Assembly (NCBI RefSeq): GCF_004010195.1
Contig: NC_057749.1
Location: 18,718,487-18,781,027, forward strand
DNA length: 62,541 bases
Source: Chiloscyllium plagiosum
Lineage: Eukaryota
Reading direction: 5' to 3'
In this document: piece by piece, positions 1 to 62,541 of the stretch
Numbering within the stretch: position 1 is the first letter of the stretch
Layout: each line of letters begins with the position of its first letter
Translations under genes and position numbers: made by a program
The notes under the pieces: generated by a model
What the model was told of the DNA's origin: nothing
Seen by the model: only the letters and a program-made list of their open reading frames with translations
Database searches by the model: none

Positions 1-954
1 TTGTATCAGTTGAAAAGATTTAGATGATTAGGTTTTGAGCAAGTGGAAGAGAGGCAGGAGCACAAAAGGGAAGGTGCATTGAGAATCGATGACACTTAAT
101 GGATTAAATGAAATGAGGCTTGATGCCGTGCACTTGATTATTGGTTTTAATGTCTGCATCGACTCTCTTCTGGTCACCACAGATCCACTGATTTTAAGCC
201 TTGAAAGTACACTTAATCTACATTGCTCTAATTTGCAATCATGTACTCACTTTAATATACTGATCCAGAGTTGTTTACAGGAGTGCATCAGCCTGCCAAT
301 AATACTAAACCAAAGTCTGGGGCAACTAACCAAAAGCTTGGTATGTAAGAGATCTCGGTAAGATCTTCAGGGAAGTCATTCCAGTGCTTGGTCTTAGACC
401 GCTGAAGTGAGAGGATTTTATTGTACCTGATTTTTTTTGTTGAAAATCCTGCATTTGATTTGCATCATGCACCAGAAGAATTAGTTTGCCTTGTTTGAAT
501 TTTGTCTTGTCTTTGAATACTGCAAGAATCAGAACTTAGGTGCCCTGTTTCCAAATGGCAAAGTTTGGACATGGGATGAAATTCAATATTTTGAAGCTTG
601 CAGCTAATACAGAATAAGTAGGGATATCTTAGAGATCACTTTCAAGAAAATTTGGGTGAGAATATGGTAGATGGAGTGTAATGTGAAAATGTAGGATATT
701 TCTGCATAGTAGCTTGGTTAAACATTTCAAATGCAATGCAGTTTTGGTCTCCCACTTTCCTAATACTTTCTCTTTGGAAAGAGTTTACATTCCCTGTAAG
801 CTGCATAGCTACTGGGTGGTACTCTGTATGACGTTTAGTTGGGTGTTCAGAAGAAGTAGTTTAGGCCATGTTTGGAAGGAGTGTGAAGATTCACTAGATT
901 GGTCCCCAGGTTGGCAGGACTGCCCTATAAAGAAATTGGGCTAAACTTGTCAGG

Positions 955-1545
955 CCCCTTTGGGTCATTGCTGACCATGGGTTGCATCCTCATTCTGGCT
1001 TTCTGCTTTCCTGAAGCAATGTTGCTTGTGTCTGAAGAGACCAATGATTGTCCTGGTTGAAGAAGTCACATCTTATGTGACCTTCGATCTGCTAGAACTG
1101 CTGCGCTCCTTCATGCCTGCTTCTCTGCTACAGTGATCATTAGCTTCTTTTCCCCTGGTTTGAGGTGTTGGTTCAGGGTGCTTCTCCATCTCGTGCAGTC
1201 AGCTGCAAGCTATTCTCAGGACATAACGATATCAAGCACCTACTTGTCCCTTCCACTGACATCCTTGTAGCACAGCTAGGGACATCCAGTGGGTCTCTTT
1301 CCAGATGCAAGCTCTCCATAGAGCATATCCTTTGGGACGAGGCTCTTGTCCATGCAGTGGATGTGGTCCAACCACTACAGTGTCTGCTGCCTGAGCAGAG
1401 GACCATTGCAAAGCCTGTATTCTTTGGATTTCTGAATGTGATCTCATCGAAACCTAACAAATACTTGGTTGTAGATGCAGGTAAGATATTTACACATAGG
1501 AAGAAATACAGACCATTAGTCTGCTCTGTCATTAATGACTGGCTA
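955..1545 (-). mobile_element. Degenerate RTE-clade LINE, 3' end
   Basis: Minus strand reads (with stops) ..WLDHIHCMDKSLVPKDMLYGELASGKRPTGCP*LCYKDV.., typical of the RTE ORF2 C-terminus. Confidence 0.6.
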
Positions 1546-2334
1546 AGCTGAACTCTAATTTCCCCTTTCCTGAACCCGGATTACCTTGGGTTAAAAATCT
1601 GTTTCAGCCTTAAATACTTAATGACCCAGCCTTAGTTTCTCCTGATTGGAGAGTCAAGACCTAGGGAAATAATTTGTACAGGGGAACTTTCTTAATGATC
1701 TGCAGGATTTTATAATTTTCTCACCCAATGGCTTCTAGAAACTGAGTTTGAATATGCTTAGTGTTAGATTTGGTTACTAATAGTGTAAAGTTTTGTGGTT
1801 TAAAGGCATTGAAGTATTTTTTCAGTCATAATGGAAAATTTTATACAAAAGCACTTATCTGAACAGAAGTTTCCCTTGTGACTTTTCTAGGACATTGCTT
1901 CCATGTGAATTGAAGATTGATCTAAACTGGTAGGACTGCAAATTAGATGTACTGTTTTTAATTTAGCAAATCTGAGTTTAGTAGGAGTACTTTTTTTTTT
2001 CTTTACCTAATCCAGGATTGGTGACTGTTCACATTCCATGATATTCTATCTAGAAAAATCCTGAGTAAGGAGTGAAGTCTGTTTCCTATAGTCAATAGGA
2101 ACCAGTCTCTTCTGGTCTTCCTCGCTAGTTCAACATTCTCTAGTTGCCACTGACCTTGGAGATGCTTACTTGAGTAGTGTCCTTACTTAATTTTATTTGC
2201 AACATACTGGTGCCTTGGTTAAGAACCAAATGAGTCTGGGCCTTTGTAAAAATCACTAACCGGATTCTTGTTTTAAGCTTTAGTGTAGCTTCTTGTGTAG
2301 GAGACACCCATGCAATTGCCTTTTGTTTTAACAG

Positions 2335-2415
2335 CCGTTGCTGCCAGAGCACCAAGGAAGGCACTTGGATGTGCAAGTACAGCCAATGTTTCCCTAACAT
2401 CTCCTGGGAAAAAGG
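2335..2415 (+). CDS. PCLAF: PCLAF coding exon 2 (81 nt)
   Basis: ttttaacag|CCGTTGCTGCCAGAGCACCAAGGAAG...AAAAAGG|gtatg; encodes VAARAPRK as in vertebrate PAF15. Confidence 0.93.
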
Positions 2416-3843
2416 GTATGTATTGAACAGTTCTTGAACAACCAGTAGCCTACAATCTCTGCAAAATAACCAGTATTAGCAGTGATTCAGACTTGTCAAA
2501 GATTTTTCACATTCATTTCAATTGTTAAACTTGAGGGTTTTTAAAGCTTGTATCTAATTGCTTTTGGATTTTCAGTTTTCACTTGTGCAATAAAACTTAA
2601 TATTTGGATGACCAACATGGGGCAGGGAGAGAATGAAAGGGCCTTTAAAGAGAAAAGGTGTCCTGATAAGGCTCTCAAGAAACAGGAGTCCATCTTTAGA
2701 TGGGAACCTCCAAATTTTAGGTGGGAATGTAGACTTCTGTCTACTCAATCTCCAACTTTAAAGATGAAATGTCTGTCTCCCTCTTATTCTGATATTAAAC
2801 AATTAAGGATATGGTGTGCCAGCAAGACTGAGGTGAGTTAGCTTGCAGGGTCAACAACTCTGAAGGCTATAATTGAATTATTCATCAGGAGGGTTAGTGA
2901 ATTTCATCCATCTATTTATTTCAAACTTGGAAAGTTTTCACAACCTGGTCTAATTTTTTTTACTGTAAGATGAAGGCTTGCTGCAAGCTCTGATTAATGG
3001 GCATGTTTTTATGCTTAACAGAAAACAAATATGCTGGTGGGAACCCAGTATGTCCAAGACCAACCCCAAAGTGGCAGAAAGGGATTGGAGAATTCTTCGG
3101 TCCTTTCAAACAGCCTGGAAAGGAGAATACAGAGCCATCAGATATCAGCAGTAGCAGCAAGGCTGGAACAAGTAAAGCTCCAAGAAGGTAAATTTTACCA
3201 CTCACTCATCCAAAGGCACTCTATGGCTTGATGTGGGTCTTAGCTAGACTGTCCTCTGGTCTTCCACTCCCCACCTCTTCCTCCGCTACATTGATGACTG
3301 CATTGGCGCCACCTCGTGCTCCCGCGAGGAGGTTGAGCAATTCACCCAGCTCAGTTGGGCATATTACTCCTTTACAGGGGAAGCATGTTGATAGATCTTT
3401 TCCTGAATACTGAAAAGATCTTTCAGACTTGGGAGTATGATTATTAATGGTCAACTGTGTGACCATAACATCAGACTTTTACATCCAAGATACTGTAGTT
3501 TCCTTCAAATATCAGATTTCACCTACAGCAAAGGGCACTGTCTCCATTATTTTTCCTTGAGATAACATCTTTCTGGCTTGAAGCTTTTTACAACTTGTTG
3601 CTGTAATGCAGTTATGGAAGAATTGCCTTAAGGGCTGTAGCAATCTAACAACTGAATTAAATGATCTTGGGATGAGTGCTTCCAAGCCAACACTGTCCAT
3701 CTAAGATTTAATATTTTCAAGAAAGTACAAAACTGCATTTTGGGCACATTTTCTTGGAAATAACTTATGATGTATTTGCTCTGCCTAGGGCACGTGTTCT
3801 ACCTGAGGACTCTGAGGAAGCAGCTTCAGATGAAGAGAACTGA
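2335..3843 (+). CDS. PCLAF: PCNA-associated factor (PAF15/KIAA0101), coding exons 2-4; exon 1 not found in the window (presumably upstream)
   Basis: Exons 2335-2415, 3022-3187 and 3789-3843 have AG/GT boundaries and consistent phases. They splice to (A)VAARAPRKALGCASTANVSLTSPGKKENKYAGGNPVCPRPTPKWQKGIGEFFGPFKQPGKENTEPSDISSSSKAGTSKAPRRARVLPEDSEEAASDEEN*. The PIP box QKGIGEFF and KEN box are present. Confidence 0.96.
3022..3187 (+). CDS. PCLAF: PCLAF coding exon 3 (PIP box, KEN box)
   Basis: ttaacag|AAAAC...CCAAGAAG|gtaaat; ENKYAGGNPVCPRPTPKWQKGIGEFF. Confidence 0.96.
3264..3345 (+). mobile_element. Isolated internal fragment of a Penelope-like RT (RYIDDCIG)
   Basis: cacctcttcctccgctacattgatgactgcattggcgccacctcgtgctcccgcgaggagg is near-identical to 15040-15115. 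Confidence 0.8.
3789..3843 (+). CDS. PCLAF: PCLAF last coding exon
   Basis: ctgcctag|GGCACGT...GAGAACTGA; the phase-2 join gives an acidic tail RARVLPEDSEEAASDEEN*. Confidence 0.85.
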
Positions 3844-4189
3844 ATACCACTTGCCCACACCACGTCTAATACTTGAATTGATCTTCCTTGACGTGTATAT
3901 TTGTATATATGTCTATTGCTATGTAGTATGGATTTCTTAGTTGTCTTGTACAGAGTTAAAATACCATTAAAAGCCATAACTATGGAATCAATTTAAAAGC
4001 TGCCAGTTGAATATTTTGGTCCAGGGCCAGTGGTCCCTGAGCAAAATGAAACTATCTACATAATTATTTGTTTTATTAATCTTTTTGACCTATACTTGTG
4101 TTGATGGGTGGGGTTAGAAATGAAATTTCATGAACCAAGGCCTATAACCTATCTTGTGAATTTGCTGTATCTTTACAATTATCTTTTAT

Positions 4190-4195
4190 AATAAA
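4190..4195 (+). promoter_or_regulatory. Candidate PCLAF polyadenylation signal
   Basis: AATAAA about 350 nt after the stop codon in an AT-rich 3'UTR. Confidence 0.55.
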
Positions 4196-5560
4196 TTTTT
4201 AAGCTGTGCCAAACTAAATATTGAGCAAGTCTCACTCTGGATCAAATGTTGAAACTTTCTAATGACTATTCCTGGCTTTGTTCTTCATGTATTCATTTCC
4301 TGACTTCAATGCTTCAAAATTCCAACAGTGAAGGGATAGCAATACATTGCCAATCTTGAGTGGCTTGGAGGGGAATGTGCAGGTATTCATGTATTTGCTG
4401 TCATTCTAGATGGTGGTCAATTTGCAAGGTGCTGTGTAAGGAGTGTTGGTGGCCTCCAGTGTCTTGTAGCTGTGGTACACCACTACTCTACAGGAGCAGT
4501 GAAATTTTCATGTTTAAATTTTAAATGGTTGCTTTCTCCTGAACGGTTGAGCTGCTGGATTATTGTTGGAACTACTGCCATCCAGGAAGTAGGGAGTATT
4601 TCATCAACTGCCTGACCTCCACCATGTGGGTGGTGGACAGACTGTAGGACATCAGGTGATGTAACTTGAATGATTCCCAGCCTCTGACCTGCTCTTGTAG
4701 CCAGTGTTTAAATGGCTGCCTCATGGCCTTCTCCAGAATGTTGGCTGTGGAGGGTACAGTGGCCAGGTGAATGGGTGATGGTTAAATTCTCATTGGTCAC
4801 TGCTAGGCACTTGACAAATATTTGCCACTTTGCCAAAGTAAATAGTCCATTGTGGTATCTGGGCATAAACTGATTAAGGATGAATAGTGATCAATGAACA
4901 CCATCTTTTGTGTGGAGAGAAGGTCAGTTGAAACAAATCAAAATATTTGGACTTGAGACATTTATCTACACAGACTCCTGCCGTGATGTCTTGTGGTTGA
5001 AGGTCTGTCATCTCTGCTTCAAGTTTTCCTTTTTGTGGTATTGGAATGTATCTGGCCAGCAGGTTATTTTCCTATTAATTTGCTATGCTGATGCTCCTTG
5101 ATTCTAGTCTCATCATATTGTACCTTTTTTGAGTCCAGACAGAGTTGGAGAAAGTGAGGGCTGGAGATTAGTCAAGACTCTGCTGCTGGAAAAGAACAGG
5201 TCAGGCAGTATCTGAGGACCAGGAGAATTGACATTTTGGGTCTAATGTTTAAGGTGCTGCCTAATCACCTGTGCTTTTTCAGCACCACATGCCACTCAGG
5301 AGCTGAGTGGCCATGGTAGAACCCAGTTTCAGTGAGCAGATCATTGCCAAGTAAATGTTGTTTAATTGTACTAATCCACTTCCTTTTCTGATTGAAAGTT
5401 GACTGGCAGTATTTGACAAGGTTGGATTTCTCTATGTATAAGACATACCTGAACAAACTCATTGCTGCTACTGAGTCTTGAGAATGCTACTACTAAGGTA
5501 GTCTTGCCCTCTATTGTGTTCCGCATGATGCACTGACTTGTCAGGGGCCACTATGTAGTA

Positions 5561-5758
5561 GGTGGTGTGGACTGCAGATGCTGGAGATCAGAGCTGAAAA
5601 TGTGTTGCTGGAAAAGCGCAGCAGGTCAGGCAGCATCCAAGGAGCAGGAGAATCGACGTTTTGGGCATTCCTGAAGAAGAGCTCATGCCTGAAACATCGA
5701 TTCTCCTGCTCCTTGGATGCTGCCTGACCTGCTGCGCTTTTCCAGCAACACATTTTCA
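5561..5758. mobile_element. Fold-back Penelope-like terminal element (family A) with a degenerate hammerhead
   Basis: Inverted arms ~5596-5667 and ~5686-5758; TSD ccactat(g/a)tagta at 5548-5560 and 5759-5771; CTGAAGA...GAAAC at 5671-5695. Confidence 0.8.
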
Positions 5759-6721
5759 CCACTATATAGTAATTTGGTTTTCTTTGCCTGATCAGACTTA
5801 ATGGGATCTTGAATAAATCTTGATGACTTGGCAATTCCTATCAGATTTTCTACCTTGCAGGGAGTGGCAGAGGCGATTTGGGAGGTACAAAAGTGAGGGG
5901 CATAAGACAAACTTACTCCCATTTAGTTGAGGAATCAACTACGTGGGGTAGGTTCAAGGCAATGGATAGGAGGTTTGGATGAGGAAGGCACTGGATGGAA
6001 TCTGGAACTCTGCTTGTGTTGAGAAACCCTCAAACATAAAAGGATTTAGATGTGTACTTGCACTGCCAAAGCATACAAGGCTAAAGTTAAGAGTTGGAGA
6101 TTAGGATTAGAGCTTTTTTGACTAGTGCTGATACAATGGGCTGAAGAACCTTTTGTTATAAACATCAAACTATATCACTGTATTAGTACCTCTGGGTGTA
6201 CCCAGCTAGTGGTACAGGACCTATCCAGTGTTGTTCTGTAGCAACATCTATGCTTGACTGACTTTGAAAATCTTCCTCATCTTGAAACTGCTCCTGATAG
6301 GATATTTCAGGTGCAACAAGGCTGTTACTGTTAGCTCTGATTTCATTCCTTTGGGGCTTTTGATACAACAGATTACCCAAGGACTATCAGAGGATGGTTA
6401 AGATTAAACCACAATGGGTCTAAACCGGCTGACTTCCTCCCTAAAGTACAATGGTGAATTTGTTTTTATGGTCACTTGATTAATTCCAGAATGTCTAAAC
6501 TCAAATAACATAGGGTCAAATGCCAAGATTGTAGATTATGTTCCCCAGAGCATTATGTAAATTGTGGGATTATTAGTCCAATAACAATACCAGTCACCTG
6601 CAGTGACCTATACAGGAATAAGTTTTGCTGTTATTCCCAACTTTAGTTTACAGATTTAATCAACTTTCAAATTCTCCATTAAACTTTGCCCTGTCAATAA
6701 CAGATTAAACTTAATGGTGAA

Positions 6722-7016
6722 ATTAGATTCCCTACACTGTGGAAACAAGCCCTTCAGCTCAACATGTCCACACTGACCCTCTGAAGAGTAACCACCCAGA
6801 CCCATTTGTTTCTGACTAACATACCAAACACTATATAAGCAATTTAGCAGTGTCAATTCACCAGACCTGTACATCTTTGGACTGTGGAAGGAAACCCACG
6901 CATACAATGTGCAAACTCCACAGACAGTTGCCTGCGGTTAGAGTCAAACCTGGCTCCTTGGTGCTGTGAAGTAGTGGTGCTGTGAAGTAGTAGTGCTAAC
7001 CACTGAGCCACCGTGC
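6722..7016 (-). mobile_element. HE1-like V-SINE
   Basis: Reverse complement of the tRNA-like head (cacggtggctcagtggttagcac) and V-domain tgtggagtttgcac. Confidence 0.8.
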
Positions 7017-7899
7017 TTGATTGGCTAATTTGGTTAGAAGTCATGTAGAATGTCCTCAGGCTCCCACTGAGGTCCTCGCTCTCATGGGCAACAGCTTTCT
7101 ACCAATTTACTGCAAATTATTCATTGAAATGAGCATGGTAGCAAATTGTCTTTATCAAGCAAGTATTTTGGAGTTTGAAACCAAGTGGTATACACATGGG
7201 AAGTTCTCTGTTGGCTGGTGTCAAAACGAGCAAAGAGGAATGCATTTTTTGGAAAATCAGACCCGGCATATCACCACAAGAGTTCCTTAAGAGAGTATCC
7301 AAAAGTTGAACATCTTCAGCTGCTTCATCAATGACCTTCACTTCATAAAATCACAGGTGCACAATGTTCATCTCAATTCAAGTTTTGTCAAAGCATCTCC
7401 CAATCCTACTTTTGAAGGGCAAAAAGATCAGATATGGAAACACCATTAACTCCATGTTTGACTATATCAGCCTGACTTGAACATATATCACTGTCATTAG
7501 GTCAAAATCCTACATTCCCTCTGTAACAGCACTGTTGGAGTACTTTCACCATCTCACCTGCTGTGGTTCAAGAATGATAAGCAAGAGGCTGGAAGAACAT
7601 AGCAAGCCAGGTAGCATCTGGAGGTGGAGAAGTAGACATATCAGGTGTGAGCTGAAAACGTGTTGCTGGAAAAGCGCAGCAGGTCAGGCAGCATCCAGGG
7701 AACAGGAGAATCGACATTTCGGGCATAAGCCCTTCTTCAGGAATCAGGTTCAAGAAGAGCAATTATGGATGGACAATAAATTGCTGTTCTAGCCGATGAC
7801 ATCCACAACATTAGAATTACCAAAAAATATATTTTTCCAGTACATTAATTCATGTACTCAAATTGAGCTGTAAAAATCCAAAGGTGGTATTCCCAAAGG

Positions 7900-8860
7900 A
7901 GAAAGTGAGGACTGGAGATCAGAGTTGAAGAGTGTAGTGCTGGAAGAGCACAGCAGGTCAGGCAGCATCCGTAGAGCAGGAGAATCAATGTTTCAGGCTT
8001 AAGCCCTTCATCAGGAATGAGGCTTGTGGGCAAGGGCTGAGAGATAAATGGTGTTGGGGGAAGTATCTGGGAAAGCAATAGATGGAGGTGGTGGTGAAAG
8101 TGATAGTTTGAAGAGGAGGGTGGACAGGTAGGACTGTTCAAGAAGGCGGTGCTGAGTTGGAAGATTGAGACCAGGATAAGGTAGGGGAAGGGAAACGGGG
8201 AGTCTGGTGAAATCCACATTGATCTTGTGTGTTTGAAGGTTCCCATGGCAGGAGAGGAGGTGCTCTTCCTCCAGGTGTTGGGTGTTTACGGTTTGGCAAT
8301 GGAGGAGGCGCGGGACCTGCATCTCCATGGTGAAGTGGGAAGGGGAGTTAAAGTGTTCAGCCACAGGACAGTGAGGTTGGTTGGTGTGGGTGTCCCAGAG
8401 ACGTTCTCTGAAATGAACAGCAAGTTGGCATCCTGTCTCCCCAATGTAGGGGAGACTACATTGGGTGCAATGGATGCAGTAAACGTGTGTGGACAAATTT
8501 CTTATGGATGTGGAAGGATCCTTTGGGGCCTTGGACAGTGGTGATGGGGCAGGTGTGGGCGCAGCTTTTGTACTTCTTACGATGGCAGGGGAAGGTGTCA
8601 GGAAGGGAGGGTGGGGGCGTGGACCTAACAAGGGAGTCGCGGAGGGAATGGTCTCTCTGAAACACAGATAGGGGTAGAGAGGCAAGTATATCTCTGGTGG
8701 TGGGGTCTATTTTAGGTGGTGGAAGTGGCGGTGGATGATGCGGTATATCCGGAAGTTGGTGGGGTGGAAGGTGAGGACCAGGATTGTTCTATCCCTGTTG
8801 CAATTGGAGAGGTGGGGTTCAAGAGCATTGGTGCAGTAAGTGGAGGAGATGCATCCCAAA
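7900..8860 (-). mobile_element. Penelope-like element fragment (GIY-YIG endonuclease plus terminal repeat)
   Basis: Minus ORF 8011-8685 contains VYCIHCTQCSLPYIGETG and PVAEHFNSPSH; hammerhead-like motif at 7986-8014. Confidence 0.88.
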
Positions 8861-9207
8861 GACCTTGTAAGTAAAGGCACCAAGATGTTTGGAACAAATG
8901 GTTAAAAATTCAATTACTTAATCCTGAGTATCTGATCACAGGGAGAATAAAAGTTGTGTAATACAGTTAACTTCAACAGGATTAGAATTTTAAGTTTTAG
9001 TTGATACCCAGTGAAAGCAGTATTGAAATGTGGGCAGAAGTTGAGAACTGAGCAGTGTTGTGTCTGCCAACACATAATTGCAAACTTGCTGCTTAGACCT
9101 GTCTGATTGGTTGTGGGATCACTTGGCTGTCTCTCACGTTCTGCTTTTGCTATTTGGCATACAGGTAGTCCTATGTTGCAGCTTCACCAGGTTGATGAGT
9201 TTTTAGT

Positions 9208-9678
9208 TGTGAAGATGGACTCCCAGGGGAATGACTCTCGGTTCCGTGATTAGTCAATAAGCACTCACAATCATTCTGGTTCTTTAAGACATCACTCTTT
9301 ATTTCTTCTTACGGCAAGGTACAGGACATCCGGGAACACAGAAGTTGAGCACTTCCATTTTCCTCAAAGGAGCTGCACACAACAGCTTAATACAAAGACA
9401 CTTTTTACTTTTCTTAAAGCAAGGGAGAGGGTGTGATCGCATAGTACATTCAAACAATTACCAGTTAATACATGATATTGCTTCATTGACAGTTAGTTGG
9501 TCCAATGATATTTCCTGGGAACCAATTTATGATCCAACGCTTAGGTCACTTCTATCTCATGAACCGAGCCACTGCACCTGCACCCAAAAGCCAGCCAGGA
9601 CGGCTAGTACTGTCTTATCTAGTCAAGTTATTTATATGCTTTAAAGGGCACATTGTCTGCTAATCTCTATTGAAGCAA
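9208..9678 (-). mobile_element. Possible LTR remnant
   Basis: Begins TGTGAAGA (minus-strand ...CA end); minus-strand AATAAA at 9298-9303; abuts other repeats; the second end is not visible. Confidence 0.35.
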
Positions 9679-10390
9679 AGTTAAAAATCATACAACACCA
9701 GGTTATAGTCCAACAGGTTTAATTGGAAGCACTAGCTTTTGGAGCGCTGCTCCTTCATCAGGTGGTTGTGGAGTACACAACTGTAAGACACAATTTATAG
9801 CAAAAGTTTACAATGTGATGTAACTGAAATTATACATTGAAAAATACCTTGATTGTTTGTAAAGTCTCTCATCTGTTAGAGTGACCATGTTAGTTTCACT
9901 TCTTTAATATGTAAATCACAAATCTTTTTTTAAAAGTTACATTCTCAGATTAACTTTAATAATTGGTGTCAGCCCAGATAATGTGTTGCCCCCTGTGTGC
10001 TGTTGTCTGTGCCATAATGTTTAGACTGATTCTAATCTAAAAAAATGAGTCTGACATGGATTCATGCAGTTTTTGAGCAAAATACAATGTAACTCTGCAA
10101 GTACAAATTCACCCCACAAACATATGTGTATGTGTGCACGTGAGTTTGTGTGTGTGTCTGGGGTGGGGGGTTGTGACTGCCTGTGAGAGAGAATGTATAT
10201 TGTTTGTGTGATTGTAAAGGGGTCTAAGTCTGTGAGTGAGTGCATGTGGGAGAGTGTGTATGTCTGTAGCAGTGTGTGTGTGTCTGGGATGGGGGATTGT
10301 GACTGTCTGTGAGAGAGAGTGTACATATGTGTGCGCGTGTACATGGGGTCTAAGTCTGTGAGAGGGTGCATGTGGGAGTGTGTGTGGAAA
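9679..10390 (-). mobile_element. Penelope-like element 3' region (family B) with internal GT-rich duplicated unit
   Basis: Terminus gttaaaaatcatacaacaccaggttatagtccaacagg is shared with 20030 and 53936; hammerhead motif at 9733-9761 has GAAA mutated to AAAA; (GT)-rich ~125-bp unit repeated within 10140-10385. Confidence 0.75.
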
Positions 10391-10394
10391 GAGT

Positions 10395-10875
10395 GCAAAA
10401 AGGATTTGCAAGAATGTCCTCAAAACTGGAAGGCTTGTGTTATAAGGAGAGGCTGGACAGGCTGGGATTGTTTTCCCTGGAGCGTAGGAAGTTCAGGGGG
10501 TGACCTTCTAGAGGTTGATAAAATCATGAGAGACGTACATAAAGGGACTAGCCAAGATCATTTCCCCAGGGAGGGGGAATCCAAAAACTAAAAAAGATAG
10601 CTTTATGGTGAGAGGAGAAAGATTTAAAAGGGACCTGAGGAGCAACATGTTCACACAGAGGTTGGTACTTATATGGAAGAAGCTGCCAGAGGAAGTGGTA
10701 GAGATGGGTACAATTACAACATTTAAAAGACATTTGAACAGGTAATGGTTAGGAAAGGTTTCGAGGGATATGGGCCAAATACAGGTAAATGGATTAATTC
10801 AGTTTAGAAATCTTAGTCGACACGATGAGTTGGGCCACATGGCTTGTTTCCATGCTGTATGACTCTATGATTCTA
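10395..10875 (+). mobile_element. CR1/HER1 LINE 3' end
   Basis: GLFSLERR..GDL.EV.KIM-like coding remnant and (ctctatga)n tail. Confidence 0.8.
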
Positions 10876-12195
10876 AGTATGGAATGGTGAGTTCATCGTG
10901 AGGGGTTGGGTTTGACAGTGGCAGAAGGGCATCACAGCAATATCAATGAGTTAAGCCATAGTGAGAGACTCTGACTTTGGTGTATTTGGTGAGCAGTGGC
11001 AGGGTGAATCAGCCCAGATGCGAAAGACAGTGCCTGAGGCTCAGTGACATTACTTGGGATTGGCATAGATGGCAGAGAGGTGGTGGTGGCTCTGAGCTTG
11101 CTGAGAACTCAAACGTAGATGGATTTTTCTTTAAGCTATAGCTTTTTCATTTGTCTCTTATTCTTAAAACTATCAAAATGGTACCAAATTGTGGTCATGA
11201 ATGAAAGTTTTTCACTGTATTTTGTTGTATTTCTCACTGTAAAATACACATGACAATAAAAATCATTCATTCAATAAAACTCATTCATTCAAGGGGCTTC
11301 AACATTGTGGATGCATTGATTGTAATCTTCCAAAATGTGCTAGATTCTTGGAAAGTTCCAATGAACTATAAAACTGTAGATGCAATACCTCTAATCAGCA
11401 AAGGAGAGAGTCAATAAAAAGTAAGCTATAAGCCAGTTTGCATACATATATCATTGGGAAAGTGCTGGAATCTAATTTTAAGGAGATAGTAGTATAAAAT
11501 CATACACAATCAGGCAGTAAACATGATTTGTGAAAGCAAAGTATTTTTTGGCAAATTTATTAGAGGTGTTTGTAGACAGAACATGCAGGGTGGATAAGGC
11601 CTGCAGTGTATTTGAATTTCCAAAAGGCATTCAGTGAAGTGCCAACATAGAAAATCTGAAAATCGCCTTTTTGTGACCATTTGTATTTACCCGCATGAAC
11701 AAAAAAAATTGACATCCATGTGGCATATTAATTTCCTTTTCTGTCCTGTCTTGTGGTTATTCCACAAGATTAGAGGTAATGATGTTGGAAGCAATATAGT
11801 GGCATAAGTAGATGGTAAATTGACTGACAGGAAACAGAGAACATTGAAAATGTGTTTGTTTTCATGAGTATCTAGTAGGGATGGCACAATGATTAGTGCA
11901 GTGGCCTCAATGATTTATAAAGACTTGGTTGAAGAAGTATAGTGTACTATATGTGATTTTACTGATGATACAAAGACATATTTGAAAGCAAGGTGTGAGA
12001 AGAACACAAGGGGTATATACAGGATAAGTGAGTGGACAACAAAATGGCAGATAGAGTATGATGTGTGAAAATGTGAAGCTGTCCATTTTTGTGGGAAGAA
12101 TAAAAAAGCAAAATATGTCTTATGCAGAGAGAGACTGCAGAATGCTGGGGTAAGAGACATCTTACAGCTGGGGTAAGGCGGGGTGGGGGGTGGGG

Positions 12196-12520
12196 AGGGA
12201 GCATGGTGGCTCAGTGGTTAGCGCCTCAGCACCAGGGAACCAGGTTCAATTCCTGCCTCGGGCAACTGTCTGTGTGGAGTTTGCACATCCTCCCCGTGTC
12301 TGTGTGGGTTTCTTCCGGGTGCTCCGGTTTCCTCCCACAGTCCAAAGATGTGCAGGTTAGGTGAATTGGCCATGCTAAACTGCCTGTAGTGTTAGGTGCA
12401 TTGGTTTGGGGTAAATGAAGGGGAATGGGTCTGGGTGGGTTGCTCTTCGGAGGGTCAGTGTGGACTTGTTGGGCCAAAGGGCCTGTTTCCACACTGTAGG
12501 GAATTTAATCTAATCTAATC
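12196..12520 (+). mobile_element. HE1-like V-SINE inserted in an older LINE
   Basis: tRNA-like head, V-domain and (aatct)n tail. Confidence 0.88.
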
Positions 12521-12765
12521 TGGATGTCCTTTTAAGTGAATTTCAAAAAGTAACTTTGCAGGCATTAGGAATTCAAATGGAATAGTCATTTTAATTACAA
12601 AAGAGGATGGGTATAAAAGTATAAAAGTAGTGTGCTTCCAATTAAACCTGTTGGACTATAACCTGGTGTTGTGTAAATTTTAACTTTGTACACCCCAGTC
12701 CAACACCGGCATCTCCAAATCATGACTACTATAGAGTCATGCAGCATCCGAGGACAGGCAAAATC

Positions 12766-12793
12766 GACGTTTCGGGCAAAAGCCCTTCATCAG
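12766..12793 (-). ncRNA. Minimal hammerhead ribozyme motif (Penelope-type)
   Basis: Minus strand CTGATGA-A-GGGC-TTTT-GCCC-GAAAC-GTC. Confidence 0.7.
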
Positions 12794-13589
12794 GAATAAA
12801 AGCAACTTTACACAGTTCTGGTGCAAGATTACAAACCTGAAAAGTTAACTATCTCTGCACACCAACTCTTCCAGACCTGCTGTTTTTATTTTTTTTTAAT
12901 ACTGGTTAGCACATAAAACAATATTTTCATTGTATTTCAGTGTGTATGACAATAATAAATCAAATCAAATATCAAGTAGGGAAATGAACAATTCCGGAAA
13001 TCACAGCGGGTCATCAGATGAAGAGTTATCTAGATTTGAAACATTAGCTTGCTCTCTCTCCGCAGATGCTGCCTGAGTTGCTGTGACTTTCAGCATTTTT
13101 TGTTTTCAGTACAGATTCCAGCATCTGCTGTAAATTGCTCTGACAAGGATGAAGTCTGTTGGTTGACAGAAATAACTGCAAAAATACAAAAATTATGCAC
13201 AATGAATTGCAGATGCTGGAAATCAGAAACAAAATCATTAATTGCTGGAAAATCTCAGTAAGTCTGGTAGCATCTATGGAAAGAAAGCAGAGTTAAAGTT
13301 TCAGGTCCTGTGGTCTCTCTTCAGAACTGCAAAAATATTTTTTGGCAGGACAATACATGCCATTAGCAGTTGGTTTATTTTCAATCTGTGTGCTGTTGCT
13401 TTCATTTTTGAGAAGTGATTATTTTCTCTCTCTCACACTGCCCTCTCCCCTGGCAACTAGCAATTGCAATTCACACTCCAATGTCATGTGTCACCTGACG
13501 AAGGTGCAGCACTTCGGAGGGTTGGGATTTCAAATGAAACCTGTTGGACGACAAACTGGCGTGACTTGTGTGACCATGTGTCGAACAGG

Positions 13590-13745
13590 TTGAGTTTGGA
13601 CACTCCGGGAAAGACGGTGGTCGGCCCTCCCCCCTCCCTTTGTCGGTCTGTGCGGAGTGAGGCGCTGTGAGAGGTGTTGGTTGGCCACCTGCAGCGGGGA
13701 GTCCGGTCACGAGGCGCCGAGGGAGGCCCTGAGGAACAGCTCAAG
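13590..13745 (+). promoter_or_regulatory. SNUPN: CpG-rich promoter and probable non-coding exon 1 of SNUPN
   Basis: The only clear non-repeat CpG-rich island in the window; ends at donor AAG|gtagtt (13745/13746); exon 2 has only 8 nt of 5'UTR after an acceptor, so an upstream exon is required. The start position is approximate. Confidence 0.65.
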
Positions 13746-14004
13746 GTAGTTAAATGGCCGGGCTTTCGGTTTATTTATTTATTTATTTTAGCTGGAGCTC
13801 TCCGCTCGATGTAAAATGACAGGGATAAAAAGCTGTTTTTGTTTTAAAATGTGATCCAGGCTGTAACTTCCATGTTCACGGCCTCGGGCCTCAGGCTCTG
13901 CCGGTTTCAGTCTCCACACCCCCCACGGCCGGTCAGACCCTCATCACACCCCTGTCCTGGAACGGCTTTGGGATGTACATGAGAGACCCCCCCCCCACCC
14001 CGAC

Positions 14005-14833
14005 NNNNNNNNNNNNNNNNNNNNNNNNNNNNNNNNNNNNNNNNNNNNNNNNNNNNNNNNNNNNNNNNNNNNNNNNNNNNNNNNNNNNNNNNNNNNNNNN
14101 NNNNNNNNNNNNNNNNNNNNNNNNNNNNNNNNNNNNNNNNNNNNNNNNNNNNNNNNNNNNNNNNNNNNNNNNNNNNNNNNNNNNNNNNNNNNNNNNNNNN
14201 NNNNNNNNNNNNNNNNNNNNNNNNNNNNNNNNNNNNNNNNNNNNNNNNNNNNNNNNNNNNNNNNNNNNNNNNNNNNNNNNNNNNNNNNNNNNNNNNNNNN
14301 NNNNNNNNNNNNNNNNNNNNNNNNNNNNNNNNNNNNNNNNNNNNNNNNNNNNNNNNNNNNNNNNNNNNNNNNNNNNNNNNNNNNNNNNNNNNNNNNNNNN
14401 NNNNNNNNNNNNNNNNNNNNNNNNNNNNNNNNNNNNNNNNNNNNNNNNNNNNNNNNNNNNNNNNNNNNNNNNNNNNNNNNNNNNNNNNNNNNNNNNNNNN
14501 NNNNNNNNNNNNNNNNNNNNNNNNNNNNNNNNNNNNNNNNNNNNNNNNNNNNNNNNNNNNNNNNNNNNNNNNNNNNNNNNNNNNNNNNNNNNNNNNNNNN
14601 NNNNNNNNNNNNNNNNNNNNNNNNNNNNNNNNNNNNNNNNNNNNNNNNNNNNNNNNNNNNNNNNNNNNNNNNNNNNNNNNNNNNNNNNNNNNNNNNNNNN
14701 NNNNNNNNNNNNNNNNNNNNNNNNNNNNNNNNNNNNNNNNNNNNNNNNNNNNNNNNNNNNNNNNNNNNNNNNNNNNNNNNNNNNNNNNNNNNNNNNNNNN
14801 NNNNNNNNNNNNNNNNNNNNNNNNNNNNNNNNN
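14005..14833. other. Assembly gap (829 N)
   Basis: Run of n. Confidence 1.
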
Positions 14834-14849
14834 CCTCCGACAAAACCAT

Positions 14850-17380
14850 CCCCTTTGGTGCTGAACAGAGACCTTGGAGTGCAGGTTCATAGCTTCTTGA
14901 AAGTGGAGTCGCAGGTAGATTGGATAGTGAAGAATCCTCCCACTTCCTCCAGACCAAGGGGGTAGCCGTATGGGCCCCAGCTATGCCTGTCTCTTTGTCA
15001 GTTACGTAGAACAGTCCATCTTCCGTAATTACACTGGCACCTCTTTCCCCCCCGCTACATTGATGACTGCATTGGCGCCACCTTGTGCTCCCGTGAGGAG
15101 GTCGAGCAATTCATCAACTTCACCAACACATTCCATCCTGACCTTAAATTTACCTGGACCATCTCTGACACCTCCCTCCCCTTCCTGGACCTCTCCATCT
15201 CCATTAATGATGACCGACTTGACACTGACATTTTTTTACAAACCCACTGACTTCCACAGCTACCTTGATTACACCTCTTCCCACCCTGCCTCTTGTAAAA
15301 ATGCCATCCCATATTCCCAATTCTTTCGCCTCCGCTGTATCTGCTCCCAGGAGGTCTGGTTCCACCACACAAAACACCAGATGGCCTTTTTTCGAGATCG
15401 CAATTTCCCTTCCCAAGTGAAGATGCCCTCCAACGCATCTCATCCACATCCCGCCCCTCCACCCTCAAACCCCACCCCTCCAACTGTAACAAGAACAGAA
15501 CCCTCCCCAGTCCTCACTTTCCACTCTACCAACCTTCGCATAAACCGCATCATCCGCCAATATTTCCGCCATTCCCAAACGGACCCCACCGCCAGGGATA
15601 TATTTTCCTCCCCACCCCTTTCTGCATTCCGAAAAGGCCGTTCCCTCCCCCCAACAACCCACCCTCACATCCTGGCACCTTCCTCTGCCACTGCAAGAAT
15701 CGCAAAACCTGTGCCCACCCCTCCTTCCTCACCTCCATCCACGGCACAAAGGAGCCTTCCATATCCATCAAAGTTTCACCTGCGCATCCACCAATATCAT
15801 TTAATGTATCCGTTGCACCTGATGCAGTCTCCTCTACATTGGGGAGACTGGATGCCTCCTGGCAGAGCGCTTCAGGGAATATCTCCAGGACACCCGCACC
15901 AATCAAACCCACCTCCCTGTGGCCCAACATTTCAACTCCCCCTCCCACTCTGCTGAGGACATGGAGGTCATGGGCCTCCTTCACCACCGCTCCCTCACCA
16001 CCCAACGCCTGGAGGAAGAACGCATCCTCTTCCGCCTCGGAACACTTCAACCCCAGGGCATCAACCTTTTCCGCAACCCCACCCCCTTTATCTCTCCACC
16101 CTGGAGGCTCCTGATGAAGGACTTTTGCCCGAAACGTCGATTTTCCTGCTCCTCAGATGCTGCCTGACCTGCTGTGCTTTTCCAGCACCACTCTAATCTA
16201 GCATCTGCAGTCCTCACTTTTGCCCAGTGAAGAAGACGTTTGGTATGCTTTCCTTTATTGGTCAGAGTATTGAGTACAGGAGTTGGGAGGTCATAGAGTC
16301 ATAGAGATGTACAGCATGGAAACAGACCCTTAGGTCCAACCTGTCCATGCCAACCAGATATCCCAACCCAATCTAGTCCCACCTGCCAGCACCTGGCCCA
16401 TATCCCTCCAAACCCTTCCTATTCATATATCCATCCAAATGCCTCTTAAATGTTGCAATGTACCAGCCTCCACCACATCCTCTGGCAATTCATTCCATAC
16501 ACGTACCACTCTCTGCATGAAAAAGTTGCCCCTGAGGTCTCTTTTATATCTTTCCCCTCTCGCCCTAAACCTATGCCCTCTAATTCTAGACTCCCCGACC
16601 CCAAGGAAAAGACTTTGCCTATTTATCCTATCCATGCCCCTCATATAATTTTGTAAACCTCTATAAGGTCACCACTCAGCCTCTGACGCTCCAGGTCAGG
16701 TTGTGGCTGTACAGGTCATTGGTTAGGCCTCTGTTGGAATATTGTGTGCAATTCTGGTCTCCTTCCTATCGGAAAGATGTGAAACTTGAAAGGGTTCAGA
16801 AAAGATTTACAAGGATGTTGCCTGGGTTGGAGGATTTGAGCTATAGGAGAAGTTGAATAGGCTTGGGTTGTTTTCCCAGGAGTGTCAGAGGCTGAGGGAT
16901 AGGTTTATAAAATCATGAGTGGCATGGATAGGATAAATAGACAAGGTCTTTTCCCTGGGGTGGGGGAGCCCAGAACTAGCAGGCAGAGGTTTAAGATGAG
17001 AGAGGAAAGATTTAAAAGGGACCTAAGGGATCTAATGGCCTTCAGGGAAGGAAACTGCTATCATTATCTGATTTAGCCTCTATGTTTCTCCAGACCCCCA
17101 GCAATGTAGTTGACTCTTAACTGTCCTCTGGGCAACTAGGGATGGGTAATAAGCCAACGACATCCTCATCCAATGAACGAATGAAAAAAAGGGCAACTAA
17201 GAGGGTGGTACTTGTATGGAATGAGCTGCCAGAGGAAGTGATGGAGGCTGGTATATGAACAGGAAGGGTTTAGAGGGATATGGGCCAAGTGCTGGAAAAT
17301 AGAACTAGATTAGGTTAGTATGTCTGGTTGGCATGCTTGGGTTGAGCCGAAGGCTTGGTTTCTGTGCTGTACAGCTCTCT
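14850..17380 (+). mobile_element. CR1/HER1 LINE 3' portion hosting three nested insertions
   Basis: RDLGVQVHSFLKVESQVD remnant resumes after each insert (Penelope 14935-16225, antisense CR1 ~16293-16693, SINE ~17032-17190). Confidence 0.8.
14935..16225 (+). mobile_element. 5'-truncated Penelope-like element (RT, GIY-YIG, terminal repeat with hammerhead)
   Basis: MGPSYACLFV, RYIDDCIG, YKPTDFHSYLDY, LYIGETG; hammerhead at 16111-16138; TSD agtgaagaa at 14926-14934 and 16226-16234. Confidence 0.92.
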
Positions 17381-17647
17381 GTACACCACCCCACCCAATC
17401 ACACCATCCTCCCAGACCAAGAAAATCTTTCACAGCACTTTTGATACTTATGATCTGTTGTATTTAAGAAGCACAACGAGCAACTTACACACTGCGTGGA
17501 CCTCATACAGCAAATGTGGTCATGAACAGATCATCTTTTTTTAACTAATGTTGATTAAGGGATAGATATTGGCTAGAAGCAATCGTCTTCATTGCTGTCC
17601 TCCAAAATAATATGGTGGGACTTTTTTCTGCTTTTACAGGGATCATT

Positions 17648-17805
17648 ATGGACGAATTAAGTCAGGCATTGTCCACCAGCTTTACAGTCTCTCAGGATCT
17701 CAACAGCATTGCCGCTCCACATCCACGTCTCGCCCAATACAAACTCAAATCCAACACACAGGAGCAGGCAGAGCGTCGGCGGAAACTTCTGGAGAACCAA
17801 AAATC
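17648..17805 (+). CDS. SNUPN: SNUPN exon 2 (first coding exon; acceptor before 17640)
   Basis: tttacag|[43 protein letters not shown]...QKS; TC|gtaagt. Confidence 0.96.
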
Positions 17806-20800
17806 GTAAGTCATTAGAATGAAGGAAAGCAACTAGATTGCTACAAAGTGTGGAATATTTTGAGGATTTATCCACTGGGATATGCCATTCTTTTTTTCCT
17901 GCTTCCTGTGCCCTTTATAACTGTTTTGTTGCTAATGCAACACTAACTCTGGCAAATAGAAAATACATGGATTAGTGATGGAGACAAAATTAACATTGAG
18001 TAGCATAATTCACAAATCTGGAGTAGCTTATGTTTTGATAGTGAATATTCCTTGATTGCACTCTGGCCTCAAAAATCTGAAACTTTTGTCCTCAATTTTG
18101 TTGTATTTGGATTTTACTGTTTTTATGTACCGCTTGCTGGCCTCCCACATTCTACCCTCCTGTTGACTGGAGCTCATCCAAAACCGCTGCTCAAGTTCTA
18201 AAGCGTAGCAAATTACCCCCATGCTTGCTGATTCAGAGTCAAGCAATGTCTTTGTTCTAAAGTTCTCATCTTTATTTTCAGTCCATCCGTAGTCTTGTGT
18301 CTCCTTTTCTCTGTAGTCGTCTCCAGCTCAACAATTCTTGGAGCTGACTTTGTTCCTCTAATTCTGGCCTTAGTATTGACCTGTATGGCTCAGTACTATG
18401 TTTTGTTTCATAATATTCGTGTAGACTCTTGGGATTATACTAAAGACACTATTTCACTGAGGTTTTGTTTGCTGAATCAGTTTTTGCCATTTCGAAGTAT
18501 AGTCATATAACCATGAAAACAAGAAAATCAGGTCTATATTGTTTGATTAAAGAGGTCCTTCTGCCTCTGATTGTACTTTTGTTCTTGCAAAACAAATTAT
18601 GCTTCTTTTGGGGAAATATAAATCTGTGGTATATTATGGGGGTAGCAGTGTTCATCTAAATTTATTGAATATCTGTACAAGGGTTTGAGAAGACAAGACC
18701 TCCATTTATAACCAAAGAAGACCATCGCTCAAAAATGCTGCAACTTGCATTTTAACTGAGATATTGCCACTGTAAATGATTATGAATCAATTGGTTCTGC
18801 AGCGCACGGCAGCAACTTCCTGTTGTTTTTCTCTGGTGGCAGAAGGTTTATTTTATACTGCCCTCCATCAAAAAGAAGGGTTTACACCTATTTAGCACCT
18901 TCACAACCTCATGATGTTCCAAAGTGCTTTTCAGCCAATGCAATGCATCCAGTGAGAATTGTTGTAATTTAAAAATGGAGGCAGCCAATTTGTACAAAAC
19001 AAGATCCCTCAAATGACTGTGATAGAGGCCAGGCATTGTCATAATGGCTTAAAAATAAAAACTGTGAGAGAATTGACTGAAGAAGGGTCACTGGATACGA
19101 AATGTTAACTCTCTGTTGCCAGATCTGCTGAGTTTCTCTAGCACCTTGTTTTTGTTTCAGATTTCCAGTTTTTCTTTTAATATTATAATGCTGCTGGCTA
19201 GTTTCTGTCAAGCTGATATTTTGGGAATATATCCTTCAGTTGCATTTTGTTACTTTTGAAGTACTAAAAAGGGAGCAATATTGTCACAAGAGCCATCCTT
19301 TGAATGCACCACTAAACTGAGGCCCATCTGCCCTCAAGTGAACATGAAATATCCCACTGCATTACTTCTAAAAAGGGCAAAAGGTTTCATCCTTTTACTG
19401 GCAAATGTTTATCTATCACTTTGTTTTAACAGGTCATTGTCAGGTTGTTGTTTGTGAGAGCTTTCTGTGTGCAAACTTGCTGCTACGTTTCCTAATTTAC
19501 AACAGCGGCTTCACTTCAAAAGTGCTTTATTGTTTGCAAAGAGCTTTGGAATGTCCAGAGGTTGTGAAAAGGACACTATGCAGATTCTCTACATTGTGCT
19601 GTATTTAAGCAAACACAACATAGTGCTGTACTGACCTCAATTTTTCTTTGTGCTTCTGCATCAAAAGGCAGCGACTGAATTATGTTAACCATGCAAGGCG
19701 TCTTGCCGAAGATGACTGGACAGGAGAAGACAGTGAGGAGGAACAAGAGGAGCATGACGAAATGGAAGTTGAGGTGGCAAAGAAGAAACTTCCCAAACGC
19801 TACGCAAACCAGGTTGGAAATATTCTGAGTTATTCACCAAGACAAGGCACTGATTGCAGCATAGTGATCAAGAATTGGGTCAAGCTTCAGCAGTAGGGTT
19901 GCTGCATAATCCCGAGGCAAATATGGAAAAATAAGGTGGGGCTCCCTGTCCTAATCCCTGCACATTGATCTTAATGGAAATTTGTACGTCTTTATAAGAT
20001 GTTGAGATGCAGATGTTGGACTGGGGTGGACAAGTTAAAAATCGCACAATAGCAGGTTATAGTCCAACAGGTTTATTTGGAAGTACAAGCTTTCAGAGCT
20101 ATCTGACAAAGGAGCAGCACTCTGAAAGCTTGTACTTCCAAATCAACCTGTTGGACTATAACCTGGTATTGTGCGATTTTTAACTTTACGTCTATATAAA
20201 TGAACCGAGGCTGTGTCAACTGTTAAATCAGTCAACAAAACCTGGGCCTGAAGAATACCATTGGTAATGCTGGGGAATTAAAGCCCAGTCAGACTCTTCA
20301 GCGATTCAGGAAGGAAAAGTGATGTGAGAGCTTCCCTCCGTCTGGTTTGCTCATTGGCCCATGCATTCATCTGCCCCAATTGCAGGGGTTAATAAAGTGA
20401 CACCTGTACAGGAGCTGGGAGTTTCTGGCTCAATGAAAATGTCCTAGTGGGTTAAAACATCTGGTAGTAAAGTTCAGGGCAAGGGACATAACCCTAAAAT
20501 TGAACATGGTCATGGATGATGGGTTGTGCTTCCTACAATTACAATAGTAACCACACGTCAAAGAGTCTTTCATTGACAGGAAAGCACTTTGGAATGTCCT
20601 GAGATTATGTAAATGTACCCTCTTTTTCTTGCACAATTTATTGTCCAGTTGTTTGTGGTTGAGCACTACAGCATCTGGAAGCCAGTTGTGCAAAGCAAGA
20701 TCCCACCAATACGCTAATGCCCAGATAATGCTAAAAGAAACTACTTGCTGTCAGAAGAAAAGACAGAATGTTCAACAAAAAGGACTCTGGGTAATCCAAG

Positions 20801-23800
20801 GTGAACGACGGGAGAAAATTGTGGCTGTAAGAGCTGCTTTTTTCAGGTAACAGATTGGAGATGATTTCCTTGAATTCGAAGAGCAGTAATTATTATTCTA
20901 CAAGCGGTTGCATTGTATTGGAACTTTTGGGGGGGAGGAGATGATCAAAACAACGGCACTTTAAAAAGGAGGCAGTGACCACCACATGGTCAATAAGAGA
21001 GAAAGAAATCTCCGTCTGACTCAGCAGTGAACCTGCACAGCTACTGCCTTTGCTATTTGAGTTCAAGTATTTCTGCATATCGGAGTGTCAAAAAAAAAGG
21101 ACAAACAGTGAATTTCACAGCTGGCCTTGGAGGAATGTATATGGGAGAGCTCTCCACACAGGAACAGATAAGTTCAAGGGTTTTAAGTGTAACCTTGCTG
21201 TCTTTTTTTAATAGTGAGTAGAGTGGGTTCTTTTTGATTAGATGTTTTATTGAGATCTGTCTCTTGATTAAATTTTAAAAATATAAAACATAGATACAAA
21301 GTTAACCTGGAGCAGTGTCTTTTAGAGCAGTAAGACTGCTATTTTCTGTAGATTGTTAAGGTGCAAAGATGGCCTTTGATATACTCTTCCTGTCGGATGT
21401 GGGAGATTTAGGGAGAATTTCCATGTTACTGATGATTCTGTCTACAGTAAATGTGTTTGGTTGCAAATCCTATCAACTTGCATGGATTGATTAGAGCGGC
21501 AGTTAGAGGCAATGAGGAATTTACAGGAGCTAGGGGGTGTGATGGATATCCGATACAATCAGGTAGGAGAGGGAGGCAGGTAGTACAGGAGTCTTGTGCA
21601 ACTATCCGCATCTCAAACAAGTGTTCTGTTTGGAACATATAAGGGGCGATGGACTCTCAGGGGAACATAGCACGGCCAGCCAACTTCCTTATACCGAGAA
21701 TGGCTTATGAGGGTTACGTTGGGTTCCAAGTGGTTGATTGATTTGAGATAGGGGACTCTAGTCAGAGGCACAACAGATGTTTGTATGGCCGACAGCGAGA
21801 AATCAGAATGATGTGTTACCTCCTGGTCCCGGGATTAAGAATATCTCGGAGAGAATGCAGAATACTCTCAAAGGGGAGTGGGGCCAGCAGTGAAACTAAT
21901 GACACAGGAAAGCAAAAGGATGAGATTCTAAATAGAAGGTTAGGCAGGAATTTAAAAAGGAGATCCTTGAGAATAGTCATATCTGGATTACTCCAGGTGC
22001 TATGAGCTAGTGAGGGTAGGAAAAGGAGGATAGAGCTGATGAATGTTTGGCTAAGGAGCTGGTGCAAGGGAGGAAGGTGCTCATTTTGGATTGTTGGAAT
22101 CACTTCTGGGGTAGACGTGACCTGTATATGAAGGACAGATTGCGCTTGCATTGGAAGGGGACTAATATACTGGTAAGGTGGGATGTTGGGACCCAGGGAG
22201 ATAGTGAAGTAAGAGAGCAATCTTGAGACTGGTACTGTAGGAAAAAGGAGCAAGACAAACAGTCAGGGCAGGCAGGAACAAAGCAGAGAGTGAAATAACT
22301 GCAGTTCAATTTACCTCAATGCAAGAGGCTAAACAGGGAAGGCAGATGAACATGGGGCTGGGGTATCATAGCAATTACAGAAATGTGGCTCGGGGATGGT
22401 CAGGACTGGCAACTTCATGTTCCAGGACACACATGCCACAGGAAGGACAGAAAGAGGAGCAAAAGAAAGGAGTGGCGTTTTTGATAAGAGGTAACATTAC
22501 AGCTGTACTTTGGATATTCCAGAGAATATCCAAAGAAGTTGGATAAGTTATTTGGGTTGAACCGAGAAATAAGAAAGGAATGATTACTTTATTGGGGTTG
22601 TCTTATAGAACCCTGAATAGTTAGCAGGAAATTCAGAAACAAATTTGTTAGGAGATCTGTTATCTGTAAGAATAAGAGAGTGATAATGGTAGAGGATTTT
22701 AACTTTCCAAGCATAATTTTAGTGTTAAGGGCTTGGATGGACAAGAATTTTTTTGTGTGTACAAGAACATTTTGTGGATGTACATATGAGAGAAGGTGCA
22801 AAATTTGACCTCCTCTTTGGAAATAAGGCAGGGCATGTGACTGGGTGTCAGTGGGGGAGCACTTTCGGGCCAGTGACCATAATTCTATTAGTTTTAAAAT
22901 AGTGATGGAAAAGGATAGACCTGATCTAAAAGTTGAAGTTCTAAATAAGAGGAAGGCCAGTTTTGATGCTATTAGGCAAGATCTTTCAAAAGTTGATTGG
23001 GTGCAGATGTTTGCAGATAAAGGGATGTCTGGAAAATTAGATAATGAGCGTCCAGAGACAATATATTCCTGTCAGAATCGAAGGCAAGGCTGATAGGTGT
23101 AGGGAATGCTGGATAACTAGAGAAATTGAGGTTTTGTTTTAGATTAGATTAGATTCCTTACAGAATGGAAATAGGCCATTTGGCCCAAAAAATCCACACT
23201 GACCCTCGGAAGAGTAACCCACCGAGACCTATTCCCTTACCCTATATTTACCCCTGACTAATGCATCTAACACTGGGTAATTTTAGCATAGCCAATTCAC
23301 CTAACCGGGACATCTTTAGACTGTGGGAGGAAACTGGAGCACCCAGTTTGTAAAAACAAAAGGGTAACTAGGGAGAGAATAGGGTCCCTCAAAGATCAGC
23401 AAGGCAGCCCTTATGTGTGGAACTGTAGGAGATGGGGGAGATACTAAAAGAGTGTTTTGCATCAGTGTTACTGTGGAGACAACATGGAAGTAACAGTATG
23501 TCAGGATATAAATGGCGGCATCTTGAAAAATGTACATATTACAGTTGTCCAGGTGCCTGAAGGGTTCTTAAAACACAAAGCTGTGGATATTTCCCCAGGA
23601 CCTGATCAGTTGTACCCAAAAACTCTGTTGGTAGTGAGGGAAGTGATTGCTGGGCCCCTTGGAAATATTTGGATTATCATTAGTCAGAGGTGAGGTGCCG
23701 GAAGACTGGGGGGTTGGCTAAAGTGGTGCAATTATTTAAGAATGGTGTTAAGGAAAAGCCAGGGAACTATAGACCGGTGAGCCTGACATTGGTGGTGGGC

Positions 23801-26800
23801 AAGTTGTTGGTGGGAATCCTGAAGGACAGGATTTATGTGTGTTTAGAAAGGCAAGGACTGATCAGATATAGTCAGCATGGCTTTTTGCGTGGGAAACCAT
23901 ATGTCACTAACTTGGTTGAGGTTTATGCAGAAGTAACGAAGAGGCATGGTGAGGACAGAGCAGTGGATGTGATCCATATGGACCTCAGTAAGGCATTTGA
24001 CAAGATTACTCATGGTAGACTTGTTAGCAAGGTTAGGTCTCATGGAATACAGGGAGAACTAGCCAATTGGATACAGAACTGGCTCAAAGGTAGAAGCCAG
24101 AGGGTGGTGGTGGCGGGTTGCTGTTTCAGACTGGAGGCCTGTAATCAGTGGTGTGCAACAAGGATCGGTGTTAGGTCCACAGCTTTCCGTCATTTATGTA
24201 AATGGTTTGGGTGTGATCATAGGAGGTATAGTTAATAAATTTGCAGATGACCCCAAAATTGGAGGTGTAGTGGACAGGATCTTAATCAGATGAGCCAATG
24301 GACCTAAGAGTTGTAAATGGAGTTTAATTTAGATAAATGTGAGGTGCTGTATTTTGGAAAGGCAAATCCTGGTAAGATTTATACACTTAATGGTAAGGTC
24401 CTGGGGAGTGTTGCTGAGCAAAGAGACTTTGGAATACAAGTATGTAATTCCTTGCAAGTGGAGTCTCGGGTAGATAGGATAGTGAAGAAGGCGTTTAGTA
24501 TGCTTTCCTGTATTGGTCACAACATTTGAGTATCGGAGTTGGGAGGTCATGTTGCAGCTGTACAAGACATTGGTTAGGCCACTTTTGGAATATTGTGTGC
24601 AATTCTGGTCTCCCTCCTATTGGAAAGATGTTGTGAAACTTGAATGGGTTCAGAAAGTATTTATGAGGATGTTGCCAGGGTTGGAGATTTGAGTTACAGC
24701 AAGAGGCTGAATAGGGTGTGCTTGTTTTCCCTGGAGCGTCGGAGGCTGAGGGGTGACCTTATAGAGCTTTATAACATCATGAGGGGCATGGATAGGATAA
24801 ATAGACAAAGTCTTTTTCCTGTGATGGGGGAGTCCAGTACTAGAGGACATAGGTTTCGGGTGAGAGGGAAAAGATATAAAAGAGACCTAAGGGGCAACCT
24901 TCCTCACGCAGAGGAATGAGCTGCCAGAGGAAGAGTTTGAGGCTGGTGCAATTACAACATTTTAAAAGGTATCTGGATGGGTACATGAATAGGAAAGGTT
25001 TAGAGGGATATGGGCAAAGTGCTGGCAAATGGGACTTGATTAATTTAGGATATCTGGTCAGCATGGATGACTTGGACTGAAGGGTCTATTTCTGTGCTGT
25101 ACATCTCTCTGACTCTAAGACTTCTCGCTAGAACTTAATAATGTTATCCTGATGATAATGCCTTTTCAGCATAGGTCATTGTGGATTCCCCTTTCCTGAA
25201 TAAATGATCATTTATTTATAGTAAGTACCTGGGGATATGTCAGAACATGTCACTGAAAAGTTTGTAAATGGTCCAAATCTTCCTAGATTCGGAGCAGTAA
25301 AATATGGATTTAATTTCTGTTTAATTGTGATAGTCTTGCTCAATGTTCCCTCTAAATTTTCTTGCTGGTGCCCAGATCCCCAAGGGCTGTGCATGGTAAC
25401 AGCTTCTTAAACAGAAGCTATGTACTGTATTGGCATGTACGTAAGTGGCACTTGCAAGCGGCCACGCACCTTAGAGGGAACATTGGTCCTGATGTGCATA
25501 CACAGACACTGAAATTGTCATGGATATTGACACTTCTGGTGGGCTGGTTAATTTTGCCTGGGATTTTCCATGATTATGGCTGAGCATCAGAGGCTTGGGT
25601 GACATATTCATGACCTCCCCAAACCTGACAGCACCTTACCACCACCACCTGACCTACTCGCCCATTCAGCCATTCACCACTAAAGCTTGAGACCTTCAAA
25701 ATGTAGCTGAATACAGCATGTAATGGTATGAAAAGAGGACAGATTAGATTAGATTACATTACAGTGTGGAAACAGGCCCTTCGGCCCAACAAGTCCACAC
25801 CGCCCCGCCGAAGCGCAACCCACCCATACCCCTACATTTACCCCTTACCTAACACTACGGGCAATTTAGCATGGCCAATTCACCTGACCTGCACATCTTT
25901 GGACTGTGGGAGGAAACCGGAGCACCCGGAGGAAACCCACGCAGACACGGGGAGAACGTGCAAACTCCACACAGTCAGTCGCCTGAGGCGGGAATTGAAC
26001 CCGGGTCTCTGGCGCTGTGAGGCAACAGTGCTAGCCACTGTGCCACCGTGCTGCCCACAGAGTCTCGCTTCACCAGGCTTTTCCTGTTCCTGTGCTCGCC
26101 AGTGCTGTTCTTCAGAGTCTGCATTGATCCATAACTGCAGCTGGATCAGAAATACTTGCTACAATAGTGCAATATCGACAGGGCACAGAAATCCTCATGG
26201 CCAATGCATTGACACTGTTGTAAAGGCTGGTCAATATATAGGACATAGAAATGTACTTTTACATAACCAACTCAGACAGTTACATGTATAAAATAAATTA
26301 CAGTTTGCTTTTGGTAGAATGCCCTTATTCTGTGAATTAAGTGGCGACGTCCTGCTAACTACATTTTTAGTTGCTTTTTCCTGGTGTCTCAAAGGGACAA
26401 TGTTTTTCATGTACAGAAAAGAAATTGTGTTGCTGCCACTTCCCTCCTAAGCAATAGTGGGTCCAGTCACTGCTTTATAGAGGTGCTGTATTTGTAATCA
26501 TGCCCAATATTTTTTGTTGTTTCTATGGATCAAAATGTTTTGCAGAGAAGTACCTGAAACTGTTATATGGTATTTTGCTTCACACAGTTCTGCTTGCCTG
26601 CTGCAGATGGCAGTATTGTCATGTCTGAATAATACTACTTTCCCCAAGCCATTCAGCACCCTTTTTAGGATGCAAGGGTAATCTTGAGGGATAAGAAAGT
26701 GGGATGCTCATGCATGCAGTTCACCGGTGTTAGAGTCGGATATTTTATATTTTTCAAATGCCATTTAAATTTAACAGCCCTTCTCTCTCAATTTTGGGGA

Positions 26801-29800
26801 GAACAGATTTAAATATGCATGGAGTCTTTCCTACCCCCCCCCCCCCAAGTCATCGCAAGAGTGTGCAAGAACCTAGATGAACATTTTACTAGACATTGGA
26901 GTCCTATTGAGTGTGAAGGAACTAAAAGTATGAGAAAAGATTTGAACATATAATGGCTGAAAAGGTTACTGAGGGTCGTCAAGATTGATAGGAGAAACCT
27001 ATTATATTGGTGTGTGACAGTGTAAGAAATCATATCACCCAATGTGGAATCCTTTATTTGAAATAGACAGTTGACTCAACCTATTGCAATCTAGATGAAG
27101 AAATTAATAGCATTGTTGCTAAACTTTCAGATGACGCAAAGATAGTTGGAGAGACAAGTAATGTTGAGGAAACAAGGAGGCTGCAGGAGGACTTGGACAG
27201 GCCAGGAGAGTGGGGAAAGAAGTGGGAGATGAAATACAATGTGGGAAAGTGTGAGGTTATGCACGTGTGTAGGAAAAATGGAGGTATAGACTATTTACAA
27301 AATGGGGAAAGGCTTCGGAAATTTGAGTTCTCGTTCAAATTCTCTTAACGTTAAAATGCAGATTCAGTTGGCAGTTAGGAAGGCAAATGCAGTGTTAGCA
27401 TTCATTTCAAGTGGGCTAGAATACAAGAGCAGAGAGATACTGCTGATGCTGTATAAGGCTCCAGTGAGACGGCATTTGGAATATTGTGAGCAGTTTTAGG
27501 TCCTGTATCTGTGGAAGAATGTGTTGGTCTTGGAGGGGGTCCAGTGGAGGTTCACAAGAATGATCCTGGAGTCGAAGAGCTTGTCATGAGCAATGGTTGA
27601 GGACTCTGGGTCTGTACTTGATGAAGTTTAGTAGGATGAGGCAGGGTCTCAGTGAAATTTGCAGGATACTCAGAGGTCTGAATAGAGTGGTTGTAGAGAA
27701 TATATTTCCACTAGTAGAGAGATTAGGACTCAAGGACGCAGCCTTGGAGTGAAGGGACGACCCTTTAGAACTGAGAGGAATTTATTTAGCCAGAGAAGGC
27801 CATGGAGGTCAAGTCATTAAATATATTTAAGGCAGAGATAGATAGATAGGTTTTTGATTCGAAAGGGGATCAAATGTGTCAGGGAAAAAGCAGGAGAATG
27901 GGTTTGAGAAATATATCAGCTTTGATTGAATGGTGAAACAAATTCAGTGGGCCGAATGGTCTAATTCTGATCCTATGTTTTATGCTCTAATTTGCATGGA
28001 ATCTTTTCACCTTATAAGTGAGTTATATCACCAGAATTTGCTCAACATCCTTCAAGATGCGGCTCTCCAGAGGATGTTTTGAGGTTGGAGAAGGATTTCC
28101 ATGATTATAACATACTCACTTACTCCAGTCAGTTCAGTCAGTGAGTCCTTCAGTGCTCAACAGTTATCCCACTCAGCGTCACCTTTGAAAAAAATCCATG
28201 ATTGAAAAGTCTATTTTGAGTCTATAATGAAAGGACCAGGAAATAAATAAAATTGGCAGTACAGAGAGTATATTCCAGGAGAGCATACAGTGCATAGAGG
28301 TTATGGTCTAGATGGGCTCTGCTTTTCATAGTTGGCCCCTGTTACTATATACGTACATGAAATTGAATTATGGATGAACTATTTCTGTTTCTTGGAAGTT
28401 CCTTAAATAGTGATTTCTCCAAAAATGCTTCTGTTCCATCATATCTCTCCATATTGCAGCATATATATTTTCTCTCTGTATTTTGCTATCACCAAAAGCG
28501 AACAATTAGTTCACTGTCTAAACCATCAAAGTAGTTTAGGGATCTGTAAAAAGAGGTCACATGCCACACTTGCCCCCTTCCATGAGTGCTTAGTCTGTGC
28601 CCCAGGGGTAAAATTGAGCCTTGTTTCCCATAACTGCTTGTGTCAGGGGTCAACTCTTAGTCCAGTCCAACCTTCAGAAACATTAAATTATTTGCCCTCT
28701 TGTGGAGATTGTAAAAGATCCCATTCCACTCCTTGGGGATAATAGCAGGGGAGTTCTCTCCATCAATTAACATCACTTTAAAAATAAGTCTGGTTGCTGT
28801 GGATTGCTGTGCACAAGCTGGCTGCTGTGTTTCCTGCGCAGTAAGTGACTACACATCAAAAATAAGGCACTTAGGGGTATCCTCAGCTGGTAAAGCTTCG
28901 TTAAGATTTGTAGCTCGATTAATGTAATTGAATCCACTCAAACATAGAAGCAGCTGCTCTCCAGCATTGATATCACCGGTGAAGGCCTGGATGGGTCAGA
29001 CTTAGCTTTAAATGTTTCAGGTGAGAGAGAGAGAGGAATGTAAAAGAGGTGGGGAAGTTGCCTTACTGGTAAGGGAGAATATAACAGCTGCACAGAAGGA
29101 GGACACCTTAAAGGGCTCACACAGCAAGGCAATATAGGTAGAGCTCACGAACAGGGAGGGTGAATCACTTTGGGATTGTACTACAGGCCTTCCAATAGCT
29201 TCTGGGTGATAGTGGAGCGGATATATGGGGAGATTGTGGAAAAACATAAAAACAAAAGGATTGCTGTGGTGAGTCCCCTATATTGACTGGACTCGCTTAG
29301 TGCTTGGATTTGAGGGGAGGGAATGTCAGAATTTGTCAGCTGTGTAGGATAGTTTTTCTTGAAACAATATGTAAATAGTCCAATGAGGAAAGGGGCCATA
29401 ATATATCTAGTGTTGGGAAATGAACCAGACCAGGTCATAGAAGTATCAGTGGGGGAGCATTTTCGGAACAATGACCATAATTGTGTAAGTTTTATTATTA
29501 TTGATCAGAATAAGAGTAACCCTCGGATGAAAGTACTAAATAGGGGAAAAGCTAAGTACCACAATATTAAGTCGGAGCTCAGGAATGTAGATTGGGTGGC
29601 TATTCAAAGGTAAGTCTACACCTGTCATGTGGGAGTCTTTTGAAGACCTGTTTAGAGTTCAGGACCAGCATGTTTCTGTGAAAATTAAGGATAAGGACAG
29701 CAAGAATCAGGAGCCTTGGGTGACAAGAAATTCAGAGCTCAGTCAAGAAAAAAGGGCTAAGCAAGGTTTGGAAAACTGAAGACAACAAAGCCCTCTAAGA

Positions 29801-32800
29801 AGCCAAAGACAGCAGGAAAGAACTCACAAGAAATTAAGAGGGCTAAAAGGAGCCATGAAATGTCTTTGGCAAGCACAATTAAGGAAGAACACCCGAGACC
29901 TTTCATGTGAATATAGGGAGCAAGAGGGTAACTAGGGAAAGGATAGCTTCACTCCAGGACAAAAGGAAAGCTGGAGAAAGTGGATGAGATCCTTAGTGAA
30001 TACTTTGCATAGGTATTCACAAAGGAGAAGGACATGGTGGGTGGAGTCTAGAGAGGGGTATGTTGATATTCTAGGGCATGTGAACAAAACAGGAGGTGGC
30101 ATTGGGTGTTTTAAAAGCATTAAGGTAGACAAACCCTCAGTAGTTGATGGGATCGAACCCAAAATGCTAAAGGGACACCTCAAGAGGAAATGGCTGGGGC
30201 CTTGTCTGAAATCTTTGTATCCTCTTCCGTCACAGGAGAGGTCACAGAGGACTGAATAATAGCCAACACTGTTCCTTTGTTTAAGAAGGGTAAAAGGGAT
30301 AATCAGAAAAATTACAGGCCAGAGAGCTTTACATCAGTTGGAGGGAAATTGTTGGAGAAAATTGTTAGAGATACAATTTACTCACATTTTGGAAAATATG
30401 GACTTATCAGTGATAAGCAGCATGGCTTTATGCAGAGGAAATCATATCTGTCAAACTTGATAGAGTTTTTTTAAGGAAGTGACAACGATGGTTGAGGGTA
30501 GGGCAGTAGATGTTGTCTACGTGGACTTCAGCAAGGCCTTTGACATGCTCCCTCATGGCAAACTGATACAGAAAGTGAATTCACATGGGATCTGCAGTGA
30601 GCTACTGAAATTGATGCAGAACTGGCTCCATCGTAGAAGATGGAGAGTAGTGGTGGAAAGGTGTTTTTCTGACTACAGGTCTGTGACCAGTGATCCACAA
30701 GGATTATTGCAGTTGTCTATAATATATAAATGATTCGAAGGAAAATGTAGGTGGCTTGATTTGCTTGGTTTGCAGATAACATAAAGATTTGGGGAGCTGC
30801 AGATAGTGAGGAAAATTGCCAAAGGATACAGCAGGATATAGATAGCTTGGATACTTGAGCAGAGAAGTTGCAAATGGAGTTTAATCTGGACAAATATGAG
30901 ATGAACTGAAATGTTGGAGATCACAGTGGGTTAGGGTGTATCAATCAAGAGAGACCAAGCTAATGTTTCGAGTTGAAATGACTTTTCATCAGTCTGTGAT
31001 CTTTGGCATTTTTTTTTGTTTTCAATTTAGATTCCAGCATCTCCAGTAATTCGCCCTTAAATTTGAGATGATGAATTTTGGAAGATCTAATGCAGGAGGG
31101 AAGTATATAATCAATAGTCAAACTCTTAGTAATTTCAACATGCAGAGGGATCTGGGGTACAGGTACATAGTTCCCTGAAAATGGCAACAACTGTAGATAA
31201 TGTGGTCAAGAAGTCATTTGGCATGGTTTTCTTCATTGGTCAGGGCATGGAATATAACGCTTGGTAATTCATGTTGTAGCTATATAGTACATTAGTTCGG
31301 CCACATTTGGGATATTGTTTTCAGGACTGGTTGCGACACTATCAGAAGGAATGTTGAGGCTTTGGAGAGGATACAAAAATGATTTACGCAGCATGGTTTG
31401 GAGGCTTTTAGCTATGAGGATAGATTAGATTAGACAAACTTGTTTTCATTAAGACACCAAAAGAATGGGGGGGGGCTGAGTTAAAAGAAGTTTACAGAAT
31501 TATGAGAGGTATGGACAGTATGGTTAGTCAGAACCTTTTTTTTTCTGAAGGTTCAGTTACTAGGGGACATAGACTTGAGGTAAAAGGGGTAAAGTTTAAA
31601 GGAGATGTGAGAGGCAGGATATTTTTAAGAGAGTGGTAATTGCCTGGAGTGTGCTGCCAGAGGAGGTGTTGGGGCTGGATACAACAGCAATGTTGAAGTG
31701 ACATCTTGACAGATATATGAATAGGTAGGAAACAGAGGGATACAGACCACGTAGAAACACAATTTTTTTTTTTGTTTAGAAAGTCGTCATGTGTCAGTGC
31801 AGTCTTGGTGGGCCAAAGGACCTATTGCTGTGCTGTACTGTTCTTTGTTGTTCATTTAGCTATGCAAAGGGGTTGATTAACTAAACATAGTTTCTGCTGT
31901 GTTCAGGATTTTTTTTAAGCAAGCTAATTGTAGGGTCATAGAGTACTATAGCATGGAAAGACACCATTCAGTCCAACTCATCGTATTAACCACACATCCC
32001 GTTTGCCAACATTTGGCCCACTTCCCTCCTAAACCTTTCTTATTCATCTGTCCATGCAAATGCCTTTTAAATGTTATAATTGTACCCGCCTCCACCACTT
32101 CCTCTGGCAGCTTGTTCAATACGCACACCACCCCTCTACTTGAAAAGGTTTCCTCAGGTCCTTTTTTTTTTTTAAATCTTTCCCCTATCACCTTAAACCT
32201 ATGCCCCCTTGTTTTGGACCCCCCCTCTCCCCCTCCCCAGGAAAAAGACCTTGGCTATTCACACTATCTATGTCCCTCATGATTTTGTAAACCTCTCAGA
32301 GGTCACCCCACAGCCTCTGACAGTGCAGGGGGAAAAGCCTCAACTTATTCAGTCTCTCCCAATAACCCAAGCCCTCCAGTCCTGGCAACATACTTGTAAA
32401 TCTTTTCTATACCCTCTTAGGTTTAATAACATCAGGAGCATACCTGAAGATGGGCTTATGCCCGAAATGTCAACTGTCCTCCTCTCTTGCTGCCAGACTT
32501 GCTGTGTTTTTCTTTTTGCAGCACCACCCTTTTTGACTCTTATTTTGTGATTAGTCAGGTTTGGGAGCAGTCCATCATTTGGTTAGCATAGAGGACAATG
32601 CCAGATTCACTTTGCCAGTGGTCTACTGCACTGAGGAAGGCGTGTGCATCGATTGGTCTCTTCCAAGAATTAAACCCTGGCTTAAAACACACAACATTTG
32701 ATGAATTGGCAAGTTCCCTGTGTGCAGGAGCTGTGCTCTCTTTTAGGTTTAGTGTATGTGATCTTGGTCCAATTACAAAAGCTTTTTAATATTGCTTTAA

Positions 32801-35800
32801 AATTTATTGTTTTTTCCAGTAAGGGAAATTGGGAGAGGATCTAAAATGGAAAGTATCTTAACAAATCTTTTGCTTTAATGTGCATACACCTAGAATTTTT
32901 CTTTTAATTAGTTTCTTGAAGATGGGCATTGTTGGCAAAGTCTAGCATCTCCAATTATCCTTGAACAGGGTGAGCTTCTGCCTTGAGCTGTGTAGACCAT
33001 GTTGTGAAGAACCACTGACCTTGCTGTTCAGGAGGGTGTTCCAAATCTTTGACCAAATGGAAACAAAAGAATGGCATGTTGTTCCACGTCAGGTTGACTT
33101 GGCGTTGTTTGTGTTTACATGCAGCTGCTGCCTTATTTCAACTCAGCAAGCGGTCACTAAATTTCAAGTTGCACTCAAAGAATATGAGTAGGTGAGCAAA
33201 GTTTATCATTTTGTTCTATTTGTGCTCAGCAGTTTGTAATGTCACTCCAGGATAGATGCCCACATGTGCTCCAGTTCGTCAATACTATTGCTTTGTATTG
33301 TACGCCTGCACCAGTCACCTAAATGCACAGACATAGTTAATAATGTGTGCTGCCAGTATGCAACGCTGTGTTATAGGGGTAAACATAGCCTTTTCTGTGA
33401 ACCTGCCAACTTTTGCGAATGTTGAAACATAAAAGAAAAACATTACCCGTAAATGATCTGAATGGAAGGTCACCAATTGAACCTTTTCCTGCGTCGAGTT
33501 CCAGTATTTGGCACAGACGTTTCACTGAAAAGGGAAGTAGCACTTGACCTATTACTCCTGGTTTTTGGTCTTTCAAGGAATTGAGTGATGTGGGAAGCAG
33601 GTTGTGAGTGACGCAGAAGATCAGCCATATTGTACTGAATGAGGTAAAAACACATTCCACCCTGACCTTAAATTTACCTGGACAATCTCTGACACCTCCC
33701 TCCCCTCCCTGGACCTCTCCATCTCCATTAATGACGACCGACTTGACACTGACATTTTTATAAACCCACCGACTCCCACAGCTACCTGGATTACACCTCT
33801 TCCCACCCTACCTCTTGCAAAAATGCCATCCCGTATTCCCAATTCCTCCACCTCCGCCGGATCTGCTCCCAGGAGGACCAGTTCCACCACAGAACACACC
33901 AGATGGCCTCCTTCTTTAAAGACCGCAATTTCCCTTCCCACGTGGTCAAAGATGCCCTCCAACGCATCTCGTCCACATCCCGCACCTCCGCCCTCAGACC
34001 CAACCCCTCCAACCGCAACAAGGACAGAACGCCCCTGGTGCACACCTTCCACCCTACCAACCTTCGCATAAACCAAATCATCCGCCGACATTTCCGCCAC
34101 CTCCAAACAGACCCCACCACCAGGGATATATTTCCCTCCCCACACCTTTCCGCCTTCCGCAAAGACCGTTCCCTCCGTGACCACCTGGTCAGGTCCACGC
34201 CACCCTACGACCCACCCTCCCATCCTGCCACTTTCCCCTGCCACCGCAGGAACTGTAAAACCTGCGCCCACACCTCCTCCCTCACCTCCATCCAAGGCCC
34301 CAAAGGAGCTTTCCACATCCATCAAAGTTTTACCTGCACATCCACTAATATCATCTATTGTATCCGTTGCTCCCGATGCGGCCTCCTCTACATTGGGGAG
34401 ACTGGGCGTGCGTGCAGGTGTGCGTGGATATAAGTGTGTGTGTGCGTGCGGGTGCGCGTGCATATATGTGTGTGTGCGCGTGTGTGTGACTCTGTGAGTG
34501 TGAGTGTGCTCCCCCACTCACCCATTGTACTCTATGCTACTTTCTCCCCACCCCCACCTTCCTCTAGCTTATCTCTCCAAGCTTCAGGCTCACTGCCTTT
34601 ATTCCTGATGAAGGGCTTTTGCCCGAAACGTCGATTTCGCTGCTCGTTGGATGCTGCCTGAACTGCTGTGCTCTTCCAGCACCACTAATCCAGAATATTG
34701 TATTGAATGACAGATCTGCCCTGAAGGGCCAAATGGAAATGTTTTCTCATATATAATTGTGTCCATATGACTACAGTAACTCCGTATGATGAGTGGATTT
34801 TAGACTTTCATGCCTCTTATGTGGGCTATCTGTGCTGTTTGCAACTGGTTGGTTGACTTCAACTAGGCCTGGATTTTGATGCATATAAACGGGGCCTTGA
34901 TTTAGCAGTTATTTTCATCCCCAACATTACCAGTTGCAGTATGGCACATGTACTTGGCTTGAGATAATTCTTAGCACCAAAGTCTTTTATCCTTGTGTAG
35001 AGACACAGCCTCCAATTGCTGCACCCTCTGCAGCGTGTGGATTGCCTGAGATTGCACATCTGATAAATGGGAGATTCTGGGTTCAGGCTTATTCTTGATA
35101 TAACTTGATTGATGAAGGAAAGAGGTTGCATTATTGTAACACCTTACAAAACCTCAGTGCTTTACAAGCAACTGTTTCTTGAAGTGGGACGTGTTCTGCA
35201 TGTGACACGAGAGTAGATTTGTACTCAGAATGGTCTCACAATCAGCAGTATGACAATGGCCAGATTATCCATTTTCATGAAGTTTATTGAGGGATAAATA
35301 TCAGGAGAATACAGAGAAGAACCTGATGAAGGGCTTTTGCCCGAAACGTCGATTTTCCTGCTCCTCAGATGCTGCCTGACCTGCTGTGCTTTTCTAGCAC
35401 CACTCTAATCTCCAGCATCTGCAGTACCCACTTCCACCGAAAAGAACCTCCCTTAAATAGTGCTATGGGATCTTATACCTTCATCTGAGAAGAGAGTTGG
35501 AAAGACCGTACCTCCTACAAGGTAGCCCTTCCTCAGTATTACACTCGAGGCAGTGTTTTGTACTTATGTCTCTAGAATGGACTTTCAAACCACAAGCTTC
35601 TGATGTGAGAGTGCATAGCTGACTCACTGAAAGATAAGTTTGTGATTCTTGAGCAGGAGACACACTTGTAATAATTGGCCTGTATGAAAAATGTGCAGGC
35701 TATATATTTTTATTTTTCTGTATCTTTAATCGTGGACTGAAGTTGGAGAACAGGACTATTGTAAAAGTAAGGAAGGAATTGTTTGGGTTCTATTTATTTG

Positions 35801-38800
35801 TTGTAAATAGTAGGTTTGCTAAGTGAGAAACCTGGTCCATGTTTTCTGTTAGCTTGAGTCTATTTAGCAAGTAAATTGGGGATTTTTGTACTTTAATAAC
35901 AAATTTTAATTTTTGTGATGACTCCGAGTTTAGTGCACTATCCCAATGAGGTGTAACAGAAGGTCTGAGGAGGGGTCACTAGACCTGAAAAGCTAACTCT
36001 GATCTTCTCTCCACAGACCTGCTGAGCTTTTCCAGCAATTTCTATTTTTGTAACAGAAGTAAAATGTTTTCTCATTTAATTGGAGAAATAAACAATACAC
36101 AGGATTCCACAAAGACCAAAAGATTTTTAAGACTTCTGTATAATCATTTTCTATTAACATCCACACAGCCAGTTGGTGACTAGTAGTACTGTAGCAAATC
36201 TTTATTTGGTTTTACACTTGTTACAAGCACATACAAGCTTAACTCAGTTTCAGTCAGTACCTATTTATACTGCTTTGAGTGACCAATTAAACCAAATAAG
36301 TGTTAGTGTCTTAACGGGGCACTCTAACAAAAATCAAATGTTCAAATGAAACATGAAATATTTAAATTGGGTGTTGTTGTAGGGCGCGATGATGCACCCC
36401 AGCCCTGTGACACTCCAGTTGTGGAAGACCCAAAGTATATTGGTGGATTGCATGTTTCTTCTCTCGAGAGACTAGAGTGCAGGCCTCCATCTGTGAGGAG
36501 GACCTCTGATCTGCTTGCACTGGGTTAATTGTATCTGTGTAAATTTATCTGGGTAACCTGTTTTGGAAATGATTTGGAAACCTGTTGGACTATAACCTGG
36601 TGTTTTGTGATTTTTAACCCTGTTTTGGAAAAGTCTTGACACATCGTCAGGGCAAGTGGGACTTGAACCCAGACATTCTGGCCTCGGGAAAAGGATACCA
36701 TCACTGCACCACAAGAGTCCTACTATGTCTGGGTGTTCAAGTGAAACCCCAGGTAATGCTTGTACACCACCTATATACTATTAAACACAATTAATACACA
36801 ACTTACGTTTTCCAAGGAGAGCATAGATGTGGAATGCTCGTCTTTGAATTGGTTTTCTCCTAGAACAAGTCCTAATGAGCTTTTAAATGACAACAGAATG
36901 TACTGCAAACACTTTCCAGGCAGTATCTGTGGAGAGACTCATCTGTTTTGAGCCAAATATTACTTCTTTGGAATTATACAACTCAAAACAATAACTTTGT
37001 TTCTTGTTTCACAAATGCTGAGTTTTTCGGGTGTTTTCAGGTTTTTGAAATTTCAGATTCCCAACATCTGCAGTATTTTGCTTACAATTCAGTAACTATA
37101 TTAATTCTCTTTATTGCTTTAAGCATTCATATTGCGCATGTGGAATATCTTAAGTATACCAGTGCAGTGTAAGGAATTTGATACTTCCTGAGCAACTTTA
37201 CAAAGAAGTTGTCTGTAATTGGCTGTGCCTCTGTTTCTTGCAGTTGATGCTTTCTGAGTGGCTGGTGGATGTACCCAGTGACCTGATTGAAGAATGGCTG
37301 CTGGTGGTCTGTCCTGTTGGCAAGCGGACTCTCATCATAGCTTCCAGAGTAAGTACAGAATGCCTGAAATCCCTTCTGCCCTGCACAATTGGTCAAGCCT
37401 TGTGGCTGCCAGATGTGAATTCACACAATGTGCTCCCTTTAAGAGTGTTGCAGTATTAATGTAGGATACAATGGTGCAAAACTGTCAGAGACTAGCAGTC
37501 ACAATCCACTATTCAGCACCAACATTTGAGCAGCTTCACCTGCATGTACTGCCAGATTGGAAAAAAAACTGGGAATTGTTTGATTTTTGGGGTCAGAAAA
37601 GGGAAAGTCCTGGCATGGAAGTCAGGAGAGAGAATTTCATACTGATGTAAGACAGCGGTACATAATGGATAGGCCAGCAAGAGATTGTTGATGACCTCAA
37701 AGAATCTGAAAAGATGGAGCTGTGATTCATGTTATAAAAATGTGGAAACTACTCGTGTATAAACAAGCTATAGATTAAGAAGAATGATGCGCAAGAATTA
37801 ATTTTAAAAATTAATGTGTGCGCGATGTTTCTGGGGAGAAGTCAATGTCACATATTAAGCATTTAAAACGTTGCATCTATTAATTGGTCATCATTGACGT
37901 ATATCAATCCTGACTTTTGTCAGAGCTGCTTTATTAGAAACCAGGCAATGAATGCCTGCCAGGGTGGTGTGAAAGAATCCTGTGGAGTGAACAGGGGGAA
38001 AGGAATAAACTGAAGGAGGCACAGAGCACCCCCTAAAACCAAAAGAAAGGAAGAAAATATATTGTACGCTATTGTAGACAATGTAGATTATCACACAAAA
38101 TTATAAAAGGTTGTGAATGGGCAATAGCAGATGCATTTCAATGTAAACAATTGAGGTTATCTAATTTAGTCCAAACCAGGGTAAATCAGGTACTTTCTAG
38201 ACAGTATGACGTTAAATACAGTGGCTATCCAAACCATTTTGGGGTCCAGTTGCTTTGGTCTTTAAAATGCCACAGATGGGTGCGGCAAATAATTTAGGAA
38301 GACCATGGAATGCTGGCTTTTATATCGAGAGGATTGGAGTACAAAGATGCAAAAGTCATGATGAAGTTGTAGATTCCATTTGGAGTGCTACTAGCATATC
38401 TGAGCATCACACTCCAGGAAGGATATATTGGCCTTGGAGGGGCTACAATATAGTTCTACAAGCATGAAATCTGGATTTCAGGGGTAAATTATGAAGAGAT
38501 GTTATACAAATTAGGCCTGTTTTCTCTAGAAGATTAAGGGGTGGTCTGATTTGAAGTTTTCAAGATCATAACAGGAAACAACAGGGTAAAAAAATATAAA
38601 CTATTTCCACTGTTTGGGGAATTCTAGAATTAGGGGGCATAGTCTAAACATTAGGACCAGACCATTCAAGAGTGATGTTACAAAGCACTTCTGCATACAA
38701 AAGGGTTGTCGATGTTTGGAATTCTCTTCCACAAATGGCAGTTAATTGTAAAACTGAGGTAAATAATTTTTTTTAAGTGAAGATACTAAGGGAAATAGGC

Positions 38801-41800
38801 CAAAGGCGGGTATATGGAGTTAGGCCACAGATTGCACCATGTGGCACATTGATACGCGGAGGGAGGGGTCTTATAAACAGAAGACACAACAGAATAGTGG
38901 GAAAGTGAATATGAAGCCAAGACTCTGATTTGATTCACTAATAGTTTCTGTTGGATTCCCTTTGGTCAGGGGAGCACAGCAGCATATACGAGAAGTGGTT
39001 TCTGCGTAAACAGGTTTCCCTCACTCCTCCCTGGTGGAAATCGGCACAACTCTGCTACAGGCAAAGGTAAACACCAGATTTTTAAAATTTGTTACTTTGC
39101 AGGATATGGACTCCGCTAACTGGGTCGGCATTTACTTATCTACTCATTGGAATTTCGAAGAAAGAGAGGCGATCTGAATGAAGCATGCAGGATTCTTCAG
39201 GGGCTTGACAGGATAAAGGCTGAGAGGATGTTTCTCTTCTTGGGAGAGTGTAGGACCAGAGGACATAAATTAACATCCCTTTATTTGGAATCTAAGACTG
39301 AGATCAAGAAGAATTTCTTCTCTCTGAACTCCTTATCACAGAGACCTGTGAGGGTAGAGTCCTTGTGTCTATTTAAGGTTGAGATAGGTTCTTGATCATT
39401 TGGGGAATCAAGAGTTATAGGGAGTGGTCAGAAAGGTATGCGTGAGGAATGTCCGAGCAGCCATGATCCTGTTGAATGGCAGAGCAGGCTAGAGGGGTCG
39501 AACAGCCTACTCCTGTGCTTATTTCTTATGTCCTGTCCCTAATCACCATTGAGAAGGTGGAGTTGATCTGGTACCTTGGACTGCTGTGGTCCACTTGGTC
39601 GAGGTAGACCCATAAGGCTGATGGGATGTAGGGGGGTGGGGAATTGTTCTGGGATTTAGAGTCAGGATGGTTAGTGACTTGGCAACCCTTTTGCTCCTAA
39701 ATAGTAGAGGTTGAGCATTTGGAATGAGCTGATGAATAAGCTTTAGTGAGTTGCTTTAATAAATTATAGTTTTTAATGAGTTTGCTCAATTTGAACAGAA
39801 AGATCTGCCCTCATGCTGTTTCATGACCCACGAGAGACAAAATAGAACACAGGATTAGAATTGCATGGTGTTGGAAGGGAGTCATTCAGCTTTCTGTGCC
39901 TATGTTGGCTCTCTGAAAAATTCCTTCCTCCCACCCTTTCCCACTGCACTTCAAATTAGTGTTTTTTTGCGTTCCAAATATTTAACCAACTTCCTTTTTA
40001 AAAAGGTTCCATGGATTCTGGTTCCACTGCTGTTTCTGATCAGGAATTCTATATTCTAACAAATTCTGCAATGAAACCTGCCTGACTTCTAATATAAGAA
40101 CATAAACTATCGACCAGTGGAAATAATTCTTTCATATTTCCGAACATGGAACAGTCCAGCACAGGGAAAGGCCCTTTGGCCCACCATATGTGTACCAACC
40201 ATGATACCATTTTGAACTAATCCCATCTGCCTGCACATGGTCTGTATCCCTCTGTTCCCTACCTGTTCATGTCTGTCTACGAGCCTCTTAAACCTTGCTG
40301 ACATATCTGCTTCAACCATCTCCCCTGGTAGTATGTTCTAGCCACCTACCACCCTCAACTTAAAAAAACTTTCCATACACATCTCCTCCTTTTAAGGTCT
40401 CGCCTTAAACCTAGTATTTGATATTTGCACCCTAAAAAAGACTCTGATTATCCATCCTAACTGTGCTGTCATAATTTCATGTACTTCTATGATCTACACC
40501 TCTGCCACCACCTCTAGTGAAAACAGTCCAAGTTTATTCAATCTCACCTGATAGCTAATACACTCCAATCCAGGGCAACAATCTCTTTTGCACCCTCTCA
40601 AAAATCTCCACATCCCTCCCTATAGTGTTGCAACTAGAACTGCAAAAAAACCTCCAAATGTGGCTTAACTGAAATCTTACACAACTGCAACATGACATAT
40701 CCAGTGCCCTGACCAATAAAGGCATGCCATAAGCCGCCTTTACCGCCTTATCCACTTGTGTTGCCACTTTCAGGGAGCTATAGACTTACACCCCAAGATC
40801 CCTCTGCGTATCAATGCTCCTAAGGGTCCTACTATTTACTGCATACTTCCTCTTGCATTTGACCTCCCAAAATGCATCACCTTACATTTGTCTGGATTAA
40901 ATTTCATCTGTTGTTTCCTATCTAAGTTTCCAACTAATCTATATCCTGCTGTATCCTTTGATAAGCTTCCTCAGTGTCCACAATTCCACCAACTTTTTGT
41001 GTCATCTGTGAAACTTCTTAACATTTAAGAGGTCCCAGCACTGATCCTTGCAGAACACCACTATCAACAGACCTCATCAGAAAAGCACCTCTCCACGACT
41101 ATCCTCTATCTTCTCTGAGAAAGCCAATTTTGTATCCAACTTGCCAACTCACCATGAATTCCATGCAACTTAATCTGCTAGACCAGTGTACCATGAGGGG
41201 CCTTGTCAAATGCTTTAGTAAACTCCATGTAGACAGCATCCACTGTCCTGACGTCCGTCATCTTCACTTTTTCAAAAAAGTTTGTGAGACAAGACATCCC
41301 TTGCATAACGCCATACTGACTATTCCTAGTAAGTCCATACTTTTCCAAATGCAAGTAAATCCTGTTCCTAAGAATCTTTTCCAGTAATGTTCCTACCACT
41401 AATGTAAGGGTCAATAAAACTCCACAAAATTTTGCACATAGTTCCCAATGTGTACTATGGCCAAGTTTCATGTTGATGAGATTTGCCCATTATCAGCGGT
41501 AAGCAGTAAACATTTAAAAATTGGACAATCTCCAGTTAGCTGCTTTTCCTGCTAGTTAGCAGCAGCTGTATCTGCTTCTCAGCACAGAGGTGATCAAAGT
41601 TTAACAAGGTGCTGACAGCTGATTGCAACTGCAGCATGAAATCCAAGTGCCTAAAGTCAGCAGAGTTTTGTCTGGAGCTGAGAACAGAGCAAGAACTTAG
41701 TGAACTGTTTGAGTACTAGAGAAGTGGTGCCTTTGGAACTGACTCCTGTATTGGGGGTGAATATGTAGTACAGGCGCTGCTTATGATAACTGTTAACAAC

Positions 41801-44800
41801 TGTACTGAGATCAGATCAATGTTCATCGTGTCTTTCACCAAGGATTGAGAGTTCAGACTTAATGAGGTGCTGTGATTGATAAGTTTTATGTTTTGTTTTA
41901 CGTGTCATTTATGCCATTGGGCTGAGAGGTTCATCCCAGTGTCTGCCCTTACTCTGCATGGAGCTGGAAACAAACATCAGCCCTCTGTCAGCTTCAGTAT
42001 TGCCCCTATCCATTGAGCTAGCTGGCTGAGCTACATTTAAAGAGAATTTTTTTTAAAATTGCCGAAGAAGTGATTACCAACTGAGGTTTGCTGTATGGAG
42101 GATGTGTGGAGGTGTAGATTTCTCACTGAGTCTGACAGTGTCTGGGAGCTGACTTCTGAAATGAAACTGTGGCAGGGCACTTCAAAAAAATGTGCAGTTA
42201 CTGAGATTTATCAATAGATTATAGAGTATCAAAACAAAGAAGTTGTAATGAACCTTTCATTGAATTCTGATTTGGTCTCCGTTGGAGTATTGTATCCAAT
42301 TCTTTTAGTTTGATTAGAGAAGTTAGGACTGTTCTCTTGAGAGAAGGGTAAAAGTTTACTTGACAGACATGCTGAAAATCATGTAGTGTCAACAAAGGAA
42401 GGAACCATTCCCCAATGGCAGGAAGATTGAGACTAGTGGTACCAATTTTGAAATGAATAGTAAACAAACTGAAGATGAGGGAAAAAAAAATTCTCCATGC
42501 TGAGTGGTTGGGATCTCGTGTGCAGACTTATAGAATCATACAGCATGGAAACAGCCCCTTCAGTCCAACTTGTCCATGCCAACCAAGTTTCCCAAACTAA
42601 ACTAGTCCCACCTGCCTGCATTTAGCCCTATCCCTCTAAACCTTTCCTATTCATATACCTGTTCAAACATGTTTTAAATGTTGTAATTGTACCTGCATCT
42701 GCTACTACATCTGGCAGTTCATTCCACACATGAACCACCTGTGGCGAAAGTTCCTCCTCCTATCCCTTTTCAAATCTTTCTCCTCTCATCTTAAAAATAT
42801 GCCTCCTAGTTTTGAACTTGCCCCACCCTAGGGAAAAGACATTTTTCTATTCCCCTTACCTTTGCCCCTCATGATTTTAAAAACATCTAAGAGGTCATCC
42901 CTTAACTTCCTCCCTTCCAGTGAAAAAAGTCCCAGCCTATGTTTCTAACTCAAACCTTCCACTCCTGGTAAATCTTTTCTGAAGCCTCCAATTTAATAAT
43001 ATCCTTCCAATAGCAGGGTGACCAGAACTGAATATGTACTCTGAAAGTAGTCTCTGTAACATCCTGTACAACCTCAACTTGATATCCAACTCTAGACTCG
43101 ATCTGACCAATGAAGGCAAGCGTGCTAAATGGCTTTTTAACCCCTTTGTCTACCTATGATGCAACTTGCAAAGATGTATGTATCTCAGCCCATAGGACTC
43201 TGTTTGACCATATTACCTAGGGCCCTACCATTAACTGTGTAAGACCTATCCTTGTTTGTTTTACCAAAATGCAATACCTTGCATTTACCCAAGTCCTTGA
43301 AGGGAAACACTTATGGGAAGGGTCAGAGCAGTGAGACTGGTTGGGTTGCTCTTGCATAATGGGCGGCACGGTAGCACAGTGGTTAGCACTGCTGCCTCAC
43401 AGCGCCAGAGACTCAGGTTCAATTCCCGCCTCAGGCGACTCTGGAGTTTGCACATTCTCCCCGTGTCTGCGTGGGTTTCCTCTCTCAATCCAAAAATGTG
43501 CAGGTTAGGTGAATTGGCCATTCTAAATTGCCCGTAGTGTTAGGTGAAGGGGTAAATGTAGGAGAATGGGTCTGGGTGGGTTATGCTTTGGCAGGTCGGT
43601 GTGGACTTGTTGGGCCGAAGGGCCTGTTCCCACACTGTAAGTAATCTAATCTAATAATGCCAGCATGAGCTCCACAGGCTGTATGGTTTCTTTCTGTGCT
43701 GTAACTATTCTATTCATCCCTACCTCCTTCATTTATCCCTGAATTCACATCACTAAAAAGGAACAGGTAATGTGATTGCTATCTCATTGGTGTTTGTGAG
43801 AGATTGCTGTGTTCAAATTGGCTTTTAATGTTTCCCACTTTAGAGCAATTAATTGGGACTTTTGGTAGTGTGTCTATGTCTGGGTCAGAAGGTAAAATTC
43901 AAATCTCACCTTTTTTAGAGGTGTGTCAAACACAAGTGAATAAGTCTATTAAAAGCTATCTACAGCAAATGATTAATTTTCATTAACCCAACACCCCCTG
44001 ATGCAATGTCATTGATTTGAAAGGCTTGTAATTGAGCTTTAAGAAGGTTATCCTTCTGAATTCTATTAACCTATTTGTTGCTGACTTTTGGCATTTCCTT
44101 CTCCAGATTACACCATATTGGACTGTATTTATAGTGAAGTGAACAGAACATACTTTGTTTTGGATGTGATGTGTTGGAGGGGTCACCCAGTCTATGATTG
44201 TCAGGTGTGTAAGATAGTAACATTTAAAAAACATCTTCTTTCCTACTGCTCCACTTATTCTGTATTATAATCATAGGACATGGGACATCATTAAGATGTT
44301 TCATCTACTTAACAAGCTCCATACAATGCGAGTCTTAAATAGGCTAACATATTAATAAAAAGAATAAAATCAAGTGTGTTTTCAATTTGGCAAGAACATT
44401 TTTTATTATTAACCATCAGCTTGATTTAGTTGTTAGCCTAATTTGAGTCAAAAGGTCATGATTAGATCCAAGCACAAAATATAGATGCATGGTGCAGTAT
44501 TGATTGAGTTGGAGGGACCATTAACATTGAATTTGAATCTCCGTCCGTCTGCTCAAGCAGCACAAAGTGTCCTGAGAATGGAGATGACTTATTGTATCCT
44601 GGACAACATCTGGTTATTTTGAGAAGCAGAAGGGTCACCTAGATATTTATTGCCTTGTTGTTTGGGAACCTTGACTTGTATAAGTTGGGTGCTATTTCAC
44701 CTACAATATAAAGGAATGCAGTTCATAATGTAATGCATTGTAAAGAACTTTGGTCGTGTCCTCAAGACATCACAGATGCTACAGTACTGAAAATTGTTTA

Positions 44801-47800
44801 ATTCCTTGAATGAGTTTGTAAATAATTATTTAGCAAATCATTTTTAATTACTTATATCTTTTTTTTAAAATATAGACAGAGTTCAGATTTTTCTGGCTTC
44901 AGTCAAAATTGGAAGAGGAAGGCAAGAAGCTGGCTGAGATAGTGTCTCGCAATCCGGTGAGTGCTTCCACGTTTTCTTATGGCAAGATTTGCGGATTCTA
45001 GTCCAAACGGATATTTATATTTGTAGGGATATCATTTATTATTATTAAATATGGCCTGAAGGGAAATCTGAAACCTAATGGAATAAGGGAAAGATAGATG
45101 GATATATTAATTGACGATTAATTTGGTGTGAATTGATTGTATAAATACGAGGAGGTAGTAATCAGTGGGCTAAGAATTTTGTCATAGAATTACAGAATTC
45201 TTACAGCGCAGACTGAGATAATTCAGCCCATTGTGAATGCACGGGTTCTGTCCCCTAGTACCAATCTCCTGCCTTTTCCCCATATTCCTGCATTTGATTT
45301 CTGTCAAAATAATCATCCAATGCCCTTCTTGAACACCTCAATTGAACTTGACACCTGTACATGTTTAGGCCATGCATTTCTTACCCTAACTACTCACTGT
45401 ATGAAAATGTATTTTTTCTCATGCCACTTTAAATTTATATCTTTTTTAAATATCGACCAAGTTCAGATTTTTCTGGCTTCAGTCAAAATTGGAAGAGGAA
45501 GGCGAGAAACTGGCTGAGATAGTGTCTCACAATCCAGTGATTCTTTTTTTTTCTTGTACTAGCATGAATAGCTTCTCCATATCTACTCTATCCAACCAGC
45601 TCAGAATTTAACTTCTATCAAGTCTCCTGTCAGCTGCCTTGTCTTGAAAGAGTACAGTCCCAATCTGTTCAATTCTCGTCATAACTGAAGTTTCTCATTT
45701 CTGGAACCATTCTTCTAAATCAATTCTGCACTCTCCAATGGATTTACATCTTTCCTATAATGTGGTGCCCACAACTGTACTCAACACTCCAGCTGAGGTC
45801 CAGCAGGGATCTCAAGTTCAATGTCACCACCCTGCTATTGTACTATATGCTTCTATTAATAAAGCTGAGAACACTTTGCATTATTAACTTCTCTCTCCGC
45901 CTGTCCTGCCACCTTCAATAATCAAGCACGTTGGCATTCAAGACCCTATCCTGTGCCCCCTTTAGCATTGTAGCTCTAGTTTATATTGTCTTTCAATGTT
46001 TTCCAACCTCTCCCTTCTCTGCATGGAACGTCATGTCACCTACCCAAACACTACACCAACTTATCAATGTCCTTATGGAGTGTGGTTAAGTGAAATAAAA
46101 CTCATTAAACATATGGATTTGAATTCTGCGTCAAAACGTGAAGTTTCTAGGTATGGCTACCCACTCCTGTTTTCTGAAAGTGAGGCTGATGACCAGTGGA
46201 GAAACGAATACCCATGCGGATCTTTATCTATGAATAAATAAATCATATTTTTAAATGTGATTGAGTAATCAGTTAGGGTGTGATTCATGGAGTATCGTTA
46301 ACTGAGCTAAAACACTCATTAAAAGTGTGGAATTGAAGTCTGTTCAAGAACAGTTATCGTTTAGTGTGTAATATAATTATTCACTTTAATCTGTCAATTT
46401 TCAGGTATTACAGGCATAGAACAGTACAGCACAGTACAGGCCCTTCCGCCGTCAATGTTGTGCTGACCTTTTCTCCTACATACCCTTCATTTTACTATCA
46501 TTCATGTGCCTATCCAAGAGTTGCTTAAATGTCCCTAATACATCTGACTCTACTACCACTGCTGAGCGTGCATTCCGTGCACCACCCACTCTGTGTGTAA
46601 GGAACCGACCTCTGACATCTCCCCTAAATCATCTGCTAATCACCTTTAAAGTTGTACTCCCTTGTGATAGCCATTTCTGCCCTAGGAAAAATAGACTATT
46701 CACTCTATCTATGCCTTTCATTATCTTGTACACCTCTATCAAGTCACCTCTCACCCTTCTTTGCTCCAATGAGAAAAAACCTAGCTCTCTCAACTTTTCT
46801 TCATAAGACATGCCCTCCAGTCCAGGCAGCATCCTGGTAAATCTCCTCTGCACCCACTCTGAAGTTTCCACAGCCTTCCTATGATGAGGCGACCAGAAGT
46901 GAACACAATATTCCAAGTGTGGTCTAACCAGGGCTCTTCAGAGCTGCAGCATAACCTCGCGGCTCTTAAACTCAATTCCCCTGTTCATGAAAGCCAACAC
47001 ACCATACGCCTTCTTAACAACCCTATCAACTTGGGTTGCAACTTTGAGGGATCTATGGACATGGACCCCAAGATCCCTCTGTTCCTCCACACTGCCAAGA
47101 ATCCCACCTTTAACCCCATATTCTGTATTCACATTCAACCTTCCAAAATGAACCACTTCACATTTTTTCCAGATTGAACTCCATCTGCCACTTATCAGCC
47201 CAATTCTGCATCCTGTCAATGTCCCGTTGCAACCTACAACGGCCCTCCACACTATCCACCACTCCACCAACCTTCATGTCATTGGTAAACTTACTAACCC
47301 ACCCTACCACTTCCTCATCCAAGTCATTTATGCAAATCACAAAGAGCAGAGGTCCCAGTACCAATCCCTGTGGAACACTACTGGTTACCGAGCTCCAGAC
47401 TGAATACTTTCCATCTACTACCACCACCCTGTGTCTTCTGTGGGTCAGCCAATTCTGTATCCAGACAGGCAGGTTTCCCTGAATCCCATTCCTCCTTACT
47501 TTCTGAATGAGCCTACCATGGGTAACCTTATCAAACACTTTGCATGTACACCAAGAAGGCTCTGCCGCCTTCAGCGTGTTTGTCATGATGCAAAGATCAC
47601 TGCCAAAGGCATAGCAATCTCTTCCCTCTCCTTATGTTTTTCAAAATTTTCAGTACATCCTCCTCCTCAACATCAACCTGTTCGAGCATATCAGCGTGTT
47701 TCACACTGCCCTCAGAAATGTCAAGGTCCCTCTCAGTTGTGAATACTGAAGCAAAGTATTCATTAAGGACTCCCCTACCTCCTCTCACTCCAGGCACAAG

Positions 47801-50800
47801 TTCCCTCCACTATCCCTGATTGGCCCTACCCTCACTCTGGCCATCCCCTTGTTCCTCACGTAAGTGTCAAATGCCTTAGGATCTTCCTTAATCCTGCTAA
47901 AGCTTTATCATGCCCCTTCTAGCTCTTCTAAGTCCATTCTTCAATTCCTTCCTGGCTACCTTGTAACCCTCTAAAGCCCTGTCTGATTATTGCCGCCTCA
48001 ACCTTAAGTAAGCTTCCTGCTTCCTCTTGACTAGATGTTCCACATCCCTTATCGTCCAAGGTTCCTTCACCCTATCATCCCTTCTTTGCCTCAGTGGGAC
48101 AAACCTATCTAGCACTAACAGCAAGTGCTCCCTAAACAACCTCTTCATTGCTGTTGTGCATTTCCCTGAGAACATCTTTTCCCAATTTAGGTGCCCCAGA
48201 TCCTGTAATAGCATTGTAACTCCCCCTCCCCCAATGAAATAATTCCCATACTGTCTGCTGCTATCCCTCTCCATGAGTATAGTAAAGGTCAGAGAGTTGT
48301 GATCACTGTCACCGAAATGCTCGTCCACTGAGAGATCTGACACCTAGCCAAGTTTGGTGCCAAGCACCAAATCCAATATGGTCTCCCCTATAGTCAGTCT
48401 ATCTGCACATTGAGTCAGGAATCCTTTCTGGACATACCTGACAAAAACTGCTCCATTCAAACAATTTGATTAGCAAAGCCATTCCTCCACCTCTTCTGCC
48501 TCTCTCCCTATTCCTTTTGAAACATCTAAACCCTGGAACATCCAACAAGCATTCCTGCTCCTGTGATATCCCAAGTCTGAAGTGGGCACAACATCGTAGC
48601 TCCAAGTGCTGATCCATGCTCGAAGTTAATTATTCTTATTCCTTCTTACTTGGGTTAAAATAGAGACACTTCAACCCATCACACTAACTGCAACATTGTT
48701 CATCAACTGTCTGTCCCGAATCACAGATTCTCTGCACACTGTATCTTGCTGTTCACTAGTTATTCCGTCTTCCGATCCATAGCAATGGTTCCCACCCCCC
48801 TGTCAAACTAATTTAAACCTTCCTGAAGGACTCTAGCAAACCTCTCGCCTAGGATATTGGTACCCCTCCAATTCAGGTGTAACCTGTCCTCCTTGTACAG
48901 GTCCCACCTTCCCCAGAAGGTATCCCACTAATCCACATATCTGAAGCCCTCCCTCCTACATTAGCCCTGCAGTCACGTGTTTATCTGCACTCACTCTCTG
49001 TTCCTCGCCTCACTAGCACATGGAGCTGGTAGCAGTCCTGAGATTGCTACTCTGCTCATCCTGCCTTTTAGCTTCCAAGCTAACTCCCTATATTCTCTCT
49101 TCAGGCCCTCATCCCTTTTTCCTAGCCATGTCGTTGGTGCCAATGTGTACCACAACTTCTGGCTGCAGCACACCTTCCTTATACACAGTGGCTCTGAATT
49201 TCAATTCAGCTTGATAGACTGGGATCAAAGTCTCTTTGTAAAAGATGACACCATGGGAATCCATCATATTAGACTGGCCATAAACCTGACCCAAACTTGT
49301 CAATACCCACATGGGTTGTAGGATAGTTAGTACTGAAATTGAAATGTCACTTTAATCAGATGCTGATTTACTTCTGTGTTGGGAGTTCAGAGAGAGCTTC
49401 AGTCCTGTGGCAAGCTGCATCTTAAATTTATTGCTAATGAAATTGTTGCTAATTTCTAGCACTGACATCCTTCATTTGACAAGCAGAGAATAATTTCCTT
49501 GTCAGCTGTGGAGCATCATCATTAAAAGTGTGACCAATTAAAATTAAATTCCATACCATATTTTACTTCCAAAGGAGCTGAAATAGAGAGGAGGAGTTTG
49601 ATTCAATTGTGCAGAGTCACAGGACGTGGGCATAACTGGTTAGGCCAGCATTTATTGGTCATTCCCTAATTGTCCTTGTTAGACCTCAGCTGGAATATTG
49701 TGTACAGTTATGGGCACCACATTATAAGAAAGATGTAAATGCATTGGAGACCCAATTGCTGTGGGTCTGGAGTCTCACAAAGGCAAGGCCAGGCCAGGCC
49801 AGGTGAGGTAAAGATGGCAGATTTCCTTCCCTAAAGAACATTAGTGGACCAGATGGATTTTTCCTGACAATCAGCAGTGTTTTCAGACTGTTAATTCCAG
49901 ATTTTTTAATTGAGTCCAATTTCCACCATCGCCATGGCGAGATTCAAACCCAGCCCCCAGATTATTACCGGTGCCTTTGGATTAATAGTCTAATCATAAT
50001 TCTAGGCCATTGCCTCTGATACCTACTTTGCAAGAGATTAAAGGGGACACAGTGTAGATTCACCAGTGACATGTAGACTTAAAAGAATAAATTAGGACTC
50101 TGGCAGGTTGCATGTTTAATTGATTTGATCTAATGAAGGTGTTTAAAATGTTGGAATTTAATATTTTGTGGTTTTGAAGCTTGAAAGTTCGTAGCAAATT
50201 ATCATAGCCAGCAGTCTTACCCTGGTACGCAACCAAAATACCGCAGAGGCTGAAAATCTGAAACGAGAACTGCAAGTGCTCAGCAGGTCAGGCAGCTTCA
50301 GTGGAGAGAGAAACAGAGTTAATATTTCGGGGCAGTGGTCTTTCACCAGAAATGAAAGAAGTTACTCATGTACTTCTGTTGGTTTCATTTTTATTTTAGT
50401 TCTGGCATAATATATCATATTTTCCTTAGGCAGTATGATTGGTAACTTGTGAAAGGAAGTGTCATTTTTACTGGGCATGTATTTGCTTTGAGGTGCACTT
50501 TACTAATATATTCAGAATTTGGGAGAAGATTTGTAGCTCGGGTGCTCGTTGTTGTGGTTCTGTTCGCCGAGCTGGGAATTTGTGTTGCAGACGTTTTGTC
50601 CCCAGTCTAGTTGACATCCTCAGTGCTTGGGAGCCTTGGCTCCCAAGCACTGAGGATGTCACCTAGACAGGGGACGAAACGTCTGCAACACAAATTTCCA
50701 GCTCTGCGAACAGAACCACAACAATATATTCAGACTCCTACTGTTCTATGCTAAACGTAAATGGGCCTCCTATTTGAACAAGGTGCTCTGTCTCATATAT

Positions 50801-53221
50801 GCAATTAGAAAGAACGTTTATAAAATCTTGAAGCAATACTAAAAAAGTGAACATGGAGACCTGTAAACATGGAACACAATTTTGATTTGAAAGGAAAACA
50901 GACTGGATGGTATTTTGGCCCAGTCCTGAACCTTTGTTATAACTCAGCTGGTTAGGCAGTGAAGCATCAAAGACTGAAACCTTGTTCTTCTAAACATACA
51001 ACTTTTACTTACATACAAGCATCTCGCTTACCATACACCTTGCATCAATTTTGCTGCTATTTTTATGCTTTTGGGTGCTCAAATGATCAGATTAACTAAT
51101 TAGAGGATCACCGAATTAACCCATTAGGGGCTGGTTCTTTAACAAAACCTAAATATTCAAAGGAAACTTAGAAAACTAAACTAAAATGTCATCCCTGGGG
51201 TTGATGCGCTCAGCCACTGCAGTGCCCATTGGTCATAGGAGGGTTCAAACATCCCATTGGACACTGCACGCTTCCTTTCCAGGGGCATTCGGAAGATGCC
51301 CTGTGTTAGAGCACAGATGAGCCCCCAGTTAATACTCACTACCTTAAAACTGTTTACAATAGCTGCTGTGAAGAAGTAAGGAAAAACGGATGAAGGCTGA
51401 TGTGTACTAAGTGAAAGGAAACGTAATGTTGGGACAGAAATTACAGTCTGCAGTTCCAAAATCAAGGTTGAATCCAGAAGCTATGAAGAGTCTAATTGTC
51501 AGTTTGAAGAACAGCACCTCATCTTTCAAGTGATTGATGTGAAATATTTGATGTATTTAAAGGGAGTCTAGATAACGTGAGGCAGAAGTAAGTAAAAGAT
51601 TAGGATAATGGGTGGGTGGGTGGCTGGATTCTTGAGTGGAACATGAACATTGGCATGCACTTGTTTGGGAACCAGGCTCCATTCATCATTTTTTTTAAAA
51701 GCTGTTTTTGGCCTGTAAGCCAGTAGTACATTTGGATTGTCAATACTGTTGAGAAGTACAAAGGTCAATCTCTCTCTTCTCTCCACAGTTTAAGTTTGTG
51801 GGCCTGCCAAGTTTGCCATGTACACCAGAAGCCATTTGCCAGACTTTGGCTGCAGTTTATCCATTTGAGGTAATTAAAACTGTTCTAAACATGTCTCTAC
51901 ATGTTTCATTCACTCTCCTCTACTCGGTTTTTCTCTAAGTAGCTAGTTCTTTCCCTAAAACACAGCAGATTATATTTTTCTATTACCTCCAATTAGAGTA
52001 ACATAGATTGCCGAATCTCAGTTGTGATTCCAAATGAGTTCATTGTTAGAAGTGTTATGATTCTCCTGTCATAAGGGAACTTTGATGTATGATAACTCCA
52101 TTTACCATATTCCAATACACTGGCTTTTCATTCCATTTTAATCTCTGCCATGGTTCACTGGGTTATCATTCTAGTCTGAGTTAAAAGCTTAAATGTTTAT
52201 GTCCCACTGCAAATGCTTGAGCAGAAAATTTGGGGTGGGGCTGGGGAGAAGATAGCTGAGAGTGCAATAGGTGGTTGGAGGTGGTGGTAAAGGTGATAGG
52301 TTGGAGAGGAGGGTGGAGTGGATAGGTGGGAAACCAGATTGACAGGTAGGACAAGTCATGAGGACAGTGGATGAGATGTTAAACTGAGACCTTGTTTGTC
52401 TCTTCTCCCTAGCCCCCACCACCACCACCCACCATACACCACCACCCACCAAACACCACTTTGAAGACGAGCAGTGGAATTATCTCCAGTACTCTGACCA
52501 ATGCATCTGTCGACCATGATCGCTAAAACAGATGACCTCGTCATTTTCACCTTATTGCTTGTGTTCCCTTCAACATAACAGTGATGAGGCTTGTTTAGCT
52601 GTGAAATGTTTAGGGAAAGATGCAATGTAAATACTATATATCTGTTTCCTTTTAACTTTTTTGTCTGATCTCTCCCTTTTGTTCCCTTGTCCTCATTTAC
52701 TCGTTCCCTTTTTGACACAATCTTGTCTGACACCAGACCCCTCTTTCTGTTTGCGTGCTCATTCAGTATTTTAATCATTTTAAGTGTAAAAGGAGTGTGT
52801 CAGGATGAATGTGTTTAAGAAACTGAGGTCCCATGTTAAGTTGGGTCCCCCTTCCTCTCCAGAATAGGTGTGTGATCTGAAATGTGCCTTGCAGGTGGAT
52901 GGGTTGCTGTTTTACCACAAGCAGACACACTACACCCCGGGGAGCACGCCGCTAGTTGGCTGGCTGAAACCGTACATGGTGGCTGACATCCTTGGATTGG
53001 CTGTCCCGGCCTGCCCTTTGTCCGTGAAGCCCGAATATGCCAACTCACAAATGCAACAGATAATCGAGCTGAAAAAGAGCAAGGCCGAGGGGTACAGCAC
53101 TAACCCGAGCAAGACGGAGACCGCTGGGTTGGGCCGATATGAATTGGAGCATCTCTCCACTCCCAAAAAAGCTGGATCATCGCCCTCTAAAATGGAATGC
53201 ACGAGTAAAATCAGAAGCTGA
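17648..53221 (+). CDS. SNUPN: Snurportin-1 (m3G-cap snRNP import adaptor), 8 coding exons, 1092 nt, 363 aa
   Basis: Exons 17648-17805, 19668-19812, 37244-37348, 38970-39066, 44107-44204, 44876-44956, 51789-51869 and 52895-53221 are all GT-AG with matching phases. N-terminal IBB region (MDELSQAL...HPRLAQYK...[14 protein letters not shown]); cap-binding Trp equivalents in LMLSEW and PLVGW. Confidence 0.98.
19668..19812 (+). CDS. SNUPN: SNUPN exon 3
   Basis: [19 protein letters not shown]...[10 protein letters not shown]|gttgga. Confidence 0.95.
19998..20186. mobile_element. Fold-back Penelope-like terminal element (family B)
   Basis: Inverted arms ~20032-20099 and ~20118-20186; TSD tacgtct(t/a)tataa at 19985-19997 and 20187-20199. 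Confidence 0.8.
20890..25120 (+). mobile_element. Near full-length degenerate CR1/HER1 LINE (esterase ORF1, APE, RT)
   Basis: IGDS motif ~21750, [28 protein letters not shown] ~24240, 3' tail ~25110; HE1 fragment nested at 23140-23345. Confidence 0.88.
25740..26056 (-). mobile_element. Young HE1-like V-SINE
   Basis: Complete head, V-domain and (agatt)n tail; CpGs retained; short TSD acaga. Confidence 0.92.
27060..27990 (+). mobile_element. CR1-type LINE 3' fragment
   Basis: [30 protein letters not shown]. Confidence 0.8.
28930..31850 (+). mobile_element. Degenerate CR1/HER1 LINE ORF2
   Basis: [28 protein letters not shown]; small Penelope-type insert at ~30905-31055. Confidence 0.85.
31935..32430 (-). 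mobile_element. CR1/HER1 3' end, antisense
   Basis: [19 protein letters not shown] on the minus strand; tail at ~31935. Confidence 0.8.
33643..34694 (+). mobile_element. Young 5'-truncated Penelope-like element
   Basis: ORF 33903-34433 ends in [26 protein letters not shown]; CpGs retained; intact hammerhead core at 34605-34632; 16-bp TSD atattgta(c/t)tgaatga at 33627-33642 and 34695-34710. Confidence 0.93.
34605..34632 (+). ncRNA. Minimal hammerhead ribozyme motif, sense to SNUPN
   Basis: CTGATGA-A-GGGC-TTTT-GCCC-GAAAC-GTC. Confidence 0.72.
35323..35350 (+). ncRNA. Minimal hammerhead ribozyme motif at the start of a solo Penelope terminal repeat (35322-35438)
   Basis: Core identical to 34605-34632; flanked by an aagaacct duplication. 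Confidence 0.72.
36570..36618 (+). mobile_element. 49-bp Penelope family-B terminal micro-insertion
   Basis: aaacctgttggactataacctggtg...tttttaac with a perfect 13-bp TSD cctgttttggaaa (36557-36569 and 36619-36631). Confidence 0.75.
37244..37348 (+). CDS. SNUPN: SNUPN exon 4
   Basis: cttgcag|[35 protein letters not shown]|gtaagt. Confidence 0.97.
38100..38830 (+). mobile_element. Old CR1/L2-type LINE 3' fragment
   Basis: Degenerate LGLFSLE..LRG.LIEVFKI and RGHSL remnant. Confidence 0.65.
38970..39066 (+). CDS. SNUPN: SNUPN exon 5
   Basis: ggtcag|[32 protein letters not shown]+G|gtaaac (not in the ORF track). Confidence 0.95.
40140..41415 (-). mobile_element. CR1/HER1 LINE fragment, antisense
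   Basis: [28 protein letters not shown]; tail at ~40140. Confidence 0.85.
42530..43290 (-). mobile_element. CR1/HER1 LINE 3' fragment, antisense
   Basis: Tail tagaatcatacagcatggaaac; LQKRFTR remnant. Confidence 0.8.
43361..43654 (+). mobile_element. HE1-like V-SINE
   Basis: gggcggcacggtagcacagtggttagc head, (aatct)n tail, TSD ataatg. Confidence 0.9.
44107..44204 (+). CDS. SNUPN: SNUPN exon 6
   Basis: ctccag|(D)[32 protein letters not shown]|gtgtgt. Confidence 0.97.
44876..44956 (+). CDS. SNUPN: SNUPN exon 7
   Basis: aatatag|[27 protein letters not shown]|gtgagt. Confidence 0.95.
45180..46075 (-). mobile_element. Old CR1/L2-type LINE 3' fragment interrupted by the exon 7 copy
   Basis: LINE-like sequence (atccaatgcccttcttgaa...; atctactctatcc...tcaagtctcct) continues on both sides of 45435-45545. 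Confidence 0.7.
45435..45542 (+). pseudogene. SNUPN: Duplicated copy of SNUPN exon 7 with splice flanks (pseudo-exon or possible alternative exon)
   Basis: 45456-45536 matches exon 7 at 75/81 nt and is an open frame ([27 protein letters not shown]); acceptor TAG changed to TCG; donor is GTGATT. Confidence 0.9.
46415..49170 (-). mobile_element. CR1/HER1 LINE with internal deletions, antisense
   Basis: VVVHIGTND (esterase), HFGDSDHN (APE), [13 protein letters not shown] (RT), EYCVHFWSP. Confidence 0.9.
49622..50015 (-). mobile_element. SINE-like repeat (related copies at 17032-17190 and ~6420-6595)
   Basis: ggcagatttccttccctaaagaacattagtg core recurs in the window. Confidence 0.6.
50518..50722. 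mobile_element. Fold-back Penelope-like terminal element (third family) with hammerheads on both strands
   Basis: Near-perfect palindrome ~50549-50724 centred at ~50636; TSD aatatattcaga at 50506-50517 and ~50723-50734. Confidence 0.85.
50647..50686 (+). ncRNA. Minimal hammerhead ribozyme motif
   Basis: gca-CTGAGGA-T-GTCACCT-agac-AGGGGAC-GAAAC-GTC-tgc: stem I gca/tgc, stem II, palindromic ACGT stem III. Confidence 0.75.
51789..51869 (+). CDS. SNUPN: SNUPN exon 8
   Basis: ctccacag|[27 protein letters not shown]|gtaatt. Confidence 0.95.
52895..53221 (+). CDS. SNUPN: SNUPN exon 9 (last coding exon)
   Basis: ttgcag|[28 protein letters not shown]...[10 protein letters not shown]...KIRS*. Confidence 0.97.
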
Positions 53222-53317
53222 GTGACTTGGCTGTATGGACAGTGACTGTTCCAAGATGGCAGATCTCCTGCCGGAAACACTCAAAGGACCAGCGCTTCCT
53301 GGTTTATTTATTTTAAA

Positions 53318-53323
53318 AATAAA
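53318..53323 (+). promoter_or_regulatory. Proximal SNUPN poly(A) signal candidate
   Basis: AATAAA about 100 nt after the stop codon. Confidence 0.5.
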
Positions 53324-53933
53324 AGTTACATTTGAGCTTTCATTCCAGCAGGCTCTTATTGAATGGGAATTGTTGAGAGATGAAGTTTGGGGCTTGTGCC
53401 TTTGCTTGTTCTTGCAGTTTGACAGTGCACACATTCAGAGTAAGTGGGTTATTTGTCTCGAGCTTCGGTATGTGCTGTTCCTGCACAAGGCTGGTGAGTC
53501 AATCATTTAATGAGAGGAAGCAGAATAACACTCACTGGGAACATTCCCATAGTTATACTTAATAAGGGGGAGGTTGTCAGGGCATTTGTGAACATCAAGT
53601 GTCTGTTAGCATTTGGTTCTATATTGAGCTGAAACCCAATGAGAGGCTTGAGTTATAAGTTAGCTTTTTTAATACTGCAGGTTAGGAATTGGTGCATTAT
53701 TTTTTGATATATTGCAGTACAAAGGTAGATGAGCAAATTTTGTCAGAGGTATTGGAAATACAGAGGTTAACTCTTAAGCACATTGTCCATTTGGGTAAAA
53801 CCATACAGATCTGGAAAAGCTAGCCCTTTCTGAACTCATTTGAAGGTGTGCTGCCATTGAGTCAACTTGTCCTGACAAATCTGTAGTTGCCTGCTGGGCA
53901 CGTGTGCAGCTTTACACAACTTCCAATCAACAT

Positions 53934-54143
53934 TAAGTTAAAAATCTCACAACACCAGGTTATAGTCCAACAGGTTTAATTGGAAGCTCACTAGCTTTCT
54001 GAGTGCCGCTCCTTCATCAGGTGGTTGTCCATGAAGGAGCTGCGTTCCGAAAGCTAGTGTGCTTCCAATTAAACCTGTTGGACTATAACCTGGTGTGTGA
54101 TTTTTAACTTTGTACACCCCTGTCCAACACCGGCATCTCTAAA
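53934..54143. mobile_element. Fold-back Penelope-like terminal element (family B) downstream of the SNUPN stop codon
   Basis: Inverted arms ~53935-54017 and ~54031-54110; TSD tccaatcaacat at 53922-53933 and 54144-54155. Confidence 0.85.
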
Positions 54144-54499
54144 TCCAATCAACATGATTGTGTCAGCGTTCCTTCCAGTGATGAATGCAGTCCACTTCTC
54201 CATGTATGTGTTTGGTTGATCCTCGGGTCATAGGAAGGTTGGAGATGAGCCATCATTTTCAAAAACGAAATGTTGCTGAATTTGAGGTTTAATGTCTCTT
54301 CTTGAACAATTGTCCTCTGCAATATCTCTGTGGAAATGCAATAATCGGTTTTGCTGGCTGGAAATCCTGTGTTTTTATTTTGTCTGCTTTATCCCAGGCC
54401 ATTGTTTCTCAAGGTTGATTTATAGCTTTTCTGAAAGTGTTCAGCACTGTGCTGAGGATGATTGATTGTACTATCCACCAGTCTGGTGACCTGCTTTTT

Positions 54500-54505
54500 A
54501 ATAAA
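54500..54505 (+). promoter_or_regulatory. Distal SNUPN poly(A) signal candidate
   Basis: AATAAA followed by a GT-rich downstream element (tgtatttcagtgtttgtatg). Confidence 0.45.
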
Positions 54506-55970
54506 TCAAATTTCTCATTGTAAAACTGGATGTATTTCAGTGTTTGTATGCTTCTTTGTCACTGATCTAATTACTGCTGAGAAATAGATTTGTGAGCCAA
54601 ATTTGTCAGCTTTACTTCTAGTTAGCAAAGGGGCGGTGGTGAGACAAGAACCTCCTGGAGTCTCTGCTACAAGACTGAGTTGGCTCTTTGTTGACCAATA
54701 ACCCCTTGAGCAGGGGTAGTATAGCAAAATAACGTGGTGAGAAAGCTAAATTAAAGCTCACAATTAACCTGACCAAATCTACAGAACATATCCTGTTGTG
54801 GACAGATTTTAAAGCCCTCCTCTGAACTGGGTATAGAGGAAGGGTTCTATCCTTTTTAAGTGCAAAGTGGGAAGACTGATAGATGGCTGGACTAATTGAA
54901 GTCCTCAATAGATAAGTAATGCCGACTTAAGGGACTCAGTTTGGAAGATACTTGCCATGCAGGCAGCTAGAGAAAACAAATCCATTTGGGAGTTGCTCCC
55001 AGGGCAGAGGCGATGACCTCTCTCTTAAAGTCACTGTGTCTGATCAAAGGATCTGACATTGGGAAGTGAGGGGTGATGTGTCATTAATGCAACTCTGCGT
55101 TTGGTGACAGCCACCCATCCCTCATGACTCACCCATCTGCCTTGTTTACCTGTGGCTTGGTCCCTTGCTGGTCCTATACCTTGAGGGTCTGTTGCTGTCA
55201 GTAACCCCCCCCTCCCACTAATATTACTGCAGTAGTCACTGGTCATCACCTCTGACCCTAGGGGAAGGCCTGCCATTATCTCTAGTGCCTCATCCTGCCC
55301 TTGCTGCTTTTTTAAATACACATAGCAGAGGAAGACCCATTACTAATGAATGTCCAGCAGCATTTACTGTATTGTTAATATTAGGCAAGTATGGGTGCCT
55401 CCCTTGTTGGGGTTGGGGGCATGGTTCAAAAAATATCCTGTGTGAATTTGGCACTGCTGAGCCTACAAAGCTGGCATCCAATCAGATTGAGATGGGGGGG
55501 GGGTGGTGTTGAATCTTGATCTTGGGTGATTAATGTTGCTTTGTATGTAGAATGTTTCAGGGCAGCCCCCTTTTGAGTGGGTGAGGTCTGCACCAACATT
55601 TTAGTTGAGTGGTGTGGGGAATATGGCACTTTATAAAATTCAGACACATGTCACTGCAATTTTTCTCCATGTATTTAATCCAATTTTCTTCTAACTATTC
55701 CTAGTGAATCTGTATCTACCACCCTATCAAGTAGTGCATTCCAAATCTTAGTCTTTGCATTAAAGAGGTTATTGCTCGTGTCTCTTCTGGTTTCTCTGCC
55801 AATCACTTTTAATTTGTGCCCTTAGTCATTGGGACTAGTTTCTGTTTATTTTCTTTCTCCCTCTGTACACTTTCAAAACTCTTTTCATCATTCGCTTAAG
55901 TCTAGGTGGGACAGCTGGTGTTTCGTACGTTAAGCATAACTCAACTGTTATAAATAAAAATAATTTTCTG

Positions 55971-56377
55971 AAAGAATCGCATTTGCTTTTGAATTATCTT
56001 AATAACTGCTACAGGGTGGCTTCTGTTAGAGACAAAAAAAACTGCAGCTGCTAGAATCCAAGATAGACGAGCAGGAGGCTGGAAGAACGCAGCAAGCCAA
56101 GCAGCATCAGGAGGTGGAGAAGTCAATGTTTCCGGTGTATGCTGCTTGGCTTGCTGTGTTCTTCCAGCCTTTGTTCGTCTACCTTGGATTCCAGCATCTG
56201 CAGTTTTTTTGTCTCTAACAGAAGCCACCCTGTAACATAGAGTCATGGAGATGTACAGCATGGAAACAGACCCTTTGGTTCAAACCATCCATGCTGACCA
56301 GATATCCCAACCCAATCTAGTCCCACCTGCCAGCACCCGCAGTTATTAAGATAATTCAAAAGCAAATGTGATTCTTT
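55971..56377. repeat. Large inverted duplication around a Penelope-type terminal repeat, with a CR1 tail inserted in the right arm
   Basis: 55971-~56106 is the reverse complement of ~56139-56234 plus 56339-56377. Confidence 0.85.
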
Positions 56378-57012
56378 TAGTTTGTACTTGATGTCTCAAT
56401 TTAACATGACCAGTGCCTCATAGTGTCAGGGACTGGGTTCAACCCTGAGCGAAAGTGCACACCCCAAACAGACCTCCTCCACCATGTCTGTGTGGGTTTC
56501 CTCTAGGTGTTCCAAAGATGTGCAGGCTAGGTGGATTAGCCATGGGAAACGCAGGGTTAAAGGGATTGGTGTAATAGCATCGGTCTTGGTGGAGTGGGGG
56601 GGTCAGTGTGGACTCAGTGGGCCAAATGGCCTGTTTCCACACTATAGGGTTAACTGTTTTGTTCACCTGTCCCACCACCTTCAAAACATTGTGCACAAAC
56701 AATTCCAGATCTCTCTCTCTCTATCTCTTTTAAAATGATACATTTTGGTGGCAAGAGCAAGACACAATACAAGCCAAATTGTATCTTTCTTTTTAATATA
56801 AATTTCATCTGTCATGTGTCTTCTCAACCTAACCAGCCTGATAATGTCTTCTAGAAATCTATTACTATCTTCCTGATTTTTTTTTAAACTAAACTCCCAC
56901 GTTTTTCGTCTTTTGCAAGTTTTGGAATTGTGCCCAAAATCCCAATTCCACCAAATTCTTAATGTATTTTAAAAACAGCAGTTATCTTTGTATTTAACTG
57001 AAGGGACCAGTA

Positions 57013-57234
57013 TTACCATCAGTTCTGCGATAACACGGTAGTTCCATTCTCATGCAATCCTGTGCTATAAGAAAATCACGTAATAGCAGCACCATTTAAA
57101 CTAATGGGGCCGGAAGTGTTATAAACAATACACGCTTTACAAGTTTGCTGTATAGAAATAGTGTCCCCAATTCGTCAGTCGTGTTATAGCGAATTCGTGT
57201 TAACGAAACCCGCATTATAGCAGAAAGATCTATA
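57013..57234. mobile_element. Tigger/pogo-like MITE
   Basis: Imperfect TIRs (ttctgcgataa / ttatagcagaa), TA ends, internal gttata/taac repeats. Confidence 0.55.
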
Positions 57235-57249
57235 TATGCAGTAGTTCAG

Positions 57250-57469
57250 AATCAAGACTATAGTGCTGGAAAAGCTCAGCAGGTTAGGCAGCATCTGAGG
57301 AGCAGGAAAACCGACATTTCAGGCAAAAGCCCTTCAGCATTTCTTGATGAAGGGCTTTTGCCTGAAACGTCGATTTTCCTGCTGCTCAGATGCTGCCTAA
57401 CCTGCTGTGCTTTTCCAGCACCAGACTCTTGACCCTAATCTCCAGCATCTGTAGTACTCACTTTCGTCG
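57250..57469. mobile_element. Fold-back Penelope-like terminal element (family A)
   Basis: Inverted arms ~57252-57336 and ~57348-57432; TSD atgcagta(g/c)ttcag at 57236-57249 and 57470-57483. Confidence 0.85.
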
Positions 57470-59730
57470 ATGCAGTACTTCAGTCTGGAAAAGACCCGTT
57501 CATCATGAGTATTTTCTATCCCTTAGCCATTCTTTGCTGTGCTATTCCTGACCGTTTTATCCCATGGGCTTCAATTTCACCAGCAAGGTGATATGGTTAG
57601 GGTTTGATGTTTCATCAGACACCTTTTTTGAAGTCCACAGTGTAACATGAACTCGGGTGCACTCATCCTTGCTAACTGCTACACCATCAAAAAGTGCAAT
57701 ATACTTAGTCAAACGCAGATTTGCCATATAACATCCAAGCTGTTTTTTTTTTGTAGTCTGTGCTTGTCCAAGCAGCTATTGATTTTCTTACAGATTTTTT
57801 TTTTCTAAAAGGTTTCGCTTACCACCATTGTTAACCAGATCTAACAAGTACAGACCAGCCAATTTTTCTCTTTTGGCTAATTGTATGAAGGTTGTATGTT
57901 TTGCCATATGGCTTCTGGCACCATCCCGGTATTTAACGAGGATTGGAAGATTGGCTGGCACTCTGCAACTCACTCCCTTTCCTCTGACACTAATAATGCA
58001 TTGTATCCAGTCCTGGTGACCTGCACAGTGTTGCTCTTCAGGAGAGATGTTAAACCAAGGTCTGATTGAGGAGGATGATAGAAATCCTAGGGTACTGTTT
58101 GCAGGTGTGTCCATTTCACTCTCCACCAACATACTAATAACGGACCAACTGCTAAATTCTGTATACACTCTTCATGACAATGACTGACTTCAGGCTGTAG
58201 TAGACAGATTTTTGGTATCTCTGGGGTCAGAGGATTTGGGAGAGTTGACATGAAATTGAAAGTGAAATTGAAACCCAAGGTCTACCATGATTGTATTGAG
58301 AGGCTGAGCAGGCTCAATGGGTCATGTGGCCTTATGTTTCCATTTCTTATGTGTTCTATCTAGTTCATGAAACTGCATTACCAATGTATCAAGGATGTTT
58401 CTACAAATAGTACTTATGAAGTTTCTGACATCTGTATTGTGAAACTGATTGCTTTCTTGCAATTCTCATCACTTATCCTCTAAAGGTGTCAGCTCAGCAA
58501 TGAGTAAATGAGCAGTTTGTCACCTGAATCAGCAGGTCACGTGTTTAAGCCTCAATTCAGAAAATTTGGCATAAAATCAAGAAAGATGTTCCAGTGCACC
58601 ACTGCCAATGGTGCTGTCTCTTGTAGATTCAATTTTAAAGGGCAAAGGACTTGTCCCCCCAATATTCTGGTGAATATTCATCCTTCAGTTAGTATCATTC
58701 AAACCAAATAACTGGCAAACCGTTTTGCTCTCACTATCATCTCCATAACTTCAGATGTTGAGATGATTGTGTCCTTGTGAGGGGTGGCACCTTTGGGACT
58801 AATACTGGCTCATTTTTGGTTGTCAGCTTATATCTATCAACCTTACTTTAGTTGAAGCATTGTGTACTGATGTTAGACTTCAGTCCAATGTCAGGATTTT
58901 AATTTGGAGTGTCAATAAACATCCATTCTCCCTTCTATCTTTTGTTATAATTAAAAGCATTGCATGTGGGGTGTAGATAGTGAGACGGCATGCCATCATT
59001 CGTATTTCTTGACTTCGTACGCAAGGCAGTTCAGTCCATTGTGTTTGTGCCAGCTCTTCTGAAAAAACTGTCCAATTGGTGTAAGAACCCTGCAAACCTT
59101 TCATTTACAAGTGTCTCTCTGGATCTCTTTGAAAGCTGGCTGTGTTTAGACATAAGTGGAAAACATGGAACGCTTGCACTGGAGTCTGACAAGAAATTAC
59201 TCTTGTCTGTTCCTCCGAAATTCATTCAAAGCAGCAATGAAACAAATAACCAAACTGCAACAATTTCTTGCATTAAATTTTAATGAGTAAAATCAGGGAA
59301 GCACTGCAACAATTGCAATTAGCCTGTAAATTTATTTGCAAATTGGTACTTTTGGTGTGTGATAGGCTCTGAGTCACAATGTTAACTCTACACTGCACCT
59401 GTATGGAGGTCACTACACTCATGAGTGAAACTACAAGTGAAAAAGTGGACCATAGCAGCTGTTTTTGAGTAGAGAACAAACATCATTTGAAGTTATTATT
59501 GACTTTGCTTCCATCACCCTTTCAGGCTATCCATTCAAGGTCATAGCAACTCACTGAATAAAGAAATTTCTTGTCTCCCTCCGGAATTTTTGTCGTGCCA
59601 AAGAAAACTTTCCATTCACAAAAAATTAATCTATCCCATCCTTGGGAAAAAAATGTCCATATCCTTGGCCATGTTGGTGACTCAATTGCTCTTTTCCCAA
59701 CTTCCCTCCCTTCCCACCCACTTCTAACAA

Positions 59731-59817
59731 AACAATAAAACTTCACTTCCCTCCCACACACTTGTAACTCAACAATAAAACTTCACTCCCACACATTTGT
59801 AACTCAACAATAAAACT
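59731..59817 (+). repeat. Short tandem repeat (~35-40 bp unit, about 2.3 copies)
   Basis: aacaataaaacttcac...cacac(a)(c/t)ttgtaactc repeated. Confidence 0.7.
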
Positions 59818-61469
59818 GATAAAACATCCTAAAATTTTACAAATGTAAAATCACTGAATTCATGAATACACTGCTTGCCCACTTCGCCCTCCTATTCCCT
59901 GCCATCTGTGCTGCCTAACAGAGTGCTGCACCTACTGAGTCCTTGACTCATTTTCATTCTTTCTTTCCCCCCCCCTCAATGTTTGATTATATGAATTGAC
60001 ACATTAAGAGCATTTAGTTGATCTCCAGTGCTGCTTTTCACAGTAGTTTGGAGGACTTTCTGCTGCCGTATATGGGCACATTTCATAATGTGTGTGTTCC
60101 CCAGCACATCCTAATATTTACACCTGGCTTTTACTCTCTATCTCGGATTTGTCTTCTCCACGCCCTCTCCACTCCAACTCCTTATCAAAAATAAACCGAA
60201 TGGGTGTTACAAAACCAAACTCTGCAGTAAAAATGTGAGACGGTCATTAAGACTGTTCAGACAATTCAGATGGGCAGGGTCAAATGGTCTCCCATAAGAC
60301 CTGTACTTTAAAACCTAATGAATGTATATGCTGTGTGTATATTTTGCATGTGAAGGTATTGATTTTCCTTATTCACAAGGGAAAGGCCCTCAAAACTAGC
60401 TTATTCTGCCTCTCAAACACTTACTTGAAAAGAAAGCTTATAGTCTGTTTCTGTGGCCCTGATAGGAAGGGTAGGCATAATCGTTTTCACATAAATCAAG
60501 CTAATGTGAATGGATAATGAACAGCCTGTGTGCCATGTTTAATAGGCTAAACCAGTGGTGACCAACATTTCAGCTTTTCCCAACTTTAGGGGCCACAGCA
60601 GTGAAAGTGAAATTCACCAAAAACTATCAAAAGCAATAAATTGATATGAGTAATTAATACAAGCAACAAAGCTTATTAATAACACAATTTTTTGCATTTT
60701 CATTAAAAAGCAGAACGAGAGAGAGAACTAAACAGCCCCAACTCATGATCACTCAGGAGGGTTGGTAACTGGGTCTAATCTAATGAATTAGCGCTGACCT
60801 TCAGTTGCCTCTGGTGGGGTACACTCTGAGCTGGCTTTGTCAGCATTCCCATTAAAGTGGGGATCGGAAGTGAGTTGAGTTCCAGCCTGGGGTTTCCCCC
60901 TCTTCTGAGATGACTATAATATAGGAAATAGAAGCTGAATAGGCTGCTCAACCTCTGCCATTTTGTAAGAACACGACTGACCTCCCCCAGGCCTCGACTG
61001 CTATTTCAAAAGCGTATCTGGTTTCTCAAAAATCTCAGTGATCTAGCCTCCATGGCTGTCTAGGGTAGAGAATACCAGACATTCACTACTGTCTGGGTGA
61101 AGAAATTCCTTTGCATCTCAGTCTTAAATTAGTGTCCTCTTATTCTGTTACCATATTCCCATGTTCGAGACAGCCTGACTAGCGGAAACATCTCAACACC
61201 TCCCTGTCAAGCCCGTTCAGAATCTTATATTTTTTTGTATGATTGCCCCTCGTTCTTCGAAATGCTAATGAATGAAGGCCTAACCTGTTTCGTTATTCTT
61301 GATAAGTCAACCCCTTTATCCAAGAAACTAGCCTAATGAATGTTTGAACTGCCTCCAAAGTCAATATATCCTTCCCTTTCCCACACTCCTATTCCTTTTC
61401 CCCCTTTGTCTCTCACCCCTTTCTCATCTTCAGAAATAAATTCATGAGGCTCTGTGTTCTAAATCCTTT

Positions 61470-61960
61470 GATCATGGAGTCAGAGAGATAAACAGCATGG
61501 AAAAAGACCCTTCGGTCCAACTCGCCCACACTGACCAGATATCCTAAATTAATCTACTCCCATTTTTCAGCATTTGGCCCATATCCCTCTAAACCCTTCC
61601 TATTCATATACCCATTCAGATGGCTTTGAAATGTTGTAATTGTACCAGCCTCCACCACTTCCTGTAGCGTTCATTCCATACACACACCACTGTCTGTGTG
61701 AAGACTTTGCCCCTTAGGTCCCTTCTCAATCTTTACCTTAAACCCACACCCTCTAGTTTTGGATTCCCCTACTCTGGGGAAAAGACCTTGACTCTTCATC
61801 CTATTCACGCCCCTCATGATTTTAGAAACCTCTACAAGGTCACCCCACAGCCTCTGATGCTCCAGGGAAAACAGCCCCAACCTATTAAGCCTCTTCCCAT
61901 TGTCAAAACCTACAACCCTGGCAACAGCCTTGGATATCTTTTCTGAATCCTTTCAAGTTT
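61470..61960 (-). mobile_element. CR1/HER1 3' end, antisense
   Basis: LGLFSLEHQRLWGDLVEVSKIMRG. Confidence 0.85.
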
Positions 61961-62541
61961 AGCAAGATCGGGTGTATAAGGTTCTAAAAGGAGAGGGCAA
62001 ACAGCCAGAAATCGTGTTACATATTGGCACTAATGATATAGCCAGGAAAAGGATTGAGGAGATAAAAAGTGATTTCAGGGAGTGAGGATGGAAGCTGCAA
62101 AGCAGGATGAACAGAGTAGTGTTCTCTAGTTTACTATCGGTGCCACGAGATAGCGAGGCGAGGAACAGGGAGCGGGCGCAGCTTAACATGTGGCTGAGCA
62201 GCTGGTGTAGGAGGGAGGGCTTCAGATATGTAGGTAATTGGGATGCCTTCTGGGGAAGGTGGGACCTGTACAAGAAGGACAGGTTGCACCTGAACTGGAA
62301 GGGGACCAATGTCCTGGGTGGAAGGTTTGCTTGAGTAGTTCGAGAGGGTTTAAACAAGTATGCCAGAGGGGTGGGAACCTGAGCTGTATACCGGAGGTGA
62401 AAGTTGATGCAGATGACGCAATAGCAAGAGGTAGACCAGCTAGTGGGAAGGATTTTCCTGGGAAGGAACCAAGGGATCAGTTAAAGTGTGTTTGCTTTAA
62501 TGCAAGGAGTATCAGGAATAAAAGTGATGAACTTAGAGCAT
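61961..62541 (+). mobile_element. CR1/HER1 ORF1 esterase end to ORF2 start, running off the window
   Basis: [27 protein letters not shown], then CFNARSIRNK (APE start). Confidence 0.85.

Follow-up and report, generated by a model that had tools for sequence, protein, structure and literature searches.

The window, by which we mean the whole stretch of 62,541 nucleotides of Chiloscyllium plagiosum DNA that was analyzed (G000:C40:18,718,487-18,781,027), contains eight coding exons of SNUPN, as located by tblastn of the protein P0001. The same comparison gave a second match for exon 7 at 45456–45536, downstream of the exon itself (Table 1). Exon 7 encodes part of the cap-binding domain (residues 101–281). 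Exons 2–5, 8 and 9 matched the genome only once each, which rules out a whole-gene duplicate as the source of the second exon 7. A search of open-access full text found no paper on snurportin in sharks or on this locus, and the papers listed for a duplication of snurportin exon 7 were unrelated, as judged by title and the start of the abstract.

Table 1. Features of the SNUPN exon 7 region and of related fragments elsewhere in the genome. Positions are those of the window unless a contig is named.
Feature	Position	Strand	Basis or remark
SNUPN exon 6	44107–44204	+	tblastn of P0001; donor CAG/GTGTGT
Template of the copy	44853–44960	+	live exon 7 plus intron edges
SNUPN exon 7, live	44876–44956	+	81 nt, phase 0/0; acceptor TAG, donor CCG/GTGAGT
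Left part of host LINE fragment	45183–45438	−	outer end approximate; 83% to majority of 18 paralogs
5' microhomology TAT	45436–45438	+	present in both LINE and template; counting 45435, 4 nt
Templated insert, 101 nt	45439–45539	+	exon 7 with 17 nt of intron 6 before it and GTG of intron 7 after it
Former acceptor, lost by TAG>TCG	45453–45455	+	splice-site comparison
Cryptic acceptors AAG (45459–45461) and CAG (45464–45466)	45459–45466	+	splice-site scan
Crippled donor CCA/GTGATT	45534–45542	+	no −1G, no +5G; A at +4 is microhomology; LINE from +5 onward
Right part of host LINE fragment	45540–45900	−	outer end approximate; 87% to paralog majority
SNUPN exon 8	51789–51869	+	tblastn, splice sites, RNA joint in run X3
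L001:4596-5404	G000:C40:18,859,895-18,860,703	−	older copy of window ~44297–45080 (intron 6, exon 7, intron 7)
L002:3000-3135	G000:C5:105,869,699-834	−	136-nt spliced exon 6/exon 7 cDNA fragment; 2 differences from live gene

Alignment of 45435–45540 with 44852–44960 spanned 109 columns at 91% identity (E = 1.4e-36 within the window and 5e-34 within the genome). The exon parts, 44876–44956 and 45456–45536, start 580 nt apart and differ at 6 of 81 positions (45458, 45459, 45504, 45509, 45529 and 45536). Three of these differences are synonymous and three are non-synonymous, and there is neither a stop codon nor an indel, in agreement with the preliminary description of this DNA. The insert was identical to its template in 94 of 101 aligned columns, with 7 substitutions. 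Further, the comparison bore out the earlier claim that the acceptor had changed from TAG to TCG and that the first AG downstream of it is that of AAG. The copy is real. It is homologous to the neighboring exon 7, has the same phase and keeps an open frame, as tandem exons do.

The copy interrupts a LINE fragment in antisense orientation, as had been proposed, and both paralogs and protein similarity confirmed this. The right part of the fragment is what remains of the terminal portion of a reverse-transcriptase ORF (tblastn to a neighboring element, E = 1e-10, in which RVT_1 was found), and the host, similar to that element at the protein level, is a minus-strand remnant of a retroelement. 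We take the host to be CR1-like, presumably with a microsatellite motif as its 3' tail. Intron 7 also holds a long decayed antisense LINE at 46415–49300, with an RVT_1 remnant at 47158–47628.

A genome search with the LINE flanks gave 65 matches from the 40 scored of 5069 candidates, and many of the matches hit both flanks with the insert missing. None of the 18 paralogous sites compared carried the SNUPN insert; one had a deletion across the site and one had an unrelated insert. The paralog majority reads TAT (45436–45438), followed by about 8 bases that are missing from the window and then by ATT at 45540; about 8 LINE nucleotides were replaced by the insert. The microhomology at the 3' junction is a single A at donor +4, and one shared base may arise by chance. 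The empty site is itself deduced from paralogs that are about 85% alike, and alignments to individual paralogs were too noisy to confirm the breakpoints. There was no target-site duplication, in that no suffix/prefix repeat of 3 nt or more was found at the insert ends. The T-run that follows the copy is present in the paralogs and is LINE sequence, not a tail. Since the flanks resemble the paralog majority less closely (83% and 87%) than the insert resembles its template (93%), the LINE is older than the insert.

These features bear on the class of the insertion. The spliced junctions, poly(A) tail and target-site duplication of a retrocopy or a LINE-mediated class 1 insertion were not seen, and the intron edges were kept. 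In contrast, an identifiable intact template, microhomology at the junctions and a small deletion without target-site duplication were all present, as in templated insertions. The earlier view that the copy is a templated insertion and not a processed retrocopy was thus supported.

We compared the splice signals of the copy with those of the live gene. The live exon 7 donor reads CCG/GTGAGT and that of the copy CCA/GTGATT; the breakpoint lies at donor +4, so that +5G was never copied. The copy had been described as carrying the donor GTGA, but only GTG(A) was copied and the donor is not intact. All 7 real SNUPN donors possess −1G or +5G, the copy donor possesses neither, and in a human sample only 6 of 1990 introns lacked both (PMC8283771). 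The U1 duplex energy of the copy donor was −1.7 kcal/mol, whereas the 7 real donors ranged from −5.7 to −10.5 kcal/mol; among 1962 decoy GT sites in introns, 62% paired to U1 as well or better. The register-fixed pair count of the copy was 15 (real range 14–21; 17% of decoys reach 15) and does not separate the copy from real donors; both scores are crude, and neither is MaxEntScan. With −1G, the copy donor would reach −5.4 kcal/mol, near the weakest real donor. A rescue donor nearby was ruled out, as none of the 18 GT sites ending at 45460–45797 paired better than −4.2 kcal/mol.

On the acceptor side, AAG is the first AG after a stretch of 93 nt free of AG and sits 11 nt beyond a shortened T-run of 6 nt. 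It would give a 75-nt in-frame exon without the initial T-E, and CAG, 5 nt later, would give a 70-nt exon that shifts the frame. Branch-point-like motifs (yTnAy) are present in the left part of the LINE at −38, −63 and −70 relative to the old acceptor, within an AG-free stretch of 87 nt. A tandem exon requires a usable acceptor and donor, and the copy, with TAG changed to TCG and a donor devoid of −1G and +5G, has neither.

We examined RNA evidence by aligning four runs to 44800–51900, a stretch that leaves exon 6 outside; run X3 was the sole informative run. Unique run pieces differed from the window by 0–1 letters (one piece had 23 gap letters), and the run organism is therefore this species or one very close to it. 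The kind of run X3 is not on record, and assembled contigs lose rare forms. The run nevertheless behaves as RNA: the joint 44956>51789, with GT..AG ends, had a depth of 267.5 compared with 13–24 for intron pieces, and no processed exon 7–8 copy was found in the genome. The copy was present in run X3 in one unspliced contig of 216 nt (45474–45689; depth 13.6), which ran through the donor into the LINE. Other intron pieces had depths of 24.3 and 13, and intron background fully accounts for the depth of the copy contig.

Junctions into 45462 or out of 45536 had been suggested as a check. No joint at the copy was present among the 15 listed of 553 in run X3, in which 44956>51789 was dominant, and, judged from the weakest support listed and from the depth of the contig, use of the copy can amount to no more than about 17–22%. 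Thus, the dominant mRNA skips the copy, and use above about a fifth is excluded in this one run, rare use being possible. Among the other runs, X5 covered the exon 7 bin at a depth of 1.33 and left the exon 8 bin uncovered (depth 0), no reads of X6 aligned (both are raw single-cell runs), and X7 contributed only a piece of the 5' flank. A run search with 77 nt of the copy (5 sampled words) listed no RNA run, which is no evidence either way. The copy contig of run X3 confirmed the 3' junction independently of the assembly, and its single difference from the window was a G at 45529 (40 of the 868 letter differences were listed). Because G is the base of the live exon, the R>H change is polymorphic. 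Accordingly, the three amino-acid changes described earlier are present in the window, but the one at 45529 is not fixed.

At the protein level, T202 was present in 86 of 88 aligned homologs and D or E at 203 in all 88, followed by an invariant F-R-F; the 75-nt exon would drop T202-E203. None of 215 proteins carried exon 7 twice, and none lacked T-E. The AlphaFold2 models had low confidence at the site (mean pLDDT 33.7 in one; 57.5 in the other, below 50 over residues 191–212). A short-protein search gave 1 distant match. Apart from these comparisons, in-frame skipping of exon 7 is seen in 13 of the 199 vertebrate SNUPN models that could be parsed, and several further models omit exon 8 (e.g., P0011).

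Two further fragments of exon 7 were found elsewhere in the genome. One (L001) is an inverted, frameshifted copy of about 800 nt with intron flanks, 96 kb downstream and 75% identical, and a repeat has inserted into it. This copy is situated after SNUPN and before a CRAL-TRIO exon at C40:19,006,452 (+), which, judging from synteny, we assume may belong to PTPN9. The other (L002) is spliced, has no poly(A) tail in its flank and is a recent RNA-templated insertion. Exon 7 therefore has three extra copies and exons 2–5, 8 and 9 have none, which may be chance.

These fragments indicate the direction of some of the changes. Both L001 and L002 have C at exon position +3, and the A that creates an extra AG in the live exon is therefore most likely a recent gain there. 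The preliminary description had treated this AG at +3/4 as lost from the copy, a claim that was not borne out, and a coordinated loss of two AGs is ruled out. The change itself (44878–44879) is a synonymous ACC>ACA that places a second AG four bases past the acceptor of live exon 7 (TAG ACAG), a possible out-of-frame alternative acceptor. Of the changes on the side of the copy, three are CG>CA and one is polymorphic; at the −1 base, CG>CA assumes an ancestral G. Because L001 also has A at this base, the polarity at −1 is unsettled and the live exon may have gained its G. The probability that a splice site was hit by chance among five changes was 0.18, and selection against the splice sites is not required. 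The changes are too few for a test of purifying selection, and their pattern fits CpG decay. A mutation rate of 7e-10 per base per generation is given for the epaulette shark (PMC10587355); we assign no age to the copy, since two non-CpG changes cannot support one.

Related sharks provided a further comparison. All three annotated C. plagiosum isoforms and both C. punctatum models (a single RefSeq model and one from GenBank) use once the exon 7 that carries K-K. In the RefSeq annotation of Hemiscyllium ocellatum (the gene of XP_060709612.1 and XP_060709613.1), isoforms X1 and X2 with K-N and isoform X3 with E-K are placed on one contig; X2 (P0124) and X3 (P0123) have equal lengths and differ only at residues 218–219. 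The second exon 7 of Hemiscyllium X3 has the pattern T-E...E-K...R-N-P. E17 is common to Hemiscyllium X3, the copy in the window and most outgroup sharks (K in Rhincodon), and K17 belongs to the live Chiloscyllium exon. This shared E17 suggests that the copy arose before Chiloscyllium and Hemiscyllium split, and, as X3 starts with T-E, its acceptor would be at the original place. On the protein models, the copy thus probably predates the two genera, and the acceptor, the T-E start and R25 were probably kept in the epaulette shark. The proposed check in relatives turned up something unforeseen: a second exon 7 is annotated in the epaulette shark, but with the full length of 81 nt and not 75 nt. 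The peptides are identical at both ends and short junction reads can be misplaced, so Hemiscyllium X3 shows an intact copy more firmly than its use. This model nevertheless means that the copy may still be alive in some lineages.

We consider it probable that a microhomology-mediated repair patch duplicated exon 7, that the copy is a skipped, dead pseudo-exon in C. plagiosum, and that AAG is a cryptic site arisen by chance. A break or a stalled fork in the antisense LINE fragment resident in SNUPN intron 7 would have been repaired with about 101 nt copied from a template some 580 nt upstream. Copying would have been primed on the TAT microhomology within the pyrimidine tract of intron 6, continued through exon 7 and rejoined the LINE on the single A at donor +4, with the removal of about 8 LINE bases. 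At its birth, the patch would have possessed a whole exon, an acceptor and branch-point-like motifs supplied by the LINE, but a clipped donor without +5G. In C. plagiosum, neutral decay, largely by CpG changes together with TAG>TCG, would have followed, and the spliceosome would skip the copy. The junctions were directly seen; the enzyme, and whether the template was DNA or pre-mRNA, we infer.

Other explanations were weighed against this one. That the copy is an assembly artefact has next to no probability and is already largely refuted. The assembly is fragmented (101,977 contigs) and the 5' junction was absent from the listed independent contigs, but the copy differs from its template by 7 substitutions and in its flanks, a second exon 7 is annotated in another genus (Hemiscyllium), and an independent contig spans the 3' junction by 66 and 150 nt on either side, starting exactly at the first copy-specific 31-mer (45474). 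Very improbable in C. plagiosum is the 75-nt in-frame exon defined by AAG at 45461 and GT at 45537, added to exon 7 or replacing it. Against an open frame of phase 0/0, a leading AG with branch-point-like motifs upstream, the tolerance of SNUPN models for in-frame changes (such as the skipping of exon 7 in 13 of 199) and a loose RNA bound must be set the weak donor, the distance of AAG from the T-run and its rivalry with CAG, the loss of T202-E203 (seen in 0 of 215 proteins), the absence of the exon from all three annotated isoforms and the contig of run X3 that is unbroken through the donor. Given the donor, the T-E loss, the isoforms and the joining of exons 7 and 8 in run X3, the usable exon proposed in the preliminary description is unsupported. 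Its fallback, a dead pseudo-exon, agrees with the broken splice signals and with a dominant mRNA that skips the copy. It is rather unlikely, although we give the idea some weight, that the patch was copied by a LINE reverse transcriptase from SNUPN pre-mRNA and not from DNA. The distance to the template is just some 0.6 kb, the copy was not spliced and microhomology is present at both junctions; DNA template switching explains such features without RNA (PMC7454005; PMC8421209). Yet the insert is sense-oriented within a transcribed gene, an RNA template has been proposed for class 2 templated insertions (PMC5110952), and the spliced cDNA fragment on contig C5 indicates that SNUPN RNA was reverse-transcribed in this germ line.

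A reading that is compatible with the repair patch as the best explanation for C. plagiosum concerns the birth and death of a tandem exon, in which the patch became a mutually exclusive 81-nt exon that the epaulette shark continues to splice and that was silenced in the lineage of the bamboo shark. We regard it as conceivable but doubtful. Hemiscyllium X2 and X3 share their contig and their length and are distinguished only by K-N versus E-K; E17 is also found in the window copy and in most outgroup sharks, X3 begins with T-E, and the copy donor with −1G (−5.4 kcal/mol) would come close to the weakest real one (−5.7 kcal/mol). Reads or proteins placed on a near-identical exon can yield a gene model, and short junction reads or cross-species proteins placed on the copy could have created X3 without real splicing. 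Further, the second genomic exon of Hemiscyllium is deduced from two protein models, the swap alters two residues in a variable stretch, and in the C. punctatum models the K-K exon is the sole version. That the epaulette shark truly splices such a swapped exon 7 is, on these models, rather improbable. We also think it unlikely that the patch made a working exon in one step, bringing its own exon and acceptor while the LINE provided the branch point and completed the donor, an exon which the epaulette shark would still splice and in which the bamboo shark line would have lost both splice sites.

The copy is an ordinary repair patch, an instance of known templated insertions. As in MMB-TI/MMBIR events (PMC8421209) and polymerase-theta insertions (PMC7454005), it is a short copy from nearby with microhomology at both ends and a small deletion, and it is inherited through the germ line. 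Unlike classic MMB-TI, which is inverted, the SNUPN insert is direct; its 101 nt, which by chance hold a whole exon, exceed the 2–35 bp quoted for class switching. It also resembles the class 2 templated sequence insertion polymorphisms of Onozawa and Aplan (PMC5110952) in the lack of a target-site duplication, the microdeletion, the microhomology and the absence of a poly(A) tail in the direction of the copy. It differs from them in that its template is local and not distant, and in that it seems old and common to genera, not a presence/absence polymorphism.

As a homologous same-phase exon beside its parent, the copy is like the tandem duplicated exon substitutions, or mutually exclusive homologous exons (PMC9741552), and Hemiscyllium X3 is of this form. 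Most of those exons are ancient and strongly expressed, whereas the copy is young, its splice sites are broken in C. plagiosum and no use of it was seen. Since known tandem exon swaps are mostly ancient (PMC9741552), their origin is hard to see. If the epaulette shark splices the copy, this would be a mutually exclusive exon that could be followed fully from its birth to its loss in one lineage, and, if true, the shark pair would show the founding mutation, the contribution of the LINE and the loss. As it stands, the locus is a minor, well-resolved repair scar, and a warning that near-identical exon copies can give false isoforms in annotation. Intronic pseudo-exons are exon-like sequences with weak or partial splice signals that are normally skipped. 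The copy is like them, but is derived from a coding exon of the gene itself and not from a repeat.

Elsewhere in the window, an alternative acceptor 27 nt upstream of exon 9 (52868–52894) adds VCDLKCALQ and is annotated in the X1 isoforms of both Chiloscyllium and Hemiscyllium. C. plagiosum isoform X3 has an annotated alternative last exon on a CAC-rich repeat (52413–52526), which truncates the cap-binding domain. A run of 829 N lies upstream of the first coding exon (14005–14833). At 50549–50724 there is a palindromic, MITE-like element of 176 nt that is 93% self-complementary and, as indicated by read depth, has a very high copy number.

What the first reader, a model, noticed from the sequence alone, without database searches (positions are those of the whole stretch)
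50506..50734. Recurrent ~200-bp fold-back, hammerhead-centred retro-elements with 12-14 bp TSDs (best example)
Seen: four short elements share one architecture, TSD - inverted terminal repeat - central hammerhead motif(s) - terminal repeat - TSD; a fifth of the same form lies near 5.6 kb. They are at 5561-5758 and 57250-57469 (family A), 19998-20186 and 53934-54143 (family B), and this one (a third family). Here the + arm has a complete minimal hammerhead (gca CUGAGGA U stem II GAAAC GUC ugc) and the - arm a near copy. Established: Penelope-like retroelements carry minimal hammerheads in their pLTRs and often form inverted termini. Inference: independent families converge on the same product, which is either a stereotyped integration outcome (strand switch near the ribozyme) or a non-autonomous, retrozyme-like class. 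In a transcript the antisense arm would sequester the ribozyme.
Basis: partly seen in the sequence, partly recalled or inferred. Interest (0 to 1): 0.72.

Follow-up and report, generated by a model that had tools for sequence, protein, structure and literature searches.

The report
Fold-back stubs of Penelope retrotransposon ends
These ~200-base hairpins are real but ordinary: dead stubs left when Penelope-like jumping genes of a shark-type genome insert only two mirror-image copies of their ribozyme-bearing end, in a pattern already described for this class.

Summary
All five fold-backs and their 12-14 bp target duplications are real. The 50.5-kb arm is the end repeat of a Penelope-like element (PLE). 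One frame matches the N-terminus of a shark reverse-transcriptase ORF (36/39 aa); another matches the C-terminus of a GIY-YIG-type ORF. Family A arms follow RT/GIY-YIG remnants in this window. Family B was tied to no ORF. Public runs show a very abundant family, two fixed 3' ends, copies running on past this centre, and eight differing fold-back joints. Centres also differ within families here; none lies at the ribozyme cut site. So each hairpin most likely formed at insertion, and the retrozyme and MITE tests fail. Only 1 of 10 arms keeps an intact core, predicted fully sequestered. The insertion sits in a SNUPN intron and is shared by three organisms. The scan noted this pattern before on other DNA of this genome. 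No genome-wide junction census was possible.

The parts
50505..50517 (+). Left target-site duplication (12 bp match in the window, probably 13 bp originally), AT-rich
   Evidence: (A at 50735 in organisms B and C)
50518..50549 (-). One-sided PLE 'tail'; continues the reading frame of the ORF N-terminus
   Evidence: family ends at 50518/50511 and 50548-50551 in public runs
50550..50636 (-). Tailed arm: pLTR copy starting 13 nt upstream of hammerhead C3
50587..50626 (-). Minimal hammerhead copy with G12>A; ORF start codon at 50617-50615
   Evidence: sequence
50637..50637 (.). Head-to-head junction, one base that fits neither arm
   Evidence: against the loose-end consensus upstream of 50638
50638..50722 (+). 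Untailed arm: pLTR copy starting 12 nt upstream of C3; encodes the last residues and stop of the element ORF in one frame and the ORF start (ATG 50656-50658) in another
50647..50686 (+). Minimal type I hammerhead with intact core; predicted cut after C50683
50723..50735 (+). Right target-site duplication
5548..5771 (.). Family A fold-back with 13-bp duplication (1 mismatch), tail on the left, 16 nt between arms
57236..57483 (.). Family A fold-back with 14-bp duplication (1 mismatch), tail on the right, 5 nt between arms
19985..20199 (.). Family B fold-back with 13-bp duplication (1 mismatch), tail on the left, 21 nt between arms
53922..54155 (.). Family B fold-back with perfect 12-bp duplication, tail on the right, 13 nt between arms
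14931..16230 (+). Long family A copy: broken RT-thumb and GIY-YIG remnant followed directly by the family A hammerhead end (C3 at 16111)
33643..34696 (+). Second long family A copy: ORF remnant 92% identical to shark protein P0001, then the hammerhead end at 34605
7902..8874 (-). Third long family A copy: ORF remnant then the hammerhead end at 8014
52868..53221 (+). Context: frame holding the last coding exon of SNUPN (snurportin-1); other exons near 17.7 and 37.3 kb, so the 50.5-kb and 20-kb elements are intronic

Best explanation
Each element is a dead-on-arrival insertion of an endonuclease-bearing Penelope-like retrotransposon, made of two head-to-head copies of its end repeat (pLTR: minimal hammerhead plus ORF start), one ending at the short 3' end and one at the tail end. 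The hairpin is built anew at each insertion and is not the unit that moves. SHOWN here: arm identity for families C (50.5 kb) and A, two discrete 3' ends, one tail per element, 12-14 bp AT-rich duplications, variable centres away from the cut site. FROM PRINT: a PLE protein cuts and extends both strands at AT-rich DNA, starts reverse transcription at two internal sites that bound the tail, and does not need ribozyme cleavage (PMC11167929). INFERRED (about 0.55): a 12-14 nt staggered cut gives two primers, each starts at one of the two sites on uncut sense RNA, both cDNAs stop near the 5' edge of the hammerhead (RNA start, intron edge or stem II), and the ends are joined head-to-head; gap filling makes the duplication. 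The families converge because they share this chemistry.
For: Arm plus tail matches residues 13-51 of P0040 (36/39), an RVT_1 protein (E 3.9e-11) with the DKG motif. P0052 ends in the peptide of the arm's other frame and has a GIY-YIG-type motif. The ATG overlaps the start of stem II, as in the anole element. Family A ends follow RT/GIY-YIG remnants in 3 window copies. One tail in 5 of 5 elements; loose ends at the tail end (50518: 78, 137, 43 contigs) and the short end (50548-50551, 50723-50724) with mixed flanks (agreement 0.36-0.61); shared upstream continuation past 50638 in 143, 99 and 52 contigs and 138 reads (agreement 0.69-0.91); 8 listed antisense-to-sense joints, all different; depth just left of the centre about 1-1.5% of that just right of it. 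Arkhipova 2013 describes pLTR covering the ORF start, a 31-bp tail, an inverted pLTR and 8-10 bp TSDs; Cervera 2014 reports opposite-strand minimal hammerhead pairs 100-700 bp apart from truncated PLEs.
Against: No whole genome was held, so there is no copy-by-copy junction census. The 8 joints are single contigs at likeness 85, which the tool says may come from repeats; 11 joints, 576 loose-end rows and 23130 pieces were not shown; contigs represent near-perfect palindromes poorly. Some ends called at 50518 probably run on to 50511. Family B was linked to no ORF. Pfam GIY-YIG was not hit by P0040, P0046 or P0052 and was under cut-off for P0157 and P0001. No empty site was seen. Duplications are longer than the 8-10 bp in the rotifer paper. 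Partner arms were each other's best match for the 5.6- and 20-kb elements only, not for those at 54 and 57 kb. The double-priming step is untested.
Confidence: 0.88

Rival explanations
1. Same PLE origin and per-insertion formation, but by self-priming (snap-back): one strand is made, folds on itself near the hammerhead and is recopied; Arkhipova 2013 proposed this on an antisense template.
For: Gives exactly one tail and arms from one source without further assumptions; the centres at 50.5 and 57 kb are almost symmetric; published proposal.
Against: Snap-back of a tail-primed strand predicts that the unpaired centre belongs to the tailed arm; it belongs to the untailed arm in 3 of 5 (5.6, 20, 54 kb). 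Family RNA in run X21 is about 87-89% one polarity, read as sense. In vitro both strands are extended.
Confidence: 0.3
2. The fold-back unit is a non-autonomous element that is transcribed and re-copied whole by PLE proteins (retrozyme-like or SINE-like class).
For: Similar size (about 190-235 bp) in three families; very high abundance of the family; retrozymes are reported to derive from pLTRs; pLTRs alone can mobilise DNA in trans.
Against: Centres differ within families A and B and among family C copies. The hammerheads lie on opposite strands, so no unit-length circle can be cut; 9 of 10 arms are damaged; the intact one has pairing probability 0.0 in the whole element; no read from this locus among 368 laid (2% of run X21).
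Confidence: 0.06
3. MITEs of a TIR DNA transposon that happen to resemble hammerheads.
For: About 200 bp, inverted repeats, flanking duplications, no long ORF.
Against: The repeat does not abut the duplication on one side; duplications vary from 12 to 14 bp; the arm is the start and end of an RT ORF; solo and ORF-linked single arms occur in the window.
Confidence: 0.02
4. The intact hammerhead in the SNUPN intron is kept by selection as a regulatory ribozyme or hairpin.
For: The intact core lies on the SNUPN sense strand; the insertion is shared by organisms A, B and C.
Against: Arms differ at 5 of 86 positions and flanks differ by about 4% between A and B, so one intact core in ten arms needs no selection (inference). 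Forcing the ribozyme fold costs about 72 kcal/mol. Minimal hammerheads are inactive as monomers in vitro.
Confidence: 0.03

Closest known systems
Insertion units of EN+ Penelope-like elements with inverted pLTR and tail (Arkhipova 2013 PMC3846280; Craig 2021 PMC8557442)
   Same: pLTR covering the ORF start, head-to-head inverted 5'-truncated copy, 30-40 bp tail on one end, target duplication.
   Different: Here both arms are cut down to the pLTR, so no ORF body is left; duplications are 12-14 bp against 8-10 bp in the rotifer; copy number is far higher.
Poseidon element of Anolis carolinensis, PAc (Frangieh 2024 PMC11167929)
   Same: ORF start at the beginning of hammerhead stem II, cut site 26 (PAc) or 28 (here) nt from the start codon, two ends bounding the tail in an AC-rich stretch, AT-rich targets; family C proteins lack the zinc-finger linker, as expected for Penelope/Poseidon.
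   Different: The ends lie at about +69 and +100/+107 here against +111-118 for the main PAc start; the parts read do not treat fold-back products; clade was assigned by linker only, no tree.
Minimal hammerheads of metazoan PLEs (Cervera and de la Pena 2014 PMC4209133)
   Same: Short helix I, extra base before a long helix II, palindromic helix III; opposite-strand pairs close together were reported in Schistosoma.
   Different: Sharks are not named in the parts read; activity was not tested here.
Non-LTR retrozymes (Cervera and de la Pena 2020 PMC7229834; Li 2026 bioRxiv 10.64898/2026.07.22.740005)
   Same: Short, non-coding, hammerhead-bearing, related to pLTRs.
   Different: Retrozymes are same-strand tandem repeats that yield circular RNA; these are opposite-strand pairs with mostly damaged minimal cores.

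Membership tests
EN+ Penelope-like element (insertion remnant) | End repeat belongs to an ORF with a PLE-type RT (DKG motif) | tested here: met
   Family C. Family A. Not shown for family B.
EN+ Penelope-like element (insertion remnant) | C-terminal GIY-YIG endonuclease | tested here: inconclusive
   Family A: P0001 E 2.5e-4 just under cut-off, 3 of 5 proteins scanned reach it. Family C: motif present in P0046 and P0052, but 0 of 7 scanned reach the Pfam cut-off.
EN+ Penelope-like element (insertion remnant) | pLTR overlaps the ORF start and holds a minimal hammerhead | tested here: met
   Family C; hammerhead at the same place in A and B.
EN+ Penelope-like element (insertion remnant) | Optional 30-40 bp tail at one end | tested here: met
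   32-35 nt in 5 of 5; two end classes in three organisms.
EN+ Penelope-like element (insertion remnant) | Adjacent inverted 5'-truncated copy, head to head, whole unit flanked by a TSD | tested here: met
EN+ Penelope-like element (insertion remnant) | Placement in a named clade by RT phylogeny or Repbase/Dfam match | not testable with these tools
   No Repbase or Dfam held. Linker only: absent in family C relatives (Penelope/Poseidon-like), present in 4 of 5 family A proteins parsed (Neptune-like).
Non-LTR retrozyme | At least two consecutive same-strand units each with a complete type I hammerhead | tested here: not met
   Opposite strands; 1 of 10 arms intact.
Non-LTR retrozyme | Canonical type I hammerhead with efficient self-cleavage | tested here: not met
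   Minimal motif, 3-bp helix I, no Rfam hammerhead match; cleavage itself not tested.
Non-LTR retrozyme | Abundant circular RNA of unit length | not testable with these tools
   Only a polyA single-cell run was laid; no locus reads and no end pile-up.
TIR DNA transposon / MITE | Inverted repeats abut the TSD at both ends | tested here: not met
   32-35 nt extension on one side in 5 of 5.
TIR DNA transposon / MITE | Fixed short TSD and uniform copies | tested here: not met
   12-14 bp; centres differ.
TIR DNA transposon / MITE | Ends shared with a transposase-coding parent | tested here: not met
   Ends are shared with RT-coding ORFs.

The most novel reading that the evidence does not exclude
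A minority of these palindromic stubs are re-copied whole by PLE proteins, because they carry both priming sites in each direction, forming a hairpin-shaped non-autonomous PLE class whose ribozyme is switched off by its own antisense arm. The data make this unlikely for this element's centre but do not exclude it for other centres, since no genome-wide census was possible.
Probability: 0.06. Interest if true: 0.6.

Novelty: new member of a known kind. Interest (0 to 1): 0.2.

Why it matters
As a discovery it matters little: the architecture is in print and the scan has noted it many times in this genome. Its use is as a test bed. How PLEs make inverted ends and tails is still open, and a 2024 in vitro study found two start sites and extension of both strands. 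A genome with very many short fold-backs lets one count tails per insertion, duplication lengths and which arm owns the centre, and so tell double priming from snap-back. My searches (listings only) showed no paper that does this, and none on these shark families. The stubs can also be mistaken for MITEs or microRNA hairpins.

Tried and rejected
Rfam found no hammerhead; weak miRNA matches were rejected as generic hairpins. Pattern scans: metagenome contigs gave 2 loci, both chance 20-21 nt matches without extension; viral and prokaryote genome contigs gave 0. Pfam on 12 window ORFs gave 0 hits, the remnants being broken. PDB search with P0040 gave nothing informative. No RNA holder was listed for the stretch. 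The RNA run showed no locus reads and no pile-up of ends at the cut site; with 2% of a fragmented polyA library read, this says nothing on cleavage. Summed contig depth (up to 3.1 million against 7 on the flank) was not converted to a copy number. Arm-to-arm identity did not separate one template from two. Searches of earlier findings by place (near), by sequence and by words returned nothing. Centre at the cleavage site, MITE, retrozyme and selected ribozyme were considered and rejected as above. For gene context, 145 of 177 non-repeat frames were scanned.

Full report
OBSERVATION. The five elements are pairs I2-I6 of the 22 inverted repeats in the window, with arms of 66-110 nt at 85-97% complementarity. 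The element at 50506-50734 folds at -166 kcal/mol, z -22.6, and none of 200 shuffles folds as well. Flanking direct repeats of 13-14 bp with at most one mismatch were found for 5 of 5, against 3 of 1500 random site pairs reaching 12 bp; the four other inverted structures tested had none. The duplications are 69% A+T against 58% for the window. Reading the same alignments, 3 of 10 arms keep both hammerhead core boxes, and only the + arm at 50647-50686 also keeps G10.1-C11.1 and the palindromic helix III. Rfam matched no hammerhead model.

WHAT THE ARMS ARE. The tailed arm of the 50.5-kb element (family C) translates to 40 residues. A search among longer proteins gave 1 hit among 11 candidates, P0040, named by its source as an uncharacterized Chiloscyllium punctatum protein (E 2.3e-12), matching its residues 13-51 at 36 of 39. 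P0040 has an RVT_1 domain (E 3.9e-11) and the DKG motif that Craig 2021 names as a diagnostic PLE region. A relative, P0052, carries a GIY-YIG-type motif and ends in the peptide that the arm encodes in another frame. The arm thus holds both the end and the start of the element's ORF, which is what a pLTR is. The start codon overlaps the beginning of hammerhead stem II, as in the anole element PAc. Pfam support for the endonuclease is weak in this family: 0 of 7 proteins scanned reach the cut-off. Family A ends follow broken ORF remnants at 14.9-16.2, 33.6-34.7 and 8.9-7.9 kb; one remnant is 92% identical to shark protein P0001 and has RT and GIY-YIG relatives. A zinc-finger linker is present in 4 of the 5 family A proteins that my pattern could parse (of 7 tried) and in none of 8 family C relatives, which points to Neptune and Penelope/Poseidon types by the criterion; no tree was built. 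Family B was tied to no ORF and rests on architecture alone. I did not determine the species; the nearest named proteins are from carpet sharks.

IS THE HAIRPIN THE MOBILE UNIT? In the window, arm starts relative to hammerhead C3 are +15/-2 (5.6 kb), -2/+1 (57 kb), +16/0 (20 kb), +3/-8 (54 kb) and -13/-12 (50.5 kb), tailed arm first (family B values corrected by one for the reference offset). They differ within both families, and none lies at the cut site (+27 to +33), so the templates were uncut RNA, as in vitro. Single arms with and without tails, and ORF-linked arms, occur in the same window. Four of 24 listed runs were laid on 50300-50950: 9495, 10072 and 3431 contigs in three organisms and 368 RNA reads. 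Loose ends with mixed flanks fall at the tail end (50518 and 50511) and at the short end (50548-50551, 50723-50724). Upstream of 50638 the family continues with a shared sequence in 143, 99 and 52 contigs and 138 reads. Eight listed antisense-to-sense joints all differ (50538/50638, 50542/50638, 50546/50709, 50553/50668, 50560/50706, 50571/50650, 50583/50686, 50592/50655). None of the 24 listed pieces crosses this element's centre, and depth just left of it is 1-1.5% of that just right of it. Limits: each joint is one contig at likeness 85, most rows were not shown, contigs handle palindromes badly, and depth is no copy number. This is support, not a census.

AGE AND CONTEXT. The right junction is present in organisms A, B and C and the left in B; no empty site was seen. 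The arms differ at 5 of 86 positions and the flank by about 4% between A and B, which fits an old fixed insertion in neutral decay (inference). Pfam places snurportin-1 exons near 17.7, 37.3 and 52.9 kb on the + strand, with a polyA signal at 53318, so the element lies in a SNUPN intron with the intact hammerhead on the transcribed strand, after its antisense arm. Ribozyme stems pair at about 0.7-0.8 (inner stem II 0.4) in the bare motif, about 0.01 in the whole arm and 0.0 in the element; forcing them costs about 72 kcal/mol. Family RNA in run X21 is about 87-89% of one polarity, read as sense; none came from this locus.

MECHANISM. PAc protein cuts and extends both strands at AT-rich DNA, is predicted to be a dimer, starts at two internal sites that bound the tail, and inserts without ribozyme cleavage. 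I infer that a 12-14 nt staggered cut supplies two primers, one for each site, that both cDNAs stop near the 5' edge of the hammerhead, and that they are joined head to head. One tail in 5 of 5 fits coupled site use (chance about 0.03 if each arm chose freely; small sample). The rival is self-priming. Snap-back of a tail-primed strand would leave the centre on the tailed arm, but it is on the untailed arm in 3 of 5. I put identity and per-insertion formation at 0.88 and double priming at about 0.55.

COMPARISON WITH PRINT. Arkhipova 2013 (PMC3846280; passages and Discussion) describes a pLTR covering the first ORF codons, a 31-bp tail, an inverted pLTR and 8-10 bp duplications. Craig 2021 (PMC8557442; passages) and a curation guide (PMC8969392; passages) list inverted copies and tails as general PLE features. 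Cervera 2014 (PMC4209133; parts 1-2 of 4) reports opposite-strand minimal hammerheads 100-700 bp apart and ascribes most motifs to truncated PLEs. Frangieh 2024 (PMC11167929) was read in parts 1-2 of 4. Retrozymes are same-strand tandem repeats (PMC7229834, passages; bioRxiv 10.64898/2026.07.22.740005, parts 1-3 of 5); these elements fail that test. Searches (listings only) showed no paper on these shark families or on double priming in PLEs. I saw no supplements; those of Frangieh (Fig. S1, S2), Cervera 2014 and the 2026 preprint may bear on junction structure and on shark families, and Repbase and Dfam were not available. Hammerhead numbering and MITE criteria are partly from my own knowledge.

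VERDICT. Real, well explained, and of a known kind; 106 of 157 earlier notes on this genome fit a look-up for the same words, and the 8 shown reach a similar reading (unchecked AI notes, not counted as evidence). Interest 0.2.

Noticed in passing
window 17555-53323 (+): Host gene SNUPN (snurportin-1): Pfam hits at 17555-17806, 37154-37456 and 52868-53218, stop at 53221, AATAAA at 53318. The 54- and 57-kb elements lie beyond it.
   Followed up: partly
window 5151-5290: A sixth, more decayed family A fold-back with one tail, arms starting at +10 and +44 from C3, no duplication found.
   Followed up: partly
window 55968-56380: Fold-back of an A-like family with longer arms (about 170 nt, with a T run); a 101-bp piece of another repeat interrupts the right arm at 56238-56338; no duplication found.
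   Followed up: partly
window 16530-17029: Inverted pair of 115-nt arms 270 nt apart made of a different, multi-copy repeat without hammerhead; no duplication found.
   Followed up: partly
window 13017-13335, 19077, 30992, 35965, 50257-50360: Copies of a further, older hammerhead-bearing family; 13017-13137 (+) and 13200-13335 (-) stand tail to tail.
   Followed up: no
window 50318-50328 joined to 50510-50550: Several contigs in three organisms join family C ends to the older family near its hammerhead; may be insertion of one PLE into the end of another, or a bias of the stretch laid.
   Followed up: no
window 12623-12797: A family B end (+, tailed) and a family A end (-) stand tail to tail 14 nt apart.
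   Followed up: no
window about 14000-14830: Run of N (829 in the window) just 5' of the long family A copy, where an inverted or tandem copy could hide.
   Followed up: no
one search hit list: After the query itself, the best-scoring relatives of the family C protein are from a trematode (50% identity) and unnamed assemblies, with many tapeworm proteins; only fragments from sharks. May reflect annotation bias or transfer; no tree built.
   Followed up: no
window 50724 and 50548 (run X21): One unknown locus with the short end supplies many RNA reads (46 and 13 loose ends that are reverse complements), so at least one family C copy elsewhere is in a polyA-primed transcript.
   Followed up: no
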